From Anaeramoeba ignava BMAN (lineage: Eukaryota > Protista > Anaeramoebae), in assembly GCA_028826165.1 (NCBI GenBank), contig JAPDFW010000140.1, positions 57,138 to 121,137 on the forward strand: a stretch of 64,000 bases of DNA, read 5' to 3'. Positions 1 through 64,000 of the stretch are shown here, one piece after another. Numbering within the stretch: the stretch's first letter is position 1; each line of letters begins with the position of its first letter. Made by a program: the position numbers and the translations under genes. The notes under the pieces were generated by a model. The model worked only from the letters and a program-made list of their open reading frames with translations. It did no database searches and was not told where the DNA came from.

Positions 1-3000
1 ATCCTCCATTTCTGACTGCAAAATTTTCCCCCAATCAACAACCTCAAACTTCCCTTGTTTCAAAAATTTTGATTGATTTTCTTTCATTTTATAAATATTT
101 TCCATTCTTTTTGAATAATATTGCAATTTAATAAGAAAATCAGAAACTGAATCCTTTACAAATTTGTCTTGTCTCTCTTTTTCTCTTTGATATAATTGTT
201 GGAACTTAGATTTGATTTTTTCATTCTCTTCATTTTTTAGTTTTTGAATAGTTGGAATGATAGAATTTAATTTCTTTTTTTGAACCTTTTCAAATTTTGG
301 TGTTTCATTCACCATTTTAATAACTTTATTTATAAAACTTTCCAGTTTTTCAAATGTTTTGTTTGATTCCAAATTGTAAAATTGACTTCCAAGTTTCCTG
401 CAAATCTTAGCAATTTCTTCAACACTTTTCTCCATCAATTCTTCAAGACTAATTTTTAAAAGATCCTCAATTTCTTCTTTTGAATTATGCCTAATTTTCT
501 TCCAATTTTCCATATATTTTTCTGCAAAAATTGATTTATTATTTTGAAATCCAGTTCCATTTTCAGTCAATGGGAAAATATGCTTGTGAAGTTTTTGATA
601 AACTTTGATTTTTTCACTTGGATTGCCAATAAATTGGCCCCAAGGAAATTGCGTCAAAATTTTCTCGTGAATCTCAATAAAAGCGTCGATTGTATAAGCC
701 TCGATTCTATCACTACTATTTGTGATATCATCTTTATAACTTTGGTAATATCTTTTTCCACAATTATTAAAATTATAAGAGTAAACTAGATCACACCTTA
801 ATTTTCCCAAATCAATCGGTTCATTCAGAAAATTTGGGTCTGATAATTTCTTGATGAGATGAGTTGATAACGATTCCATCATGAAGCCTCGAAACTCAAG
901 AAATTTGATGTGATTTTGTTTCGAGTTATTAAACATTTTGGGTTGTGAATTTGAACGGAAAAATTCTGTTAAGTAATACAGATCAAATTGTGACATCAAA
1001 TCCAATTTGGGAACAGAAATAAAATCCAACTTCATAAACGAATTAAAAATGGATTCTGCAAAATTTTTTGGATAGTCCTTGTTTTTTGATTGAGATTGAA
1101 ATATTTTTTGAAAAAAAGTTTCTGTGCTCATCGATGCTTTTACTGGGGAATCATGATAAATCCACACAAGAGATGGAAAAAATCGGCTTAATCCTTGTTT
1201 TCTTTTATCTGTAATTGTAAAATGTTTCTCGTCCATTAAATTTGATAATGAAGATATAAAATCCAAATTTGGTTCTTCTTGATACTTCAAATTGACACAA
1301 ATTATTGTGCTCAATGAAACTAAAAGTGTTGCTATTTGCTTTTTTTGGACTTCAGTGTGATTCTTGTTTCCAAATCCTATTCCATTTAGGAAAACAAATG
1401 TTTCTATATGATCCTCAACTACTAAATCAAATGTTTTTTCATAAATCCAAATCTCAAATGTGTTATCTTCATCAAGAATAATTTGATTTGAATTAATTTC
1501 TGCTCCAAAAATCTGGTCAAGAATTTGGAAATTTACTAAAAAAATATTTTAAAATTAAATTTAAATTTAAAATTAAATTTAAAAATTATTTAAAAATTAA
1601 ATTGTACAATATTGATTTTCTCCGATCATCATCACAAAATGAACTGGATGTGAAATTTTTCCAATAATATCAACCTCTTTTTCGTTGTCAACAATTAATT
1701 TTTCATCTAATCCCAACTCAAACAACAGGTATCTTTCGTAAGATGATTTAGAAATCTTCTCTTTCGTAAAAGAATTGGTTTTTTCTTTGATTTTCGAATA
1801 TTGCTCCATTTCTTCATCAATTTTTTTGATTTGCTCATTAAAAAATTTTTTTTCTTTAATTAATTTTTCTTGTTCTTGCTTTAAATTATTCAATTCCTGG
1901 AAACCATCCAACTTTTTCATATCTTCTTCTTTTTTTTTTTCGGATTGAATTGTTTCCTCAAGAACTTCATTTTCTTTTGTTTTTGTTTTTAATCCTTCTT
2001 TTAAAGTATTAATTGAAGTTTTTAATTCTTGGATTTTGACTTCATTGGGATCTTTTTCGTCACTAACTTGCAAAAAAACTTGGTCCCATAATTCTTGGAA
2101 TTCTGTTTCGAAATTTAGATTTTGCTCATTCGACTTGGGAATTTTTAATTTTTGTTGATCTTTTAATTTTTGTTGATCTTTCAATTTTTGTTGATCTTCT
2201 AATTTTTGTTGATCTTCTAATTTTTGTTGATCTTCTAATTTTTGTTGATCTTCTAATTTTTGTTGATCTTCTAATTTTTGTTGATCTTCTAATTTTTGTT
2301 GATCTTCTAATTTTTGTTGATTCTTTTTATATTTCAATTCAAGTTCCTTCATTTCTTTTTCCATTTTTTCAAATTCTTCTTGGACTTTCTCAATCTTCTT
2401 TTTTTCCTTTTCAAAATCAGATTCAGAATCAGATTTCTTGGTATTTGCAACTTGGGGTGATTGCTTTATTTTCTTATCAATTTCTGCTAAACTCTCTTCA
2501 TTTGTTTTTACTTTCTGTTCAATTTCCGCAATTTGTTGACTTAAATTTCCTATTTTTTTGGATCTTTTTGTTTTTTCGATTGAAAATTTTTTTTTCCAAT
2601 TTTCTAAATCTTTTGCTTTTTGATTCAATAAATCTTCATTTTTTTTAACTAATTCTTGCAACTTGCTTTTCTCGATATTTTTTTGTTTGAATTGCGGATC
2701 AAGTTGTGGGGTATTTTGCATTGGCTTGATGTTTTTGAATTGGGGATTTTTTGAGTAAATTTGTTGAATAGATCTTTGTATCTGTGTGATTTGTTCTTGT
2801 AATTTTTGTGATGATTGTAGAAGATTTTGATACTCAATATTTTTTCTGCTTGATCTTATTTGAGGAGCTTTTGGATTTTTCTTTAATTCTTCAATTTCTT
2901 TCTGTACTTTTATTATTGTGTTATCGATTTGCTTTTTCTGTTGAATTTTTTCTTGTTTTTGATCCAATTTTGCGAAATAATTTTTTAGTTTTGGGTCATT

Positions 3001-4296
3001 TTGATTATATTGAATATTTTGGCTATTTTGATTATTTTGATTGTTTTTCTGTTTTAATTCTAAAATATTTTTCTCTAAATCTCCAATTTCTTTTTTCTTT
3101 TCTTCAATTTCTTGTTTTAATTTTTCCATTTCATCGCCTTCTTTTTTTATTTTTTCTTCTTCTTTAAATAAAAACGATTTAAAATTTTGTTCATTTTTTT
3201 GCTTTTCTTTGTGCATATTTGTCTTTTTTTGATTTAACTCATTGAGATCTTTTTCCGTTTTTTGGAATTCTTTTTGAAGATTCTTTTTTTCTTGCTGATT
3301 TAATGCTTCTCCTTTTTTTTCTTTTTGTTTTGATTTTTCTAATTGTTTTTGCAGTTCTTTTGCATTTGCTTTTTGTTCTTGAAGTGTTTTGGCTTTATTT
3401 TTTAGTTCTAAATCCAAATTTTCCATTTTTGTCTTCAGAGTTTGAGATTCTTGGTTTAATTTCTGTAATTTCTGTTGATTTTGTTGATTTTGTTGATGCT
3501 TTTTATTCAAATCATTTTCTAATTGATTGAAATTTTTTTCCACTTTTTCCTCTTTGTTTACAAATGAGATTTGTTTTAATTTTTGGAATTTCTTTTGAAA
3601 TTGTTTTATATCTTGATTAATTTTAGCTGATTCACTTTTATTATTTTTTGCTTTTAATTCCAATCGATTCAAAAGATTTTGGAGTTCTTCAATTTTTTCA
3701 TCTTTTAAAATTTCATTCAATTCATCTTTTATTTTTTGGAGGTTTTTTTCAATTTTTTGGATTTCCTTTTCTTTTAATTCAATTTCTTGATTATTTTTAT
3801 TTTTTAATGAACCAAGATTTTGGAATTTTGATCCTAATTTTTGATATTCTTGATTAATTTTGTTTTTTTCTTTTAAATCTTTCTCTAAAGAAGTTTTAAT
3901 TGTTTGAATTTGTGAATTTAATTCTAAGTTTTGCTTTTTTTCTTCTTCCAATATTTTATTTTCCGTTATTATTTTTGCTTTTAATTCTCCAATTTGACTT
4001 TCCAAATGCTGAATTATTGTTTTCAATGAATTAATATTTACTTCTTCTTTTTCTTTTTTTTCTTTTTCTTCTTTATGTTTTCCGGCAATTTCTTGCAATT
4101 TTTCTTGTTCTTTTTCAAATTCTTTTTCTTTTTCCTTTAATTTTTTATCTAATTCTGTATTTTCTTTCTGAATATTTTCGAGTTTTTCTTGAAATCTTTC
4201 ATTTTCTTCAACTCTCTTTAAATTTCGGACAAGTTCTTTTTGTTTTTCAATTTCTTTTAGAAATTTTTCTAATATTTGAATTTTATTATTTGACAT
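1..4296 (-). CDS. Long N-terminal coiled-coil protein with a C-terminal degenerate guanylate-binding-protein (GBP/atlastin-like) domain; 3' end runs off the window
   Basis: ORF 4296-1608, then GT-AG intron 1607-1536 (GTACAA...TTAG), then an open frame from 1535 to the window edge. The spliced product has GBP-like segments in GBP order: KLIVDNEKEVDIIGKISHPVHFVMMIG, FEIWIY, FVFLNGIGFG, IATLLVSLSTIICVN, FFPSLVWIYHD. Confidence 0.7.
2146..2320 (-). repeat. 21-bp coding tandem repeat (QKLEDQQ, about 8-9 copies)
   Basis: Repeated TTTTTGTTGATCTTCTAA-type unit; translates as QQKLED in the coiled-coil ORF. Confidence 0.9.
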
Positions 4297-4311
4297 TTAT
4301 TTGTAAAAAAA

Positions 4312-4460
4312 AAATGAAAAGTGGAATTAAAAATTATTTTTTTTTTCCTTTTTTTAATTATTTTTTTTTTCTCCTTTTGTTTTTTTTCATTTTTTTCAAA
4401 TTTCCGATTTTTCATTTTTCATTTTTCATTTTTTTCATTTTTTTCATTTTTTTTTTTCAA
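4312..4460. promoter_or_regulatory. Divergent promoter with tandem sense-strand TCATTTT initiator-like motifs (example of a window-wide pattern)
   Basis: AAAATGA sits next to the minus-strand ATG at 4296, and several TCATTTT copies precede the plus-strand ATG at 4461. Confidence 0.55.
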
Positions 4461-5776
4461 ATGTGTGATGAAGAAGATTGTGAAGGTTGTCCTTCTTGGA
4501 TTTTAGATATTCTTTATTGGCTTCCTCCAATTATATTAATTTTACTTGTTGTTTTAACTTATTATCCTTTAGTTGAAACTGATAAATTAATTACACAACA
4601 TCATTATTTAACAGGAACAATTTTAAATATTTTATATCATTTTTTTCTTTTTATGTATTTGATTACATTAATATTATCAGTTTTAACAAATCCAGGTGAT
4701 TCAAGAAAAATAACAAAATCAATTGTACATTTTAATTTTAATTTCAAATATAATTTTAATTTCAAATATAATTTTAATATTAATTTTAAATATAATTTTA
4801 ATATTAATTTTAATTTTAATTTTAATTTTAATTTTAATTTTATAATTTTAAAAGGATATTGAAAATGGAATTATTGGTGAAAAAAGATTTTGTAAAGTTT
4901 GTAATATTTATAAGCCAAATAGAGCTCATCATTGTTCTATTTGTAAACGATGTGTTTTAAAAATGGATCATCATGTAAATTTTTTAATTTTAATTTTAAT
5001 TTTAATTTTAATTTTAATTTTAATTTAATTTTAATTTTAATTTTAATTTTAATTTTAATTTTAATTTTAAATTTGATTTTAATTTTGATTTTAATTTAAA
5101 TTTTAATTTTAATTTTAATTTTTAATTTTAATTTTAATTTTTAATTTTGATTTTAATTTTAATTTTAATTTTAATTTTAATTTTGATTTTAATTTTTTAT
5201 CCGATTTTAAATTTTATAATTAGTGTCCTTGGATTTCAAATTGTGTTGGATTTTTCAATTATAAATATTTTATTTTATTCCTTATTTATTCATTTTTAAT
5301 TTCAGCAACTGCAGCAACTATTGTTATAATTTCATTTTTCATGCCACAAAATGATGAAATTTCACCTTTAGTATAATCTAATTAATTTTAATTTTAATTT
5401 TAATTTTAATATTAATTTTAATTTTAATTTTAATTTTAATATTAATTTTAATTTGAATTTTATAAATGAATTTTATAAATGAATTTTAATTTAATTTAAA
5501 TTGTAAAAGATAATTATTGGATCTGTTATTGCTATGATTATAGGATTTTCTTTTGTTATTACTTTAATTCCTTTTATTGCATATCATTTAGCACTTCTTG
5601 CAGAAAATATGACAACAATAGAAGATTCAAAAACAAAAAAAGATAATGAAAAACATATTTGGGATTTAGGATTAAAAAATAATCTTAAACAAGTTTTAGG
5701 TGAAAATTATCTTTTATGGTTTTTACCAACTTATATTTCTGTTAAAGGAGATGGTTTTAATTTTGAACATCGTTAA
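4461..5776 (+). CDS. DHHC-type palmitoyltransferase, 4 exons (4461-4724, 4855-4974, 5224-5370, 5510-5776)
   Basis: Spliced frame gives [30 protein letters not shown]|[16 protein letters not shown], the NMTTIE motif and [14 protein letters not shown]. All introns are GT-AG and in phase. Confidence 0.95.
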
Positions 5777-5900
5777 AATAGATTATTTTCCGTTTTTTTT
5801 TTTTAAAGAAATTTTAATCAAATAAACTTTTTTTTTTAATTTAAATTTTTTTTTTCATTTTTTTTTCATTTTTTTTCTTTTTTGTTATTTTTTTTATTAA

Positions 5901-8900
5901 ATGAAAAATCAACTTTTATTTTTTTCTATTTTTATTTTTTTAATTTCTCAAACAATTTTCCAAAATAAACAAAATAAATTTTCAAATCAAATTTCAAATC
6001 AAATTCAAAAAGAATTTATTGTTTCTTTTAATGAATATAAACCTATTGATTATTGGAACTCTTACATTTATAAAATTATTAAAAATTTAAAAGGTTGTGA
6101 AATTGTAAATCGAAATTCACTAGCAATTCAATATCCAACTGATTTTATACTTATTAGAGTAAAAAAATTTAATTTTAATTTAATTTTAATTTTAATTTTA
6201 ATTTTAATTTAAATTTTAATTTTAATTTTAATTTAAAAATGAATTTGGAAATGAATTTGAAAATTAAAGATAAATTTAGAAAAAAAAGAAGAAATTTTTC
6301 AAAAATTTGAAAAAAATAAACAAATTCGATCAATTTCTGAAAACAAAGAAATCAAACAACAAATACAATCAATAACAGAAGAAATTGAAGAAGAAGAAAA
6401 TGAAGAAGAAAAATTTATTAGTATCAATAAAAGATCTCATACAAAATTTTCATTTGAAGGAGATGATTTAGAAGAAGAATTAGAAAATGAAGAAAAAAAA
6501 AACGAACGAATAAATCAAAGAAAAATATTGAAGAATAAAAACAACAAGGATGCAGCTTCACTTTTTAACGCCCCAGAAATCTGGGATCTTGGAGTAACAG
6601 GAGCCGGTATTAAAGTAGCTATTTTGGATACTGGATTATCAGAAAAACATCCACATTTTAAAAATATTATTGAAATTGTTGATTGGACTAATGAAAAAAT
6701 TACAAAAGATCAATTGGGTCATGGCACTTTTGTTTCTAGTTTAATCGCAGGTAAAGGTACTGATTGTAGAGGTTTGGCTCCTGATGCTGAAATTTATGTT
6801 TTTAGAGTTTTTACAAAGAATCATCGTAAATTATTCAAATCAAATTTAAATTAAATTTAAATCAAATTTAAATCAAATTTAAATCAAATCAAATCAAATT
6901 TAAATCAAATTTAAATCAAATTAAATCAAAATTAAATCAAATTTAAATCAAATTAAATCAAATCAAATTCAAATTAAATCAAATTTAAATCAAATTCAAA
7001 TCAAATTAAATCAAATCAAATTCAAATCAAATCAAATTTAAATCAAATTTAAATCAAATTTAAATCAAAATTAAATCAAATTCAAATCAAATTCAATCAA
7101 ATTTAAATCAAATTCAAATCAAATTTAAATCAAATTTAAATCAAATTTAAATCAAATTTAAATCAAATTTAAATCAAATTTAAATCAAATTTAAATCAAA
7201 TTTAAATCAAATTTAAATCAAATTCAAATCAAATTTAAATCAAATTTAAATCAAATTTAAATCAAATTTAAATCAAATTTAAATCAAATTTAAATCAAAT
7301 TTAAATCAAATTTAAATCAAATTTAAATCAAATTTAAATCAAATTTAAATCAAATTTAAATCAAATTTAAATCAAATTTAAATCAAATTTAAATCAAATT
7401 TAAATCAAATTTAAATCAAATTTAAATCAAATTTAAATCAAATTTAAATCAAATTTAAATCAAATTTAAATCAAATTTAAATCAAATTTAAATCAAATTT
7501 AAATCAAAATTTAAATCAAATTTAAATCAAATTTAAATCAAATTTAAATCAAATTTAAATCAAATTTAAATCAAATTTAAATCAAATTTAAATCAAATTT
7601 AAATCAAATTCAAATCAAAATCAAATCAAATTTAAATCAAATTTAAATCAAATCCAATTCAATTTTAAATCAAATTTAAATCAAATTTAAATCAAATTCA
7701 AATCAAATTCAAATCAAATTTAAATCAAATTTAAATCAAATTTAAATCAAATTTAAATCAAATTCAAATCAAATTTAAATCAAATTTAAATCAAATTTAA
7801 ATCAAATTTAAATCAAATTTAAATCAAATTTAAATCAAAATTAAATCAAATTTAAATCAAATTTAAATCAAATTTAAATCAAATTTAAATCAAATTTAAA
7901 TCAAATTTAAATCAAATTTAAATCAAATTTAAATCAAATTTAAATCAAAATTAAATCAAATCAAATTAAAATCAAATCAAAATTAAATCAAAATTAAATC
8001 AAATTTAAATCAAAATTAAAATCAAAATTAAATCAAAATTAAAAATAAAAACATAGTTTCTTATACATCATGGTTTCTTGATGCTTTTAATTATGCTATT
8101 TACAAGAAAATTCATATTTTAAATTTGAGTATTGGAGGTCCTGACTATAATGATTTACCATTTGTAGATAAAGTGAATGAAGCAACTTCAAATGGAATTA
8201 CTATTATATCTGCAATTGGAAATGATGGTCCAATTTATGGAACTCTTAATAATCCTGGTGATCAAATGGATGTAATTGGTGTTAGTGCAATAACTGAAAA
8301 TGATGAAATTTGTGATTTTTCTAGTCGTGGAATGTCAACTTGGGAACTTCCTTATGGTACTTTATACTTTGTTTCAATCAAATCAAATCTAAATTTAAAT
8401 CAAAATTCAAATCAAAATTAAATCAAATTTAAATCAAATTTAAATCAAATTCAAATCAAAATTAAATCAAATTTAAATCAAAATTAAATCAAAATTAAAT
8501 CAAAATTAAATCAAATTTAAATCAAATTCAAACCAAATTTAAATCAAAATTTAAATCAAATTTAAATCAAAATTTAAATCAAATTTAAATCAAAATTTAA
8601 ATCAAATTTAAATTAAATTTAAATCAAATTCAAATCAAATTTAAATCAAATTTAAATCAAATTTAAATCAAATTTAAATCAAATTTAAATCAAATTTAAA
8701 TCAAATTCAAATCAAATTTAAATCAAATTTAAATCAAATTTAAATCAAATTTAAATCAAATTTAAATCAAAATTAAATCAAATTTAAATCAAATTTAAAT
8801 CAAATTTAAATCAAATTTAAATCAAATTTAAATCAAATTTAAATCAAATTTAAATAAAATTTAAATCAAATTTAAATCAAATTAAATTTAAATCAAATTT

Positions 8901-11831
8901 AAATCAAATTTAAATCAAATTTAAATCAAAATTAAATCAAAATTCAAATCAAATTTAAATCAAATTTAAATCAAATTTAAATCAAAATTAAATCAAATTC
9001 AAATCAAATTTAAATCAAATTTAAATCAAATTTAAATCAAATTTAAATCAAATTTAAATCAAATTTAAATCAAATTTAAATCAAATTTAAATCAAATTTA
9101 AATAAAATTTAAATCAAATATTTTAAATCAAGGTTTTTGAAATTTTCAAATCAAATTTAAAATCAAATTCAAATCAAAATTAAATCAAATTTAAATCAAA
9201 TTCAATTCAAATTCAAATCAAATTTAAATCAAATTCAAATCAAATTCAAATCAAATTTAAATTTAATTTAAATCAAATTTAAATTTATTTTTAAAATCAA
9301 ATTTAAATAAAATTTAAATCAAATTTAAAATCAAAATTCAAATCAAAATTAAATATTCATTATTTATTTTTAAATTTAAAATTAAATTTATTATTTAATA
9401 TTTATTATTTATTATTTTTAATTTGGAAAGTGTAGAACTCTTTCTGGAACATCTGTTGCTTCACCAATTGTTGCAGGTTCAGCTGCTTTATTAGCAAGTG
9501 CAATGAAAAATGATATCAATCGTTATACTGTTAATCCTGGTATTTTAAAGCAAGTATTACTTGAAGGTGCTTCTTTAATTAAATTTCCACAATATGATTC
9601 TATATTAACAGATGGTTTTGCATTAAAAGATGGAATTGATTTCTCTTCAAATATTTTTGAACAAGGTTTTTTTTTGAATATTTTCAAATCAAATTCAAAT
9701 CAAATTTAATATTTAATATTTAATATTTAATATTTATTATTTAATATTTAATATTTAATATTTAATATTTATTATTTAATATTTAATATTTAATATTTAA
9801 TATTTATTATTTAATATTTAATATTTAATATTTATTATTTAATATTTAATATTTAATATTTATTATTTATTATTTATTATTTAATTTTTATTTATTTTTA
9901 TTATTTAATATTAAAAAAAAAGGAGCGGGAAAAATTAATTTAATCAATTCACTCAAACTTATTCAAGATTATGAACCACATGCAAGTATTTTTCCATCCG
10001 AAATTGATCTTACAAATTGTCCCTATTTCTGGCCATATTGCACACAACCATTATATTATTCAACACAACCTATAGCATTGAATTTAACAATAGTAAATGG
10101 GATGAATGTAGTTGGATTCATTTCGGAAAAACCAATTTTCAAACAGACATCAATAGAAATATTAAGTGGTGATGAACCTCTTCAAAATTCTGATTTAGTC
10201 TCACTATATTTTCATTATCCTGAAACAATATGGCCTTATTCAGGTTATTTCACTATTTTTATTCATGTTAAATCTTCTGCTCAACATTTTCATGGCTTTG
10301 TTTATGGTGAAGTTTCTTTTACAGTTAATTCTCCTGCAGATAAATTCTCAGAAATTGTTATCCCAATAAAATTGGAAATTATTCCCACTCCTTCTCGTAA
10401 TATGAGGATTTTATGGGATCAATTCCATAATATTAATTATCCATCTGGGTTTTTTCCAAGAGATGATCTTTCAGTGAAGGTAAATCAATATTATTAAATA
10501 TTAAATAAATATAAATATTAAAAATATTAAATATTAAATCAAAAATAATAAATAAAAATATTAAATATTAAATAAAAATTAAATAATAAATATTAAATAA
10601 TAAATAATAAATATTAAATATAAATATTAAATAATAAATAATAAATATTAAATATTAAATATTAAATATTATTAAATAAATATTAAATATTAAATATTAA
10701 ATAATAAATAATAATATTAAATATTAAATAATAAATAATAATATTAAATAAATATTAAATATTAAATATTAAATAATAAATATTAATAAATAGAATGATG
10801 CACTTGATTGGAGAGGAGACCATATCCACACAAACTTCCGAAAAATGTATCATTACTTACGAAAAAAAGGATATTTCATTGAAGTTCTATCGAATCCATT
10901 AACATGTTTCGAAGCAAAAAACTACGGAACATTATTAATAGTAGATAGTGAAGAAGAATTTTTCAAGGAAGAAATAAAGAAGATTGAAAAGGATATTTCT
11001 GAAGAAGATTTATCAATAATAATTTTCAGCGAATGGTACAATTTGGAAACAATTGAGGGGTTAATATTCACAGACAAAAACACGGACACACGATGGATCC
11101 CTGCAACAGGAGGAGCGAACATACCAGCATTAAACGAACTACTTGAAAGCTATGGAATCAAGTTTGGAGATCATATAATTTCGGGTGAATTTAGTATTTC
11201 CGGCGAAAGTGTAAAAATATCATCAGGAACAAGTATTTCTCAATTTCCTCAATCAGGAAAACTACTTTTTTCACTTGTCAAAGATGACACTACAAAAACT
11301 CTCGAAAGAGAGGCCTTATTAGGAATTTATGACCCGCCTCAGTCAAAAGGCTCCATTGTCGTTTTCGGTGATTCTTCTTGTCTTGATGAAACTAATACTC
11401 CCGATAAATTTCTTTGTTTCCAATTCTTGGATTTCCTTCTGAAATACACTTCTACTAAAAAATTGTCTTCTGTTCTTGAAGTCAAAATGGAGACGTTGGA
11501 AAATCCCTATTTCTCATTAAGGGTCAATCCCCCTTTTCGTCGTGATTTTTCTCAACTTTATCAATTTTCTAATGTTCTTTCTAAAAAAATTCCTCTTTGT
11601 ATTTTTCCTGAAGATCCCTTTGCTAATTTCCAACGCGCTAATAATCTTCGTCATAATCAAGAGGAAAATCATCTTATTCATTCTCGTTCTACTCGTTTTT
11701 CTAATTCTTCTTTGATATTCCCTATTTCCCTTATTTTCTTTACTTTGGCTTTTTTCATTTATTATTTTGGAACAAGAAAATCTTCTGCTGTTAATCCTTC
11801 AAATCTTGAAAATAAAACACATCTTGTTTAA
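5901..11831 (+). CDS. MBTPS1: Site-1 protease (SKI-1/S1P subtilase) with signal peptide and C-terminal TM; exons about 5901-6158, 6270-6825, 8057-8356, [segment missing], 9431-9665, 9923-10479, 10794-11831
   Basis: Catalytic motifs [21 protein letters not shown] and [13 protein letters not shown]1P-specific segments [42 protein letters not shown] and [12 protein letters not shown]. Confidence 0.93.
6826..8056 (+). repeat. Intronic 11-bp satellite (AAATCAAATTT)n in S1P intron 2
   Basis: About 1.2 kb of a near-perfect 11-mer between GTAAAT and CATAG. Confidence 0.95.
8380..9350 (+). repeat. Intronic 11-bp satellite (AAATCAAATTT)n in S1P intron 3
   Basis: Same unit as in intron 2. Confidence 0.9.
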
Positions 11832-11839
11832 GAATTCTT

Positions 11840-13580
11840 TTATATCAATTTTAAATAAATTTTAAATCAATTTTATATCAATTTTAAACCAAATTTAAAT
11901 AAATTTTAAATCAATTTTAAATCAATTTTAAATCAATTTTAAATCAATTTTAAATCAATTTTAAATCAATTTTAAATCAATTTTAAATCAATTTTATATA
12001 AATTTTATATCAATTTTATATCAATTTTATATTAATTTTAAATCAATTTTAAATAAATTATAAATCAATTTTAAATCAATTTTAAATCAATTTTATATCA
12101 ATTTTATATCAATTTTATATTAATTTTAAATCAATTTTATATTAATTTTAAATCAATTTTAAATCAATTTTAAATCAATTTTAAATCAATTTTAAATCAA
12201 TTTTATATTAATTTTATATCAATTTTATATCAATTTTTATATCAATTTTAAATCAATTTTAAATCAATTTTATATCAGTTTTTATATCAATTTTAAATCA
12301 ATTTTTATATCAATTTTAAATCAATTTTATATCAATTTTAAATCAATTTTATATCAGTTTTATATCAATTTTAAATCAATTTTAAATCAATTTTATATTA
12401 ATTTTAAATCAATTTTAAATCAATTTTAAATCAATTTTATATTAATTTTAAATCAATTTTAAATCAATTTTATATTAATTTTTAAATTAATTTTATATCA
12501 ATTTTATATTAATTTTATATTAATTTTAAATCAATTTTATATTAATTTTATATTAATTTTAAATTAATTTTAAATCAATTTTATATCAATTTTATATTAA
12601 TTTTTAAATCAATTTTAAATCAATTTTAAATCAATTTTAAATAAATTTTTATATCAATTTTATATCAATTTTAAATTAATTTTATATTAATTTTATATCA
12701 ATTTTTAAATCAATTTTAAATCAATTTTATATTAATTTTATATCAATTTTTAAATCAATTTTAAATCAATTTTAAATCAATTTTATATTAATTTTAAATC
12801 AATTTTATATCAATTTTTATATTAATTTTATATTAATTTTTAAATCAATTTTAAATCAATTTTATATTAATTTTAAATCAATTTTATATCAATTTTAAAT
12901 CAATTTTAAATCAATTTTATATCAATTTTATATCAATTTTTATATTAATTTTAAATCAATTTTATATCAATTTTATATCAATTTTATATCAATTTTATAT
13001 TAATTTTATATTAATTTTATATAAATTTTAAATCAATTTTTATATTAATTTTATATTAATTTTTATATCAATTTTAAATCAATTTTATATAAATTTTAAA
13101 TCAATTTTAAATCAATTTTATATTAATTTTAAATCAATTTTATATCAATTTTATATTAATTTTAAATCAATTTTAAATCAATTTTAAATCAATTTTATAT
13201 TAATTTTAAATCAATTTTAAATCAATTTTTAAATAAATTTTAAATAAATTTTATATTAATTTTAAATCAATTTTATATCAATTTTATATCAATTTTAAAT
13301 CAATTTTAAATCAATTTTAAATCAATTTTATATTAATTTTAAATCAATTTTATATCAATTTTAAATCAATTTTATATCAATTTTAAATCAATTTTAAATC
13401 AATTTTATATCAATTTTAAATCAATTTTAAATCAATTTAAAATCAATTTTAATTCAATTTTAAATCAATTTTATATCAATTTTAAATCAATTTTAAATCA
13501 ATTTTAAATCAATTTTATATTAATTTTATATTAATTTTAAATTAATTTTAAATTAATTTTAAATAAATTTTATATCAATT
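11840..13580. repeat. Intergenic 11-bp satellite (ATCAATTTTAA/ATCAATTTTAT)n between convergent S1P and PHF5A
   Basis: Direct inspection. Confidence 0.95.
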
Positions 13581-13700
13581 TGGGTTTGAAATTTTATTCA
13601 TATTCATCATCTTCATATTCTTCTTTTTGAAGATGAAATTTTTATGAAAAAAAAACTCTTTGAATTTTAAATTAAAGTTTCTTTGAAAATAATATATTTA

Positions 13701-14381
13701 TTAATAACGATATTTCTTTTGTTCATAATAATCATCAGCTCTAGCAGCACCTAAATTAACAATTCTTGGACAACCATCTCTCTAAAAAATAATTGAAAAA
13801 ATTAATTGAAAAATAATTGAGAAAAATAATTAAAAAATAATTGAAAAAATTAATTGAAAAAATTAATTGAAAAATATAATTGAAAAAATTAATTAAAAAA
13901 TTTAATTGAAAAATTAATTGAAAAATTTTTTTCCGTTTTTTTCTTTTTTTACATCTTTTCCTTGGAGAACACATTGTTTACAATAATAAGCATCAGAAAC
14001 TCCAGCTCCTCCACAAATAATGCATTTACCTTGATTACTTCCATAACTACATTCATCACAAATTCTAACAAGTTTTGTTGGATTTACATATGAATCACAA
14101 ATAGGACATCTTCCATCACCTATTTTTATTATAATTTATTTGTATTTTAATTAGAATTGTATTTGGTTTTGATTTTAATTTTTCTTTATTTACATTTTTC
14201 ACAAAGTTTTCCAACTGCAATTCCTGGTAATTTTCGACACATTATCAAATCAGGATCTAATATTAAAATTAAAAATAAAAATAAAATTTAATATTAAAAT
14301 TAAAATTAAAATTCAATTTAAAATTAATAAATAAAATTAATATTAAAATTAGAATTAAAACTTACGATGTTTTGCTGCCAT
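13701..14381 (-). CDS. PHF5A: PHF5A/Rds3 SF3b splicing factor, 4 exons (14381-14366, 14256-14194, 14119-13954, 13781-13701)
   Basis: Spliced product [38 protein letters not shown]...ICDECSYG...[11 protein letters not shown]...[12 protein letters not shown] matches the PHF5A triple zinc-finger pattern. Confidence 0.97.
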
Positions 14382-14481
14382 TTAAATTTAAATTATATAA
14401 TTATAATAAGAATAATAATTAGAAAAATGAAAAATGAAAAATGAAAAAAATATTTTTTCCGATTTGTTTTTTATCTTTTTT

Positions 14482-14943
14482 TTATTTTGAAATTCTTGCT
14501 ATTTTTTTATATGATTCATTTTCTTTTTTTAGTTTTTGATTCTTCTTTTCTAATTCTTTAATAATAAATTCATTTTTTGAACATTTTTCTTTAAAATTAA
14601 ATTTAATTGAAATTTTTTCAAAATTCGGTTTAAAAAGATCATAAAATTGATTATTTGGAATTTTTGAATTAAATGATTGGATTTTGTTTTTAAATTCTTC
14701 AATAAGATCAGAATAAATAGAAGAATTAGAAATAAATTCAATTTTTGAAGAGTTTCTTATTATCATTTGCATTTTTTTAAGAAAACAATTTAAAAAATGT
14801 TGATAAATTTTAATTTTGTTTTTTTCTTCTTCTATTTTTGATAAATTTTTTTTATATTCTTGATTAATATCTTCAAAAATTATATCAAAAGCTTGAGAAA
14901 TTTGTAAAGAAATAATTTTTGAATTGAGATCCTTTTTTTCCAT
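14482..14943 (-). CDS. Hypothetical protein, 153 aa, coiled-coil C-terminus
   Basis: ATG-initiated ORF with protein-like composition and a TCATTTT motif just upstream on the sense strand; no family recognised. Confidence 0.5.
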   Translation of the reverse strand: MEKKDLNSKIISLQISQAFDIIFEDINQEYKKNLSKIEEEKNKIKIYQHFLNCFLKKMQMIIRNSSKIEFISNSSIYSDLIEEFKNKIQSFNSKIPNNQFYDLFKPNFEKISIKFNFKEKCSKNEFIIKELEKKNQKLKKENESYKKIARISK

Positions 14944-14988
14944 TTTTTTATTTGATTGAAAAATGAAAATGAATTTTGGAATAATTTT

Positions 14989-15635
14989 ATAAAAATGGAA
15001 TTGATTAAAATTGACATTAACAATTAAATAATTTTGGAATAAATCTAATTAAATAATTTTATAAAAATGGAATTGATTAAAATTGACATTAACAATTAAA
15101 TAATTTTAAATTAAATCTAATTAAATAAATTTTATAAAAAGGGAATTGATTAAAATTGACATTAACAATTAAATAAATCTAAAATAAATCTAATTAAATT
15201 ATTTTATAAAAATGGAATTGATTAAAATTGACATTAACAATTAAATAAATCTAAATTAAATCTAATTAAATAAATTTATAAAAATGGAATTGATTAAAAT
15301 TGACATTAACAATTAAATAAATCTAAAATAAATCTAATTAAATTATTTTATAAAAATGGAATTGATTAAAATTGACATTAACAATTAAATAAATCTAATT
15401 AAATAATTTTATAAAATGGGAATTGATTAAAATTGACATTAACAATTAAATAAATCTAAATTAAATCTTATTAAATAAATTTTATAAAAATGGAATTGAT
15501 TAAAATTGACATTAACAATTAAATAAATCTAATTAAATAATTTTATAAAATGGGAATTGATTAAAATTGACATTAATAATTAAATAAATCTAATTAAATC
15601 TTATTAAATAAATTTTATAAAAAGGGAATTGATTT
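14989..15635. repeat. Minisatellite, 61-73 bp unit, 9 full copies plus a partial copy
   Basis: Core ATAAAAATGGAATTGATTAAAATTGACATTAACAATTAAATA starts at 14989, 15061, 15134, 15206, 15278, 15350, 15411, 15484, 15545 and 15617 (partial). Confidence 0.92.
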
Positions 15636-15880
15636 GTAAAGGGAATTGTTGTTTAAAAAAAATAATCAAGAAAAATTAACAAAATTCTCCTTTTCATTTT
15701 TTCATTTTTTCATTTTTTCATTTTTTCATTTTTTCATTTTTCTTTTTAAACAAACAAACACAACAAAAAAATTTTTTTTCTTTTCTTTTCTTTTCCAAAT
15801 TAAATTAAAAAAAAAAAAAAGCAAATTAAAAGCAAATTAAAAAAAATTAAAAAAAACAAAAAAAAAAACAATTAAAATAA

Positions 15881-17501
15881 ATGGGAAACAAAGTAGCACA
15901 TTTAAAAAGAAAAACAAAACGGTCGGTAATTAAAAAAAGACTAAAATTAAGTGGAGAATTAAAAGATAGTGAAGTGAAGCCAAATTTAGAAGAAATATTG
16001 CAATTAGTATTTAAACAAAACCATTTAAAACAATTAAATTTATCAGATAATGAATTAACTTTTATACCAAGTGATATAATGAATCTAACAAATCTTGAAA
16101 CATTAATTTTGAATGGAAATCAGTTAAAAACACTTCCTCCTGAAATTCATAAGTTACAAAATCTCCAAAAACTCGATCTTTCAAATAATTCATTCCAAGA
16201 AATTCCTGATTCTATTTTTATTTTGAAATCTTTAAAAAATCTTGATTTATCTTCAAATCCTATTATTTCTTTATCTCATAGACTTGCTGAACTCCAAAAT
16301 TTGGTTGATTTGAAAATTTCAAATAAAGACTCTTTTGTTTATCCTCCTAAAGAAATTCTTGATAAAAAAACTTCGGAAATTTTAAGATATTTAAAAGAAA
16401 ATCCACGTCAAAATGAAAAACAAGAAAAAATTCAAAATCAAAATCAAAATGAAAAACAAGAAAAAATTCAAAATCAAAATCAAAATGAAAAACAAGAAAA
16501 AATTCAAAATCAAAATCAAAATGAAAAACAAGAAAAAATTCAAAATCCAAATCCAAATCCAAATCCAAATCCAAATCCAAATCAATATCAAAATCAATAT
16601 CAAAATCAAAATCAAAATCAATATCAATATCAAAATTCAAATCCAAAACAATATCAAAATCAATATCAATATGAAAATCAAAATCAAAATCAAAATCAAA
16701 ATCAAAATCAAAATCAATATCAAAATCAATATCAAAATCAATATCAAAAATCCAAATCCAAATCCAAATCCAAATCCAAATCCAAATCAATATCAAAATC
16801 AATATCAAAATCAAAATCAAATTCAAAATCAAAATCAAATTCAAAATCAAAATCAAAATCAAAATCAAAATCAAATCCAAAATCAAAATCAAAATCAAAA
16901 TCAAAACCAAAATCAAAATCAAAATCAACCAGTCAAAGAAATTGAATTAAAAATCGATCAAATTGAATCAGATTTTGGAAGACTTCAAACAAAACTAAGT
17001 CAACAACATCCACTTTCACTTACACAAACACAAGAAGATAAAAACGGGATTAAAGAAACGACAGAAAACAAAGAAGAAAAAGAAAAACAAAATGATTTTC
17101 AATTAACAGAAAGCGAACTTGCTTTTATCCAGATGGATGGAGAACAACCGAAATCAGAATTTTGGGATTCATTATTTGAACTAGCAAATAAAAAAGATGA
17201 AAAATCAGTCAAAGAATATCGTTTGAAACTCCAAAAAGTTTATGATGTTATTGGAGATGAAAATGTTCCTTCTGAATTGATTTGCCCAATTACTTTTGAA
17301 CTTTTTGTTGATCCAGTTACTGCTTCTGATGGTTTTAATTATGAAAGATCTGAGATTGAATCTTGGCTTATTAAAAATGATACTTCTCCTAAAACTACTC
17401 AACCTCTTCCTAATAAATCTATAAAACCAAACCCTGATTTGAAAATTCAAGTTATTCAATATTTGAAAATGATTAGGGAATGTGGTTTTGATATCAAGTG
17501 A
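15881..17501 (+). CDS. LRR / Q-N low-complexity linker / U-box E3 ubiquitin ligase (one apparent frameshift near 16750)
   Basis: N-terminal MG, LxxLxLxxNxL repeats, and C-terminal [34 protein letters not shown]...TSPKT U-box. The two ORFs overlap in the QN repeat and join if one A is removed from CAAAAATCC. Confidence 0.88.
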
Positions 17502-17932
17502 TAGTTTACTTTATTTCTCTTTTTTTTTTTCTTTTTTTTCTTTTTTTTCTTTTTTTTCTCAAGTCGAAAATTAATTCAAAAAATTCATTTAAAAAAATCA
17601 ATCAAAAAATATTTCCTTTTCTTAATCTAAATATAAATATAAATATAAATATAAATATAAATATAAATATAAATATAAATATAAATATAAATTTAAATAT
17701 AATTATAAATCTAAATATAAATTTTATTCTCTTTTATTAATAAATTTTATTTGTTTTTTAGTTTAGTCAATTTTTCTAATCTAAAAAACTATTTTTTTTC
17801 TAAAAGAAACAAAATTTAAAATTTAAAAGATTTTTTCTTTAAAAGAAAGAAAAACAACAAGTTTTTAAAAAGATCTCTTCTAAAAGAAATAATTCCACTT
17901 TTTTTTTGTGTTCTTAAAAAATTAAAAGGGAA

Positions 17933-19232
17933 TTAAATCTTTTCTAATTTGTTTTTGTTTTTGTTTTTGTTTTTGTTTTGTTTTTTTGTATTAATTTGTT
18001 TCTAAATAATAAAAACGGAAATTATTTAAATTAATATTAAATTAATTAGAAAGAAAAGTTGAATTAAATTTTTAAAAGAAAAAAAAAGTAAGATTTACTT
18101 TTAATTCTTGATTTTCTGTTTGAAGTTTTAACATTTCTGATTTCATTTTTCGAATTTTAGATTTTTTCAATTTTAATTTATTTTCCAATTCTTTAAACCT
18201 TTTTTTAGCTTTAATTCTACTTTTTTTAGCAGATTGACGATTTTTTAGAGCTCTTCTTAGTTTTTTTTGTTGAGGAGTTAAAGATTGTAATTGTTCTTTA
18301 GTTAACGGACCAGAAAGATCTAAAGTTTCTTGTTCTGAAATTATTTCTTTTGAGTTCTCTTTAATATTTTGGTTATTTGCTTTATTTTCAGTTTGAATTT
18401 TTTTTTGTTTATTGATTTGAACTGGCAAAATTTGTTTTTCTTTATTTAAAGAATTTTGAGTTAAATTTTCTAATTGTTTATTAATTTGAAATGCTTTATC
18501 TTCTTTATTAATTTGAAATATTTTATCTTCTTTATTAATTTGAAATATTTTATCTTCTTTATTAATGTCAAATATTTTATCTTCTTTATTAATGCCGAAT
18601 ATTTTATCTTCTTTATTAATTTGAAATATTTTATCTAATTCTTTATTAATTTGAAATATTTTATCTGTTTCTTTATTAATGTCAAATGTTGTTCCTGTTT
18701 CTTTATTGATTTGAAATATTTTATCTTCTTTATTAATTTGAAATATTTTATCTTCTTTATTTAAAGAATTTTGAGTTAAATTTTCTAATTGTTTATTAAT
18801 TTGAAATATTTTATCTTCTTTATTAATGTCAAATATTTTATCTTCTTTATTAATGCCAAATATTTTATCTTCTTTATTAATGCCAAATGTTGTTCCTGTT
18901 TCTTTATTAATGTCAAATATTTTATCTGTTTCTTTATTAATGTCAAATGTTTTTCCGTTGAGAAATTTTGATTCATTTATTCTTTTTTCTTCTTTATTAA
19001 CATTGGGGATCTTTTTGTTTAAATCAATTTTTTGGGGGTTTTGTGAATAACTTTTCAACCAAGAATAAAATGAAGAAATATTTACTTTTTGTTCTTGAAA
19101 TTGTTGTTGAATTTCTTCTTGATCTTTTTTTTGTAGATTTTGTTTTATTGGTTCAATTCTATTTGTTTGTTTAAATATTTCATTTAGATCTGTATCTTGC
19201 ATAAAATCATCTAAACTTGAAGAAAGAATCAT
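17933..19232 (-). CDS. bZIP transcription factor with internal 9-aa repeats; probable intron 18098-18002 and short last exon 18001-17933
   Basis: Basic region RRALKNRQSAKKSR followed by leucine heptads. The ORF tail VNLTFFFF reads GTAAAT plus a T-rich tract, i.e. an intron; splicing continues as ELK|KQINTKK...LEKI*. Confidence 0.85.
18470..18950 (-). repeat. 27/30-bp coding repeats (INKEDKIFQ / INKETDKIFD / INKETGTTFG), about 17 units
   Basis: Visible in the DNA (TTTATTAATTTGAAATATTTTATCTTC) and in the translation. Confidence 0.9.
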
Positions 19233-19379
19233 TTTTTTCTTTGTTTTATTATTCCAATTAAAATTTAAAAATAAAAAAAAATAAATTTTAAGAGAAAAAG
19301 TGAAAAAAAAAAATAAAAAAAAAGATCAAAAAAAAAAAAAAATTTTTTTAATTAAAAATAATAAAAAAAATTGATCGGT

Positions 19380-19386
19380 TGACTCA
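19380..19386. promoter_or_regulatory. Candidate AP-1/GCN4-type site TGACTCA upstream of the bZIP gene
   Basis: Exact TGACTCA about 150 nt upstream of the bZIP ATG in otherwise A/T sequence. Confidence 0.3.
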
Positions 19387-20126
19387 TTATTATTATTTAA
19401 AATAAATTAAAATTAAATTAAAAAAGGGTTTCAAAATAACTAAAATTAAAAATTGATCTCTTATTATTTTTTTAAAGCAAATTCAATTAAAAAATAAAAA
19501 ATTTATTTGTTATACCAAAAAAAAAAAAAAAAGAAGAAAATAAATTATTTAAAAAAAGGGGTCAAAATTTTTTTAGTTTATTTTAATTTATATTTTTAAT
19601 AAATATTTGTTTATTTTTTTGATTCTTGTCTTATTTCATTTTATTTTTATTTTTTTTGACTTTTTCCAAATAAATTAAATAAAAAAAAATTAAATAAAAA
19701 AAAATTAATTTTTCTTTTAAGATCATTTGATAATAAATTTTCATCAAATAAAACAAATAAAATAAAATAAAATAAAATAAAATAAAATAAAATAAATTAA
19801 AATAAAATAAATAAAATAAAATAAAACAAATAAAATAAAATAAAATAAATAAATAAAATAAATAAAATAAAATAAAATGATCAAAATAAGATTTCTTTTG
19901 AATTATTTTTTTTTTTTTAATTTTTAATTTCTTGTTAAATTTCTTTTACTTTTCTTTTGTTTTATAGCTAAAGATTTTAAAGAAAAAATAAAAATAAAAA
20001 ATGGGGAGTTTGTTTTAAAAAAAAAATTTATTCCCCCAAATTATAAAAATAACTGAATAAATCAAAAATAAAAAGATTGGAACAAAATTCTTTTTATTTC
20101 ATTCTTATTTTATTGTTTATTTAAAA

Positions 20127-22651
20127 TTATTTAAAATTATTTAAATCTTGATTTGAAATTGTATCAATAATTTCTTCAACAATTTTATCTTCAGAAATAT
20201 CAATCCTTGATTCAATTATAAGATCCCAATACTAAAAGAAAATATGAAATAAATTAAATTGAATTAAATTGAATTGAATATTAAATTGAATATTAAAAAT
20301 TGAATTGAATTTTAAATATTGAATATTTAATTAAATTGAATTGAATTAAATTGAATTGAATTGAATTGAATTGAATATTGAATTGAATTGAATTGAATTG
20401 AATTGAATTGAATTGAATTGAATTGAATTGAATTAAATTAAATATTGAATTGAATATTGAATTAAATATTGAATTGAATTGAATTGAATTGAATTGGAAT
20501 TGAAATATTGGTGGAATTGAATTGAATTGAATTGGAATTGAATTGAATTGAATGAATTGGAATTAAATATGAATAAATATTAAAAATTGAATTGAATGGT
20601 GAAATTAATAAAAATTAAAATATGAAATAAATTGAATCGAATTAAATATTGAATTAAATTGAATTGAATTAAATTAAATATTGAATTGAAATTAAAAAAA
20701 ATTAAAATTGAAATAAAATGAAATTAATAAATTGAATTGAATATGAAATTGAATATTAAAATTAAATATTAAAAAATTGGTGGTGAAATTGAAAAATTGA
20801 AAATTAAATATTGAAATATTGAATGAAATTAAATATTGAATATTAAATATTGAATTGAATATTGAAAATAAAATTAAATATTAAATATTAAAATTGAATA
20901 TTAAATTGAATTGAATATTAAATTGAATGAATTGAAATTGAAATTGAAAATTGAATTGAATTGAATTGAATTGAATTGAATTGAATTGAATTGAATTGAA
21001 ATTGAATTGAATGGAAAAATTAGAATTGAATTGAATTGGAATTGAATGGAATTGAATTGGATTGAATTAAATTGAATTGAATTGAATTGAATAGTCGAAT
21101 TGAATTGGAATGAAATTGGAATTGAATTGAAATTGAAATGAATTGAAATGGAATTAAATATTAAAATTAAATATGGAATTGTTAAATTAAAATTGGAATT
21201 AAATATTGATCCAAAATTGAAATTGAATATTAAAATTGAATTGAATTGAATTAAATATTGAATTTGAAATTGAAATTGGAATTGAATGAATTGAATTGAA
21301 TTGAATCGAATTGTGAATGGCCAAAAATTGAATTGAATTGAATTGAATATTGAATAAATATTGTGAATATTAAATATTGAATAATTGAATATTAAATATT
21401 GAATATTGAATATTGAAATATGAATTCGAATTGAATTAAATATTGAATTGAATTGGAATGAATTGAATTGAATTGAATTAAAATTTGAATTGAATATTGA
21501 ATATTGAAATTGGAATTAAAATTGGAAATTGAAATTGAATTAAATTGAAATTGAATTGAATTGGGAATGAAAAATTGAAATTGAATTGAAATTGAATCGA
21601 ATTGAATATTGGAATGGAATTAAATTGAATTGGAATTAAATGAAAATTGAATTGAATATTGAATATTGAATCAAAATATTAAATGAATATTGAATTAGGT
21701 AAATGAATTGAATTGGAATTGAATATTAAAATGAATTGAATTGAATTGGGTGGAATTGAATTGAATATTGAATTGAATTGAATTGAATATTGGAATTGGA
21801 ATTGAATGAATATTAAATAACAAATTCGAATTGAATTGAAATTGAATTGAAATTGAATTGGAATTTAAATTGAATTGAATTGAATGAATATTAAATATTG
21901 AATGAATATAAAAACAATGAATTGCCGAATGATTAAATATTGAATTGGAATTGAAATTAAATATTAAAATTGAATGGAATTGGAATTGAAATTTAAATAT
22001 TGAATGGAATTGGTTGAATGGAATTAAATATTGAATTGAATATTGAATTGAATTGAATTGAATTGAATTAAATTAAATGGAAAATTGAATGAATTGAAAT
22101 TGAATGAATTAAATATTAAATTAAATAAAATTGAATATTAAATTAAATATTAAATTGAATATTGAATTAAATATTAAATTGAATATTAAATATTAAATTG
22201 AATTGAATTGAATTGAATTGAATTGAATTGAATTGAATTGAATTGAATTGAATTGAATTGAATTGAATTGAATTGAATATTAAATTGAATTGAATTGAAT
22301 ATTAAATTGAATATTAAATATTAAATTAAATATTGAATTGAATATTAAATATTAAATATTGAATTAAATTGAATATTAAATATTAAATTAAATATTGAAT
22401 TGAATTGAATTGAATTGAATTGAATTGAATTGAATTGAATTGAATTGAATTGAATATTAAAAATTGAATATTAAATTAATTATTACAGGATCATTTGTTC
22501 GAGTAAATTTGGAAAAATTTTGATTTTGAGTTTGAGTTGGAGTTTGAGTTTTGTTGTATCCAAAAACAGAAATATTATCATCATCAACAGTACTATCATT
22601 ACTATCAGTATCAATATCATTAATATTAATATTAATATTAATATTAATATT

Positions 22652-22684
<33 letters not shown>

Positions 22685-23344
22685 GTTATTGTTATTGTTA
22701 TTGTTATTGTTATTGTTATTGTTATTATTATTGATTTTTTTGTTAAAATAATCAGAAAAATTATCAATAGAATCTTGAGGTTTGAAACTTTTTCTTTCAA
22801 TTTGTTTTTCATTTTTATTTGAAATATTTTTTGGATTTTCAGATTTTTCCAAATTTTTTTGTTTTGTTTCAACAAGTTGTTCTGAAACATTTTTTGAATC
22901 ATAAGAAGGTATTTTAAACGTTGGAGCTCCAGTTTTTTGCTTCATCATAATTTTCAATTTCAGAGATGAATTAAACATTGAATTTTGAAGAAGAAACGTT
23001 TTATAAGTTTCTTTTGAACCAGCAAATTGAGCCAAATTAAGAATAACAACTCCAAGAAGTGAAGATTTGAACTGGCGAATATTTTCTTGATAAACAAAAA
23101 ATCGAACCATTTTTGATCCAAGAATATTTGTGTTTTCATTAAGTTTAAATTTGATAATATATTCAGGTGTTGTTTCATTCCATTCTATATCATAAGAATC
23201 TCCTACGCTTTTTGTAGTTGTCATTCCTTTTTTCCGTTGAATTTTCCATTTAACAAAAAATCGTGAATGTTTTAAAGGAATTCTTTCTAATTTTTGAATA
23301 AGAAATTGAACTACAAATTCAATTTTATTTTTTCTTGAAAACAT
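20127..23344 (-). CDS. NT-C2 (EEIG1/EHBP1-type N-terminal C2) domain protein, 2 exons (23344-22487, 20231-20127)
   Basis: N-terminal segments FFVKWK, IEWNE and LGVVILNLAQFAG...FLLQNSMFNSSLKLKI; poly-N linker; last exon YWDLIIESRIDISEDKIVEEII after a 2.25-kb GT-AG intron. Confidence 0.8.
20250..22460 (-). repeat. Intronic (TTCAA)n satellite (TTGAA on plus strand), noisy in the middle
   Basis: Direct inspection; fills the NT-C2 gene intron. Confidence 0.95.
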
Positions 23345-23576
23345 TAAAAAAAAAAATGAAAAAAATGAAAAAATGAAAAAATGAAAAAAAATTTAATTTG
23401 CAATTTTTCTTTCATTTGAATAATTTTTTATTTCCTTCATTTCTTAATTTCGAAAAAGAAAAAAAAGATGAATGAAATTGAATGAAAAATTTAATTGAAT
23501 TTTTTTTTTATAATTCAAATTGGTTTTGTTTTGTTTTGTTTTTTGGATCATTTGATGTAAAAAATTTTTTTTGGAA

Positions 23577-25708
23577 TTATTTCTTCATTTTGGTTAAGAT
23601 TTTAATTGATTCATTAAGATGTTTAATTGCAGTTGAAATATCAGTAAATTCAAGAGCACTTATTGCAAATCTTGCTTGTTTTTTTGCTTCATTAAGAGAT
23701 TTGAAATCAACAGCTTCTTCCATATCATAATCATCGTCATCATCATCATCATCTTCTTTTTTTTTAATTTGTTGTGGTTTTTTTGTTTCATTTTTTTTGG
23801 TTTCATGTTTGTTGGTTTTTTTGGGTTGTTTTTTTTTTTCATTCTTTTTTTCTTCATCTGAATTGGATTCATTAATTGACATATTCGGAAAATTTTGAGG
23901 ATATTGATTTGTCATGTTAGGGAAATTTTGGAATTGATTTGGAGGCATGTTTGGGAAATTTTGAGGATATTGATTTGTCATGTTTAGGGAAATTTTGGAA
24001 TTGATTTGGGGGTATGTTTGGGAAATTTTGAGGATATTGATTTGTCATGTTAGGAAAATTTTGTGGTTCGACATTCTTTTGATTTGTTTCATCATCATCA
24101 CTTTCTGTTTCTTTATCTTCATTTTTATCTTTATTTTTATCTTTATCTTTATTTTTATTTTTATCTTCATCTTCATCTTCATCTTCATCTTCATCTTCAT
24201 CTTCATCATCATCTTCATCAATATTTTCATCTGGTGTCTGAATTGGTGTACCGTCTTTAATACATTTATTAATATATGCTGCTTTCACTTTCGCATATTT
24301 TTGTTTTTCTTTGATCTTTAATTTGTAATTTTATTTTTTTTTTAAATTCAATCTATTTTTTTTTTCAAAACAAAAAATTTTAAAATACAAACATCTGGTT
24401 CAATTTCACCAAATTGCTCAAGTACTTGAAGAAATAAACTTGAAGAATAAAAAGCTTTTGCTGTAGTTCTATTAAAATTCATTTTGAATTTAAAATTAAA
24501 ATTAAAATTAAAAATTAAAATTAAAATCAAAAATTAAAATTAAAATTTAAAATTAAAATTAAAATTAAAATTAAAATTAAAATTAAAATTAAAATTAAAA
24601 TTAAAATTAAAATTTAAAATTAAAATTAAAATTAAAATTAAAATTAAAATTAAAATTAAAATTAAAATCAAAATTAAAATTAAAATTTAAATTAAAATTA
24701 AAATTAAAATTAAAATTAAAATTAAAATTAAAATTAAAATTAAAATTAAAATTAAAATTTAAAATTAAAATTAAAATTAAAATTAAAATTAAAATTAAAA
24801 AAATTAAAATTAAAATTAAAATTAAAATTAAAATTAAAATTTAAAATTAAAATTAAAATTAAATTTTAAAATTAAAATTAAAATTAAAATTAAAATTAAA
24901 ATTAAAATTAAATATAAAATTGAATTTAAAAATTAAATATAAAATTAAAATATAAAAATAAAAATTAAAATTAAAATTAAAATTAAAATAAAATTAAATA
25001 TAAAATTAAAATTAAAATTAAAATTAAATATAAAATTAAAATTAAAATTAAAATTCATTTTGAATTTAAAATTAAAATTAAAATTAAAATCAAAATTAAA
25101 ATAAAAATTAAAATTAAAATTAAAATTAAAATTAAAATTAAAATTAAAATTAAAATTAAAATTAAAATTAAAATTAAAATCAAAAATCAAAATTCATTTT
25201 GAATTAAAATTAAAATTAAAATTGAAATTAAAATTAAAATCAAAATTAAAATTAAAATTAAAATTAAAATTCAAAATTAATTACTGATTTGCTTTTCCAG
25301 CTCTATATTGAGTATCAGCATTTTTAAAAACCTTCAAACCAAATAACTTAACATAAGCAATAGCTTGTTCTTTAGTAAGTTCACGACCAAGTTTTGCTTT
25401 TTCTTTTTCAAGACCTTCAAGAGAATTTAAAATAAAGCTTTTTCCTTGATCATCAAGTTTTCCATCTTGTAATAATTTAACACCAAGTTCAACTGCATAA
25501 AATCGACCTTTTTAAATTGAATAAAAAATTATTTTATCAAAAAAAATTTTTTCTGTTTGAATTTATTTTTGATTTTTTTTTTCTTTTTTCTTTTTTCTTT
25601 TTTCTTTATTCTACAATAATATGACATCATTGGTGCTACTTTTTCAATTTCTTTTGCTCGTGCAAAATATGGTGCGATTGATTTTAATGAATTTGGTAAA
25701 CGGCTCAT
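23577..25708 (-). CDS. VTA1: Vta1/LIP5 (Vps4 cofactor); exons 25708-25615, 25507-25285, 24468-24393, 24315-23577; apparent frameshift near 23984
   Basis: MIT segments LKSIAPYFARAKEIE, YYCRFYAVE, VFKNAD, TAKAFYSSSLFLQVL, KQKYAKVKAAYI, and C-terminal VSL segment AKKQARFAISALEFTDISTAIKHL. Confidence 0.93.
24470..25280 (-). repeat. Intronic (TTTTAA)n microsatellite in Vta1 intron 2
   Basis: Direct inspection. Confidence 0.95.
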
Positions 25709-25935
25709 TTGAAAATGATAATAATTATAAAAAATAAAAAATAATAAAAAAACGGAAAAAAAAAAATGAAAAAAAAATATTTTTTTGTTTTTGAATTTTA
25801 TTTATTTTTTTTTAATTAAAACAAAAAAAAACACAAAAATTTTTTTTTCATTTTTCAGTTTTATTTTTTTATTTTTTTTATCCCTTTTTCTTTTTTTTTC
25901 TTTTTCTTTTTCTTTTCCAACGTTTTTTACTCTAA

Positions 25936-28900
25936 ATGAGTCAATGCAAACAACGCAAGATAACCCTTTTTGGGTTTCGAGGAGTTGGTAAATTTGGAAC
26001 TGAATATCTTCATTAAAATTTAATTTAATTTAATTTAATTTAATTTAATTTAAAAGCCAATTATTTAACTGAATCAAAAACAATAAAAAATCAAGATCAA
26101 TCAATTTAATTTATATTTAATTTATATTTAATTTATATTTAATTTATATTTAATTTATATTTAATTTGAATTGTTTTTTATTATTTCAAGATCATTTTTT
26201 ATTTAGAAAAAAAATTATTTTTTTTTTCAATCAGTTTTTTTCATTGAGATCATGATTCATCCAAAATAATTTAATTTAATTTAATTTAATCAATTTAATT
26301 TTAATCAATTTAATCAATTTATTTTAATCAATTTTTAATCAATTTTAAATAATTTAATTAATTTAATTTTTAATCAATTTAATTTAATCAATTTAATCAA
26401 TTTAATTTAATCAATTTAATTTAATCAATTTAATTTAATCAATTTAATTTAATCAATTTAATTTAATCAATTTAATTTAATCAATTTAATTTAATCAATT
26501 TAATTTAATCAATTTAATTTAATCAATTTAATTTAATCAATTCAATTTAATCTATTTAATCAATTTAATCAATTTTCAATTTAATTTTAATCAATTTAAT
26601 TTAATCAATTTAATTTAATCAATTTAATTTTAAATAATTTAATTTAAATAATTTAATTTTAATTTAATTTGAATTTAATTTAATTTAATCAATTTAATTT
26701 AATCAATTTAATTTAATCAATTTTAATTTAATCAATTTAATTTAATCAATTTAATTTAATTTTAATCAATTTAATTTTAATCAATTTAATTTAATCAATT
26801 TAATTTAATCAATTTAATTTAATCAATTTAATTTAATCAATTTAATTTAATTTAATCAATTTAATTTAATTTTAATCAATTTAATTTAATCAATTTAATT
26901 TAATCAATTTAATTTAAATAATTTAATTTAAATAATTTAATTTAATCAATTTAAATTTAATCAATTCAATTTAAATAATTTAATCTATTTAATCAATTTA
27001 ATCTATTTAATCAATTTAATCAATTTAATTTAATCTATTTAAATTTTAATTTTAATCAATTTGTCTATTTAATCAATTTAATTTAATCAATTTAATTTAA
27101 TCAATTTAATTTAATCAATTTAATCAATTTAATTTAAATAATTTAATTTAAATAATTTAATTTAATTAATTTAATTTGAAATAATTTAATTTAATCAATT
27201 TAATTTAAATAATTTAATTTAATCAATTTAATTTAATCAATTTAATTTAATCAATTTTAAATTTAATTTAATCAATTTAATTTTAATCAATTTAATTTAA
27301 TCAAAATTTAATCAATTTTAATTTAATCAATTTAATTTATTAATCAATTTAATAAATTTAATTTTAATCAATTTAATTTTTAATCATTTTTAATCAATTT
27401 AATTTATTTTCAATTTAATTTAATCAATTTTTATTTAATCAATTTAATTTTTAATTTAATTTAATCAATTTAATCAATTTTTCAATTTTAATCAATTTCA
27501 ATTTAATCAATTTAATCAATTTAATTTTAATCAATTTAATCAATTCATTTTTAATCATTTAATTTAATCAATTTAATTTAATCAATTTAATTTAATCAAT
27601 TTAATTTAATCAATTTAATTTAATCAATTTAATCAATTTAATTTAATAATCAATCAATTTAATCAATCAATTTTAATTTAATCAATTTAATTTTAATCAA
27701 TTTAATTTAATCAATTTCAATTTTAAATTTAATCTATTTAATCAATTTAATCAATTTAATTTAATCTATTTCAATCTATTTAATCAATTTAATCAATTTA
27801 ATTTAATCAATTTAATTTAATCAATTTAATTTAATCAATTTAATTTAATCAATTTAAATAATTTAATTTTAATTAATTTAATTTAAATAATTTAATTTAA
27901 TTAATTTAATTTGAAATAATTTTAATTTAATCAATTTAATTTAAATAATTTAATTTAATCAATTTAATTTAATCAATTTAATTTAATCAATTCGTTTAAT
28001 CAATTTAATTTAATTTAATCAATTTAATTTAATCAATTTAATTTAAATTTAATTTAAATAATTTAATTTAATCAATTTAATTTAATCAATTTAATTTAAT
28101 CAATTTAATTTAATCAATTTAATTTAATCAATTTAATTTAATCAATTTAATCAATTTAATCAATTTAATCAATTTAATCAATTTAATCAATTTAATTTAA
28201 TCAATTTAATTTAATCAATTTAATTTAATCAATTTAATTTAATCAATTTAATTTAATCAATTTAAATAATTTAATTTAATTTAATCAATTTAATTTAATC
28301 TAATCAATTTAATTTAATCAATTTAATTTAATCTAATCAATTTAATTTAATCAATTTAATTTAATTTAATTTAATTAAATTTTTATAATAAATACAGGAA
28401 AAACCGCGATAACTCTTAGATTTGTTCAAGATGTTTTTGGAGAAAATTATGAACCAACAATTGAAAATAATTTCTCCAAAAAATTAAAATTTAATGGAGA
28501 AAATTACGAACTTGAGATAATCGATACACCTGGTCAAGTATAAATTTAATATTTAATTTAATATTTAATTTAATATTCAATATTTAATATTTAATTCAAT
28601 ATTCAATATTTAATTCAATTTAATATTCAATATTTAATTCAATTTAATATTTAATTCAATTCAATATAATTCAATTTAATTTAATATTTAATTCAATTAA
28701 ATATTTAATTTAATATTCAATTCAATTCAATATTTAATATTCAATTTAATTCAATTCAATTTAATTCAATTCAATATTTAATTTAATTCAATTCAATTCA
28801 ATATTTAATTCAATTCAATTTAATTTAATTCAATTCAATTCAATTCAATTCAATTCAATTTAATATTTAATTCAATTTAATTCAATTCAATTCAATTCAA

Positions 28901-29683
28901 TTCAATTCAATTCAATTCAATTCAATTCAATATTCAATTCAATTCAATTCAATTCAATTCAATTCAATTTAATTCAATTTAATTCAATTCAATTTAATTC
29001 AATTCAATTTAATTCAATTCAATTCAATTCAATTCAATTCAATTCAATTCAATTTTCAAATTGATAACAAAAACCAAAAGGATGAATATACAGCATTATC
29101 ACAAAATTTGATTTTAAATACAGATGGATGTATATTTGTATATACAATATCTTCTAAAAATTCTTTTAATATGTTGAACATATTACGAGATAAAATCATT
29201 GAAAAATCAGGCGTTACTCCAATGGTTTTAGTAGGAAATAAATCTGATTTAGAAGAATCTCGACAAGTTTCAATTCAAGAAGGTCAAAATTTAGCTAATT
29301 CTTGGAAATGTCCTTTTTTTGAATGTTCTGCAAAAGAGAATCAAAATATTTGTATTAATTTTAATTTTAATTTTAATTTCAATTTTAATTTTGATTTTGA
29401 ATTTTAATTTAAATTTCAATTTTAATTTTAATTTTAATTTAAATATTGATTTAAATTTGATTTTGATTTTGATTTTAAATTTAATTTTAATTTTAATATT
29501 AATTTCGAAATGAATTTTAAATTTTAATTTTAATTTTAATTCCAATTTTAATTTTAATTCCACTTTTTTTTCAACTTTTTAGCTCAAACTTTCTTTTCAA
29601 CTTTAGAACAAATTGAATTATCAATTAATCCTAATTTTCGAATAACACAAGAAAAAAAAGGAGGAACTTGTCAACTAATATAA
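25936..29683 (+). CDS. RHEB: Rheb-like Ras-family GTPase, 4 exons (25936-25987, 28398-28537, 29081-29351, 29583-29683)
   Basis: RKITLFGFRGVG|KT with the Rheb-type P-loop Arg, effector YEPTIEN, DTPGQDEY, VLVGNKSDL, ECSAK and CaaX CQLI. Confidence 0.85.
26270..28380 (+). repeat. Intronic 14-bp satellite (TTTAATCAATTTAA)n in Rheb intron 1
   Basis: Direct inspection. Confidence 0.93.
28545..29055 (+). repeat. Intronic (TTCAA)n satellite in Rheb intron 2
   Basis: Direct inspection. Confidence 0.9.
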
Positions 29684-29929
29684 AACAAAAACAAAAACAA
29701 AAACAAAACACAAACAAAACACAAACAAATTATTTGACATTTTAATAAAAAACAAAAACAAATTTTATTTTCATTTCTTTTTTCTTTTTATTTTTTATTT
29801 TAAATAAATTGAAAACTTGAATTTTAAATTTTCATTTTTTTCATTTTTTTCATTTTTTTTCATTTTTTTATTCTTTATTCTATTGAATTTGACTTTTATT
29901 TTCTAATAAAACCTTTCTTTTATTATAAA

Positions 29930-33220
<3,291 letters not shown>

Positions 33221-33435
33221 TTTTGAGAAAAAAAACAAAAAAAAAAGATTTGATTTGATTTAATTTGATTTGATTTGAATTGAATCGATTCAACTTTTAA
33301 AACAATTTTCTTTTTTCTTTTCTTTTCTTTTTTCTTTTTTTCTTTTCTTTTCTTTTCTTTTTCTTTTCTTTTCTTTTTTCTTTTGAAAAATTTGTTTTAT
33401 TTCTTTTTTTAAGTTGGAATAAAAACTCAATTCTT

Positions 33436-34963
33436 TTAATTATCATTTTTTGCTTTTTCCAAATTTTCATTCGCAAAAAATTTCAATTCTTTCTTTTTTT
33501 CTTTTTCTATTTTTTGAAATCTTTCTTTGAAATAAAAAAGTCGAGAATTTCTATTTAATTGGAAATAATCAACAAAAAAATCAAAATCAAAAGATTTTTG
33601 TTCATCTTCAGATAAAGCAAAAAATTCTTGATCAGAAATTTGATCTGTATAAAGAAATTTAACAAACAAATCAATCACATTAAAGGATCTTCCAGTAAAA
33701 TCTTGAGTATAACTTGAATCATCTTGAGAAAGAGTAAAAAGTTGTCTGAATAATTCACTTCTTATTTCAAGAATAAGTTTATGAACCTTAATTTCTTGCT
33801 CATTAATTTTTATCACAAAATCTTTTGTGTCTTGTTTTTGGAATAATTTTCCAAATTGTTCCTGAAGTGTCAAATTGTGGGGAATTTTTATTCCAATTTC
33901 TTCAATAAGTTCTAATGATGTCTTTTTTTCTGTAATTTGAGTTGGAATTTGGACATCTGTTTCCAAAATTGAAATGAGTGTGTTATCCTCAATATTTTCA
34001 TCATCACTTCCCTCATCAATTAAATCTGAATCTTGGATATTTGTTTCCAATCCGCAATACAAATATTTGAAAATCATTTTGATTTGTTTATTGGAATGTT
34101 TAGCAAGTAAATCAGAAAGTTCTCCAACTGTTTTTCCTGTTCGAATTTCTATCAATGTTTTATGGACTAGAAAATCATTTATTTTTGAATCACCAAATTT
34201 TTGTATCCGAAAGAAATTAAGAAAATCTTGATTATATGAATAATAAGTGTCTAAAAATTGTTTCATCATCATATCCTGTGTATTAAATGATGGTTTTCTA
34301 TTCGAAATATCTTTTTGTATTGGATCAACTCCTTTTGAAATGAGATAATTGATTATTGCATAAGTTTCTTCTGTTGGATAAATATGATTCTGAAGTAAAA
34401 TACCGATTAAATTGAGATTCTTTCCAAAATGAATAAAAAATATGAATAATAAATAAAAAATATTTTTTGATGATTTGATAATTGTTTTTACTTGATCAAA
34501 TACAAAAGAACCTGATTCAATTAATATTTTTACTAATTCTAAATTCACTTTTTTATTTTCAAAAAGGAAATGCAATTCAGTTTTCTTAAATTTTGGGAAT
34601 GATTATTATTTGATTTAAATAAATAAATTCAAAAGAAATAAGAGGAAAAGAAGGAAAGAAAGAAATTTAGAGAATTTGTTTTAAAAGATGATTTACAGAT
34701 TCTATCTTTTGGTTTAAAACTGATCCATTTTCAATTAAGTATTTAAGGATTTCTGGTGTAATTGATGAATTTTGACAAATTGCATGAATATCTTTTCCCT
34801 ATTAATTTTTTTATATATTGATTTATTTCAAATTTTATTTCAAATTTTATTTCAAATTTTATTTCAAATTTTATTTCAAATTTTATTTCAAATTTTATTT
34901 CAAATTTTATTTCAAATTTTATTTCAAATTTTATTGATTGATTGATTGATTGATTTTATTGAT

Positions 34964-35004
<41 letters not shown>

Positions 35005-35063
35005 TATTGATTATTGATTGATTGATTGATTGATTTTATTGATTGATTTTATTGATTGATTTG

Positions 35064-35098
<35 letters not shown>

Positions 35099-35112
35099 TA
35101 TTTGATTGATTA

Positions 35113-35147
<35 letters not shown>

Positions 35148-35782
35148 TTATTGATTGATTGATTGATTTTATTGATTGATTTTATTGATTGATTTGATTT
35201 ATTGATTTACATTCTAAATAATAAATAACAATTTAAATTTTTTACATTGTTATTATTAATATAAAATGAAATTTTACTAATTCAGATATTTTCGCTCCTT
35301 TTTCAACAAGAAATTTTATTAATTCAATTTCTACAGAAGGATTTCTTAATAAACAAAATAGAGAATTCTAAATTAAAAATAAAAATGAATTTAAAAATGG
35401 ATTTGAAAATGAATTTAAAAATCAAAATAAAAATGAAAATAAAAATTACATTCTAATAATAAAATCGAATTTAAAATTTGAAATTTAAAATTTAATTGTT
35501 AAAAGAATTACTAAATTTCCCAATTCATTTTCATTTTTAAAATAAAAATTCCTTAACATTTGTAAATTAACTAATCTATTTAAACATAAACTGTTGAATA
35601 AATTCTAAAAAGAAAAATTACAAAATTTTATAAAATAAAAATGAAATTTTCAAAATTGAAAAAATTTTCACTTTTTTTTTAACATTATTTGAATCAAGAA
35701 TTTTATAAATTTCTTCAATATCAAGTGAATTTTTTAATTTATTTTCTAAAAATGATGAAAAATAATAATTTTCTGAAAACAT
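33436..35782 (-). CDS. Degenerate ankyrin-repeat plus BTB/POZ protein; exons 35782-35672, 35604-35512, 35452-35450, 35367-35278, 35213-35211, 34798-34697, 34584-34492, 34419-33436
   Basis: About 30-34 codon exons with ankyrin-like ELIKFLVEKGA, EILKYLIENGS and ELVKILIESGS; BTB segment KDFVIKINEQEIKVHKLILEIRSELFRQLF...LFVKFLYTD; two AG-AAT-GT microexons. Confidence 0.82.
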
Positions 35783-35869
35783 TCTTGAATTGAATTGAAT
35801 TGAAATGAAAAAAATGAAAAAAATAAATTTTTAATTTCAAAATTTTATTTAAAAATTAAAAATTAAAAA

Positions 35870-37402
35870 TTAAATCTCTGAAAAAAAATTAATCATTTTA
35901 TCAGAATAACGAATAACTTCTTTTGGAAATTTTGAAATATTCTCTATTATTTGATCACATAAATCTTGAACCCTAAAAAATTTAATCAAAAAAATAATTT
36001 AATCAGAATAATTTAATCAAAATAATTTAATCAAAAATAATTTAATTAAAATAATTTAACCAAAATAATTTAATTAAAAATAATTTAATCAAAAATAATT
36101 TAATCAAAAATAATTTAATCAATAATAATTTAATCAAAAATAATTTAATCAAAATAATTTAATCTAAATAATTTAATTTAAAATATTTTAATCAAAATAA
36201 TTTAATCAAAAATAATTTAATCAAAAATAATTTAATTAAAAATAATTTAATCAAAATAATTTAATAAAAATAATTTAATCAAAAATAATTTAATCAAAAA
36301 TAATTTAATTAAAAATAATTTAATCAAAAATAATTTAATTAAAAATAATTTAATTAAAAATAATTTAATTAAAAATAATTTAATCAAAAATAATTTAATC
36401 TAAATAATTTAATCAAAAATAATTTAATCAATAATAATTTAATCAAAAATAATTTAATCAAAAAAATTGTTTTTTTTTTGGAAATGAATATAATTTTATA
36501 CCATTTTGAATAAGCTGAATTCATAATTGTAAAAGAATTTTCAGCAGAATTTTGTATTAAACTCTTGATTAAATGAAATTCTTTTTGGATCATTTCTTTT
36601 TCTTTTTTAAAACCACCAGATTCATTTAATAAAGACTAAATTTAAAAAAAAAATATTAAAAATTTTCAATCATTTTTTTTTTTGGATTAAATTTACAAAA
36701 AGTAAAGAAATCTTTTTGGGAATAAAAGAATGATTTTTCAATAATAAATTTTCTTTTAAATCAATACAAAGCATAAATATTTGATTTAATAAACTCATTT
36801 GACTTAAATATTCTTCCAAATCATAAGAATTAGAAGTAAAAATCTTATTAGAAACATAAGTAGCTAAATTTGGAAATAAAAATTCTAATTTTTTCTTTTT
36901 CATCCATTTCTTCAATTTTTAAAGAAAGAAAAATCAATCAATATTTTTTCATCATTAAAAAAATATTAAAAAAATTAACTCCTTATTTAAAATTTTGATA
37001 TTTATTAAAAATACGCTTGTTGATGTTTGTATTTTTGATTCAAGTTGTTTTTTTAATCCTTCTATTTTTAATAAACATTGTTTTTGTTCTATTTTTTCTT
37101 TTTCTGATAATTTAAATTTTTGATCAAAAATTGATTTTTCTTCACAAAAAATTTCAAGTTGAATCAAAATTGTTAATAAATCAGTTTCTTCTAAAAATTG
37201 ATTTTGATTTTGATTTTGATTTTGATTTCTTTTTGGAAAAATTGGATATTTTAAATAGATTTGAATTTCTTTGTTTTTTTTTGAATTTGAAATTAAAATT
37301 AAAATTTTTGAAAAATGAAAAAAAATAATCCTTTTTAAAAATTATACTTGGAAATTTAACTTTTTGTTTTGAAAAATTAAAAATTGGTTCTGATTTAATC
37401 AT
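35870..37402 (-). CDS. Hypothetical protein, 5 exons (37402-37348, 37190-37015, 36909-36697, 36635-36502, 35972-35870)
   Basis: Short ORFs join in frame through GT-AG introns with compatible phases (1, 0, 0, 2); no family recognised. Confidence 0.6.
35980..36460 (-). repeat. Intronic 15-bp satellite (TAATTTAATCAAAAA on plus strand)
   Basis: Direct inspection. Confidence 0.9.
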
Positions 37403-37505
37403 TAGATAAAATATTAATTTAAATTATATAAAAAAAAATGAAAAAAAATGAAAAAATGAAAATCAATTTTTTTTTTCAATTTTTTTTTTTCAAATTAAAA
37501 AATTA

Positions 37506-38210
37506 ATGGAAAATAAAATGAAAGAAAATTCATTTAATCTTTCTCAAAAATTAATTGATAAATTTACAGATATAAATGATTCAAGAAGAAAAATTGTATT
37601 ACTTTGCACTGGTTCATTCAATCCAATTCATAAAATGCATATAATTCAGTTTCAATTAGCAAAAGAATATTTGGAAAGTGAATTCAATTATAATATTGTT
37701 GGAGCAATTATATCTCCATCTCATGATAAATATTTAAAAAGGAAACTTGGAGATGAAGCGATTCCATTTCAAGAAAGAGTTTTGATGTGCAAAAAAGCGA
37801 TATTAGAAGAGAAATTAGAAAATTGGATGATTATTGATGAATGGGAAGGAAATCAAGATGAATTTCTTGATTTCTTTGAAATTATTCAAATTGTTCAAAA
37901 TCGAATTTCGAAAAATTTTCCAAATTCAAAAATTGATGTTATTTATGTTTGTGGAATGGATCATTTCCTTAGATATAAATGTTATGAAAGAACTGGTTAT
38001 GCTGTTGTTGAAAGAATTGGATTTTCTTTAGAAGATTCTAAATTCAAAACTGATCAAAATCGAGATATTTATTTTTTCAAAAATACTAAAAAAGGATTTT
38101 CAATGAGTTCTTCAAAAATACGAGAATTAAGAGATAAAGGAGAATCATTTGATGAATTAACTTATAAATCTGTTATTGAAAGGTTAAATGAAATTGGATG
38201 GAATCAATAA
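37506..38210 (+). CDS. Nicotinamide/nicotinate mononucleotide adenylyltransferase-like (cytidylyltransferase superfamily)
   Basis: LLCTGSFNPIHKMH (HxGH-type motif), ISPSHDKY, RVLMC, DEWE, YVCGMD and SSSKIR. Confidence 0.85.
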   Translation: MENKMKENSFNLSQKLIDKFTDINDSRRKIVLLCTGSFNPIHKMHIIQFQLAKEYLESEFNYNIVGAIISPSHDKYLKRKLGDEAIPFQERVLMCKKAILEEKLENWMIIDEWEGNQDEFLDFFEIIQIVQNRISKNFPNSKIDVIYVCGMDHFLRYKCYERTGYAVVERIGFSLEDSKFKTDQNRDIYFFKNTKKGFSMSSSKIRELRDKGESFDELTYKSVIERLNEIGWNQ

Positions 38211-38249
38211 AAATCAATTATTTGAATTTTAAAATTATTTTTATTTTAT

Positions 38250-38943
38250 TTATTTGAATTTGAATTTGAATTTGAATTTGAATTTGAATTTATTTGAATT
38301 TATTTGAATTTGAATTTGAATTTGAATTTGAATTTAAATTTATTTGAATTTGAATTTATATTTGAATTTGAATTTGAATTTGAATTTATATTTGAATTTA
38401 TTTTTGTTTTTGAATTTATATTTGGATTTGAATTTATTTGAATTTTGATTTGAATTTATATTTGAATTTGAATTTGAATTTGAATTTGTTTGAATTTAAA
38501 TTTAAATTTAAATTTGAATTTATTTGAATTTGAATTTGAATTTGAATTTGAATTTGAATTTGAATTTGAATTTGAATTTGAATTTGAATTTGAATTTGAA
38601 TTTGAATTTGAATTTTGAATTTGAATTTGAATTTTGATTTGAATTTGAATTTGAATTTGAATTTATTTGAATTTGAATTTATTTATATTTGAATTTATTT
38701 GAATTTATTTGAATTTGAATTTGAATTTATATTTATTTGAATTTGAATTTGAATTTGAATTTAAATTTGAATTTGAATTTGAATTTGAATTTATTTGAAT
38801 TTGAATTTGAATTTGAATTTGAATTTGAATTTGAATTTGAATTTGAATTTGAATTTGAATTTAAATTTAAATTTATTTGAATTTATTTGAATTTGAATTT
38901 GAATTTAGATTTGAATTTATTTGAATTTGAATTTAATTTGAAT
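38250..38943. repeat. (TTTGAA)n microsatellite between convergent genes
   Basis: Direct inspection. Confidence 0.95.
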
Positions 38944-41900
38944 TTATATTTTATAATGAGAAAATCTATATTCTGGTTTTTGATAAAGTTCAATTTGCCA
39001 AGTTAAAGTAGATTCTTCATTTAATTGAAAATAATCTTGAACATATTTCAATTCATCAAGAACAAAAAAAGGTAAATCTAATTCTAAAGAATCAAAATAA
39101 AAAAATCGAATTAAACTCTGAATTGTTTGTTGTGTTTTCCCACTATAATCATGAACTGAATTTGATTTATCATTTACACTTGAAAACATTCCATTAAATA
39201 ATCCACTTCTTGCAGCCAAAACTATTTTATCAACCTTAATTGAAACATTATCCACAATTAAAGTAAAATCTTTTGAATCTTCATTATAATATAATTTTTC
39301 CAAATCCTTTAAAAATCCTTTTCGCCATTTTTTCTCTTCAATCCATTTATCATCAAATCCAATTTCTTTTGCCATTTCAAAGATTATTTTCTGGTACTTT
39401 TTTTTCAAATCTTTATTGATTTTTTTGATTAATTGATATTGATCATATTCATCTTTTTCACTTGAATTTTCAAGTGTTTTCAAATAATCTTTTGTTCCAT
39501 CATAAAATATTCCAGTATAAAGAAATCTCAAAAATAAACAAACATCTTCTGATTTATAATTTGAAAACATTTCTAAAAGATCATTTAGTTTTTCTTTTCC
39601 AATTCTCATTTTAATAATTTCTTGATGAGCTTCAAGTTTTCCATCAATTGTTTTTATTATTAAATTTGTTAAAGACTTTGTTTTATAAAGATTCCAAAAA
39701 TCTTCTGTAATTGAATTCCAAGATTTAATAATTTTATTTGAAATCAATCCTGATTTTATTGACAATCTAATTGTTTTTAACTTTTTTTTTTTTAAAAGAA
39801 AATTATTGGAAATTATAAATCTATTGATTAATAAAATTAATAAAAAAATATAAACTTGATTCTCTCGACTATATTCTGTTCCATAATCAAATAATAATTT
39901 AAGACATGGTTTTGTTCGACTAGAAAAAGCTGAATCTACAGGTTTTATATACTAATTAAAAAATAATATATTAAAAATGATTTTTGAAAAAAATTTTAAA
40001 TGAATTCACTTCCTAAATTAAAATTAAAATTAAAATTAAAATTAAAATTAAAATTAAAATTAAAATTAAAATTAAAATTAAAATTAAAATTAAAATTAAA
40101 ATTAAAATTAAAATTAAAATTAAAATTAAAATTAAAATTAAAAATTAAAATTAAAATTAAAATTAAAATTAAAATTAAAATTAAAATTAAAATTAAAATT
40201 AAAAATTAAAATTAAAATTAAAATTAAAATTTATATTCTGTTAATATTGTATTAATATTAAAATTAAAATTAAAATTAAAATTAAAATTAAAATTAAAAT
40301 TAAAATTAAAATTAAAATTAAAATTAAAATTAAAATTAAAATTAAAATTAAAATTAAAATTAAAATTAAAATTAAAATTTAAAATTAAAATTAAAATTAA
40401 AATTAAAATTAAAATTAAAATTAAAATTAAAATTAAAATTTATATTCTGTTAATATTGTATTAATATTATACATGTTTCTCATTTGGATTTGCTCCAAGT
40501 TTTAAAAGAAGTGTTAACAATTTTGGATTGCTTTTTTCACAAGCAATAGAAAGACAACTATTACTCTATAACAAATAAATAATCAAAATAAACTTCTTTC
40601 TTAAATTCTTTTAGTAAATAAAAAATAATAATTTACATGCTTTTCACGACTAAAAAAAAGAATAAAAATAAAAATAAAAATAAAAATGAAAATAAAAATA
40701 AAAATAAAAATAAAAATAAAAATAATTTATTCACTTTGCTTTAATACTTGCTCCACTTTTAATAAGAAATTCAATCACTTCATAATCAGGTAAATTTCTT
40801 GAACAAGCTAATTTAATTGCTGTTCTTCCCTGTATTTTTTTTTTCAAAGAGGAACAGAAATAAAAATTTTATCATTTCTAATTTAAATATTTTTTTTCCT
40901 TTAAATTTTACATACTAAATTATAAATAGAATAAAATATGAATAAAATTAACAAATATATAAAATAATTTACATTCTATTAATATTATTTATATTAATAT
41001 TATTTATATTAATATTATTTATATTAATATTATTTATATTAATATTATTTATATTAATATTATTTATATTAATATTATTTATATTAATATTATTTATATT
41101 AATAGTTTTAAATTCAAACATCTTCAGTAAATGGAACTTTTTTTTCAACTAATAATTTAATTGTATTAAGAGAAGCTCCCCAAAAAGCTGCTAAATGAAG
41201 ATAATTTTGTAACTTTTTATATAAATATAAAATATAAAATTAAAATATAAAATATAAATATAAAATTAAAATATAAATATAAAATTAAAATTAAAATATA
41301 TAAAATTAAAATTAAAATTAAAATTTATAATTAGATTAAAAATAATTTCCAAACTAAAAAAAAAGAAGATTATTTTTGTATTTAAAAAAATTTCCTATTT
41401 TTGTCTTTTTCATTCTTAAATTTACCATAAAATTTTTCATAAACATTTGCTCCATTTTGAACTAAAAAATTAACAAATTCGAATTCATCTTTCTTTTTTA
41501 TAGCATAATAAAGTGCTTTTTTTTGCTATTATTTAATAAATTTTTTTTAAATAAAAAATCAATATTAAATTCTATAATTTAAATTTACAAACTAAATTAA
41601 TATTAAATTAAATTAATATTAAATTAAATAAATAATTAAAATTTTTAATTTACTTCCTAAAAATTTATTTACATTTTGTTTTTGAATAAATAAAATAATC
41701 ATTTCTTTTTCTTTTTTTTAAATAAATTTTTTTTACATCAACTGAATTAACTGAAAAACCCATATCAAGTAAGAATTGAAAAAATTCAATATTTTGAGAT
41801 GTTTTTGAAGCAATAACAAAATAACTTTGACAGTTCTAAATTAATTATTATAAGAATAATTCGATATAAAAAAAGAATTTTAAATTAACTTTTTTTTTTA

Positions 41901-44900
41901 TAAAATACTTCAATACTATCTTGCAATTTAGCTCCATTTACTTGAAGTAATTTTGCAATTTCTATATTTTGTAAATATTTAATAACATAATCAAGTGGAC
42001 GAATATATTCATCTTTAAATTCATTTTTCTGATCAATAAATTGAAAATTATTAATTAAATGAATTTCTAAAAAAAAATATTATTATTGTTTCATTTATTA
42101 CAAAATAAATATTTGGATCTGCATAATAATTTAGTAATATCCTTAAATATTTTTCAGGATTTTTCGATTTAGTAGCAATCCCAATAGGCAATTTTCCATG
42201 CTTTAATTTTTAATTTATATAAATTTATAAATACAATTTCAAAATGGAAATTAAATTACAAAATATTCTTTTAAAAAATAATAAAATGATTTAATTTACT
42301 TTCTAAAACGAAAAAAATCAAAAATAAAAATTAATCATTTCTTTCTTTTTATATTAAATTATTAATTATTTTACAGATTTAATATTTGGATTTGCATGTG
42401 ATTCAAGTAATAACTTAATAATTTCTGGTTCATTTTCTGCAAATAATGCAAGATGTAATGGAGTTTCAAACTAATAATTTTAAATTAAGAAAAATTATTT
42501 TAAATCAAATTAATTTTTTTTTAAAAAAAATTATTTACATCCTATATTTTTTTATCAATTAAAAAAAATCTCTTTCTTTTTAATTAATTTATTAATTTAA
42601 ATAAAATTACGTTCTTTAAATTAAATTAAATTAAATTAAATTAAATTAAATTAAATTAAATTAGATTATATAAAATAAAATCAAACATTTTTTCCATCAA
42701 TATAAGCTCCATTATTAAGTAATAATTGAATAACATTTTTATCATGATTATATTTACATGCATAATGTAATGGTGTATCAAAATTCTAAAACAAATTTAA
42801 AATTTTAAATTTCAAATTTCAAATTTCAAATTGCAAATTAAATTTTACTTTCTAATTTAAATTAATTTAAATTAAATTAAAATAATTTAAAATAATTTCT
42901 CTTAATTTGAAATGCTTTTTTTTATTAAAAATCAATTAATACATTAGAATATTTAATTTTTGAACCTGAAGAAATTAATAATTTAACAATTTCAATAGAA
43001 TTTTCTTCAATTTGTAAAGCAAAATGTAAAGGAGAATTTCCCTAAAAATATATCAAAGAATATTTAAATATTTCTTTCTTTTAAATTATAGAGAAAAAAA
43101 AATATTTACATTCTAATATAGAATTATATATATTTTTTTTTTAAAAAAAATGTTTCATAAAAAGAAAAAGATCAAAATTTACACTTTTATTTAGAAAAAA
43201 TAAAATGAATTTTTTCTTTGGATAGATTAAAAAAAAATTTAGTTATAATTTTAATTACGAATCACAAATATTTACATCTGCTCCATTGTTAATTAAAAAT
43301 TCAATAATAGAATAAGTTGGTTTTTTTGATTGAAAAATTTTTATTAATGGAGTTTCTTCCTATAATTTAATTAAATTATAAAAAATAGGAATGGAATTAT
43401 TTTTAAATTTTTAAAATGAATTTTTCTTTACATTCTAAATAACAGAAAAAAAATTTTTTTAAAAAAAGAAAATGATTAATTTTAGATCAAAAAAATTTTA
43501 TTACAATCTATTAAATTATTTTTTAGTTTTAGTTTTATTTATTTTATTTTTTAATTAATGAATACATTTTTTGCATTAATTTCTGTTTTTGCAGTTATTA
43601 ATTCTTTGATATATTGTTCTGAAAAAATATCACAGGCAATATGAAGAGAATTTTCTTTCTATTTTATTTATAAAAAGCATATTAAAAAAATAAACAAACT
43701 TTATTCAAAATAAAAAATTACCATCTAAAATTATATTTAAGTATTTTTAATTAGAAAAAAAAATTATTTAAATAAAATACATACTATTTTTAAAAATAAA
43801 AATAAATAAATTTAATTTTAAAATTCAGATTAAATTATCAATAAATTTTTTTTTAATAAAAACATTAGAAAGATTAGGATTTGCATTTTTTTGTAAGAAA
43901 AGCTTAAAAATTTGAATATCATTTTTATGTGAAATGAAATCTTGAAATGGAGTAATTCCCTATTATTAATAATAATAATACTAAATAAATAATCAAAAAA
44001 AAAAAAAAAAACTTTCAAAATAAAAATTACATTCTAAATAAAGAATAGATATTAAAACAATTATTCAAACTTAAAATGAAAAGGTAATTAATTTTTTTTA
44101 CATTCTAAATTAATATATATATAAATATCCTAATTTTGTTGTTTTAATTTTTAAAATAAAACAAACATCTTGAAAATTTGGATCAGTTCCTAAATTAATT
44201 AATTTTTCAATTATATTTAAATCTACATTATAACTACATGCTAAATGTAATGGTGTTTTTTTCTAATAATAAAAAAGATTTATGATTATTAAATTAAATT
44301 ATAATATTAAAAAAAAAATTTAAAATTTACGCACTTTTTTTTTGGAAAATGGATTATAAACAAAATAACTTTTTTTTTATTCAAAATGAGTAAAAGAAAA
44401 AATATTAACATTCTAAATAATTATTAAATTTTTATATCATCTTAAATTATTTTTTAAAAAAAAAATATGCAAATCTACATTAAATTTATCAATATTTGCT
44501 CCATGAGAAATCAACTTTTCAAAAATTTCTAATGAATAACCGTAATAAATTAAAAAATGAAGTGGAGTATCTCCCTAAATAATAATAATAATAAAACTAA
44601 TTAAAATTAAAATTTAAAATTCTTTTTATTTTTTTTTACATCCTAAATCCAAAAAAAATATTAATAACATTATTAAAAGAATAAATTATATTGGAAATAA
44701 ATTTACATTCTAATTTAAATTTAAACTTATAAACATAATAAATGAAATTGTTTTTTTATTACATTTTGTATATTGATATCAATATCACTTTCAATTAAAA
44801 CTTCAATAATATCAATTTGAGCATTAATTTTAATTGAGAAATGTAGATAACTATCTCCAAAATTCTAATTAACAAAAACATAAATAAATTTCATTCGAAA

Positions 44901-46664
44901 TAAATATTATTTAAATCTAATAATTACTAAAATATGATTCATATTAACTCCTGATTCAATGAATGTTTTAATTAAAAGAGGATTTCCATATTTAATTGCA
45001 GTTTCAAGTAAAGTAACTTGCTAAAAATTGAGAATAAATAAAAATATAATAATATATAATATAAATCAAAATTACAAGCTAAAAAGAAAACATAAGAAAA
45101 TTAAAATGGTTTTTTTTTTGGAAATGAAATCAATACAGAATCATTTCTTTTCCATATATTTTCAGTTTTTTTAATTAAAAAACGAATAATTTCAAGATCA
45201 AAATTTTCTTGAATTGCGATATGAAATGGAGAAATGCACTTTTTATTTTTTTTAAAAAAAATAAAATATAAAAAATTTACATTTCTAATTTATAGTTTTT
45301 TTTTTTTACTTCAGGCTAAAAAAAAGGAATAATTAAAAAAATGAGAAATTTAAACATATTTTCTTTTAATTGAAAAAAAAAGAAAATAAACAGTTTGAAA
45401 CTAAATTACAAAATAATTTTTAATTTTAATTTTTAATTTCAAATTTTAAATTTTAATTTTACATTTGAAATTAAAAAATCAGCTTTAAATTCAGAAACAA
45501 TTTCAAGAATTTCTAATTTAGGTTTATTTTTAAAAAGAATATGTAAAGGAGTATCTCCCTAAAATGAAAAATATAATGATATTTAATACTAAAAAAATAA
45601 AATGGAAAATTTTTTTTAAACGAAAATGATTTACATCCTTTTAAATTAAAAAAATAATATTTTAATTTCCAATTTTGGAAAATAAATCTTTTTTGTTTTA
45701 CAATCTTTTCAAAAAATAAAATTCAAATAAAATTTAAATAAATTATAATAAATCTAAATATTTTTTTTACATTAACTGAATCCAATTTAGCTCCATTTTT
45801 TAAAAGTAGTTTTATAATTTGAAGATTTGTTTCTTTTTGGAAAACAATATGAAGAGCAGTTAATTTTGACTGATAAATAGAAATGAAAAATTATTTTGAT
45901 TAAAAAGTAAATTTTCTAAAAGGAAAAAAAAGAAGAGATTCTTTTTAGATAATTTTACAAACTAAAAATAATTAAAAAGAATAAATCTAAATTAAATAAA
46001 AAGAAAAAAAAATGATTTACTTTCTAAAAATGAAAGGAAATTAAAAATAAAGTTTGAATTTGCATTTAAAATTTAAAACTTAAAATAAAAAACTACTTCA
46101 AATTCATTTGGATTTGAACCTAAATCAATAAGTGTTTGAATAAATTCAATTTTAGGATTTTTTTGTAAAGAAATTTGCAAAGGTGTAAATCCCTAATAAT
46201 TATAATTAAATATAAATAATAAATTTACAAAATGGAAAATTGTTTGTTTTTTTTTTTAAATTTACATTCTTTTTGATTATTTTTATTTAAAATGAAAATT
46301 TAAATAAATAATTTCTTTTTTCAAACAAAACAAACTAATTTAAAATTATTTACAATCTATTTAAAATAGAAAAAATAAAATTTATATAAATTTAAAATGA
46401 TTAAATCTTAAAAACAAATGAATAAAATTCTTTTATAACTTTTTGGTTAATATTTTTATTGTCTAAAAGATGTTTTAAAGTTTCAATATCATTTTCTGAT
46501 ATAATTTTTTCAAAAATTTCCTAATTAAAAAAAATTTTAATTTTAAATTTTAAATTTTAATTTGAAAATTATTTTAATACAATATCAATTAAATTTGAAT
46601 CATCTTCACTTAAATCAGAAGTATCATCTGAATCACATAAACCAAAACTTTGAAAGAAAGACAT
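38944..46664 (-). CDS. Ankyrin-repeat (about 22 repeats) plus C-terminal BTB/POZ protein, about 1090 aa, about 57 exons including about 32 microexons
   Basis: ATG at 46664. Long exons: 46664-46581, 46520-46440, 46192-46097, 45869-45771, 45558-45463, 45238-45137, 45020-44928, 44864-44763, 44574-44479, 44262-44167, 43959-43864, 43658-43566, 43359-43259, 43041-42943, 42785-42687, 42470-42375, 42200-42102, 42028-41909, 41835-41737, 41525-41426, 41212-41120, 40829-40735, 40565-40473, 39951-39856, 39780-38944. Internal exons read GxTPLH...LL..GA..N. The last exon carries KDFTLIVDNVSIKVDKIVLAARSGLFNGMF (BTB). Confidence 0.9.
40010..46356 (-). other. Array of AG-flanked, GT-flanked microexons (27 of 3 nt; one each of 1, 6, 9 and 13 nt)
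   Basis: 3-nt exons (lowest coordinate, codon): 46354 ATT, 46266 AAT, 46021 AAA, 45959 TTT, 45702 ATT, 45635 GAT, 45076 CTT, 44707 AAT, 44640 GAT, 44410 AAT, 44331 TGC, 44102 AAT, 44031 AAT, 43781 TAT, 43722 ATG, 43505 ATT, 43432 AAT, 43110 AAT, 42849 AAA, 42611 AAC, 42539 GAT, 42300 AAA, 41654 GAA, 41589 TTT, 40973 AAT, 40912 TAT, 40010 GAA. Others: 43183 (1 nt), 45310-45315, 45392-45400, 40637-40649. Confidence 0.85.
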
Positions 46665-46758
46665 TTTTATTATAAATTTTTATAAAAAGAAAAATGAAAA
46701 AAAAAAAATTAAAAAAATTTAAATTCATTTTTTTTCATTTTTATTTTTTTTATTAAAA

Positions 46759-48691
46759 ATGCTTCCGAATTGGGCAATTAATTTACAAGAAAAAAATAAA
46801 CTTAGAAACTCAAATTTATCAATAAAGAAAAAAGAACAAGAAGAAAAGGACAAATTTACTGATGATTCAAATTATTCATTAAAGAAAATTAATGAAAAAA
46901 TGAATAATTTATTAAAACGTTCAATAATTAATTTTTATATAAAAAAACAAGAACAAAATTCTTTACAAATTGAAGATTTACAAATTCTTTATAATTCAAT
47001 TATGGAAAACTCAGTTGAATTTAAAAATGAATCTTGGGTTAATTTCAATTCCAATTTTAAAAAAAAAAGCAATTTAACGAATATTAATATAAATATTAAA
47101 TATTAAATATTAAATATTAAATATTAAATATTAAATATTAAATATTAAATATTAAATATTAAATATTAAAATAAATATTAAATATTAAATATTAAATATT
47201 AAATAATAAATATTAAATATTAAAATAAATATTAAATATTAAATATTAAATAATAAATATTAAATATTAATTAATAAATATTAAAATAAATATTAAATAT
47301 TAAATATTAAATATTAAATATTAAATATTAAATATTAAATATTAAATTAAATATTAAAATAAATATTAAATTAAATAATAAATATTAAAAATAAATATTA
47401 AATATAAATATTAAAATATAAATATTAAATATTAAATATTAAATTAAATATTAAATATTAAAAATAAATATTAAAAATAAATATTAAATATTAAAATAAA
47501 TATTAAATTAAATATTAAATTAAATATTAAATATAAAAATAAATATTAAATTAAATATTAAATTAAATAATAAATATTAAATATTAAATAATAAATTAAA
47601 TATTAAAATAAATATTAAATATTAAATATTAAAATAAATATTAAAATAAATATTAAATTAAATATTAAAATAAATATTAAATATTAAATATAAATATTAA
47701 TATAAATATTAAATTAAATATTAAAAAATAGATCAATTATGAATCATTCTCAAAAGCAAGAGAATCTTTACCACTAAAATTGAAAAGATTTCTAAAACCA
47801 TCATATTTTCTACGATTCAAACAAAACAAAAAGGGAGAAATTGAATCAGCAAATTTATTAGTAGTAATAATGTATATGATAACATTTGAAAACAACCGAA
47901 TCAAGTTAATGAAATTTGATTCTGAAGGAAATCATCGATTGAATGAAATTGAGTTAAGAAAATTCCTCCTTTACGAAGCAAACACAATTGGATCACTTCA
48001 AGAAATACCACAACCAATTAAACCTTTATATCTTTCAATTATCACAAAAAAAATATATTTCGTTTTGAAAAAAACACACAATAAAGAAATTGATATTGAT
48101 GAGTTTGCTATGAGTGATGTTCTGGAAGAGTTTTCAAATCTCAAGAATGCAGCAAAACTAAGCGCCAATGAGGAAAAAAAGAACTGGTTTTCAATCAAAT
48201 CAGTGATGTCAATCATTCAAGATTTCGCTAGGATTTCGGATAACGAAGACAAATTGACAAAGGAGCAATTCGAAAGACTGGGCGGAGTCACAAATACTTT
48301 TGTGGACTTACTGTTCCAAGAACTCCCAACAAACAGAATGACTTTTGATAACTTTATTGATTATGTTCTTGCTTCAACTTACTTGTCAACTAATTGCATT
48401 GCTAGTTTGAAATATTTTTGGAAAGTTTTTGATATCAAAAAAAATGGGAAATTTGATATGTTTAGTTTGAGGTTTTTCTTCCAAGAAATATCACAAGATT
48501 TGGAAAAGATGAAAGCAAAACCAATTAATATTGATTGGATTCGTGATGAAATATTTGATATGATCAACCCTAAAAATCGTACTTATATCACTTTTAATGA
48601 TATTGTTGATTCAAAAAGAGGCGATAATTTTTTTAGGATTTTAATGAATACCGAGGAATTTGTTGAATGGGAAGAAAGAGAATCAAATTAA
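46759..48691 (+). CDS. PP2A regulatory subunit B'' (PPP2R3C-like, EF-hand), 2 exons (46759-47037, 47732-48691)
   Basis: INYESF, NWFS, LKYFWKVFDIKKNGKFDMFSLRFFF and DEIFDMINPK...ITFNDI are typical of the B'' family. The in-phase GT-AG intron is filled with (AAATATT)n. Confidence 0.82.
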
Positions 48692-48939
48692 GATGAATAA
48701 ATTAATTTTTGATTTTAATTTTGATTTTGAATTTTTGATTTTTGATTTTTAAATTTATTTCTTGTTTTTCTTTTTAAAATAATTTAATCAAAAACAAAAA
48801 ATAACAAAATAGAAAGTTGTTTTTTTTTTGGAAATTGTTTTTTGAAATTGAAAAAGAAAAAGAATTTGGAAATTGAATTGAAAAAGAAAAAAAGAAAAAA
48901 AGAATTTTGGAAAATTGGGAATTAAAGTTGAAATTGGAA

Positions 48940-51645
48940 TTAAATATCTAAATCAGCTTGAAGTTCTTTTTCTTCTTGTTTTTGATTTTTTCTTGTTTTT
49001 TTCTTATATAAAGTAATTCCAATAATAATTATTAAAATAGCAATAATTGGAACAAGAATCCCAATAGTTATTGCTGTTGTGTTGGAATTGTTTGAATCAG
49101 TTGATTGAGTTGGTTGATAAGGAGATAATGTTGTAATTGATGTTGTTGAATTAGTTCCTGAATATTCATTATTTAAACAATTTAATGTAGATGATTGTTG
49201 AACTGAAATTTCATAATATTTTCCTCCTTCTAATCCTGTAATTAAATAATAATTGAATAAAGTTGTTAAACAAATTTTTATTGAATTAAATTTAAATGAA
49301 TATGCTTTTAATCCACTTGATAAAATTAATGAATCCCAACTGCAAATAAATCCATTAATTAATGAATCACAATTTAATGAAGTAATATTTCCTAATTTAG
49401 CTCTTGTTGAAATAATTGAACTAGGTAATCCTAAATATAGTGTTTCACAATTTAAATCAACACATCCTCGAATTGAAATATTATATTCAATATTTCCTGA
49501 TATTTCACTTATTCTTCCAATTACTTCATTTCCACTTAAATCAAGAGATGTGAATTTTTGCCAATTTGTTTCATTATCAAGTGAAATTGAATAATTATTT
49601 GCATTTGTTAATTTTGTGAAATTAAATTCAATTTCTTCAATTTTGGAAATTGTTTCATAAATTATTGGAGAAGTTAAATTATCAGTTATAATTGAAATTG
49701 ATGAAATATATCCACATTTTCCATTTGAATTACATGCTGATATATTGATTTGATATTCTTGATTTGGAAATTGAACTGTAAATTGTTGATTTGATGATGT
49801 TGGTTGATAATTTCCTGAATCATTTTGATAAATTGATTGATAAGTAAAATTATAATAAAATGGAATTGAACAATTAATTGGTTGATTCCAATTACAATTA
49901 ATATCTAATAAATTTGAAATTGAACATGTTAAATTTGTAACTTCTCCAAATATTAATGAAATTGATGATTCAACAATTTCTCCTTTATCATCTCCTTCAC
50001 ATTCAAGTGTTCTACATCCACAAATTGAAATATTATAATCATTTTCACATTCAAAATTATTCCAAAGATAATCAAGTGAAGAATTATCAACTGAAATGAA
50101 AGATATTAAATCAGGTTGAGATTGAATGAAATAAGAAAGATTATAATGATTAAGATGAGCAATTCCTTCATCAATCTGAACATTTGGATAATTCCAAGTA
50201 ACATTAATTGAATAATTTGTAGGATTTGATAATTGGAAATCTTTTACAGAATCAATTTTTGATGTTAAATTAATGAAAGAAGAAGATTCACCACATATCA
50301 TTGATTCATTATCACAAGCTTTGATTTGAATTGAATAATATTCATTTCCAGTAATATTATCATAAATTGAAGAATTAAATAATTGATAATAAACATTCTC
50401 ATTTTCAAGAATTGGATAATCAATATCAATCCAATCATATCCATAATTAATTTGATATTTCAAAGTTGAAGGAAATTCAATTTTATTCCAATAACAATCA
50501 AATGATGAAAACAAAGATGAACAATTAACAATATTAACTTGAGGAATTAAACTAGCTTCATAAACAAATACTTGATTTGCATCCCCAGATCCAATAACAG
50601 TAAAATTCCCATAAATTGAAACAGAACATCCAAATTCTGAAGGTTCACTCAAATTTTTTTCAAGATTCCAAATTAACTCATTATATCTATAAATAAATGC
50701 TTTTTTTGTAATATAAGAACTAATAACAATAACATCTTCATAAATTGAAACAGTCTTTCCAAAATTTGAAACAGAAGATTCATTCAAAATTTGTTCTTGA
50801 TTCCAAATTGATCCATTATATCTGTAAATAAATGCTTTTTTTGCAATATAAGCTCCAATAACAATAACATCTTCATAAATTGAAACAGAATAGCCAAACA
50901 TTGAAGCTGAAGATTCATTCAAAATTTGTTCTTCATTCCAAAATGCTCCATTATATCTGTAAATAAATGCTAGTTTTGCACTAGTTCCAATAACAGTAAC
51001 ATTCTCATAAATTGAAACAGAACATCCAAAACTTGAAACTGGTTCATTCAAATTTTTTTCTTGATTCCAAAATGTTCCATTATATCTGTAAATATATGCT
51101 TGATTTGCACTAGTTCCAATAACAGTAACATTCTCATAAATTGAAACAGAATATCCAAAATATATAACTGATTCATTCAAAATTTGTTCTTCATTCCAAA
51201 ATGTTCCATTATATCTGTAAATATATGCTTGTTTTGCACCAGAAGCACCAATAACAATAACATCTTCATAAACTGAAACAGAATATCCAAAATATGAAGC
51301 TGATTCATTCAAAGTTTGTTCAAGTTCAAAATTTGTTCCATTATATCTGTAAATATATGTTTGATTTGCAGAATAAGCTCCAATAACAAGAACATCTTTA
51401 TAAATTGAAACAGAATATCCAAAATTTCCTGATGCTGGAAATTGATCTAATAAATTCCAAATCCAAGCTTCATCTGGAGTAGAATAATATCTTGTTGTTT
51501 CTGTTAATGTTTCTATTTCTGTTAATATTGGTGATATTGATATTAATGATGGAATTGATTTTTGATTTTGATTTTGATTTTGATTTGATTTAATTAAGAA
51601 AATATTAATAATTAAGAAAAAGGAAAAGAAAAGAATTAATTTCAT
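48940..51645 (-). CDS. Type I membrane protein: signal peptide, 7 FG-GAP-like blades, FN3-like domains, TM, short tail (copy 1, intact)
   Basis: Seven ~44-aa FGxSVSIYxxVxVIG...YIYRYNG repeats, Cys-containing FN3-like modules (NVTWNYP...YNLSY...YNISICGC), and a hydrophobic TM followed by KKKTRK. Confidence 0.88.
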   Translation of the reverse strand: MKLILFFSFFLIINIFLIKSNQNQNQNQKSIPSLISISPILTEIETLTETTRYYSTPDEAWIWNLLDQFPASGNFGYSVSIYKDVLVIGAYSANQTYIYRYNGTNFELEQTLNESASYFGYSVSVYEDVIVIGASGAKQAYIYRYNGTFWNEEQILNESVIYFGYSVSIYENVTVIGTSANQAYIYRYNGTFWNQEKNLNEPVSSFGCSVSIYENVTVIGTSAKLAFIYRYNGAFWNEEQILNESSASMFGYSVSIYEDVIVIGAYIAKKAFIYRYNGSIWNQEQILNESSVSNFGKTVSIYEDVIVISSYITKKAFIYRYNELIWNLEKNLSEPSEFGCSVSIYGNFTVIGSGDANQVFVYEASLIPQVNIVNCSSLFSSFDCYWNKIEFPSTLKYQINYGYDWIDIDYPILENENVYYQLFNSSIYDNITGNEYYSIQIKACDNESMICGESSSFINLTSKIDSVKDFQLSNPTNYSINVTWNYPNVQIDEGIAHLNHYNLSYFIQSQPDLISFISVDNSSLDYLWNNFECENDYNISICGCRTLECEGDDKGEIVESSISLIFGEVTNLTCSISNLLDINCNWNQPINCSIPFYYNFTYQSIYQNDSGNYQPTSSNQQFTVQFPNQEYQINISACNSNGKCGYISSISIITDNLTSPIIYETISKIEEIEFNFTKLTNANNYSISLDNETNWQKFTSLDLSGNEVIGRISEISGNIEYNISIRGCVDLNCETLYLGLPSSIISTRAKLGNITSLNCDSLINGFICSWDSLILSSGLKAYSFKFNSIKICLTTLFNYYLITGLEGGKYYEISVQQSSTLNCLNNEYSGTNSTTSITTLSPYQPTQSTDSNNSNTTAITIGILVPIIAILIIIIGITLYKKKTRKNQKQEEKELQADLDI

Positions 51646-52038
51646 TTTTTGTTTTGTTTCTTTTTGTTTGCTATTTTTTTTTGAATAAAAATAAAAATAA
51701 ATTAAAATAAAAATTAAATTAAATTAAATTAATATAAAATTGTGTTTTGTTTTTTTTTCTTACTTTTTGTTTGTTTCTTTTTTTTTTTGCTTTTTTTGAA
51801 TTAAATAAAAAATAAAAAATTAAATTAAATTATTATAAAATTGTGTTTTGTGTTTTTGTGTTGTTTGTTACTTTTATAAAAGATGTAGAATGAAAAGAAA
51901 AAGAAAAAATGATCTTTTGTTTTTTTAATTTTAATTTTAATTTTAATTTAAATTTTAATTTTAATTTTAATTTAAATTTTAATTTTAATTTTAATTTTAA
52001 TTTTAATTTAAATTTTGATTTTAATTTTGATTTTGATT

Positions 52039-53808
52039 TTAATTTTGATTATTAAATTTTTTAATTAATAAATCAAATAAATTTGGATTTGTTTGATTTA
52101 ATTGAAAATAATCAATTCCAATTTCAATTTCATTAATGATTTCTTGTGTAATTTGAATTTCATCTTTAATTTGATTTGAATAAATCCAATATTCAAATAT
52201 TTGAAATGATTTATTACTTAATTCACTATAATCTCTAACTTTATTTGATTTATCTTCTGTAACAGATAAAAACATTCCTCGATATAATTCACTTCTCATT
52301 ATTAATATTAATTTAGGAAATTTATATTGTTTTTCTTTTCTTTCAATAATAAAATCTTTTTCATTTTCATTTTCATTTAAATAAATTCTTTTCATTGTTT
52401 CTTCAATTTTTTCATTTGAATTTATAATTTCTTTAATTTCAGAATATAATTTTGAATTTATTATTTTGTTTGAATAAATCATTTCAAATATTTGATTTGA
52501 TTCTTTAATTGATTTTTTTGAAATAATTTCTTTAAGTTTTTCAATTTCAATTTGATTTTGATTTAATCTATATTTCAATATTAATTTATGAGCTTCGATT
52601 ATTTCTCCATTTTCGGTTTTAAATGAAATATCACAAAATTCTTTTCTTCTAAATAGTTTTATCAAATCTTCTTCAAGATTGGAAAAAAAAGGAGGAGAAT
52701 AATAAAGAAATGATTTATGATATCCACAAGAAAGATGATAATTAGAAATATTTTCATTAAATCTTAATTTAGGAAGTTCAATTTGAATTGGAATTGATTG
52801 ATTATTTCTATTTACAGCTCCTAATTGATTAAAAGAATTATTTCCAAATCCAATCAATTTTGAATTTGATGTTAAAATCAAAGTATGAGAACCTCCAACA
52901 GAAATTTCAAGAATAATATCATTATCATTTTCAAATAAATATGATTTGATTTCAGTAAATTCATAAGTATTTTCATCATTTTGACCAAGTCCATTTAATC
53001 TAAAATATCCACATGAATAAAGTTTTCTTTTTAGATTTTCAAATTCAATCAACATTATTGAATGAGCAACTCCACATTGAATATCAATTATTTTACCTTT
53101 TGGAATATTTTGGATTTTGGTTAATTTTTGAATTTTTATTTCTTTTCTTGATTCTCCTAATCCAACTTGACCAAATTGATTATCACCACATCCAAATAAT
53201 TCTTGATTTGAATTTAAAAGAAAAACGTATTTTGAAGTATTTCCTGAAAATATTTTAGAAACATTTTTCATCATTAAAATTGGTTTTTCTGTTTCTTCAA
53301 GTGTTTCAGAATCAAATCCAAGTTGGTCATATCTATTTGAACCAATTCCATAAGCATTATGATTTGAAGTTAATAAGTAAATTGAATTTCTTCCAGAAAC
53401 AATATCTTTGATTATTTTATCATTTTTATCTTCAATTAATGATGAAATATTGATAAATTTATTTGGATTTTCTGGATTTATATCTTCTCCTTTGGCAAAT
53501 ACATTTCCTTCTATTGTTAAAATAGCTTCATTTTGAAAACCAACAGTTACTTTTTGAATATTTTCTTCAATTTGGATTTTTTCAGGATTTTGTTTTGAAT
53601 ATCTTAAATATTCTATTGTTTTTCCATTTTCAAAAAGGAAAATTATTGCAAAAGAACTTGTTGAAATTTGTTTAATTTGTTTTTCATTTTCATTTTCATT
53701 TTCATTTTCATTTTCAAATTTAAATTGAATTGATTTTGTTATTATATTTGATTCATTTTTGAAAAGAGTTGGAAATTGATTTTTACCAAAAAATAAAATT
53801 TCTTTCAT
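52039..53808 (-). CDS. RCC1-like repeat plus BTB/POZ protein, intronless
   Basis: RCC1 motifs GSNRYDQLG, GCGDNQFGQVGLG, IQCGVAHS, ISVGGSHTLIL and GFGNNSFNQLG; BTB segments FCDISF...AHKLILKYR and KDFII...LILIMRSELYRGMF. Confidence 0.9.
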   Translation of the reverse strand: MKEILFFGKNQFPTLFKNESNIITKSIQFKFENENENENENEKQIKQISTSSFAIIFLFENGKTIEYLRYSKQNPEKIQIEENIQKVTVGFQNEAILTIEGNVFAKGEDINPENPNKFINISSLIEDKNDKIIKDIVSGRNSIYLLTSNHNAYGIGSNRYDQLGFDSETLEETEKPILMMKNVSKIFSGNTSKYVFLLNSNQELFGCGDNQFGQVGLGESRKEIKIQKLTKIQNIPKGKIIDIQCGVAHSIMLIEFENLKRKLYSCGYFRLNGLGQNDENTYEFTEIKSYLFENDNDIILEISVGGSHTLILTSNSKLIGFGNNSFNQLGAVNRNNQSIPIQIELPKLRFNENISNYHLSCGYHKSFLYYSPPFFSNLEEDLIKLFRRKEFCDISFKTENGEIIEAHKLILKYRLNQNQIEIEKLKEIISKKSIKESNQIFEMIYSNKIINSKLYSEIKEIINSNEKIEETMKRIYLNENENEKDFIIERKEKQYKFPKLILIMRSELYRGMFLSVTEDKSNKVRDYSELSNKSFQIFEYWIYSNQIKDEIQITQEIINEIEIGIDYFQLNQTNPNLFDLLIKKFNNQN

Positions 53809-53961
53809 TTTTGAAAAAGAAAAAAAAGAAAAAAATGATTTTGGAATTTTAATTTTAATTTTAATTTTGATTTTGATTTTGATTTTAATTTTTAATCAAA
53901 AAAAAAGAAAAAAAGAAAAAAGAATTTTGAATTGGAATTGGAATTGGAATTGGAATTGGAA

Positions 53962-56746
53962 TTAAAGATCTAAATTATCTTGAAGTTCTTTTTCTTCTTG
54001 TTTTTGATTTTGATTTTGATTTTTAGATTGTTTTTTTCTTGTTGTTTTCTTATATAAAAGAATTCCAATAATAATTATTAAAATAGCAATAATTGGAACA
54101 AGAATTCCAACAGTTATTGCTGTTGTGTTTGAATTGTTTGAATTATCAGTTGTTTGAGTTGGCTGATAAGGAGATAAAATTATAACTGATGTTGTTGAAT
54201 TAATTCCTGAATATTCATTATTTAAACAATTTAATGTAGATGATTGTTGAACTGAAATTTCATAATATTCTCCTCCATTTAATCCTGAAGGAATTAAATA
54301 ATAATTCATTAAAGTTGTTAAACAAATTTTTGTTGAATTGTAAGTAAATGAATATGCTTTTAATCCACTTGATAAATTTAATGAATTCCAATTACAAAGA
54401 AATCCATTAATTAATGAGATACAATTTAATGAAGTAATATTTCCTAATTTAGCTCTTGTTGAAATAATTGAACTAGGTAATCCTAAATATAGTGTTTCAC
54501 AATTTAAATCAACACATCCTCGAATTGAAATATTATATTCAATATTTCCTGATATTTCACTTATTATTCCAATTACTTCATTTCCACTTAAATCAAGAGA
54601 TGTGAATTTTTGCCAATTTGTTCCATTATCAAGTGAAATTGAATAATTATTTGCATTTGTTAATTTTGTGAAATTAAATTCAATTTCTTCAATTTTAGAA
54701 ATTGTTTCATAAATTATTGGAGAAGTTAAATTATCAGTTATAATTGAAATTGATGAAATATATCCACATTTTCCATTTGAATCACATGCTGATATATTGA
54801 TTTGATATTCTTGATTTGGAAATTGAACTGTAAATTGTTGATTTGATGATGTTGGTTGATAATTTCCTGAATCATTTTGATAAATTGATTGATAAGTTAA
54901 ATTATAATAAGATGGAATTGAATAAGTAATTGGTTGATTCCAATTACAATTAATATCTAATAAATTTGAAATTGAACATGTTAAATTTGTAACTTCTCCA
55001 AATAATGTTGAAATTGATGATTCAACAATTTCTCCTTTATCATCTCCTTCACACTCAAGTGTTCTACATCCACAAATTGAAATATTATAATCACTTCCAC
55101 ATTCTAAATTATTCAAAAAATAATCAAGCGAAGAATTTTCAACTGAAATGAAAGATATTAAATCAGGTTGAGATTGAATGAAATAAGAAAGATTATAATG
55201 ATCAAGATGAGCAATTCCTTCATCAATCTGAACATTTGGATAATTCCAAGTAACATTAATTGAATAATTTGAAGGATTTGATAATTGGAAATCTTTTACA
55301 GAATCAATTTTTGATGTTAAATTAATGAAAGAAGAAGATTCACCACATATCATTGATTCATTATCACAAGCTTTGATTTGAATTGAATAATATTCATTTC
55401 CAGTAATATTATCATAAAATGAAGAATTAAATAATTGATAATAAACATTCTCATTTTCAAGAATTGGATAATCAATATCAATCCAATCATATCCATAATT
55501 AATTTGATAAATCAAAGTTGAAGGAAATTGAATTTCATCCCAATAACAATCAAATGATGAAAACAAAGATGAACAATTAACAATATTAACTTGAGGAATT
55601 AAACTAGCTTCATAAACAAATGTTTGGCTTGCATCCCCAGCTCCAATAACAGTAAAATTCCCATAAACTGAAACAGAACATCCAAATTCTGAAGCTGATT
55701 CACTCAAAATTTTTTCTTGATTCCAAATTAACTCATTGTATCTGTAAATAAATGCTTTTTTTGCAGTATAAGTTCCAATAGCAATAACATCTTCATAAAT
55801 TGAAAGAGTCCATCCAAAATTTGAAGATGATTCATTCAAAATTTGTTCTTGATTCCAAAATGATCCATTATATCTGTAAATAAATACTTGATTTGCATCA
55901 TAAGTTCCAATAACAATAACATCTTCATAAATTGAAACAGAATATCCAAATCTTGAAGTTGATTCATTGAAATGTTGTTCTTGATTCCAAAATGATCCAT
56001 TATATCTGTAAACAAATGTTTGATTTGCATCATAAGTTCCAACAACAGTAACATTCTCATAAATTGAAAGAGAAAACCCAAATTCTGAAGGTCCACTCAA
56101 GATTTGTTCTTGATTCCAAAATGTTCCATTATATCTGTAAATATATGCTTGATTTTTACCAGAAACCCCAACAATAGTAACATTCTCATAAACTGAAACA
56201 GACTGTCCAAAATTTGAATTTGTTTCACTCAAAATTTGTTCTTCATTCCAAAATGTTCCGTTATATCTGTAAATATATGCTTTTTTTGCACCAGAAGCAC
56301 CAATAACAATAACATCTTCATAAATTGAAACAGGATATCCAAACAATGAAGCTGATTCATTCAAAGTTTGTTCAAGTTCAAAATTTGTTCCATTATATCT
56401 GTAAATATATGCTTTATTTGAAGCCCAAGCACCAATAACAAGAACATCTTTATAAACTGAAACAGAACCTCCAAAATACATTGAACCTGAAAATTGATCT
56501 AATAAATTCCAAATCCAAGCTTCATCTGGAGTAGAATAATATCTTGTTGTTTCTGTTAATGTTTCTATTTCTTTTAATATTGGTGATATTGATATTAATG
56601 ATGGAATTGATTTTTGATTTTGATTTTGATTTTGATTTTTGATTTTGATTTTGATTTTGATTTTGATTTTGATTTTGATTTTGATTTGATTTAATTAAGA
56701 AAATATTGATAATTAAGAAAAAGGAAAAGAAAAGAATTAATTTCAT
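53962..56746 (-). CDS. FG-GAP/FN3 membrane protein copy 2 (one apparent frameshift in the NQ repeat near 56610-56640)
   Basis: Same signal peptide as copy 1 at 56746 (MKLILFFSFFLIINIFLIKS) and an 839-aa ORF paralogous to copy 1. Confidence 0.85.
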
Positions 56747-56749
56747 TTT

Positions 56750-59700
56750 TTGTTTTGTTTTCTTTTTGTTTGCTATTTTTTTTTGAATAAAAATAAAAAA
56801 TAAAAAAATTAAGTAAAAATTATTTAATCAAATTTGGAAAAATAAATTTTTATTAATTTTTTTTTTGAAAGATAAAATGGGGTATTTTTTAATTTTAATT
56901 TATAATTTTAATTTTAATTTTAATTTTGATTTTAATTTTGATTTTAATTTTAATTTTAATTTTAATTTTAATTTTAATTTTAATTTACTTTTGAAAAGAT
57001 AAATGGAAAAATGAAAAATGAGAAAAATGATCTTTTTCTTTTTGTTGTTTTGTTTTAATTTATTTAATTAAAAATTTTTTTCTTGTTATTTTTAATTTTA
57101 ATCCCCTAAAAACAAAAAATAATAAAAAGAAAAACAAAATTATTTTTAAATTTAATTTGATTTAATTTCTTTTAAATTAATTTGATTAAATTAATTTATT
57201 TAATCAAATTAATTATTTTATTTTTATTGATTAAATTTAAATTAAAATAAATAAAAATAAATAAAAAGAAAGAGATCAAATAATTTAAAATTAAAATAAA
57301 AATATTGAATTGTTTAAAATTTATAATAATTCTTTTTAATTTTTAATTTTATTTTGATTATTTTTGATTATTAATTTCTTTTTAATTTTGATTTTTAATT
57401 TTGAATTTTTGAATTTTTGATTTTTAAATTTATTTCTTCTTTTTCTTTTTAAAATAATTTAATCAAAAACAAAAAGCAAAAATAGAAAGTTGTTTTTGGA
57501 AAATAGATTGTTTTGAATTTTTGAAATTGAAAAAGAAAAAGAAAAAGAAAAAGAAAAAGAATTTGGAAAATTAAAGTTGAAATTAGAATTAAATATCTAA
57601 ATTATCTTGAAGTTCTTTTTCTTCTTGTTTTTGATTTTGATTTTTAGATTGTTTTTCTTGTTGTTTTCTTATATAAAAGAATTCCAATAATAATTATTAA
57701 AATAGCAATAATTGGAACAAGAATTCCAACAGTTATTGCTGTTGTTGTGTTTGAATTGTTTGAATTATCAGTTGTTTGAGTTGGTTGATAAGGAGATAAT
57801 GTTGTAATTGATGTTGTTGAATTGATTCCTGAATATTCATTATTTAAACAATTTAATGTAGATGATTGTTGAACTGAAATTTCATAATATTCTCCTCCAT
57901 TTAATCCTGAAGGAATTAAATAATAATTGAATAAAGTTGTTAAACAAACTGAAATTGAATTAAAAGTAAATGAATATGCTTTTAATCCACTTGATAAAAT
58001 TAATGAATTCCAATTACAAAAATCCATTAATTAATGAGATACAATTTAATGAAGTAATATTTCCTAATTTAGCTCTTGTTGAAATAATTGAACTAGGTAA
58101 TCCCTAAATATAGTGTTTCACAATTTAAATCAACACATCCTCGAATTGAAATATTATATTCAATATTTCCTGATATTTCACTTATTATTCCAATTACTTC
58201 ATTTCCACTTAAATCAAGAGATGTGAATTTTTGCCAATTTGTTCCATTATCAAGTGAAATTGAATAATTGTTTGCATTTGTTAATTTTGTGAAATTAAAT
58301 TCAATTTCTTCAATTTTAGAAATTGTTTCATAAATTATTGGAGAAGTTAAATTATCAGTTATAATTGAAATTGATGAAATATATCCACATTTTCCATTTG
58401 AATTACATGCTGATATATTGATTTGATATTCTTGATTTGGAAATTGAACTGTAAATTGTTGATTTGATAAAGTTGGTTGATAATTTCCTGAATCATTTTG
58501 ATAAATTGATTGATAAGTTAAATTATAATAAAATGGAATTGAACAATTAATTGGTTGATTCCAATTACAATTAATATCAAATAAATTTGAAATTGAACAT
58601 GTTAAATTTGTAACTTCTTCAAATAATAATGAAATTGATGATTCAACAATTTCTCCTTTATCATCTCCTTCACACTTAAGTGTTCTACATCCACAAATTG
58701 AAATATTATAATCATTTTCAGATTCTAAATTATTCAAAAAATAATCAAGCGAAGAATTTTCAACTGAAATGAAAGATATTAAATCAGGTTGAGATTGAAT
58801 GAAATAAGAAAGATTATAATGATCAAGATGAGCAATTCCTTCATCAATCTGAACATTTGGATAATTCCAAGTAACATTAATTGAATAATTTGAAGGATTT
58901 GATAATTGGGAAATCTTTTACAGAATCAATTTTTGATGTTAAATTAATGAAAGAAGAAGATTCACCACATATCATTGATTCATTATCACAAGCTTTGATT
59001 TGAATTGAATAATATTCATTTCCAGTAATATTATCATAAAATGAAGAATTAAATAATTGATAATAAACATTCTCATCTTCAAGAATTGGATAATCAATAT
59101 CAATCCAATCATATCCATAATTAATTTGATAAATCAAAGTTAAAGAAGATTGAATTTCATCCCAATAACAATCAAATGATGAAAATAAAGATGAACAATT
59201 AACAATATTAACTTGAGGAATTAAACTAGCTTCATAAACAAATACTTGATTTGCACCATGAGCACCAATAACAGTAAAATTCTCATAAATTGAAACAGAC
59301 TCTCCAAAATATGAAAAAGGTTCAGTCAAATTTTTTTCTTGATTCCAAATTGATCCATTATATCTGTAAATAAATGCTTTTTTTGCATCATAAGTTCCAA
59401 TAACAATAACATCTCCATAAACTGAAACAGAATATCCAAAATCTTGAAATTGATTCACTCAAAATTTGTTCTTGATTCCAAAATGTTCCATTATATCTGT
59501 AAATAAATACTTGTTTTGCATCCCAAGCACCAATAACAATAACATTACCATAAATTGAAACAGAATATCCAAAATATGAAGGCCCACTCAAAGTTTGTTC
59601 AAGTTCAAAATTTGTTCCATTATATCTGTAAATAAATACTTGTTTTACATCCCAAGTACCAATAACAATAACATTACCATAAATTGAAACAGAATATCCA

Positions 59701-61180
59701 AAATATGAAGATGATTCATACAAAGTTTGTTCTTCATTCCAAAATGTACCATTATATCTGTAAATATATGTTTTATTTGCAATAGTTCCAACAACAGTAA
59801 CATTCTCATAAACTGAAACAGACTGTCCAAAATATGAAACTGATTCATACAAAATTTGTTCTTCATTCCAAAATGTTCCGTTATATCTGTAAATATATGC
59901 TTTAGTTACATCAGTAGATCCAATAACAATAACATCTTCATAAACTGAAACACTCAATCCAAAATATGAAGGCCCACTCAAAATTTGTTCAAGTTCAAAA
60001 TTTGTTCCATTATATCTGTAAATATATGCTTTATTTGCACCATAAGCACCAATAACAAGAATATCTTTATAAACTGAAACAGAATGTCCAAAAAATCCTG
60101 AAGCTGAAAATTGATCTAATAAATTCCAAATCCAAGCTTCATCTGGAGTAGAATAATATCTTGTTGTTTCTGTTTCTTTTTAATGTTGGTATTAATGATG
60201 GAATTGATTTTTGATTTTGATTTTGATTTTGATTTTGATTTTTGATTTTGATTTTGATTTTGATTTTGATTTTGATTTTGATTTTGATTTTGATTTGATT
60301 TAATTAAGAAAATATTGATAATTAAGAAAAAGGAAAAGAAAAAAGAATTAATTTCATTTTTGTTTTGTTTTCTTTTTTTGTTTGCTATTTTTGAATAAAA
60401 ATAAAAATAAAAATTAAGTAAAATTAATTTAATCAAATTTGGAAAAATAAATTTTATTAATTTTTGAAAGATAAAATGGGGTATTTTTAATTTTAATTTA
60501 TAATTTTAATTTTAATTTTAATTTTGATTTTTAATTTTAATTTTAATTTTAATTTGAATTTTAATTTTAATTTTAATTTTAATTTTAATTTTAATTAACT
60601 TACTTTTGAAAAGATAAATGGAAAAATGAAAAATGAGAAAAATGATCTTTTTCTTTTGTTGTTTTGTTTTAATTTATTTAATTAAAAATTTTTCTTGTTA
60701 TTTTTAATTTTAATCCCCTAAAACAAAAATAATAAAAAGAAAAACAAAATTATTTTTAAATTTAATTTGATTTAATTTCTTTTTAAATTAATTTGATTAA
60801 ATTAATTTATTTTAATCAAATTAATTATTTTATTTTTATTGATTAAATTTAAATTAAAATAAATAAAAGAAATAAATAAAAGAAAGAGATCAAATAATTT
60901 AAAATTAAAATAAAAAATATTAAATTGTTTAAAATTTATAATAATTCTTTTAATTTTATTATTTTTGATTATTAATTTCTTTTTAATTTTGATTTTAATT
61001 TTGAATTTTTGAATTTTTGATTTTTAAATTTATTTCTTCTTTTTCTTTTTAAAATAATTTAATTAAAAACAAAAAGCAAAATAGAAAGTTGTTTTTGGAA
61101 AATAGATTGTTTTGAATTTTTGAAAAGAAAAAGAAAAAGAAAAAGAAAAAGAATTTGGAAAATTAAAGTTGGAATTTAAA
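56750..61180. repeat. Tandem segmental duplication: intergenic 56750-57588 is nearly identical to 60358-61180 (period about 3.6 kb)
   Basis: Shared landmarks GATAAAATGGGGTATTTTT, AATCCCCTAAAA, AGAGATCAAAT and AATAGAAAGTTGTTTTTGGAAAATAGATTG occur in both. Confidence 0.92.
57589..60357 (-). CDS. FG-GAP/FN3 membrane protein copy 3 (several single-base frameshifts; gene or pseudogene)
   Basis: Consecutive ORF fragments collinear with copies 1 and 2 from ATG 60357 to stop 57589. Confidence 0.75.
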
Positions 61181-63865
61181 TTAAAGATCTAAATCAGTAT
61201 GAAGCTCTTTTTCTTTGATAATTTCTTTTAATAATTTGTTTTTCTTGTTTTCTTCTTATAAAAGTAATTCAATAATAATTATTAAAATAGTAATAATTGG
61301 AACAAAATTCCAACAGTTATTGCTGTTGTGTTTGAATTGTTTTGAATCAGTTGTTTGAGTTGGTTGACAAGGAGATGATGTTTAATTGATGTTGTTGAAT
61401 TGATTCCTGAATATTCATTATTTAAACAATTTAATGTAGATGATTGTTGAACTGAAATTTCATAATATTCTCCTCCATTTAATCCTGAAGGAATTAAATA
61501 ATAATTCAAAAGTTGTTAAACAAATTTTTGTTGAATTGTAAGTAAATGAATATGCTTTTAATCCACTTGATAAATTAATGAATTCCAATTACAAACAAAT
61601 CCATTAATTAATGAAATGCAATTTAATGAAGTAATATTTCCTAATTTAGCTCTTGTTGAAATAATTGAACTAGGTAATCCCTAAATATGGTGTTTCACAA
61701 TTTAAAAATCAATACATCCTCGAATTGAAATATTATATTCAATATTTCCTGATATTTTCTTATTATTCCAATAACTTCATTTCCACTTAAAATCAAGAGA
61801 TGAATTTTTGCCAATTTGTTCCATTATTAAGTGAAATTGAATAATTATTTGCATTTGTTAATTTTGTAAAATTAAATTCAATTTCTTCAATTTTGGAAAT
61901 TGTTTCATAAATTATTGGAGCTATTGCAAAATTATCAGTTATAAGTGAAATTGATGAAATATATCCATCTTCCATTTGAATCACATGCTGATATATTGAT
62001 TTGATATTCTTGATTTGGAAATTGAACTGTAAATTGTTGATTTGATGAAGTTGGTTGATAATTTCCTGAATCATTTTGATAAATTGATTGATAAGTTAAA
62101 TTATAATAAAATGGAATTGAACAATTGGTGGTTGATTCCAATTACAATTAATATCAAATAAATTTGGAAATTGAACATGTTAAATTTGTAACTTCTTCAA
62201 ATAATAATGAAATTGATGATTCAACAATTTCTCCTTTATCATCTCTTCACACTTAAGTGTTCTACATCCACAAATTGAAAATATTATAATCACTTCCACA
62301 TTTTAAATTATTCAAAAGATAATCAAGTGAAAATTTTCAACTTTGGAATGAAAGATATTAAATCGGGTTGGATTGGGAGAAATAAGAAAGATTATAATGA
62401 TTCAAAGATGCAATTCCTTCATTGATTTGAACATTTGGATAATCCCCAGTAATATTAATTGAATATTTGAAGGATTTGATGGTGGAAATCTTTACAGAAT
62501 CAATTTTGATGTTAAATTAATGAAAAGAAGATTCACCATATCATTGATTCATTATCACAAGTTTTTGATTTGAATTGAATAATATTCATTTCCAGCTAAT
62601 ATTATCATAAAAATGAAGAATTAAATAATTGATAATAAACATTCTCATTTTTGAAATTGGATAATCAATATCAATCATATCCATAATTAATTTGATAAAT
62701 AAAGTTGAAGGAAATTCAATTTTATTCCAATAACAATCAAAACATGAGAACAAAAAGATGAACAATTAACAATGAGAAATGAAACTAGCTTCATAAATAA
62801 ATGCTTGATTTGCATCATAAGCTCCAATAACAGTAAATTCCCCATAAACTGAAACAGAACATATCAAAAAGTGAAACTGAAGGTTGACTCAAAATTTTTC
62901 TTGATTCCAAATCGATTCATTGTATCTGTAAATAAATGCTTGATTTGCTCCATAAGCTCAACAACAATAACATTCCCATAAATTGAAACACTCCTTCAAA
63001 AATGAAACAGAAGATTCATTCAAAATTTGTTCTTGATTCCAAATTGATCCATTATATCTGTAAATAAATGCTTGATTTGCAGCATTAAAACCAATAACAG
63101 TAACATCTTCATAAACTGAAAACACTCCATCCAAAAGATTGAGCTGATACCAGAAATTTTGTTCTTGATTCAAATTGATCCATTATATCTGTAAATAAAT
63201 GTTTGATTTGAATAACAAGCTCCCAATAAATAACATTTATAAATTGAAACACTCCTTCCAAAATTTGAAAGCTGATTCATACAAATTTTTGTTCTTGATT
63301 CCAAATGTTCCATTATATCTGTAAATAAATGCTTGTTTTTGCATAATAAGTCTAATAACAAAAATATTCTCATAAATTGAAACACTCCTTCCAAAAAATG
63401 AAGCTGATTCATACAAATTTTGTTCTTGATTCCAAAAATGATCCAATTGCAAAATAAATGCTTAGACGGTACCATGAGCTCCAAATAACAATAACATTTA
63501 TAAATTGAAACAGAACATCAAAATATGTAGCTGATTCATAGAAAGTTTGTTCAAATTCAAAATTTGTTCCAGTATATCTGTAAATAAATATTTGATTTGC
63601 TTCAGGAGCACCAATAACAAGAACATCTTTATAAATTGAAACAGAACCTAAAAATATCCTGAACCTGAAAAATTGATCTAATAAATTCAAAACCAAGCTT
63701 CATCTGGGTAGAATAATATCTTGTTGTTTCTGTTAATGTTTCTAATTTCAATATTGGTGATATTGATATAATGATGGAATTGATTTTTATTTGATTTATT
63801 TTGATTTGATTTAATTAAGAAAATGTTAATAATTAAGAAAAAGAAAAGAAAAGAATTAATTTCAT
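61181..63865 (-). pseudogene. FG-GAP/FN3 membrane protein copy 4, heavily frameshifted as assembled (may be low-quality consensus)
   Basis: Collinear with the other copies from ATG 63865 to TAA 61181, with many 1-nt indels, mostly in homopolymers. Confidence 0.6.
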
Positions 63866-64000
63866 TTTTGCTTTTTAATAAAAATAAAAATAGTAAAATT
63901 AAATAAAAATTTTGTATTTTTGTGTTTTTTGTAAGCGGGCTTTATAAAGGATGTAGAATGAAGAAAAACAAACAAAAATGAAAATGATCTTTCTTGGTTT

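Follow-up and report, generated by a model that had tools for sequence, protein, structure and literature searches.

In ankyrin genes with one repeat per exon, for example those of the vertebrate ankyrins, exon boundaries track the 33-residue repeat and the hairpin residues lie inside the repeat exons. DARPins, which are an engineering concept, follow the consensus D-x-x-G-x-TPLH, and the x-x positions at the hairpin tip are randomised in their libraries; we know of no natural splicing mechanism that varies these positions. Ankyrin repeats paired with BTB domains are usual for substrate adaptors of CUL3 ubiquitin ligases, in which BTB binds CUL3 and the repeats bind the substrate. In the recursive splicing of long introns in Drosophila and vertebrates, a 3' splice site abuts a strong 5' splice site, with zero bases between AG and GT and nothing left in the mRNA.

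Serial, very short symmetric exons that are hard for gene finders occur in the micro-exon genes (MEGs) of Schistosoma; their coding sequence consists mostly of exons of 3-81 bp with introns of up to 5 kb, and alternative splicing diversifies the secreted, disordered products (PMC10526429; PMC4015677). Since MEG exons are all multiples of 3, any combination is in frame. Isolated minimal exons include a 1-nt exon in Arabidopsis (PMC4674806), a 1-nt exon in Fusarium CYP621A (PMC12940212), a 3-base exon in MAP4K5 (PMC8632122) and plant microexons of at most 15 nt (PMC8831610). As in those cases, the gene described here would depend on the ordinary spliceosome handling exons of 1-3 bases, which annotation routinely misses.

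As modelled, the gene, from Anaeramoeba ignava, resembles the MEGs in having several tiny symmetric exons in series that are poorly predicted, but almost all of them are exactly 3 nt long, occupy a fixed structural position in a folded repeat, and alternate with 96-nt exons across introns of 53-99 nt. Small exons account for 101 of its 3240 coding bases, the remainder being exons of 71-120 nt and an 837-nt last exon, and it was not classed as a schistosome-type micro-exon gene because its coding sequence does not consist mostly of micro-exons. Whereas the isolated 1-3 nt exons occur once per gene, there would be 27 here, mostly in tandem pairs, and in contrast to vertebrate ankyrins the hairpin residues would be on separate exons, at the DARPin x-x positions after the conserved Asp. 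A literature search found no description of tandem arrays of single-codon exons, in line with the original prediction, which had not recognised the architecture as a described one.

Structure of the gene

The window, a stretch of 64,000 nt, originates from A. ignava, an anaerobic amoeba. Its minus strand carries an ankyrin-BTB-BTB gene at 46664-38944. The original prediction had given 39781-46664; the upper limit was retained, but the gene continues to 38944 through the BTB-BTB tail and 39781 is merely the last intron boundary. The exons are listed below in the order of transcription, with lengths (nt) of the upstream/downstream introns.

46581-46664 (-) exon 1, start codon at 46664; open frame from ATG, donor GTATTA; absent from GenBank model
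46440-46520 (-) exon 2, helix part of first degenerate repeat
46354-46356 (-) 3-nt exon ATT (Ile), AG-ATT-GTAAAT; introns 83/85
46266-46268 (-) 3-nt exon AAT (Asn), AG-AAT-GTAAAT; introns 85/73
46097-46192 (-) ankyrin repeat exon (GFTPLQ...); Pfam Ank profile 2-29
46021-46023 (-) 3-nt exon AAA (Lys), AG-AAA-GTAAAT; introns 73/59
45959-45961 (-) 3-nt exon TTT (Phe), AG-TTT-GTAAAA; introns 59/89; junction one residue above canonical
45771-45869 (-) ankyrin repeat exon; Pfam Ank E=1.6e-4, profile 3-32
45702-45704 (-) 3-nt exon ATT (Ile); introns 66/64
45635-45637 (-) 3-nt exon GAT (Asp), AG-GAT-GTAAAT; introns 64/76
45463-45558 (-) ankyrin repeat exon (GDTPLH...); own-gene HMM 1.5e-10, alone without Pfam match
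45310-45315 (-) 6-nt exon CCTGAA (Pro-Glu), AG-N6-GTAAAA; introns 147/71
45137-45238 (-) ankyrin repeat exon, 34 aa; Pfam Ank profile 4-32
45076-45078 (-) 3-nt exon CTT (Leu); introns 58/55
44928-45020 (-) ankyrin repeat exon; Pfam Ank_3
44763-44864 (-) ankyrin repeat exon starting two residues early (NF-GDSYLH); residue 3 = Pfam Ank profile 2
44707-44709 (-) 3-nt exon AAT (Asn), AG-AAT-GTAAAT; introns 53/64
44640-44642 (-) 3-nt exon GAT (Asp); introns 64/65
44479-44574 (-) ankyrin repeat exon; Pfam Ank E=3.7e-6, profile 2-30
44410-44412 (-) 3-nt exon AAT (Asn), donor GTTAAT; introns 66/76
44331-44333 (-) 3-nt exon TGC (Cys), AG-TGC-GTAAAT; introns 76/68
44167-44262 (-) ankyrin repeat exon; Pfam Ank E=4.1e-6
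44102-44104 (-) 3-nt exon AAT (Asn); introns 62/68
44031-44033 (-) 3-nt exon AAT (Asn); introns 68/71
43864-43959 (-) ankyrin repeat exon; Pfam Ank profile 2-32
43781-43783 (-) 3-nt exon TAT (Tyr); introns 80/56
43722-43724 (-) 3-nt exon ATG (Met); introns 56/63; start codon in GenBank, whose protein begins M-KENSLH
43566-43658 (-) ankyrin repeat exon; own-gene HMM; first long exon of GenBank model
43505-43507 (-) 3-nt exon ATT (Ile); introns 58/70
43432-43434 (-) 3-nt exon AAT (Asn); introns 70/72
43259-43359 (-) ankyrin repeat exon, 101 nt, ends in phase 2 (..GADVNICD + TC); Pfam Ank aligns through GADVNICD
43183-43183 (-) 1-nt exon T, completes Ser codon TC/T; AG-T-GTAAAT; introns 75/70
43110-43112 (-) 3-nt exon AAT (Asn), AG-AAT-GTAAAT; introns 70/68
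42943-43041 (-) ankyrin repeat exon; Pfam Ank E=1.2e-5
42849-42851 (-) 3-nt exon AAA (Lys), sole unit of junction; introns 91/63; following exon one residue early, sum 10
42687-42785 (-) ankyrin repeat exon (N-FDTPLH); Pfam Ank E=3.1e-8
42611-42613 (-) 3-nt exon AAC (Asn); introns 73/69
42539-42541 (-) 3-nt exon GAT (Asp), AG-GAT-GTAAAT; introns 69/68
42375-42470 (-) ankyrin repeat exon; Pfam Ank E=8.3e-8
42300-42302 (-) 3-nt exon AAA (Lys), sole unit of junction; introns 72/99; following exon one residue early
42102-42200 (-) ankyrin repeat exon (H-GKLPIG); Pfam Ank_3 profile 1-30
41909-42028 (-) divergent repeat exon, 120 nt; plain 73-nt introns either side; alone without Pfam match
41737-41835 (-) ankyrin repeat exon; own-gene HMM
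41654-41656 (-) 3-nt exon GAA (Glu), AG-GAA-GTAAAT; introns 80/62
41589-41591 (-) 3-nt exon TTT (Phe), AG-TTT-GTAAAT; introns 62/63
41426-41525 (-) ankyrin repeat exon, 100 nt, ends in phase 1; frame anomaly at following junction
41120-41212 (-) ankyrin repeat exon; acceptor 41212 gives ankyrin-like start with frame broken, acceptor 41190 (GenBank) open frame
40973-40975 (-) 3-nt exon AAT (Asn), AG-AAT-GTAAAT; introns 144/58
40912-40914 (-) 3-nt exon TAT (Tyr); introns 58/82
40735-40829 (-) ankyrin repeat exon, 95 nt, ends in phase 2
40637-40649 (-) 13-nt exon, frame-restoring (..N-R-E-K-H); introns 85/71; 13-nt exon also in GenBank model
40473-40565 (-) ankyrin repeat exon; Pfam Ank E=2.6e-4
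40010-40012 (-) 3-nt exon GAA (Glu), AG-GAA-GTGAAT; introns 460/58
39856-39951 (-) last ankyrin repeat exon, degenerate; own-gene HMM 1.3e-5
38944-39780 (-) last exon, BTB-BTB tail and stop codon; Pfam BTB E=4.7e-12, two stretches

With all small exons used, the frame is open from ATG to stop over 1079 aa, for which the 1-nt and 13-nt exons are required; omission of the 1-nt exon at 43183 breaks it. The predicted product is an adaptor of about 1079 residues in which some 22 ankyrin repeats precede a double BTB tail, and from the domain pairing only it may be regarded as a putative CUL3 substrate adaptor. When scanned singly, 13 of 19 ankyrin exons matched Pfam PF00023 (best E ~3e-8), 7 of these exceeding the gathering score alone, and two further exons matched Ank_3 only. 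The last exon, which matched PF00651, is 100% identical to residues 426-698 of the GenBank protein of the locus, KAJ5066572.1, and at least 142 similar tails occur in the A. ignava genome.

The helices of each repeat form one exon, as had been proposed for exons of 93-120 nt; the measured lengths were 93-102 nt (~96 nt), with a single case of 120 nt. The 27 AG-NNN-GT units of the original prediction were recovered at the same sites on the minus strand, and translation reproduced exactly its linkers DSVN-I-D-GDTPLH, NIQN-N-D-GDTPLH, DKFN-N-C-KKTPLH, NFQD-N-N-GITPF, NLSN-Y-M-KENSLH, NAKN-I-N-EETPL and DGKN-N-D-FETPLH. In addition to that list the 6-nt (45315-45310), 13-nt (40649-40637) and 1-nt (43183) exons were needed. 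The junction from 41426 to 41212 could not be joined in frame with the ankyrin-like acceptor.

Splice signals and coding properties

Within 39600-46900 the minus strand has 28 matches to AG-N3-GTA[AT] and the plus strand has none, while the other spacers from 0 to 12 gave 0-3 matches each. Two more AG-NNN-GT matches, at 46334 and 43698, are probably chance occurrences, with weak donors and a distance of 19-23 nt to a neighbouring unit. All 30 small exons are bounded by AG and GT and have viable flanking introns of at least 53 nt. The gaps are indeed divided into intron-sized pieces, as had been claimed: the model contains 53 introns of 53-460 nt (median 70), and the sub-introns, all of at least 53 nt with a median of 70, are like the plain introns of the gene. 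Random placement of units within the gaps would leave every sub-intron at 53 nt or more with a probability of ~3.5e-18. The donor GTAAA[AT] follows 21 of the 30 small exons versus 5 of 23 long exons (p=8e-4).

None of the 27 units is a stop codon, as stated originally, and only 1 of 96 in paralogues is, whereas stops make up 9.8% of the triplets in the introns that hold them (combined p=4e-5). Asn or Asp codons make up 12 of the 27, versus 10.5% expected (p=7e-6). The reading frame cannot discriminate between inclusion and skipping, because the frame is likewise open if all 27 three-base exons are skipped. No trace of recent intron duplication as the origin of the small exons was found.

Hairpin length and profile fit

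Singly, the long exons match positions 2-32 of the 33 in the Pfam Ank profile, and the units fill exactly the remaining two positions. Exons that start at profile position 1 or 33 have one unit or none upstream. Counting the residues that lie between 'GA' and 'TPLH' gave a mean of 8.26 without the units and of 10.0 (sd 0.56) with them. The suggestion that the units restore the ankyrin linker is supported by the canonical 10 residues at 13 of 19 junctions; the other six deviate by one residue. The number of units correlates inversely with the hairpin residues borne by the exons (r=-0.81, p=3e-5), exons with more such residues having fewer units or none. An internal control for this compensation is the exon at 44763-44864, which has no small exon upstream.

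All 12 junctions of an intronless ankyrin gene from the A. ignava genome span 10-11 residues. Across 236 unrelated ankyrin proteins, 72% of junctions have 10 residues and 1.6% have 8. The annotated BTB-family proteins of A. ignava have 8 residues at 30% of their junctions, and a whole class of A. ignava proteins is probably mis-annotated with hairpins that are short by two residues (26 of the 64 BTB-family proteins having enough repeats for scoring).

Proposed splicing of the single-codon exons

We consider it roughly 78% probable that the units are real, mostly constitutive single-codon exons, and strongly infer from the sequence that they would be present in the mature mRNA. All indirect tests that were run favour this reading: the spacing of exactly 3, intron sizes that are viable, the lack of stop codons, the preference for Asn/Asp, donors stronger than at the long exons, the return to the canonical hairpin length, and fewer units where the long exons themselves supply hairpin residues. 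A repeat exon would end at the conserved Asp/Asn that opens the β-hairpin and the next would begin at the Gly of G-x-TPLH; the two intervening residues, at the hairpin tip, would each have a 3-nt exon of their own. On either side of these exons there would be ordinary introns of 53-99 nt, each small exon being preceded by AG and followed by a strong GTAAA(T/A) donor. The shortness of the introns makes it probable that each intron is recognised as a unit (intron definition). Removal of one flanking intron first would join the codon to a normal-sized exon (ordered splicing), so that the spliceosome would never define a 3-nt exon alone.

Alternative explanations

The sum rule, i.e. exactly 10 residues with all units counted, favours constitutive inclusion over alternative use, by which the length and identity of the hairpin tip would vary and each gene would give many adaptor isoforms. 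Any 3-nt exon could be skipped without loss of frame, and the encoded residues fall at the hairpin tip, at the positions randomised when ankyrin binders are designed; single gaps of one paralogue hold 8 and then 6 small units, and the locus has near-miss units (one of 4 nt at ~45284, and close pairs at 46334 and at 43698). Inclusion of the 1-nt and 13-nt exons is nevertheless always required and the small-exon donors are strong, unlike the weak donors of regulated cassettes, and we regard alternative use as unlikely. Somewhat more doubtful still is that the one-codon exons form a splicing-based diversity system in which inclusion, skipping or choice of exons would vary, in each repeat, the two residues at the hairpin tip that contact the target. 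It is a similarly tentative idea that codon choice, sometimes from six to eight per gap (G000:C20), would let one Ank-BTB gene give a large adaptor repertoire, a natural counterpart of a DARPin library.

The GenBank model joins the long exons directly and skips 27 of 27 units, as had been foreseen for gene finders, which leaves hairpins of 8 residues in KAJ5066572.1. It keeps the frame and corresponds to the reading that the gaps are single introns of 180-250 nt, in which the units are unused, cryptic or relic pairs of splice sites, and that the mRNA is that of GenBank. This we find improbable, since the spacing of 3, the absence of stops, the Asn/Asp bias, the sub-intron sizes and the compensation rule would all be left unexplained, and a hairpin length found in 1.6% of junctions in other ankyrin proteins would be needed. 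Furthermore, donor 43276 would be forced, as used in the GenBank model upstream of the exon end at 43259, and the well-matching GADVNICD segment lost. The public annotation is of the RNA-seq era and Hisat2 was used according to the paper. Short-read aligners of this type probably cannot place 3-nt exons, so that the omission of such exons would be expected either way. A look for RNA runs found none listed, and protein searches found no transcript-derived product of the gene or of its relatives.

That the units are ratchet points for stepwise intron removal, leaving nothing in the mRNA, is very improbable. The hallmark of ratchet points is an AG that abuts a strong donor, but zero-length AG/GTA[AT] sense sites number 0 at the locus and 0 in 51 paralogue gaps. 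If a site of the present type were used, the three bases separating AG from GT would stay in the mRNA, and the introns, at only ~200 nt, are far below known recursion sizes.

Paralogues and wider occurrence

The 51 gaps at 12 paralogous loci hold 96 units with spacing 3 in sense and 3 in antisense, while other spacings number 0-14. Since the loci were picked via a motif search, these raw counts have an upward bias. Among paralogue junctions, 18 of 21 with an exon-only length of 8 have two units, and 8 of 11 with a length of 9 have a single one (Fisher p=9e-5). The paralogue on G000:C20 has its 8 and 6 small units in gaps with no long exon between. The whole genome contains 524 matches to TTAG-N3-GTAAAT, 175 to the N2 variant and 108 to the N4 variant; roughly extrapolated from these counts, one-codon exons probably number in the order of a thousand or more. 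Such units are absent from a homologous gene of A. flamelloides (two strains).

If RNA confirms the single-codon exons, 27 in one gene would be the densest use of minimal exons that we found described, with probably >1000 in the genome, each at the same position of the repeat fold. They would provide a natural system for studying the lower exon-size limit of the spliceosome and the sufficiency of intron definition, and could reveal how minimal exons arise. Microexon-blind pipelines would carry the same hairpin error into other AT-rich protists. The location of binding-surface residues on separate exons raises the idea of binding diversity generated by splicing.

The 460-nt intron upstream of the exon at 40010-40012 is filled by a 6-nt satellite.

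Gene layout

The window (G000:C141:57138-121137) belongs to an assembly of 42.8 Mb and has a G+C content of about 15-17%. The genome of A. ignava is reported to be 80.65% A+T and its introns 91.86% A+T (PMC11550330); the introns of the ankyrin-BTB-BTB gene studied here contain 9% G+C. The gene comprises 24 long exons on the minus strand, followed by a last exon of 837 nt. As noted before, 22 of the long exons carry one ankyrin repeat apiece and measure 93-120 nt. The gaps between long exons harbor probable small exons, here called units, of the form AG-NNN-GT. The intron size of 53-99 nt proposed earlier was recovered for most of the resulting sub-introns (median 70 nt), but a few are longer and filled with satellite sequence. 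The five plain introns, which span 60-213 nt, have a similar median.

46664-38944, minus strand: ankyrin-BTB-BTB gene
40976-41119, minus strand: intron with a satellite of a 15-nt unit, about 8 copies
40013-40472, minus strand: intron with a satellite of a 6-nt unit over about 440 nt
38944-39765, minus strand: C-terminal open frame, 100% identical to residues 426-698 of GenBank protein KAJ5066572.1 ('ankyrin repeat-containing protein [Anaeramoeba ignava]')

Single-codon units between the ankyrin exons

Recounting yielded the same 27 AG-NNN-GT units as before, and all linkers that had been quoted with inserted codons were correct. In the region 39600-46900 the motif AG-N3-GTA[AT] occurred 28 times on the sense strand and not at all on the antisense strand, while each of the other spacings from 0 to 12 occurred 0-3 times on the sense strand. 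Seven control loci of this genome (70 kb, both strands) displayed no spacing-3 excess. Two further AG-NNN-GT matches, at 46334 and 43698, were judged to be chance occurrences with sub-introns of 19-23 nt and weak donors. A 4-nt unit, AG-AAAT-GTAAAT, is located at about 45281-45284 (minus strand) within the intron that follows a 6-nt exon, where it could represent either the decayed remnant of a small exon or a decoy that shifts the frame.

The probability that random placement of the units gives such sub-intron sizes is about 3.5e-18. Small exons were followed by a GTAAA[AT] donor in 21 of 30 cases, as compared to 5 of 23 for long exons (p=8e-4), and such strong donors fit exons that are too small to receive help from exon definition. 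The units also have coding character. As claimed before, none of the 27 is a stop codon, and stops account for 1 of 96 units in paralogous loci but for 9.8% of intron triplets (combined p=4e-5). TAG was never used as a unit, although it would suit U1 pairing. Codons for Asn or Asp make up 12 of the 27 units against an expected 10.5% (p=7e-6).

Furthermore, the units fit the ankyrin fold. When scanned singly, the long exons covered positions 2-32 of the 33 in the Pfam Ank model, and the two positions left out are the residues at the hairpin tip. With the units included, the hairpin length (the number of residues between the Ala of 'GA' and the Thr of 'TPLH') was 10.0 (sd 0.56); of the 19 junctions, 13 had precisely 10 residues and the other six differed by one. 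Without the units the length was 8.26 (sd 0.91). The number of units compensated for what the long exons supply themselves: the two that start one residue early (42785 and 42200) are accompanied by one unit each, and the one that starts two residues early (44864) by none. Over the gene, unit number and exon-borne hairpin residues were negatively correlated (r=-0.81, p=3e-5). Searches with part and whole of KAJ5066572.1 returned no transcript-derived proteins, only proteins from the A. ignava genome annotation and unrelated ankyrin proteins. RNA reads of A. ignava are public under BioProject PRJNA634776 (PMC11550330), but standard spliced aligners would fail to place exons as short as 3 nt. Five independent, indirect lines of evidence (geometry, splice signals, coding character, fit to the fold and compensation) indicate that the AG-NNN-GT units are probably present in the mRNA, with a rough probability of 0.78.

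Gene models and reading frame

The annotated protein KAJ5066572.1 (698 aa) skips all 27 units, which bears out the prediction that gene finders would miss them. It starts at the ATG unit at 43724, so that eleven exons upstream (46664-43864) are missing from it, and every long exon after the start is spliced straight to the next. Because its frame must stay open it uses an early donor at 43276, at the cost of a well-matching GADVNICD segment. It does contain a 13-nt exon and uses the acceptor at 41190.

We compared several spliced versions of the gene for length and stop codons. Model B, with the 27 three-base exons, additional exons of 1, 6 and 13 nt and the acceptor at 41190, gave an open frame of 1079 aa that begins with the ATG at 46664, ends with the stop at 38944 and is distributed over 55 exons. 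The 1-nt exon, a T at 43183 (minus strand, AG|T|GTAAAT), is required to complete a Ser codon when splicing proceeds from the donor at 43259, and the annotated model avoids it through its donor at 43276; its omission in model D broke the frame. Omission of the 27 codon exons in model C left the frame open, so the frame cannot tell inclusion from skipping. That the units are real but used alternatively would agree with this openness, and the match between unit number and hairpin length is what inclusion would give; we consider alternative use unlikely.

One site in the gene has an anomalous frame. Exon 41525-41426 has a phase-1 end, and model A, in which it is joined to the ankyrin-like acceptor at 41212, contained 60 stops. 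The frame after 41426 was rescued only by the acceptor at 41190, with loss of the TPLH-equivalent of the next repeat, and no 2-nt exon was available in the 213-nt intron that follows 41426. The anomaly could be explained by a recent change of one nucleotide, by a fault in the assembly or by a genuine alternative site.

Proposed splicing mechanism and role of the inserted residues

Given such short introns (53-99 nt), splice sites would most likely be paired by the spliceosome across each intron, and the strong donors fit such pairing. Removal of one neighboring intron would make the codon part of a normal exon, so that no 3-nt exon would have to be defined alone. The consensus of designed ankyrin repeats is D-x-x-G-x-TPLH. 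We take the end of a long exon to be the conserved Asp/Asn and the start of the next to be the Gly; two small exons would then presumably supply the x-x positions at the hairpin tip, which contact the target. Together with the BTB-BTB tail, these positions suggest from family membership that the product is a putative substrate adaptor of a CUL3-type ligase.

The same rule in other A. ignava loci

Genome-wide, TTAG-N3-GTAAAT occurred 524 times, versus 175 times for the N2 and 108 times for the N4 spacing. Since this strict motif detects only 6 of the 27 units of the gene, the whole genome would, as a crude estimate, contain about a thousand units or more. Apart from the control loci, the paralogue sample was selected throughout by strict-motif clusters; the choice took no account of strand, of location between ankyrin exons or of the rule that exon-borne residues and units add up to 10. 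All 12 loci of the sample have ankyrin exons on the matching strand. Their 51 inter-exon gaps contained 96 spacing-3 units on the sense and 3 on the antisense strand, with 0-14 for other spacings, counts that are biased upward because the loci were chosen through the motif. Where the exons alone gave a hairpin of 8 residues, two units were present in 18 of 21 junctions, and of the 11 junctions where they gave 9, one unit was present in 8 (Fisher p=9e-5, with junctions within a gene not being independent).

An intronless ankyrin gene with 13 contiguous repeats lay by chance in one of the control loci (G000:C35:300000-309999, plus strand, locus positions 7753-9151). Its hairpins measure 10-11 residues at 12 of 12 junctions and a BTB tail is found downstream at G000:C35:309295, so the family has intronless as well as intron-rich members. 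Among 236 ankyrin proteins of other organisms, hairpins have 10 residues at 72% of junctions and 8 at 1.6%; among A. ignava proteins annotated with a BTB tail, 8 residues are found at 30% of junctions and are the mode in 26 of 64 proteins. Two of these proteins, P0092 and P0019, map to the motif loci L017 and L019, respectively. The most economical interpretation is that two codons in each repeat were consistently lost during annotation.

Another paralogous locus (G000:C20:64000-73999, minus strand, locus positions 1506-3062) has eight small units, seven of 3 nt and one of 6 nt, in a single 880-nt gap between ankyrin exons; the gap after it holds another six. Between the units there is neither a long exon nor a long open frame. 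The arrays represent either long loops or an alternative choice of units.

Origin and comparison with known small exons

In A. flamelloides, the closest homologue (P0281, compared in two strains) showed no AG-N3-GT excess; this Ank-BTB gene takes up 6.8 kb (8001-14842 of the loci compared) for 545 residues. Since the homologue has none of the units, single-codon exons could be a peculiarity of the A. ignava lineage. When the genome was searched at the DNA level with 42300-46200 for recent paralogues, only satellite-repeat matches came up. Satellites like those in the two filled introns are scattered genome-wide and were the main matches of the self-search. An origin by recent tandem duplication of an intron plus codon found no support: adjacent sub-introns did not resemble each other more than sub-introns lying far apart (p=0.33). 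An Rfam search of the genome for U1 snRNA gave no match, nor did the controls.

Single exons of 1-3 nt have been documented (PMC4674806, PMC12940212, PMC8831610, PMC8632122), and schistosome micro-exon genes contain many exons of 3-81 bp in series (PMC10526429). The A. ignava gene differs from both in the large number of small exons, in that nearly all are exactly one codon, in their tandem pairing and in their fixed structural position in a folded repeat. Whereas the coding sequence of schistosome micro-exon genes lies mostly in micro-exons, that of the A. ignava gene does not, and it has none of the zero-length sites that define recursive splicing. The literature searched, including the three Anaeramoeba genome papers, held no description of tandem 3-nt exons or of microexons in Anaeramoeba, which agrees with the earlier remark that the architecture was not recognized as a described one.

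Neighboring genes

At least 142 BTB-BTB tails are present in the genome, many within open frames of 800-2600 aa. Three other features in the window were noted:

33436-35782, minus strand: second, shorter ankyrin-BTB gene, with AG-AAT-GTAA units at 35452 and 35213 and 5-nt AG..GT units at 34701 and 34538
48940-59981, minus strand: tandem family of large intronless genes whose products carry FG-GAP-like repeats as well as a membrane anchor at the C-terminus; copies of 901 aa and 839 aa, a third split into several open frames
52039-53808, minus strand: intronless gene in which RCC1-like repeats are joined to a BTB-BTB tail like that of the ankyrin gene

Follow-up and report, generated by a model that had tools for sequence, protein, structure and literature searches.

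Can an exon of the metamonad Anaeramoeba ignava consist of a single nucleotide? This question is raised by an Ank-BTB gene of A. ignava BMAN, in which one base, the T at position 43183, would have to be spliced in between two introns of ordinary length if the reading frame of the gene is to continue along the usual splice sites. The window analysed here is the final 64 kb of a 121,137-bp contig, has an average G+C content of about 17% and belongs to an assembly of 42.8 Mb in 147 contigs.

The gene lies on the minus strand at 38947-46500. We modelled 40 exons between 46500 and 42102, the downstream part of the gene following the deposited protein KAJ5066572.1. The modelled exons comprise ankyrin exons of 93-102 nt, one exon of 6 nt, 22 checked exons of 3 nt (46356-42300) and the candidate T, and joined together they form one open frame. 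About 39 of the 40 exons are in phase 0, the off-phase ones being T and the ankyrin exon directly before it, here called A11. KAJ5066572.1 gives Pfam matches to Ank_2 (1.8e-62) and BTB (8.7e-11), and the gene encodes ankyrin repeats (Pfam PF00023 / PF12796) with a period of 33-34 residues. The start of the deposited protein corresponds to a 3-nt ATG exon at 43724, and ten ankyrin exons further upstream (46500-43864), which are held in frame by microexons, lie outside of it.

The pattern AG-NNN-GTAA[AG], with room for exactly one codon between acceptor and donor, occurs 23 times on the strand of the gene and twice on the opposite strand, and other spacings occur 0-9 times. The introns are short (about 70 nt) and consist of about 90% A+T. 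Leaving aside the two introns next to T, the other 37 are 53-99 nt long (median 68 nt), plus one of 147 nt, and the published mode for the introns of the A. ignava genome is 76 nt. No consistent branch-point motif was found in the 39 introns of the gene. The only long intron (45316-45462, minus strand) directly precedes the 6-nt exon CCTGAA (45310-45315, minus strand, Pro-Glu), which stands where two 3-nt exons would be expected. Long microsatellites with the open frames (LI)n, (NF)n and (NIN)n are found in introns or spacers at 39999-40450 and 40970-41100 (minus strand). Near 45283 (45280-45290, minus strand), inside an intron of 71 nt, the string AG/AAAT/GTAAAT was considered as a 4-nt exon and rejected, since it would leave an intron of 26 nt and a broken frame. 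This site is a decoy; motif matches by themselves are not exons. A full-text literature search, including the two Anaeramoeba genome papers and their supplements, returned no mention of microexons in A. ignava.

The region around T was rechecked against the A. ignava BMAN sequence. All coordinates, strings and intron sizes (75, 70 and 68 nt) that had been given for it in a first, sequence-only reading hold on the minus strand. The features are as follows, with slashes marking exon borders.

43259-43359, minus strand: ankyrin exon A11, 101 nt, preceded by ATTATAG, starting in phase 0 and ending ...TGT GAT TC/GTAATT in phase 2, so that the TC of a split codon stands at its end.
43270-43275, minus strand: internal GTAAAT of A11, a rival donor (score 9.9) that encodes the Val-Asn of GADVN.
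43184-43258, minus strand: intron of 75 nt, GTAATT...AAAAG, donor score 4.5, acceptor score 6.6.
43183, minus strand: candidate one-nucleotide exon T, AAATAAAAG/T/GTAAAT; TC and T give Ser.
43113-43182, minus strand: intron of 70 nt, GTAAAT...ATTAG, donor score 7.7, acceptor score 6.6.
43110-43112, minus strand: 3-nt exon AAT (Asn), ATATTAG/AAT/GTAAAT; it belongs to the 23 AG-NNN-GTAA[AG] sites counted on the strand of the gene.
43042-43109, minus strand: intron of 68 nt.
42943-43041, minus strand: ankyrin exon A12, 99 nt, phase 0, starting TTTTTAG/GGA AAT TCT CCT TTA CAT at 43041 and encoding GNSPLHFALQ...; Pfam Ank score 25.8 bits.

The T at 43183 is directly adjoined by a canonical 3' AG and a canonical 5' GT (AAAAG/T/GTAAAT), and the combined length of A11 and T is again a multiple of three. 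When the exons are joined through T in silico, the frame stays open and reads ...INNGADVNICD-S-N-GNSPLHFALQ.... The predicted mRNA would contain TGTGATTC, then T, AAT and GGAAATTC, and its product GADVNICD-S-N-GNSPLH would form a normal ankyrin beta-hairpin loop. We lean towards the view that T genuinely serves as a one-nucleotide exon in a gene that is expressed.

The sequence-only reading had regarded T as required for the frame and its skipping as a frameshift for the rest of the protein. This applies as long as the GTAATT donor at 43258 is used. However, an enumeration of all GT/GC-AG paths from A11 to A12 yielded 12 canonical in-frame routes, some of which start at the internal donor at 43275 and avoid T, and skipping of the whole A11 also keeps the frame. 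The route through T is the only one that gives a repeat of normal length together with a loop of eight residues. The resulting repeat unit is 105 nt long, compared to 93-108 nt for the other units of the gene and 84-87 nt for the rival routes. Eight residues separate GA from the next G-x-[ST]PLH, exactly as in the intronless ankyrin arrays of the same genome, which have a period of 102 nt (34 codons). The 33 codons of A11 match positions 14-32 of Pfam Ank PF00023 (18.9 bits, E 0.0018), just below the cut-off for a single repeat, and when A11 is cut at the internal donor (28 codons), no Pfam match is found at E<=10. This loss is a weaker argument than it looks, since the GTAAAT itself supplies the Val-Asn. 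Such hexamers are also present in other exons. Of 70 further ankyrin exons that were sampled, 4 have an in-frame internal GTAAAT or GTAAAA, where splicing from it would delete much of the repeat, and ankyrin exons do not avoid GTA ahead of AAT or AAA (4 of 23, compared to 3 of 31 elsewhere). An exonic consensus hexamer is therefore tolerated, which we count against use of the internal donor, although an internal GTAAAT in itself is neither forbidden nor informative. Taken as a whole, the sequence-only interpretation is partly supported. The reading in which T is spliced in is the best-supported one, and it is the only one that keeps a full ankyrin repeat. We infer that RNA of this gene is spliced along this route.

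Are the splice sites of T of normal quality, and could they have arisen by chance? Position weight matrices were trained on the other 37 introns of the gene (leave-one-out medians 7.0 for donors and 6.0 for acceptors). The donor (7.7) and the acceptor (6.6) that flank T are within the range of these introns, and the GTAATT donor of A11 (4.5) is above their 10th percentile (2.9). GTAATT donors and AAAAG acceptors are seen repeatedly elsewhere in the gene, and the introns on both sides of T have normal lengths (75 and 70 nt, compared to the median of 68 nt and the mode of 76 nt). We then shuffled the 146 nt between A11 and the AAT exon 20,000 times with preservation of dinucleotides. An exon of 1, 4 or 7 nt that rescues the frame with lenient site scores appeared in 0.8% of the shuffles, a 1-nt rescuer in 0.3% and one matching the observed strength in 0.015%. 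The sequence, the frames and the site strengths at T are as described, and the site is not a product of chance. Since the shuffles yield it so rarely, it is either used or the relic of a former microexon, but not noise.

The same genome offers a precedent for exons with lengths not divisible by three. In the S10 serine carboxypeptidases of A. ignava, the exon with the catalytic histidine ends two bases into a codon (phase-2 donor), and it is followed by a 4-nt exon (ACCT or TCCT; NCCT) and then by an exon starting in phase 0. Three genes that lie in tandem on one contig show this arrangement, as do two paralogs with 47-52% identity on other contigs (C108:59775-69039; C95:64388-67873; C60:1185969-1189451), and in all these loci the 4-nt exon is needed for the motif GH-x-x-P-x-[DN]Q. 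The joined products GHLS-P-MDQP, GHLL-P-MNQP and GHFV-P-DDQA match the homologues from A. flamelloides, Naegleria and animals in motif and spacing. The deposited proteins end at AGHLS, AGHLSPVIL, AGHLL or AGHLCPVI, or leave the frame after GHFV, and since they end near the catalytic histidine, the conserved C-terminus is missing from them. A. ignava very probably splices exons that are not multiples of three, as these conserved motifs indicate. The S10 genes resemble the locus of T in having a phase-2 donor, a tiny exon that is no multiple of three, a phase-0 acceptor and deposited models that fail at this point. In contrast to T, however, their exon has 4 nt, is anchored by an invariant motif and is kept in paralogs. 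T had initially been put forward as the best internal evidence that the microexons are really spliced. This does not stand, as both the S10 exon, which is the stronger evidence because it is kept in paralogs of 47-52% identity, and the 102-nt period that the gene has in common with the intronless arrays carry more weight.

A search of the whole genome for AG-N-GTAAA followed by a 3-nt exon gave 63 sites (62 besides the candidate), and hence no enrichment over the reversed-pattern control with its 184 sites. Inspection of all non-AGA sites, and of the AGA sites in the retrieved loci, did not reveal a second 1-nt exon. Each inspected site is either the end of a long exon or a normal 3-nt AGN exon that has an upstream AG of its own, and among the sites covered T is therefore a singleton. 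The corresponding pattern for 2-nt exons is swamped by long exons ending in ...AGAT/GTAAA. Three-nucleotide AGN exons (Ser/Arg) with their own preceding AG, such as AG/AGT/GTAAAT and AG/AGA/GTAAAT, are frequent, and the arrays at C1:409-413 kb and C137:620-622 kb have near-identical introns between differing 3-nt exons. The locus of T is unique in the 42.8-Mb assembly, where no close paralog or ortholog was found, and conservation of T was accordingly not observed. The best paralog (C119) has the ordinary layout GAT/gt...ag/AAT/gt...ag/AAA/gt. It has AAATAAAAG and GTAAATT around AAT in common with the present locus; an origin of T from such an AAT was considered on these grounds but set aside as evidence, since the alignment of the introns is too A+T-rich to be reliable. 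The databases hold no transcript-derived protein close to residues 1-170 of KAJ5066572.1, whose 90% cluster has one member, and searches of metagenome contigs with exon-only patterns for the A11 end and the A12 start gave no match.

The strongest alternative is that the internal donor GAT/GTAAAT (43275) is used, and that GTAATT and AG/T/GTAAAT are decayed relics of an older standard layout. The RNA would then be joined from ...GCAGAT either to AAT (intron of 163 nt, GAD-N-GNSPLH) or to GGAAATTC (intron of 234 nt, GAD-GNSPLH). Both products are in frame, and the internal donor, 17 nt upstream of the GTAATT donor, has the highest donor score of the region (9.9). This alternative is also in line with the failure to find a second 1-nt exon among the inspected sites, and a damaged AGT relic is plausible because AGT microexons are common. 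However, introns of 163 or 234 nt would exceed all 37 others of the gene (maximum 147 nt) and bypass two well-formed acceptors, and only 28-29 codons of the repeat would remain, so that the Pfam Ank match would be lost and the loop would have one or two residues instead of eight. The acceptor nearest to the internal donor (92 nt) is that of T itself, and splicing to it and onward to AAT and A12 leads to an immediate stop. In addition, two lesions would have to compensate each other in frame without damage to any of the four splice sites. The deposited protein KAJ5066572.1 (698 aa) does take the internal donor and the 234-nt route (...INNGAD/GNSPLH, with a truncated repeat), but none of the microexons is included in it, and the S10 models break off at the 4-nt exon or directly behind it. 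These omissions mean that KAJ5066572.1 reflects the limits of the gene predictor and not RNA. Use of the internal donor is, in our opinion, unlikely, though it deserves to be taken seriously.

It is less likely still, and in our view rather improbable, that A11 is a damaged cassette, which is either skipped (from AAT at 43432 to AAT at 43112 or to A12) or included with a frameshift, so that the gene or this isoform is dead. Skipping would be in frame because all neighbouring exons are of the 0-0 type, but the introns would have to span 319-390 nt. The ankyrin match of A11 is poorer than that of the exons around it (17.6 bits with the gene's own profile, 18.9 bits with Pfam), and other ankyrin arrays in the genome carry frameshifts. 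On the other hand, A11 retains its ankyrin match, an intact acceptor and donor and 33 open codons, while about 640 codons downstream, through the BTB domain, and 30 exons upstream are intact as well. A well-formed 1-nt exon that compensates the lesion at just the usual microexon spacing would also be a coincidence. Lesions are rare among the ankyrin exons of microexon-type genes: in a sample of about 71, no exon other than A11 is off-phase.

An assembly error, either the lack of one base where A11 ends (correct sequence GAT TCN/GTAATT with an intron of 146 nt before AAT) or two small indels, is very improbable, though worth considering: the assembly was made from Nanopore R9 reads (Racon, Nanopolish, two rounds of Pilon), homopolymer-type frameshifts are visible in tandem intronless ankyrin arrays and an intron of 147 nt exists in the gene, but short-read polishing should work at this locus since it is unique in the assembly, neither site has a homopolymer, 39 other exons of the gene and 70 sampled elsewhere are in frame, and with a single error AG/T/GTAAAT would still have to arise by chance at a distance of 75 and 70 nt (0.3% or less). 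The frameshifted intronless arrays (C137:388957-393361 and C88:199500-200800) are interrupted by an extra homopolymer A, a duplication of 8 nt and a small insertion. Either these arrays are decaying, or Nanopore errors persist in repeats that lie beyond the reach of short-read polishing.

If T is indeed a one-nucleotide exon, how might it be spliced? The short A+T-rich introns are presumably recognized one intron at a time. The acceptor AG of the upstream intron would fall within the stretch of the downstream donor that is paired by U1, so that both introns could not be engaged simultaneously and their removal would be sequential. With the upstream intron removed first, the junction would read GAT TCT/GTAAAT and look like an ordinary exon end. 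With the downstream intron removed first, a 4-nt exon TAAT would remain.

With regard to its origin, it had been proposed that a 3-nt exon shrank by a 2-nt slide of an intron border. In such a scenario an ancestral ...AAAAG/AGT/GTAAAT might have lost one AG, with the TC added at the end of A11 as compensation; AGT and TC+T both encode Ser. However, a one-step intron gain would fit as well. The 75-nt intron might have arisen 1 nt ahead of a donor that already existed. Its removal leaves GAT TCT/GTAAAT followed by one microexon, and hence a single gain would suffice; an exon end followed by one microexon is the layout of other junctions of this gene. Recent intron gain has already been proposed for A. 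ignava.

One-nucleotide exons have been validated at the RNA level in plants, namely in APC11 and VPS55 (Guo & Liu 2015, PMC4674806; Yu et al. 2022, PMC8831610). Like the T of A. ignava, they consist of a single base between a canonical AG and a canonical GT. The base is needed for the frame, and since annotation missed it, shortened or altered proteins were predicted; the same would apply to T if the GTAATT donor is used. The plant exons, however, are backed by RT-PCR, reporter constructs, RNA-seq and conservation across land plants, whereas T is a candidate predicted from genomic sequence and has no conserved counterpart. The repeat gene that contains it is lineage-specific, and its surroundings are 3-nt exons and introns of about 70 nt with about 90% A+T. 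T would probably extend this kind of exon, RNA-validated in plants, to a metamonad and to an array of single-codon exons.

Recursive splice sites (AG/GTAAGT) act as zero-length exons in the long introns of Drosophila and vertebrates. As proposed for T, acceptor and donor overlap in these sites, the reactions are sequential and a donor is rebuilt after the first step. They differ in that no base is kept in the mRNA and the introns are very long, whereas at T one base would remain and the introns are short. A 1-bp exon is also known from the mitochondrial cox1 of placozoans (PMC5436844). It consists of one base like T, but it is organellar and flanked by introns of the self-splicing type, and it does not depend on the nuclear spliceosome.

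Whether a metamonad harbors the first constitutive one-nucleotide exon outside plants, recently made within an array of single-codon exons, is a question on which we consider the chances to be evenly balanced. If confirmed by RNA, T would represent the lower limit of exon size in an organism only distantly related to plants, amid dozens of 3-nt exons per gene. It would imply that the so far undescribed microexon arrays of A. ignava are really expressed and that the deposited gene models are systematically wrong at such sites. It would also provide a natural test of how short A+T-rich introns are recognized in the absence of any exon to define them, and it would mean that the spliceosome of A. 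ignava takes exons of any length, down to a single base.
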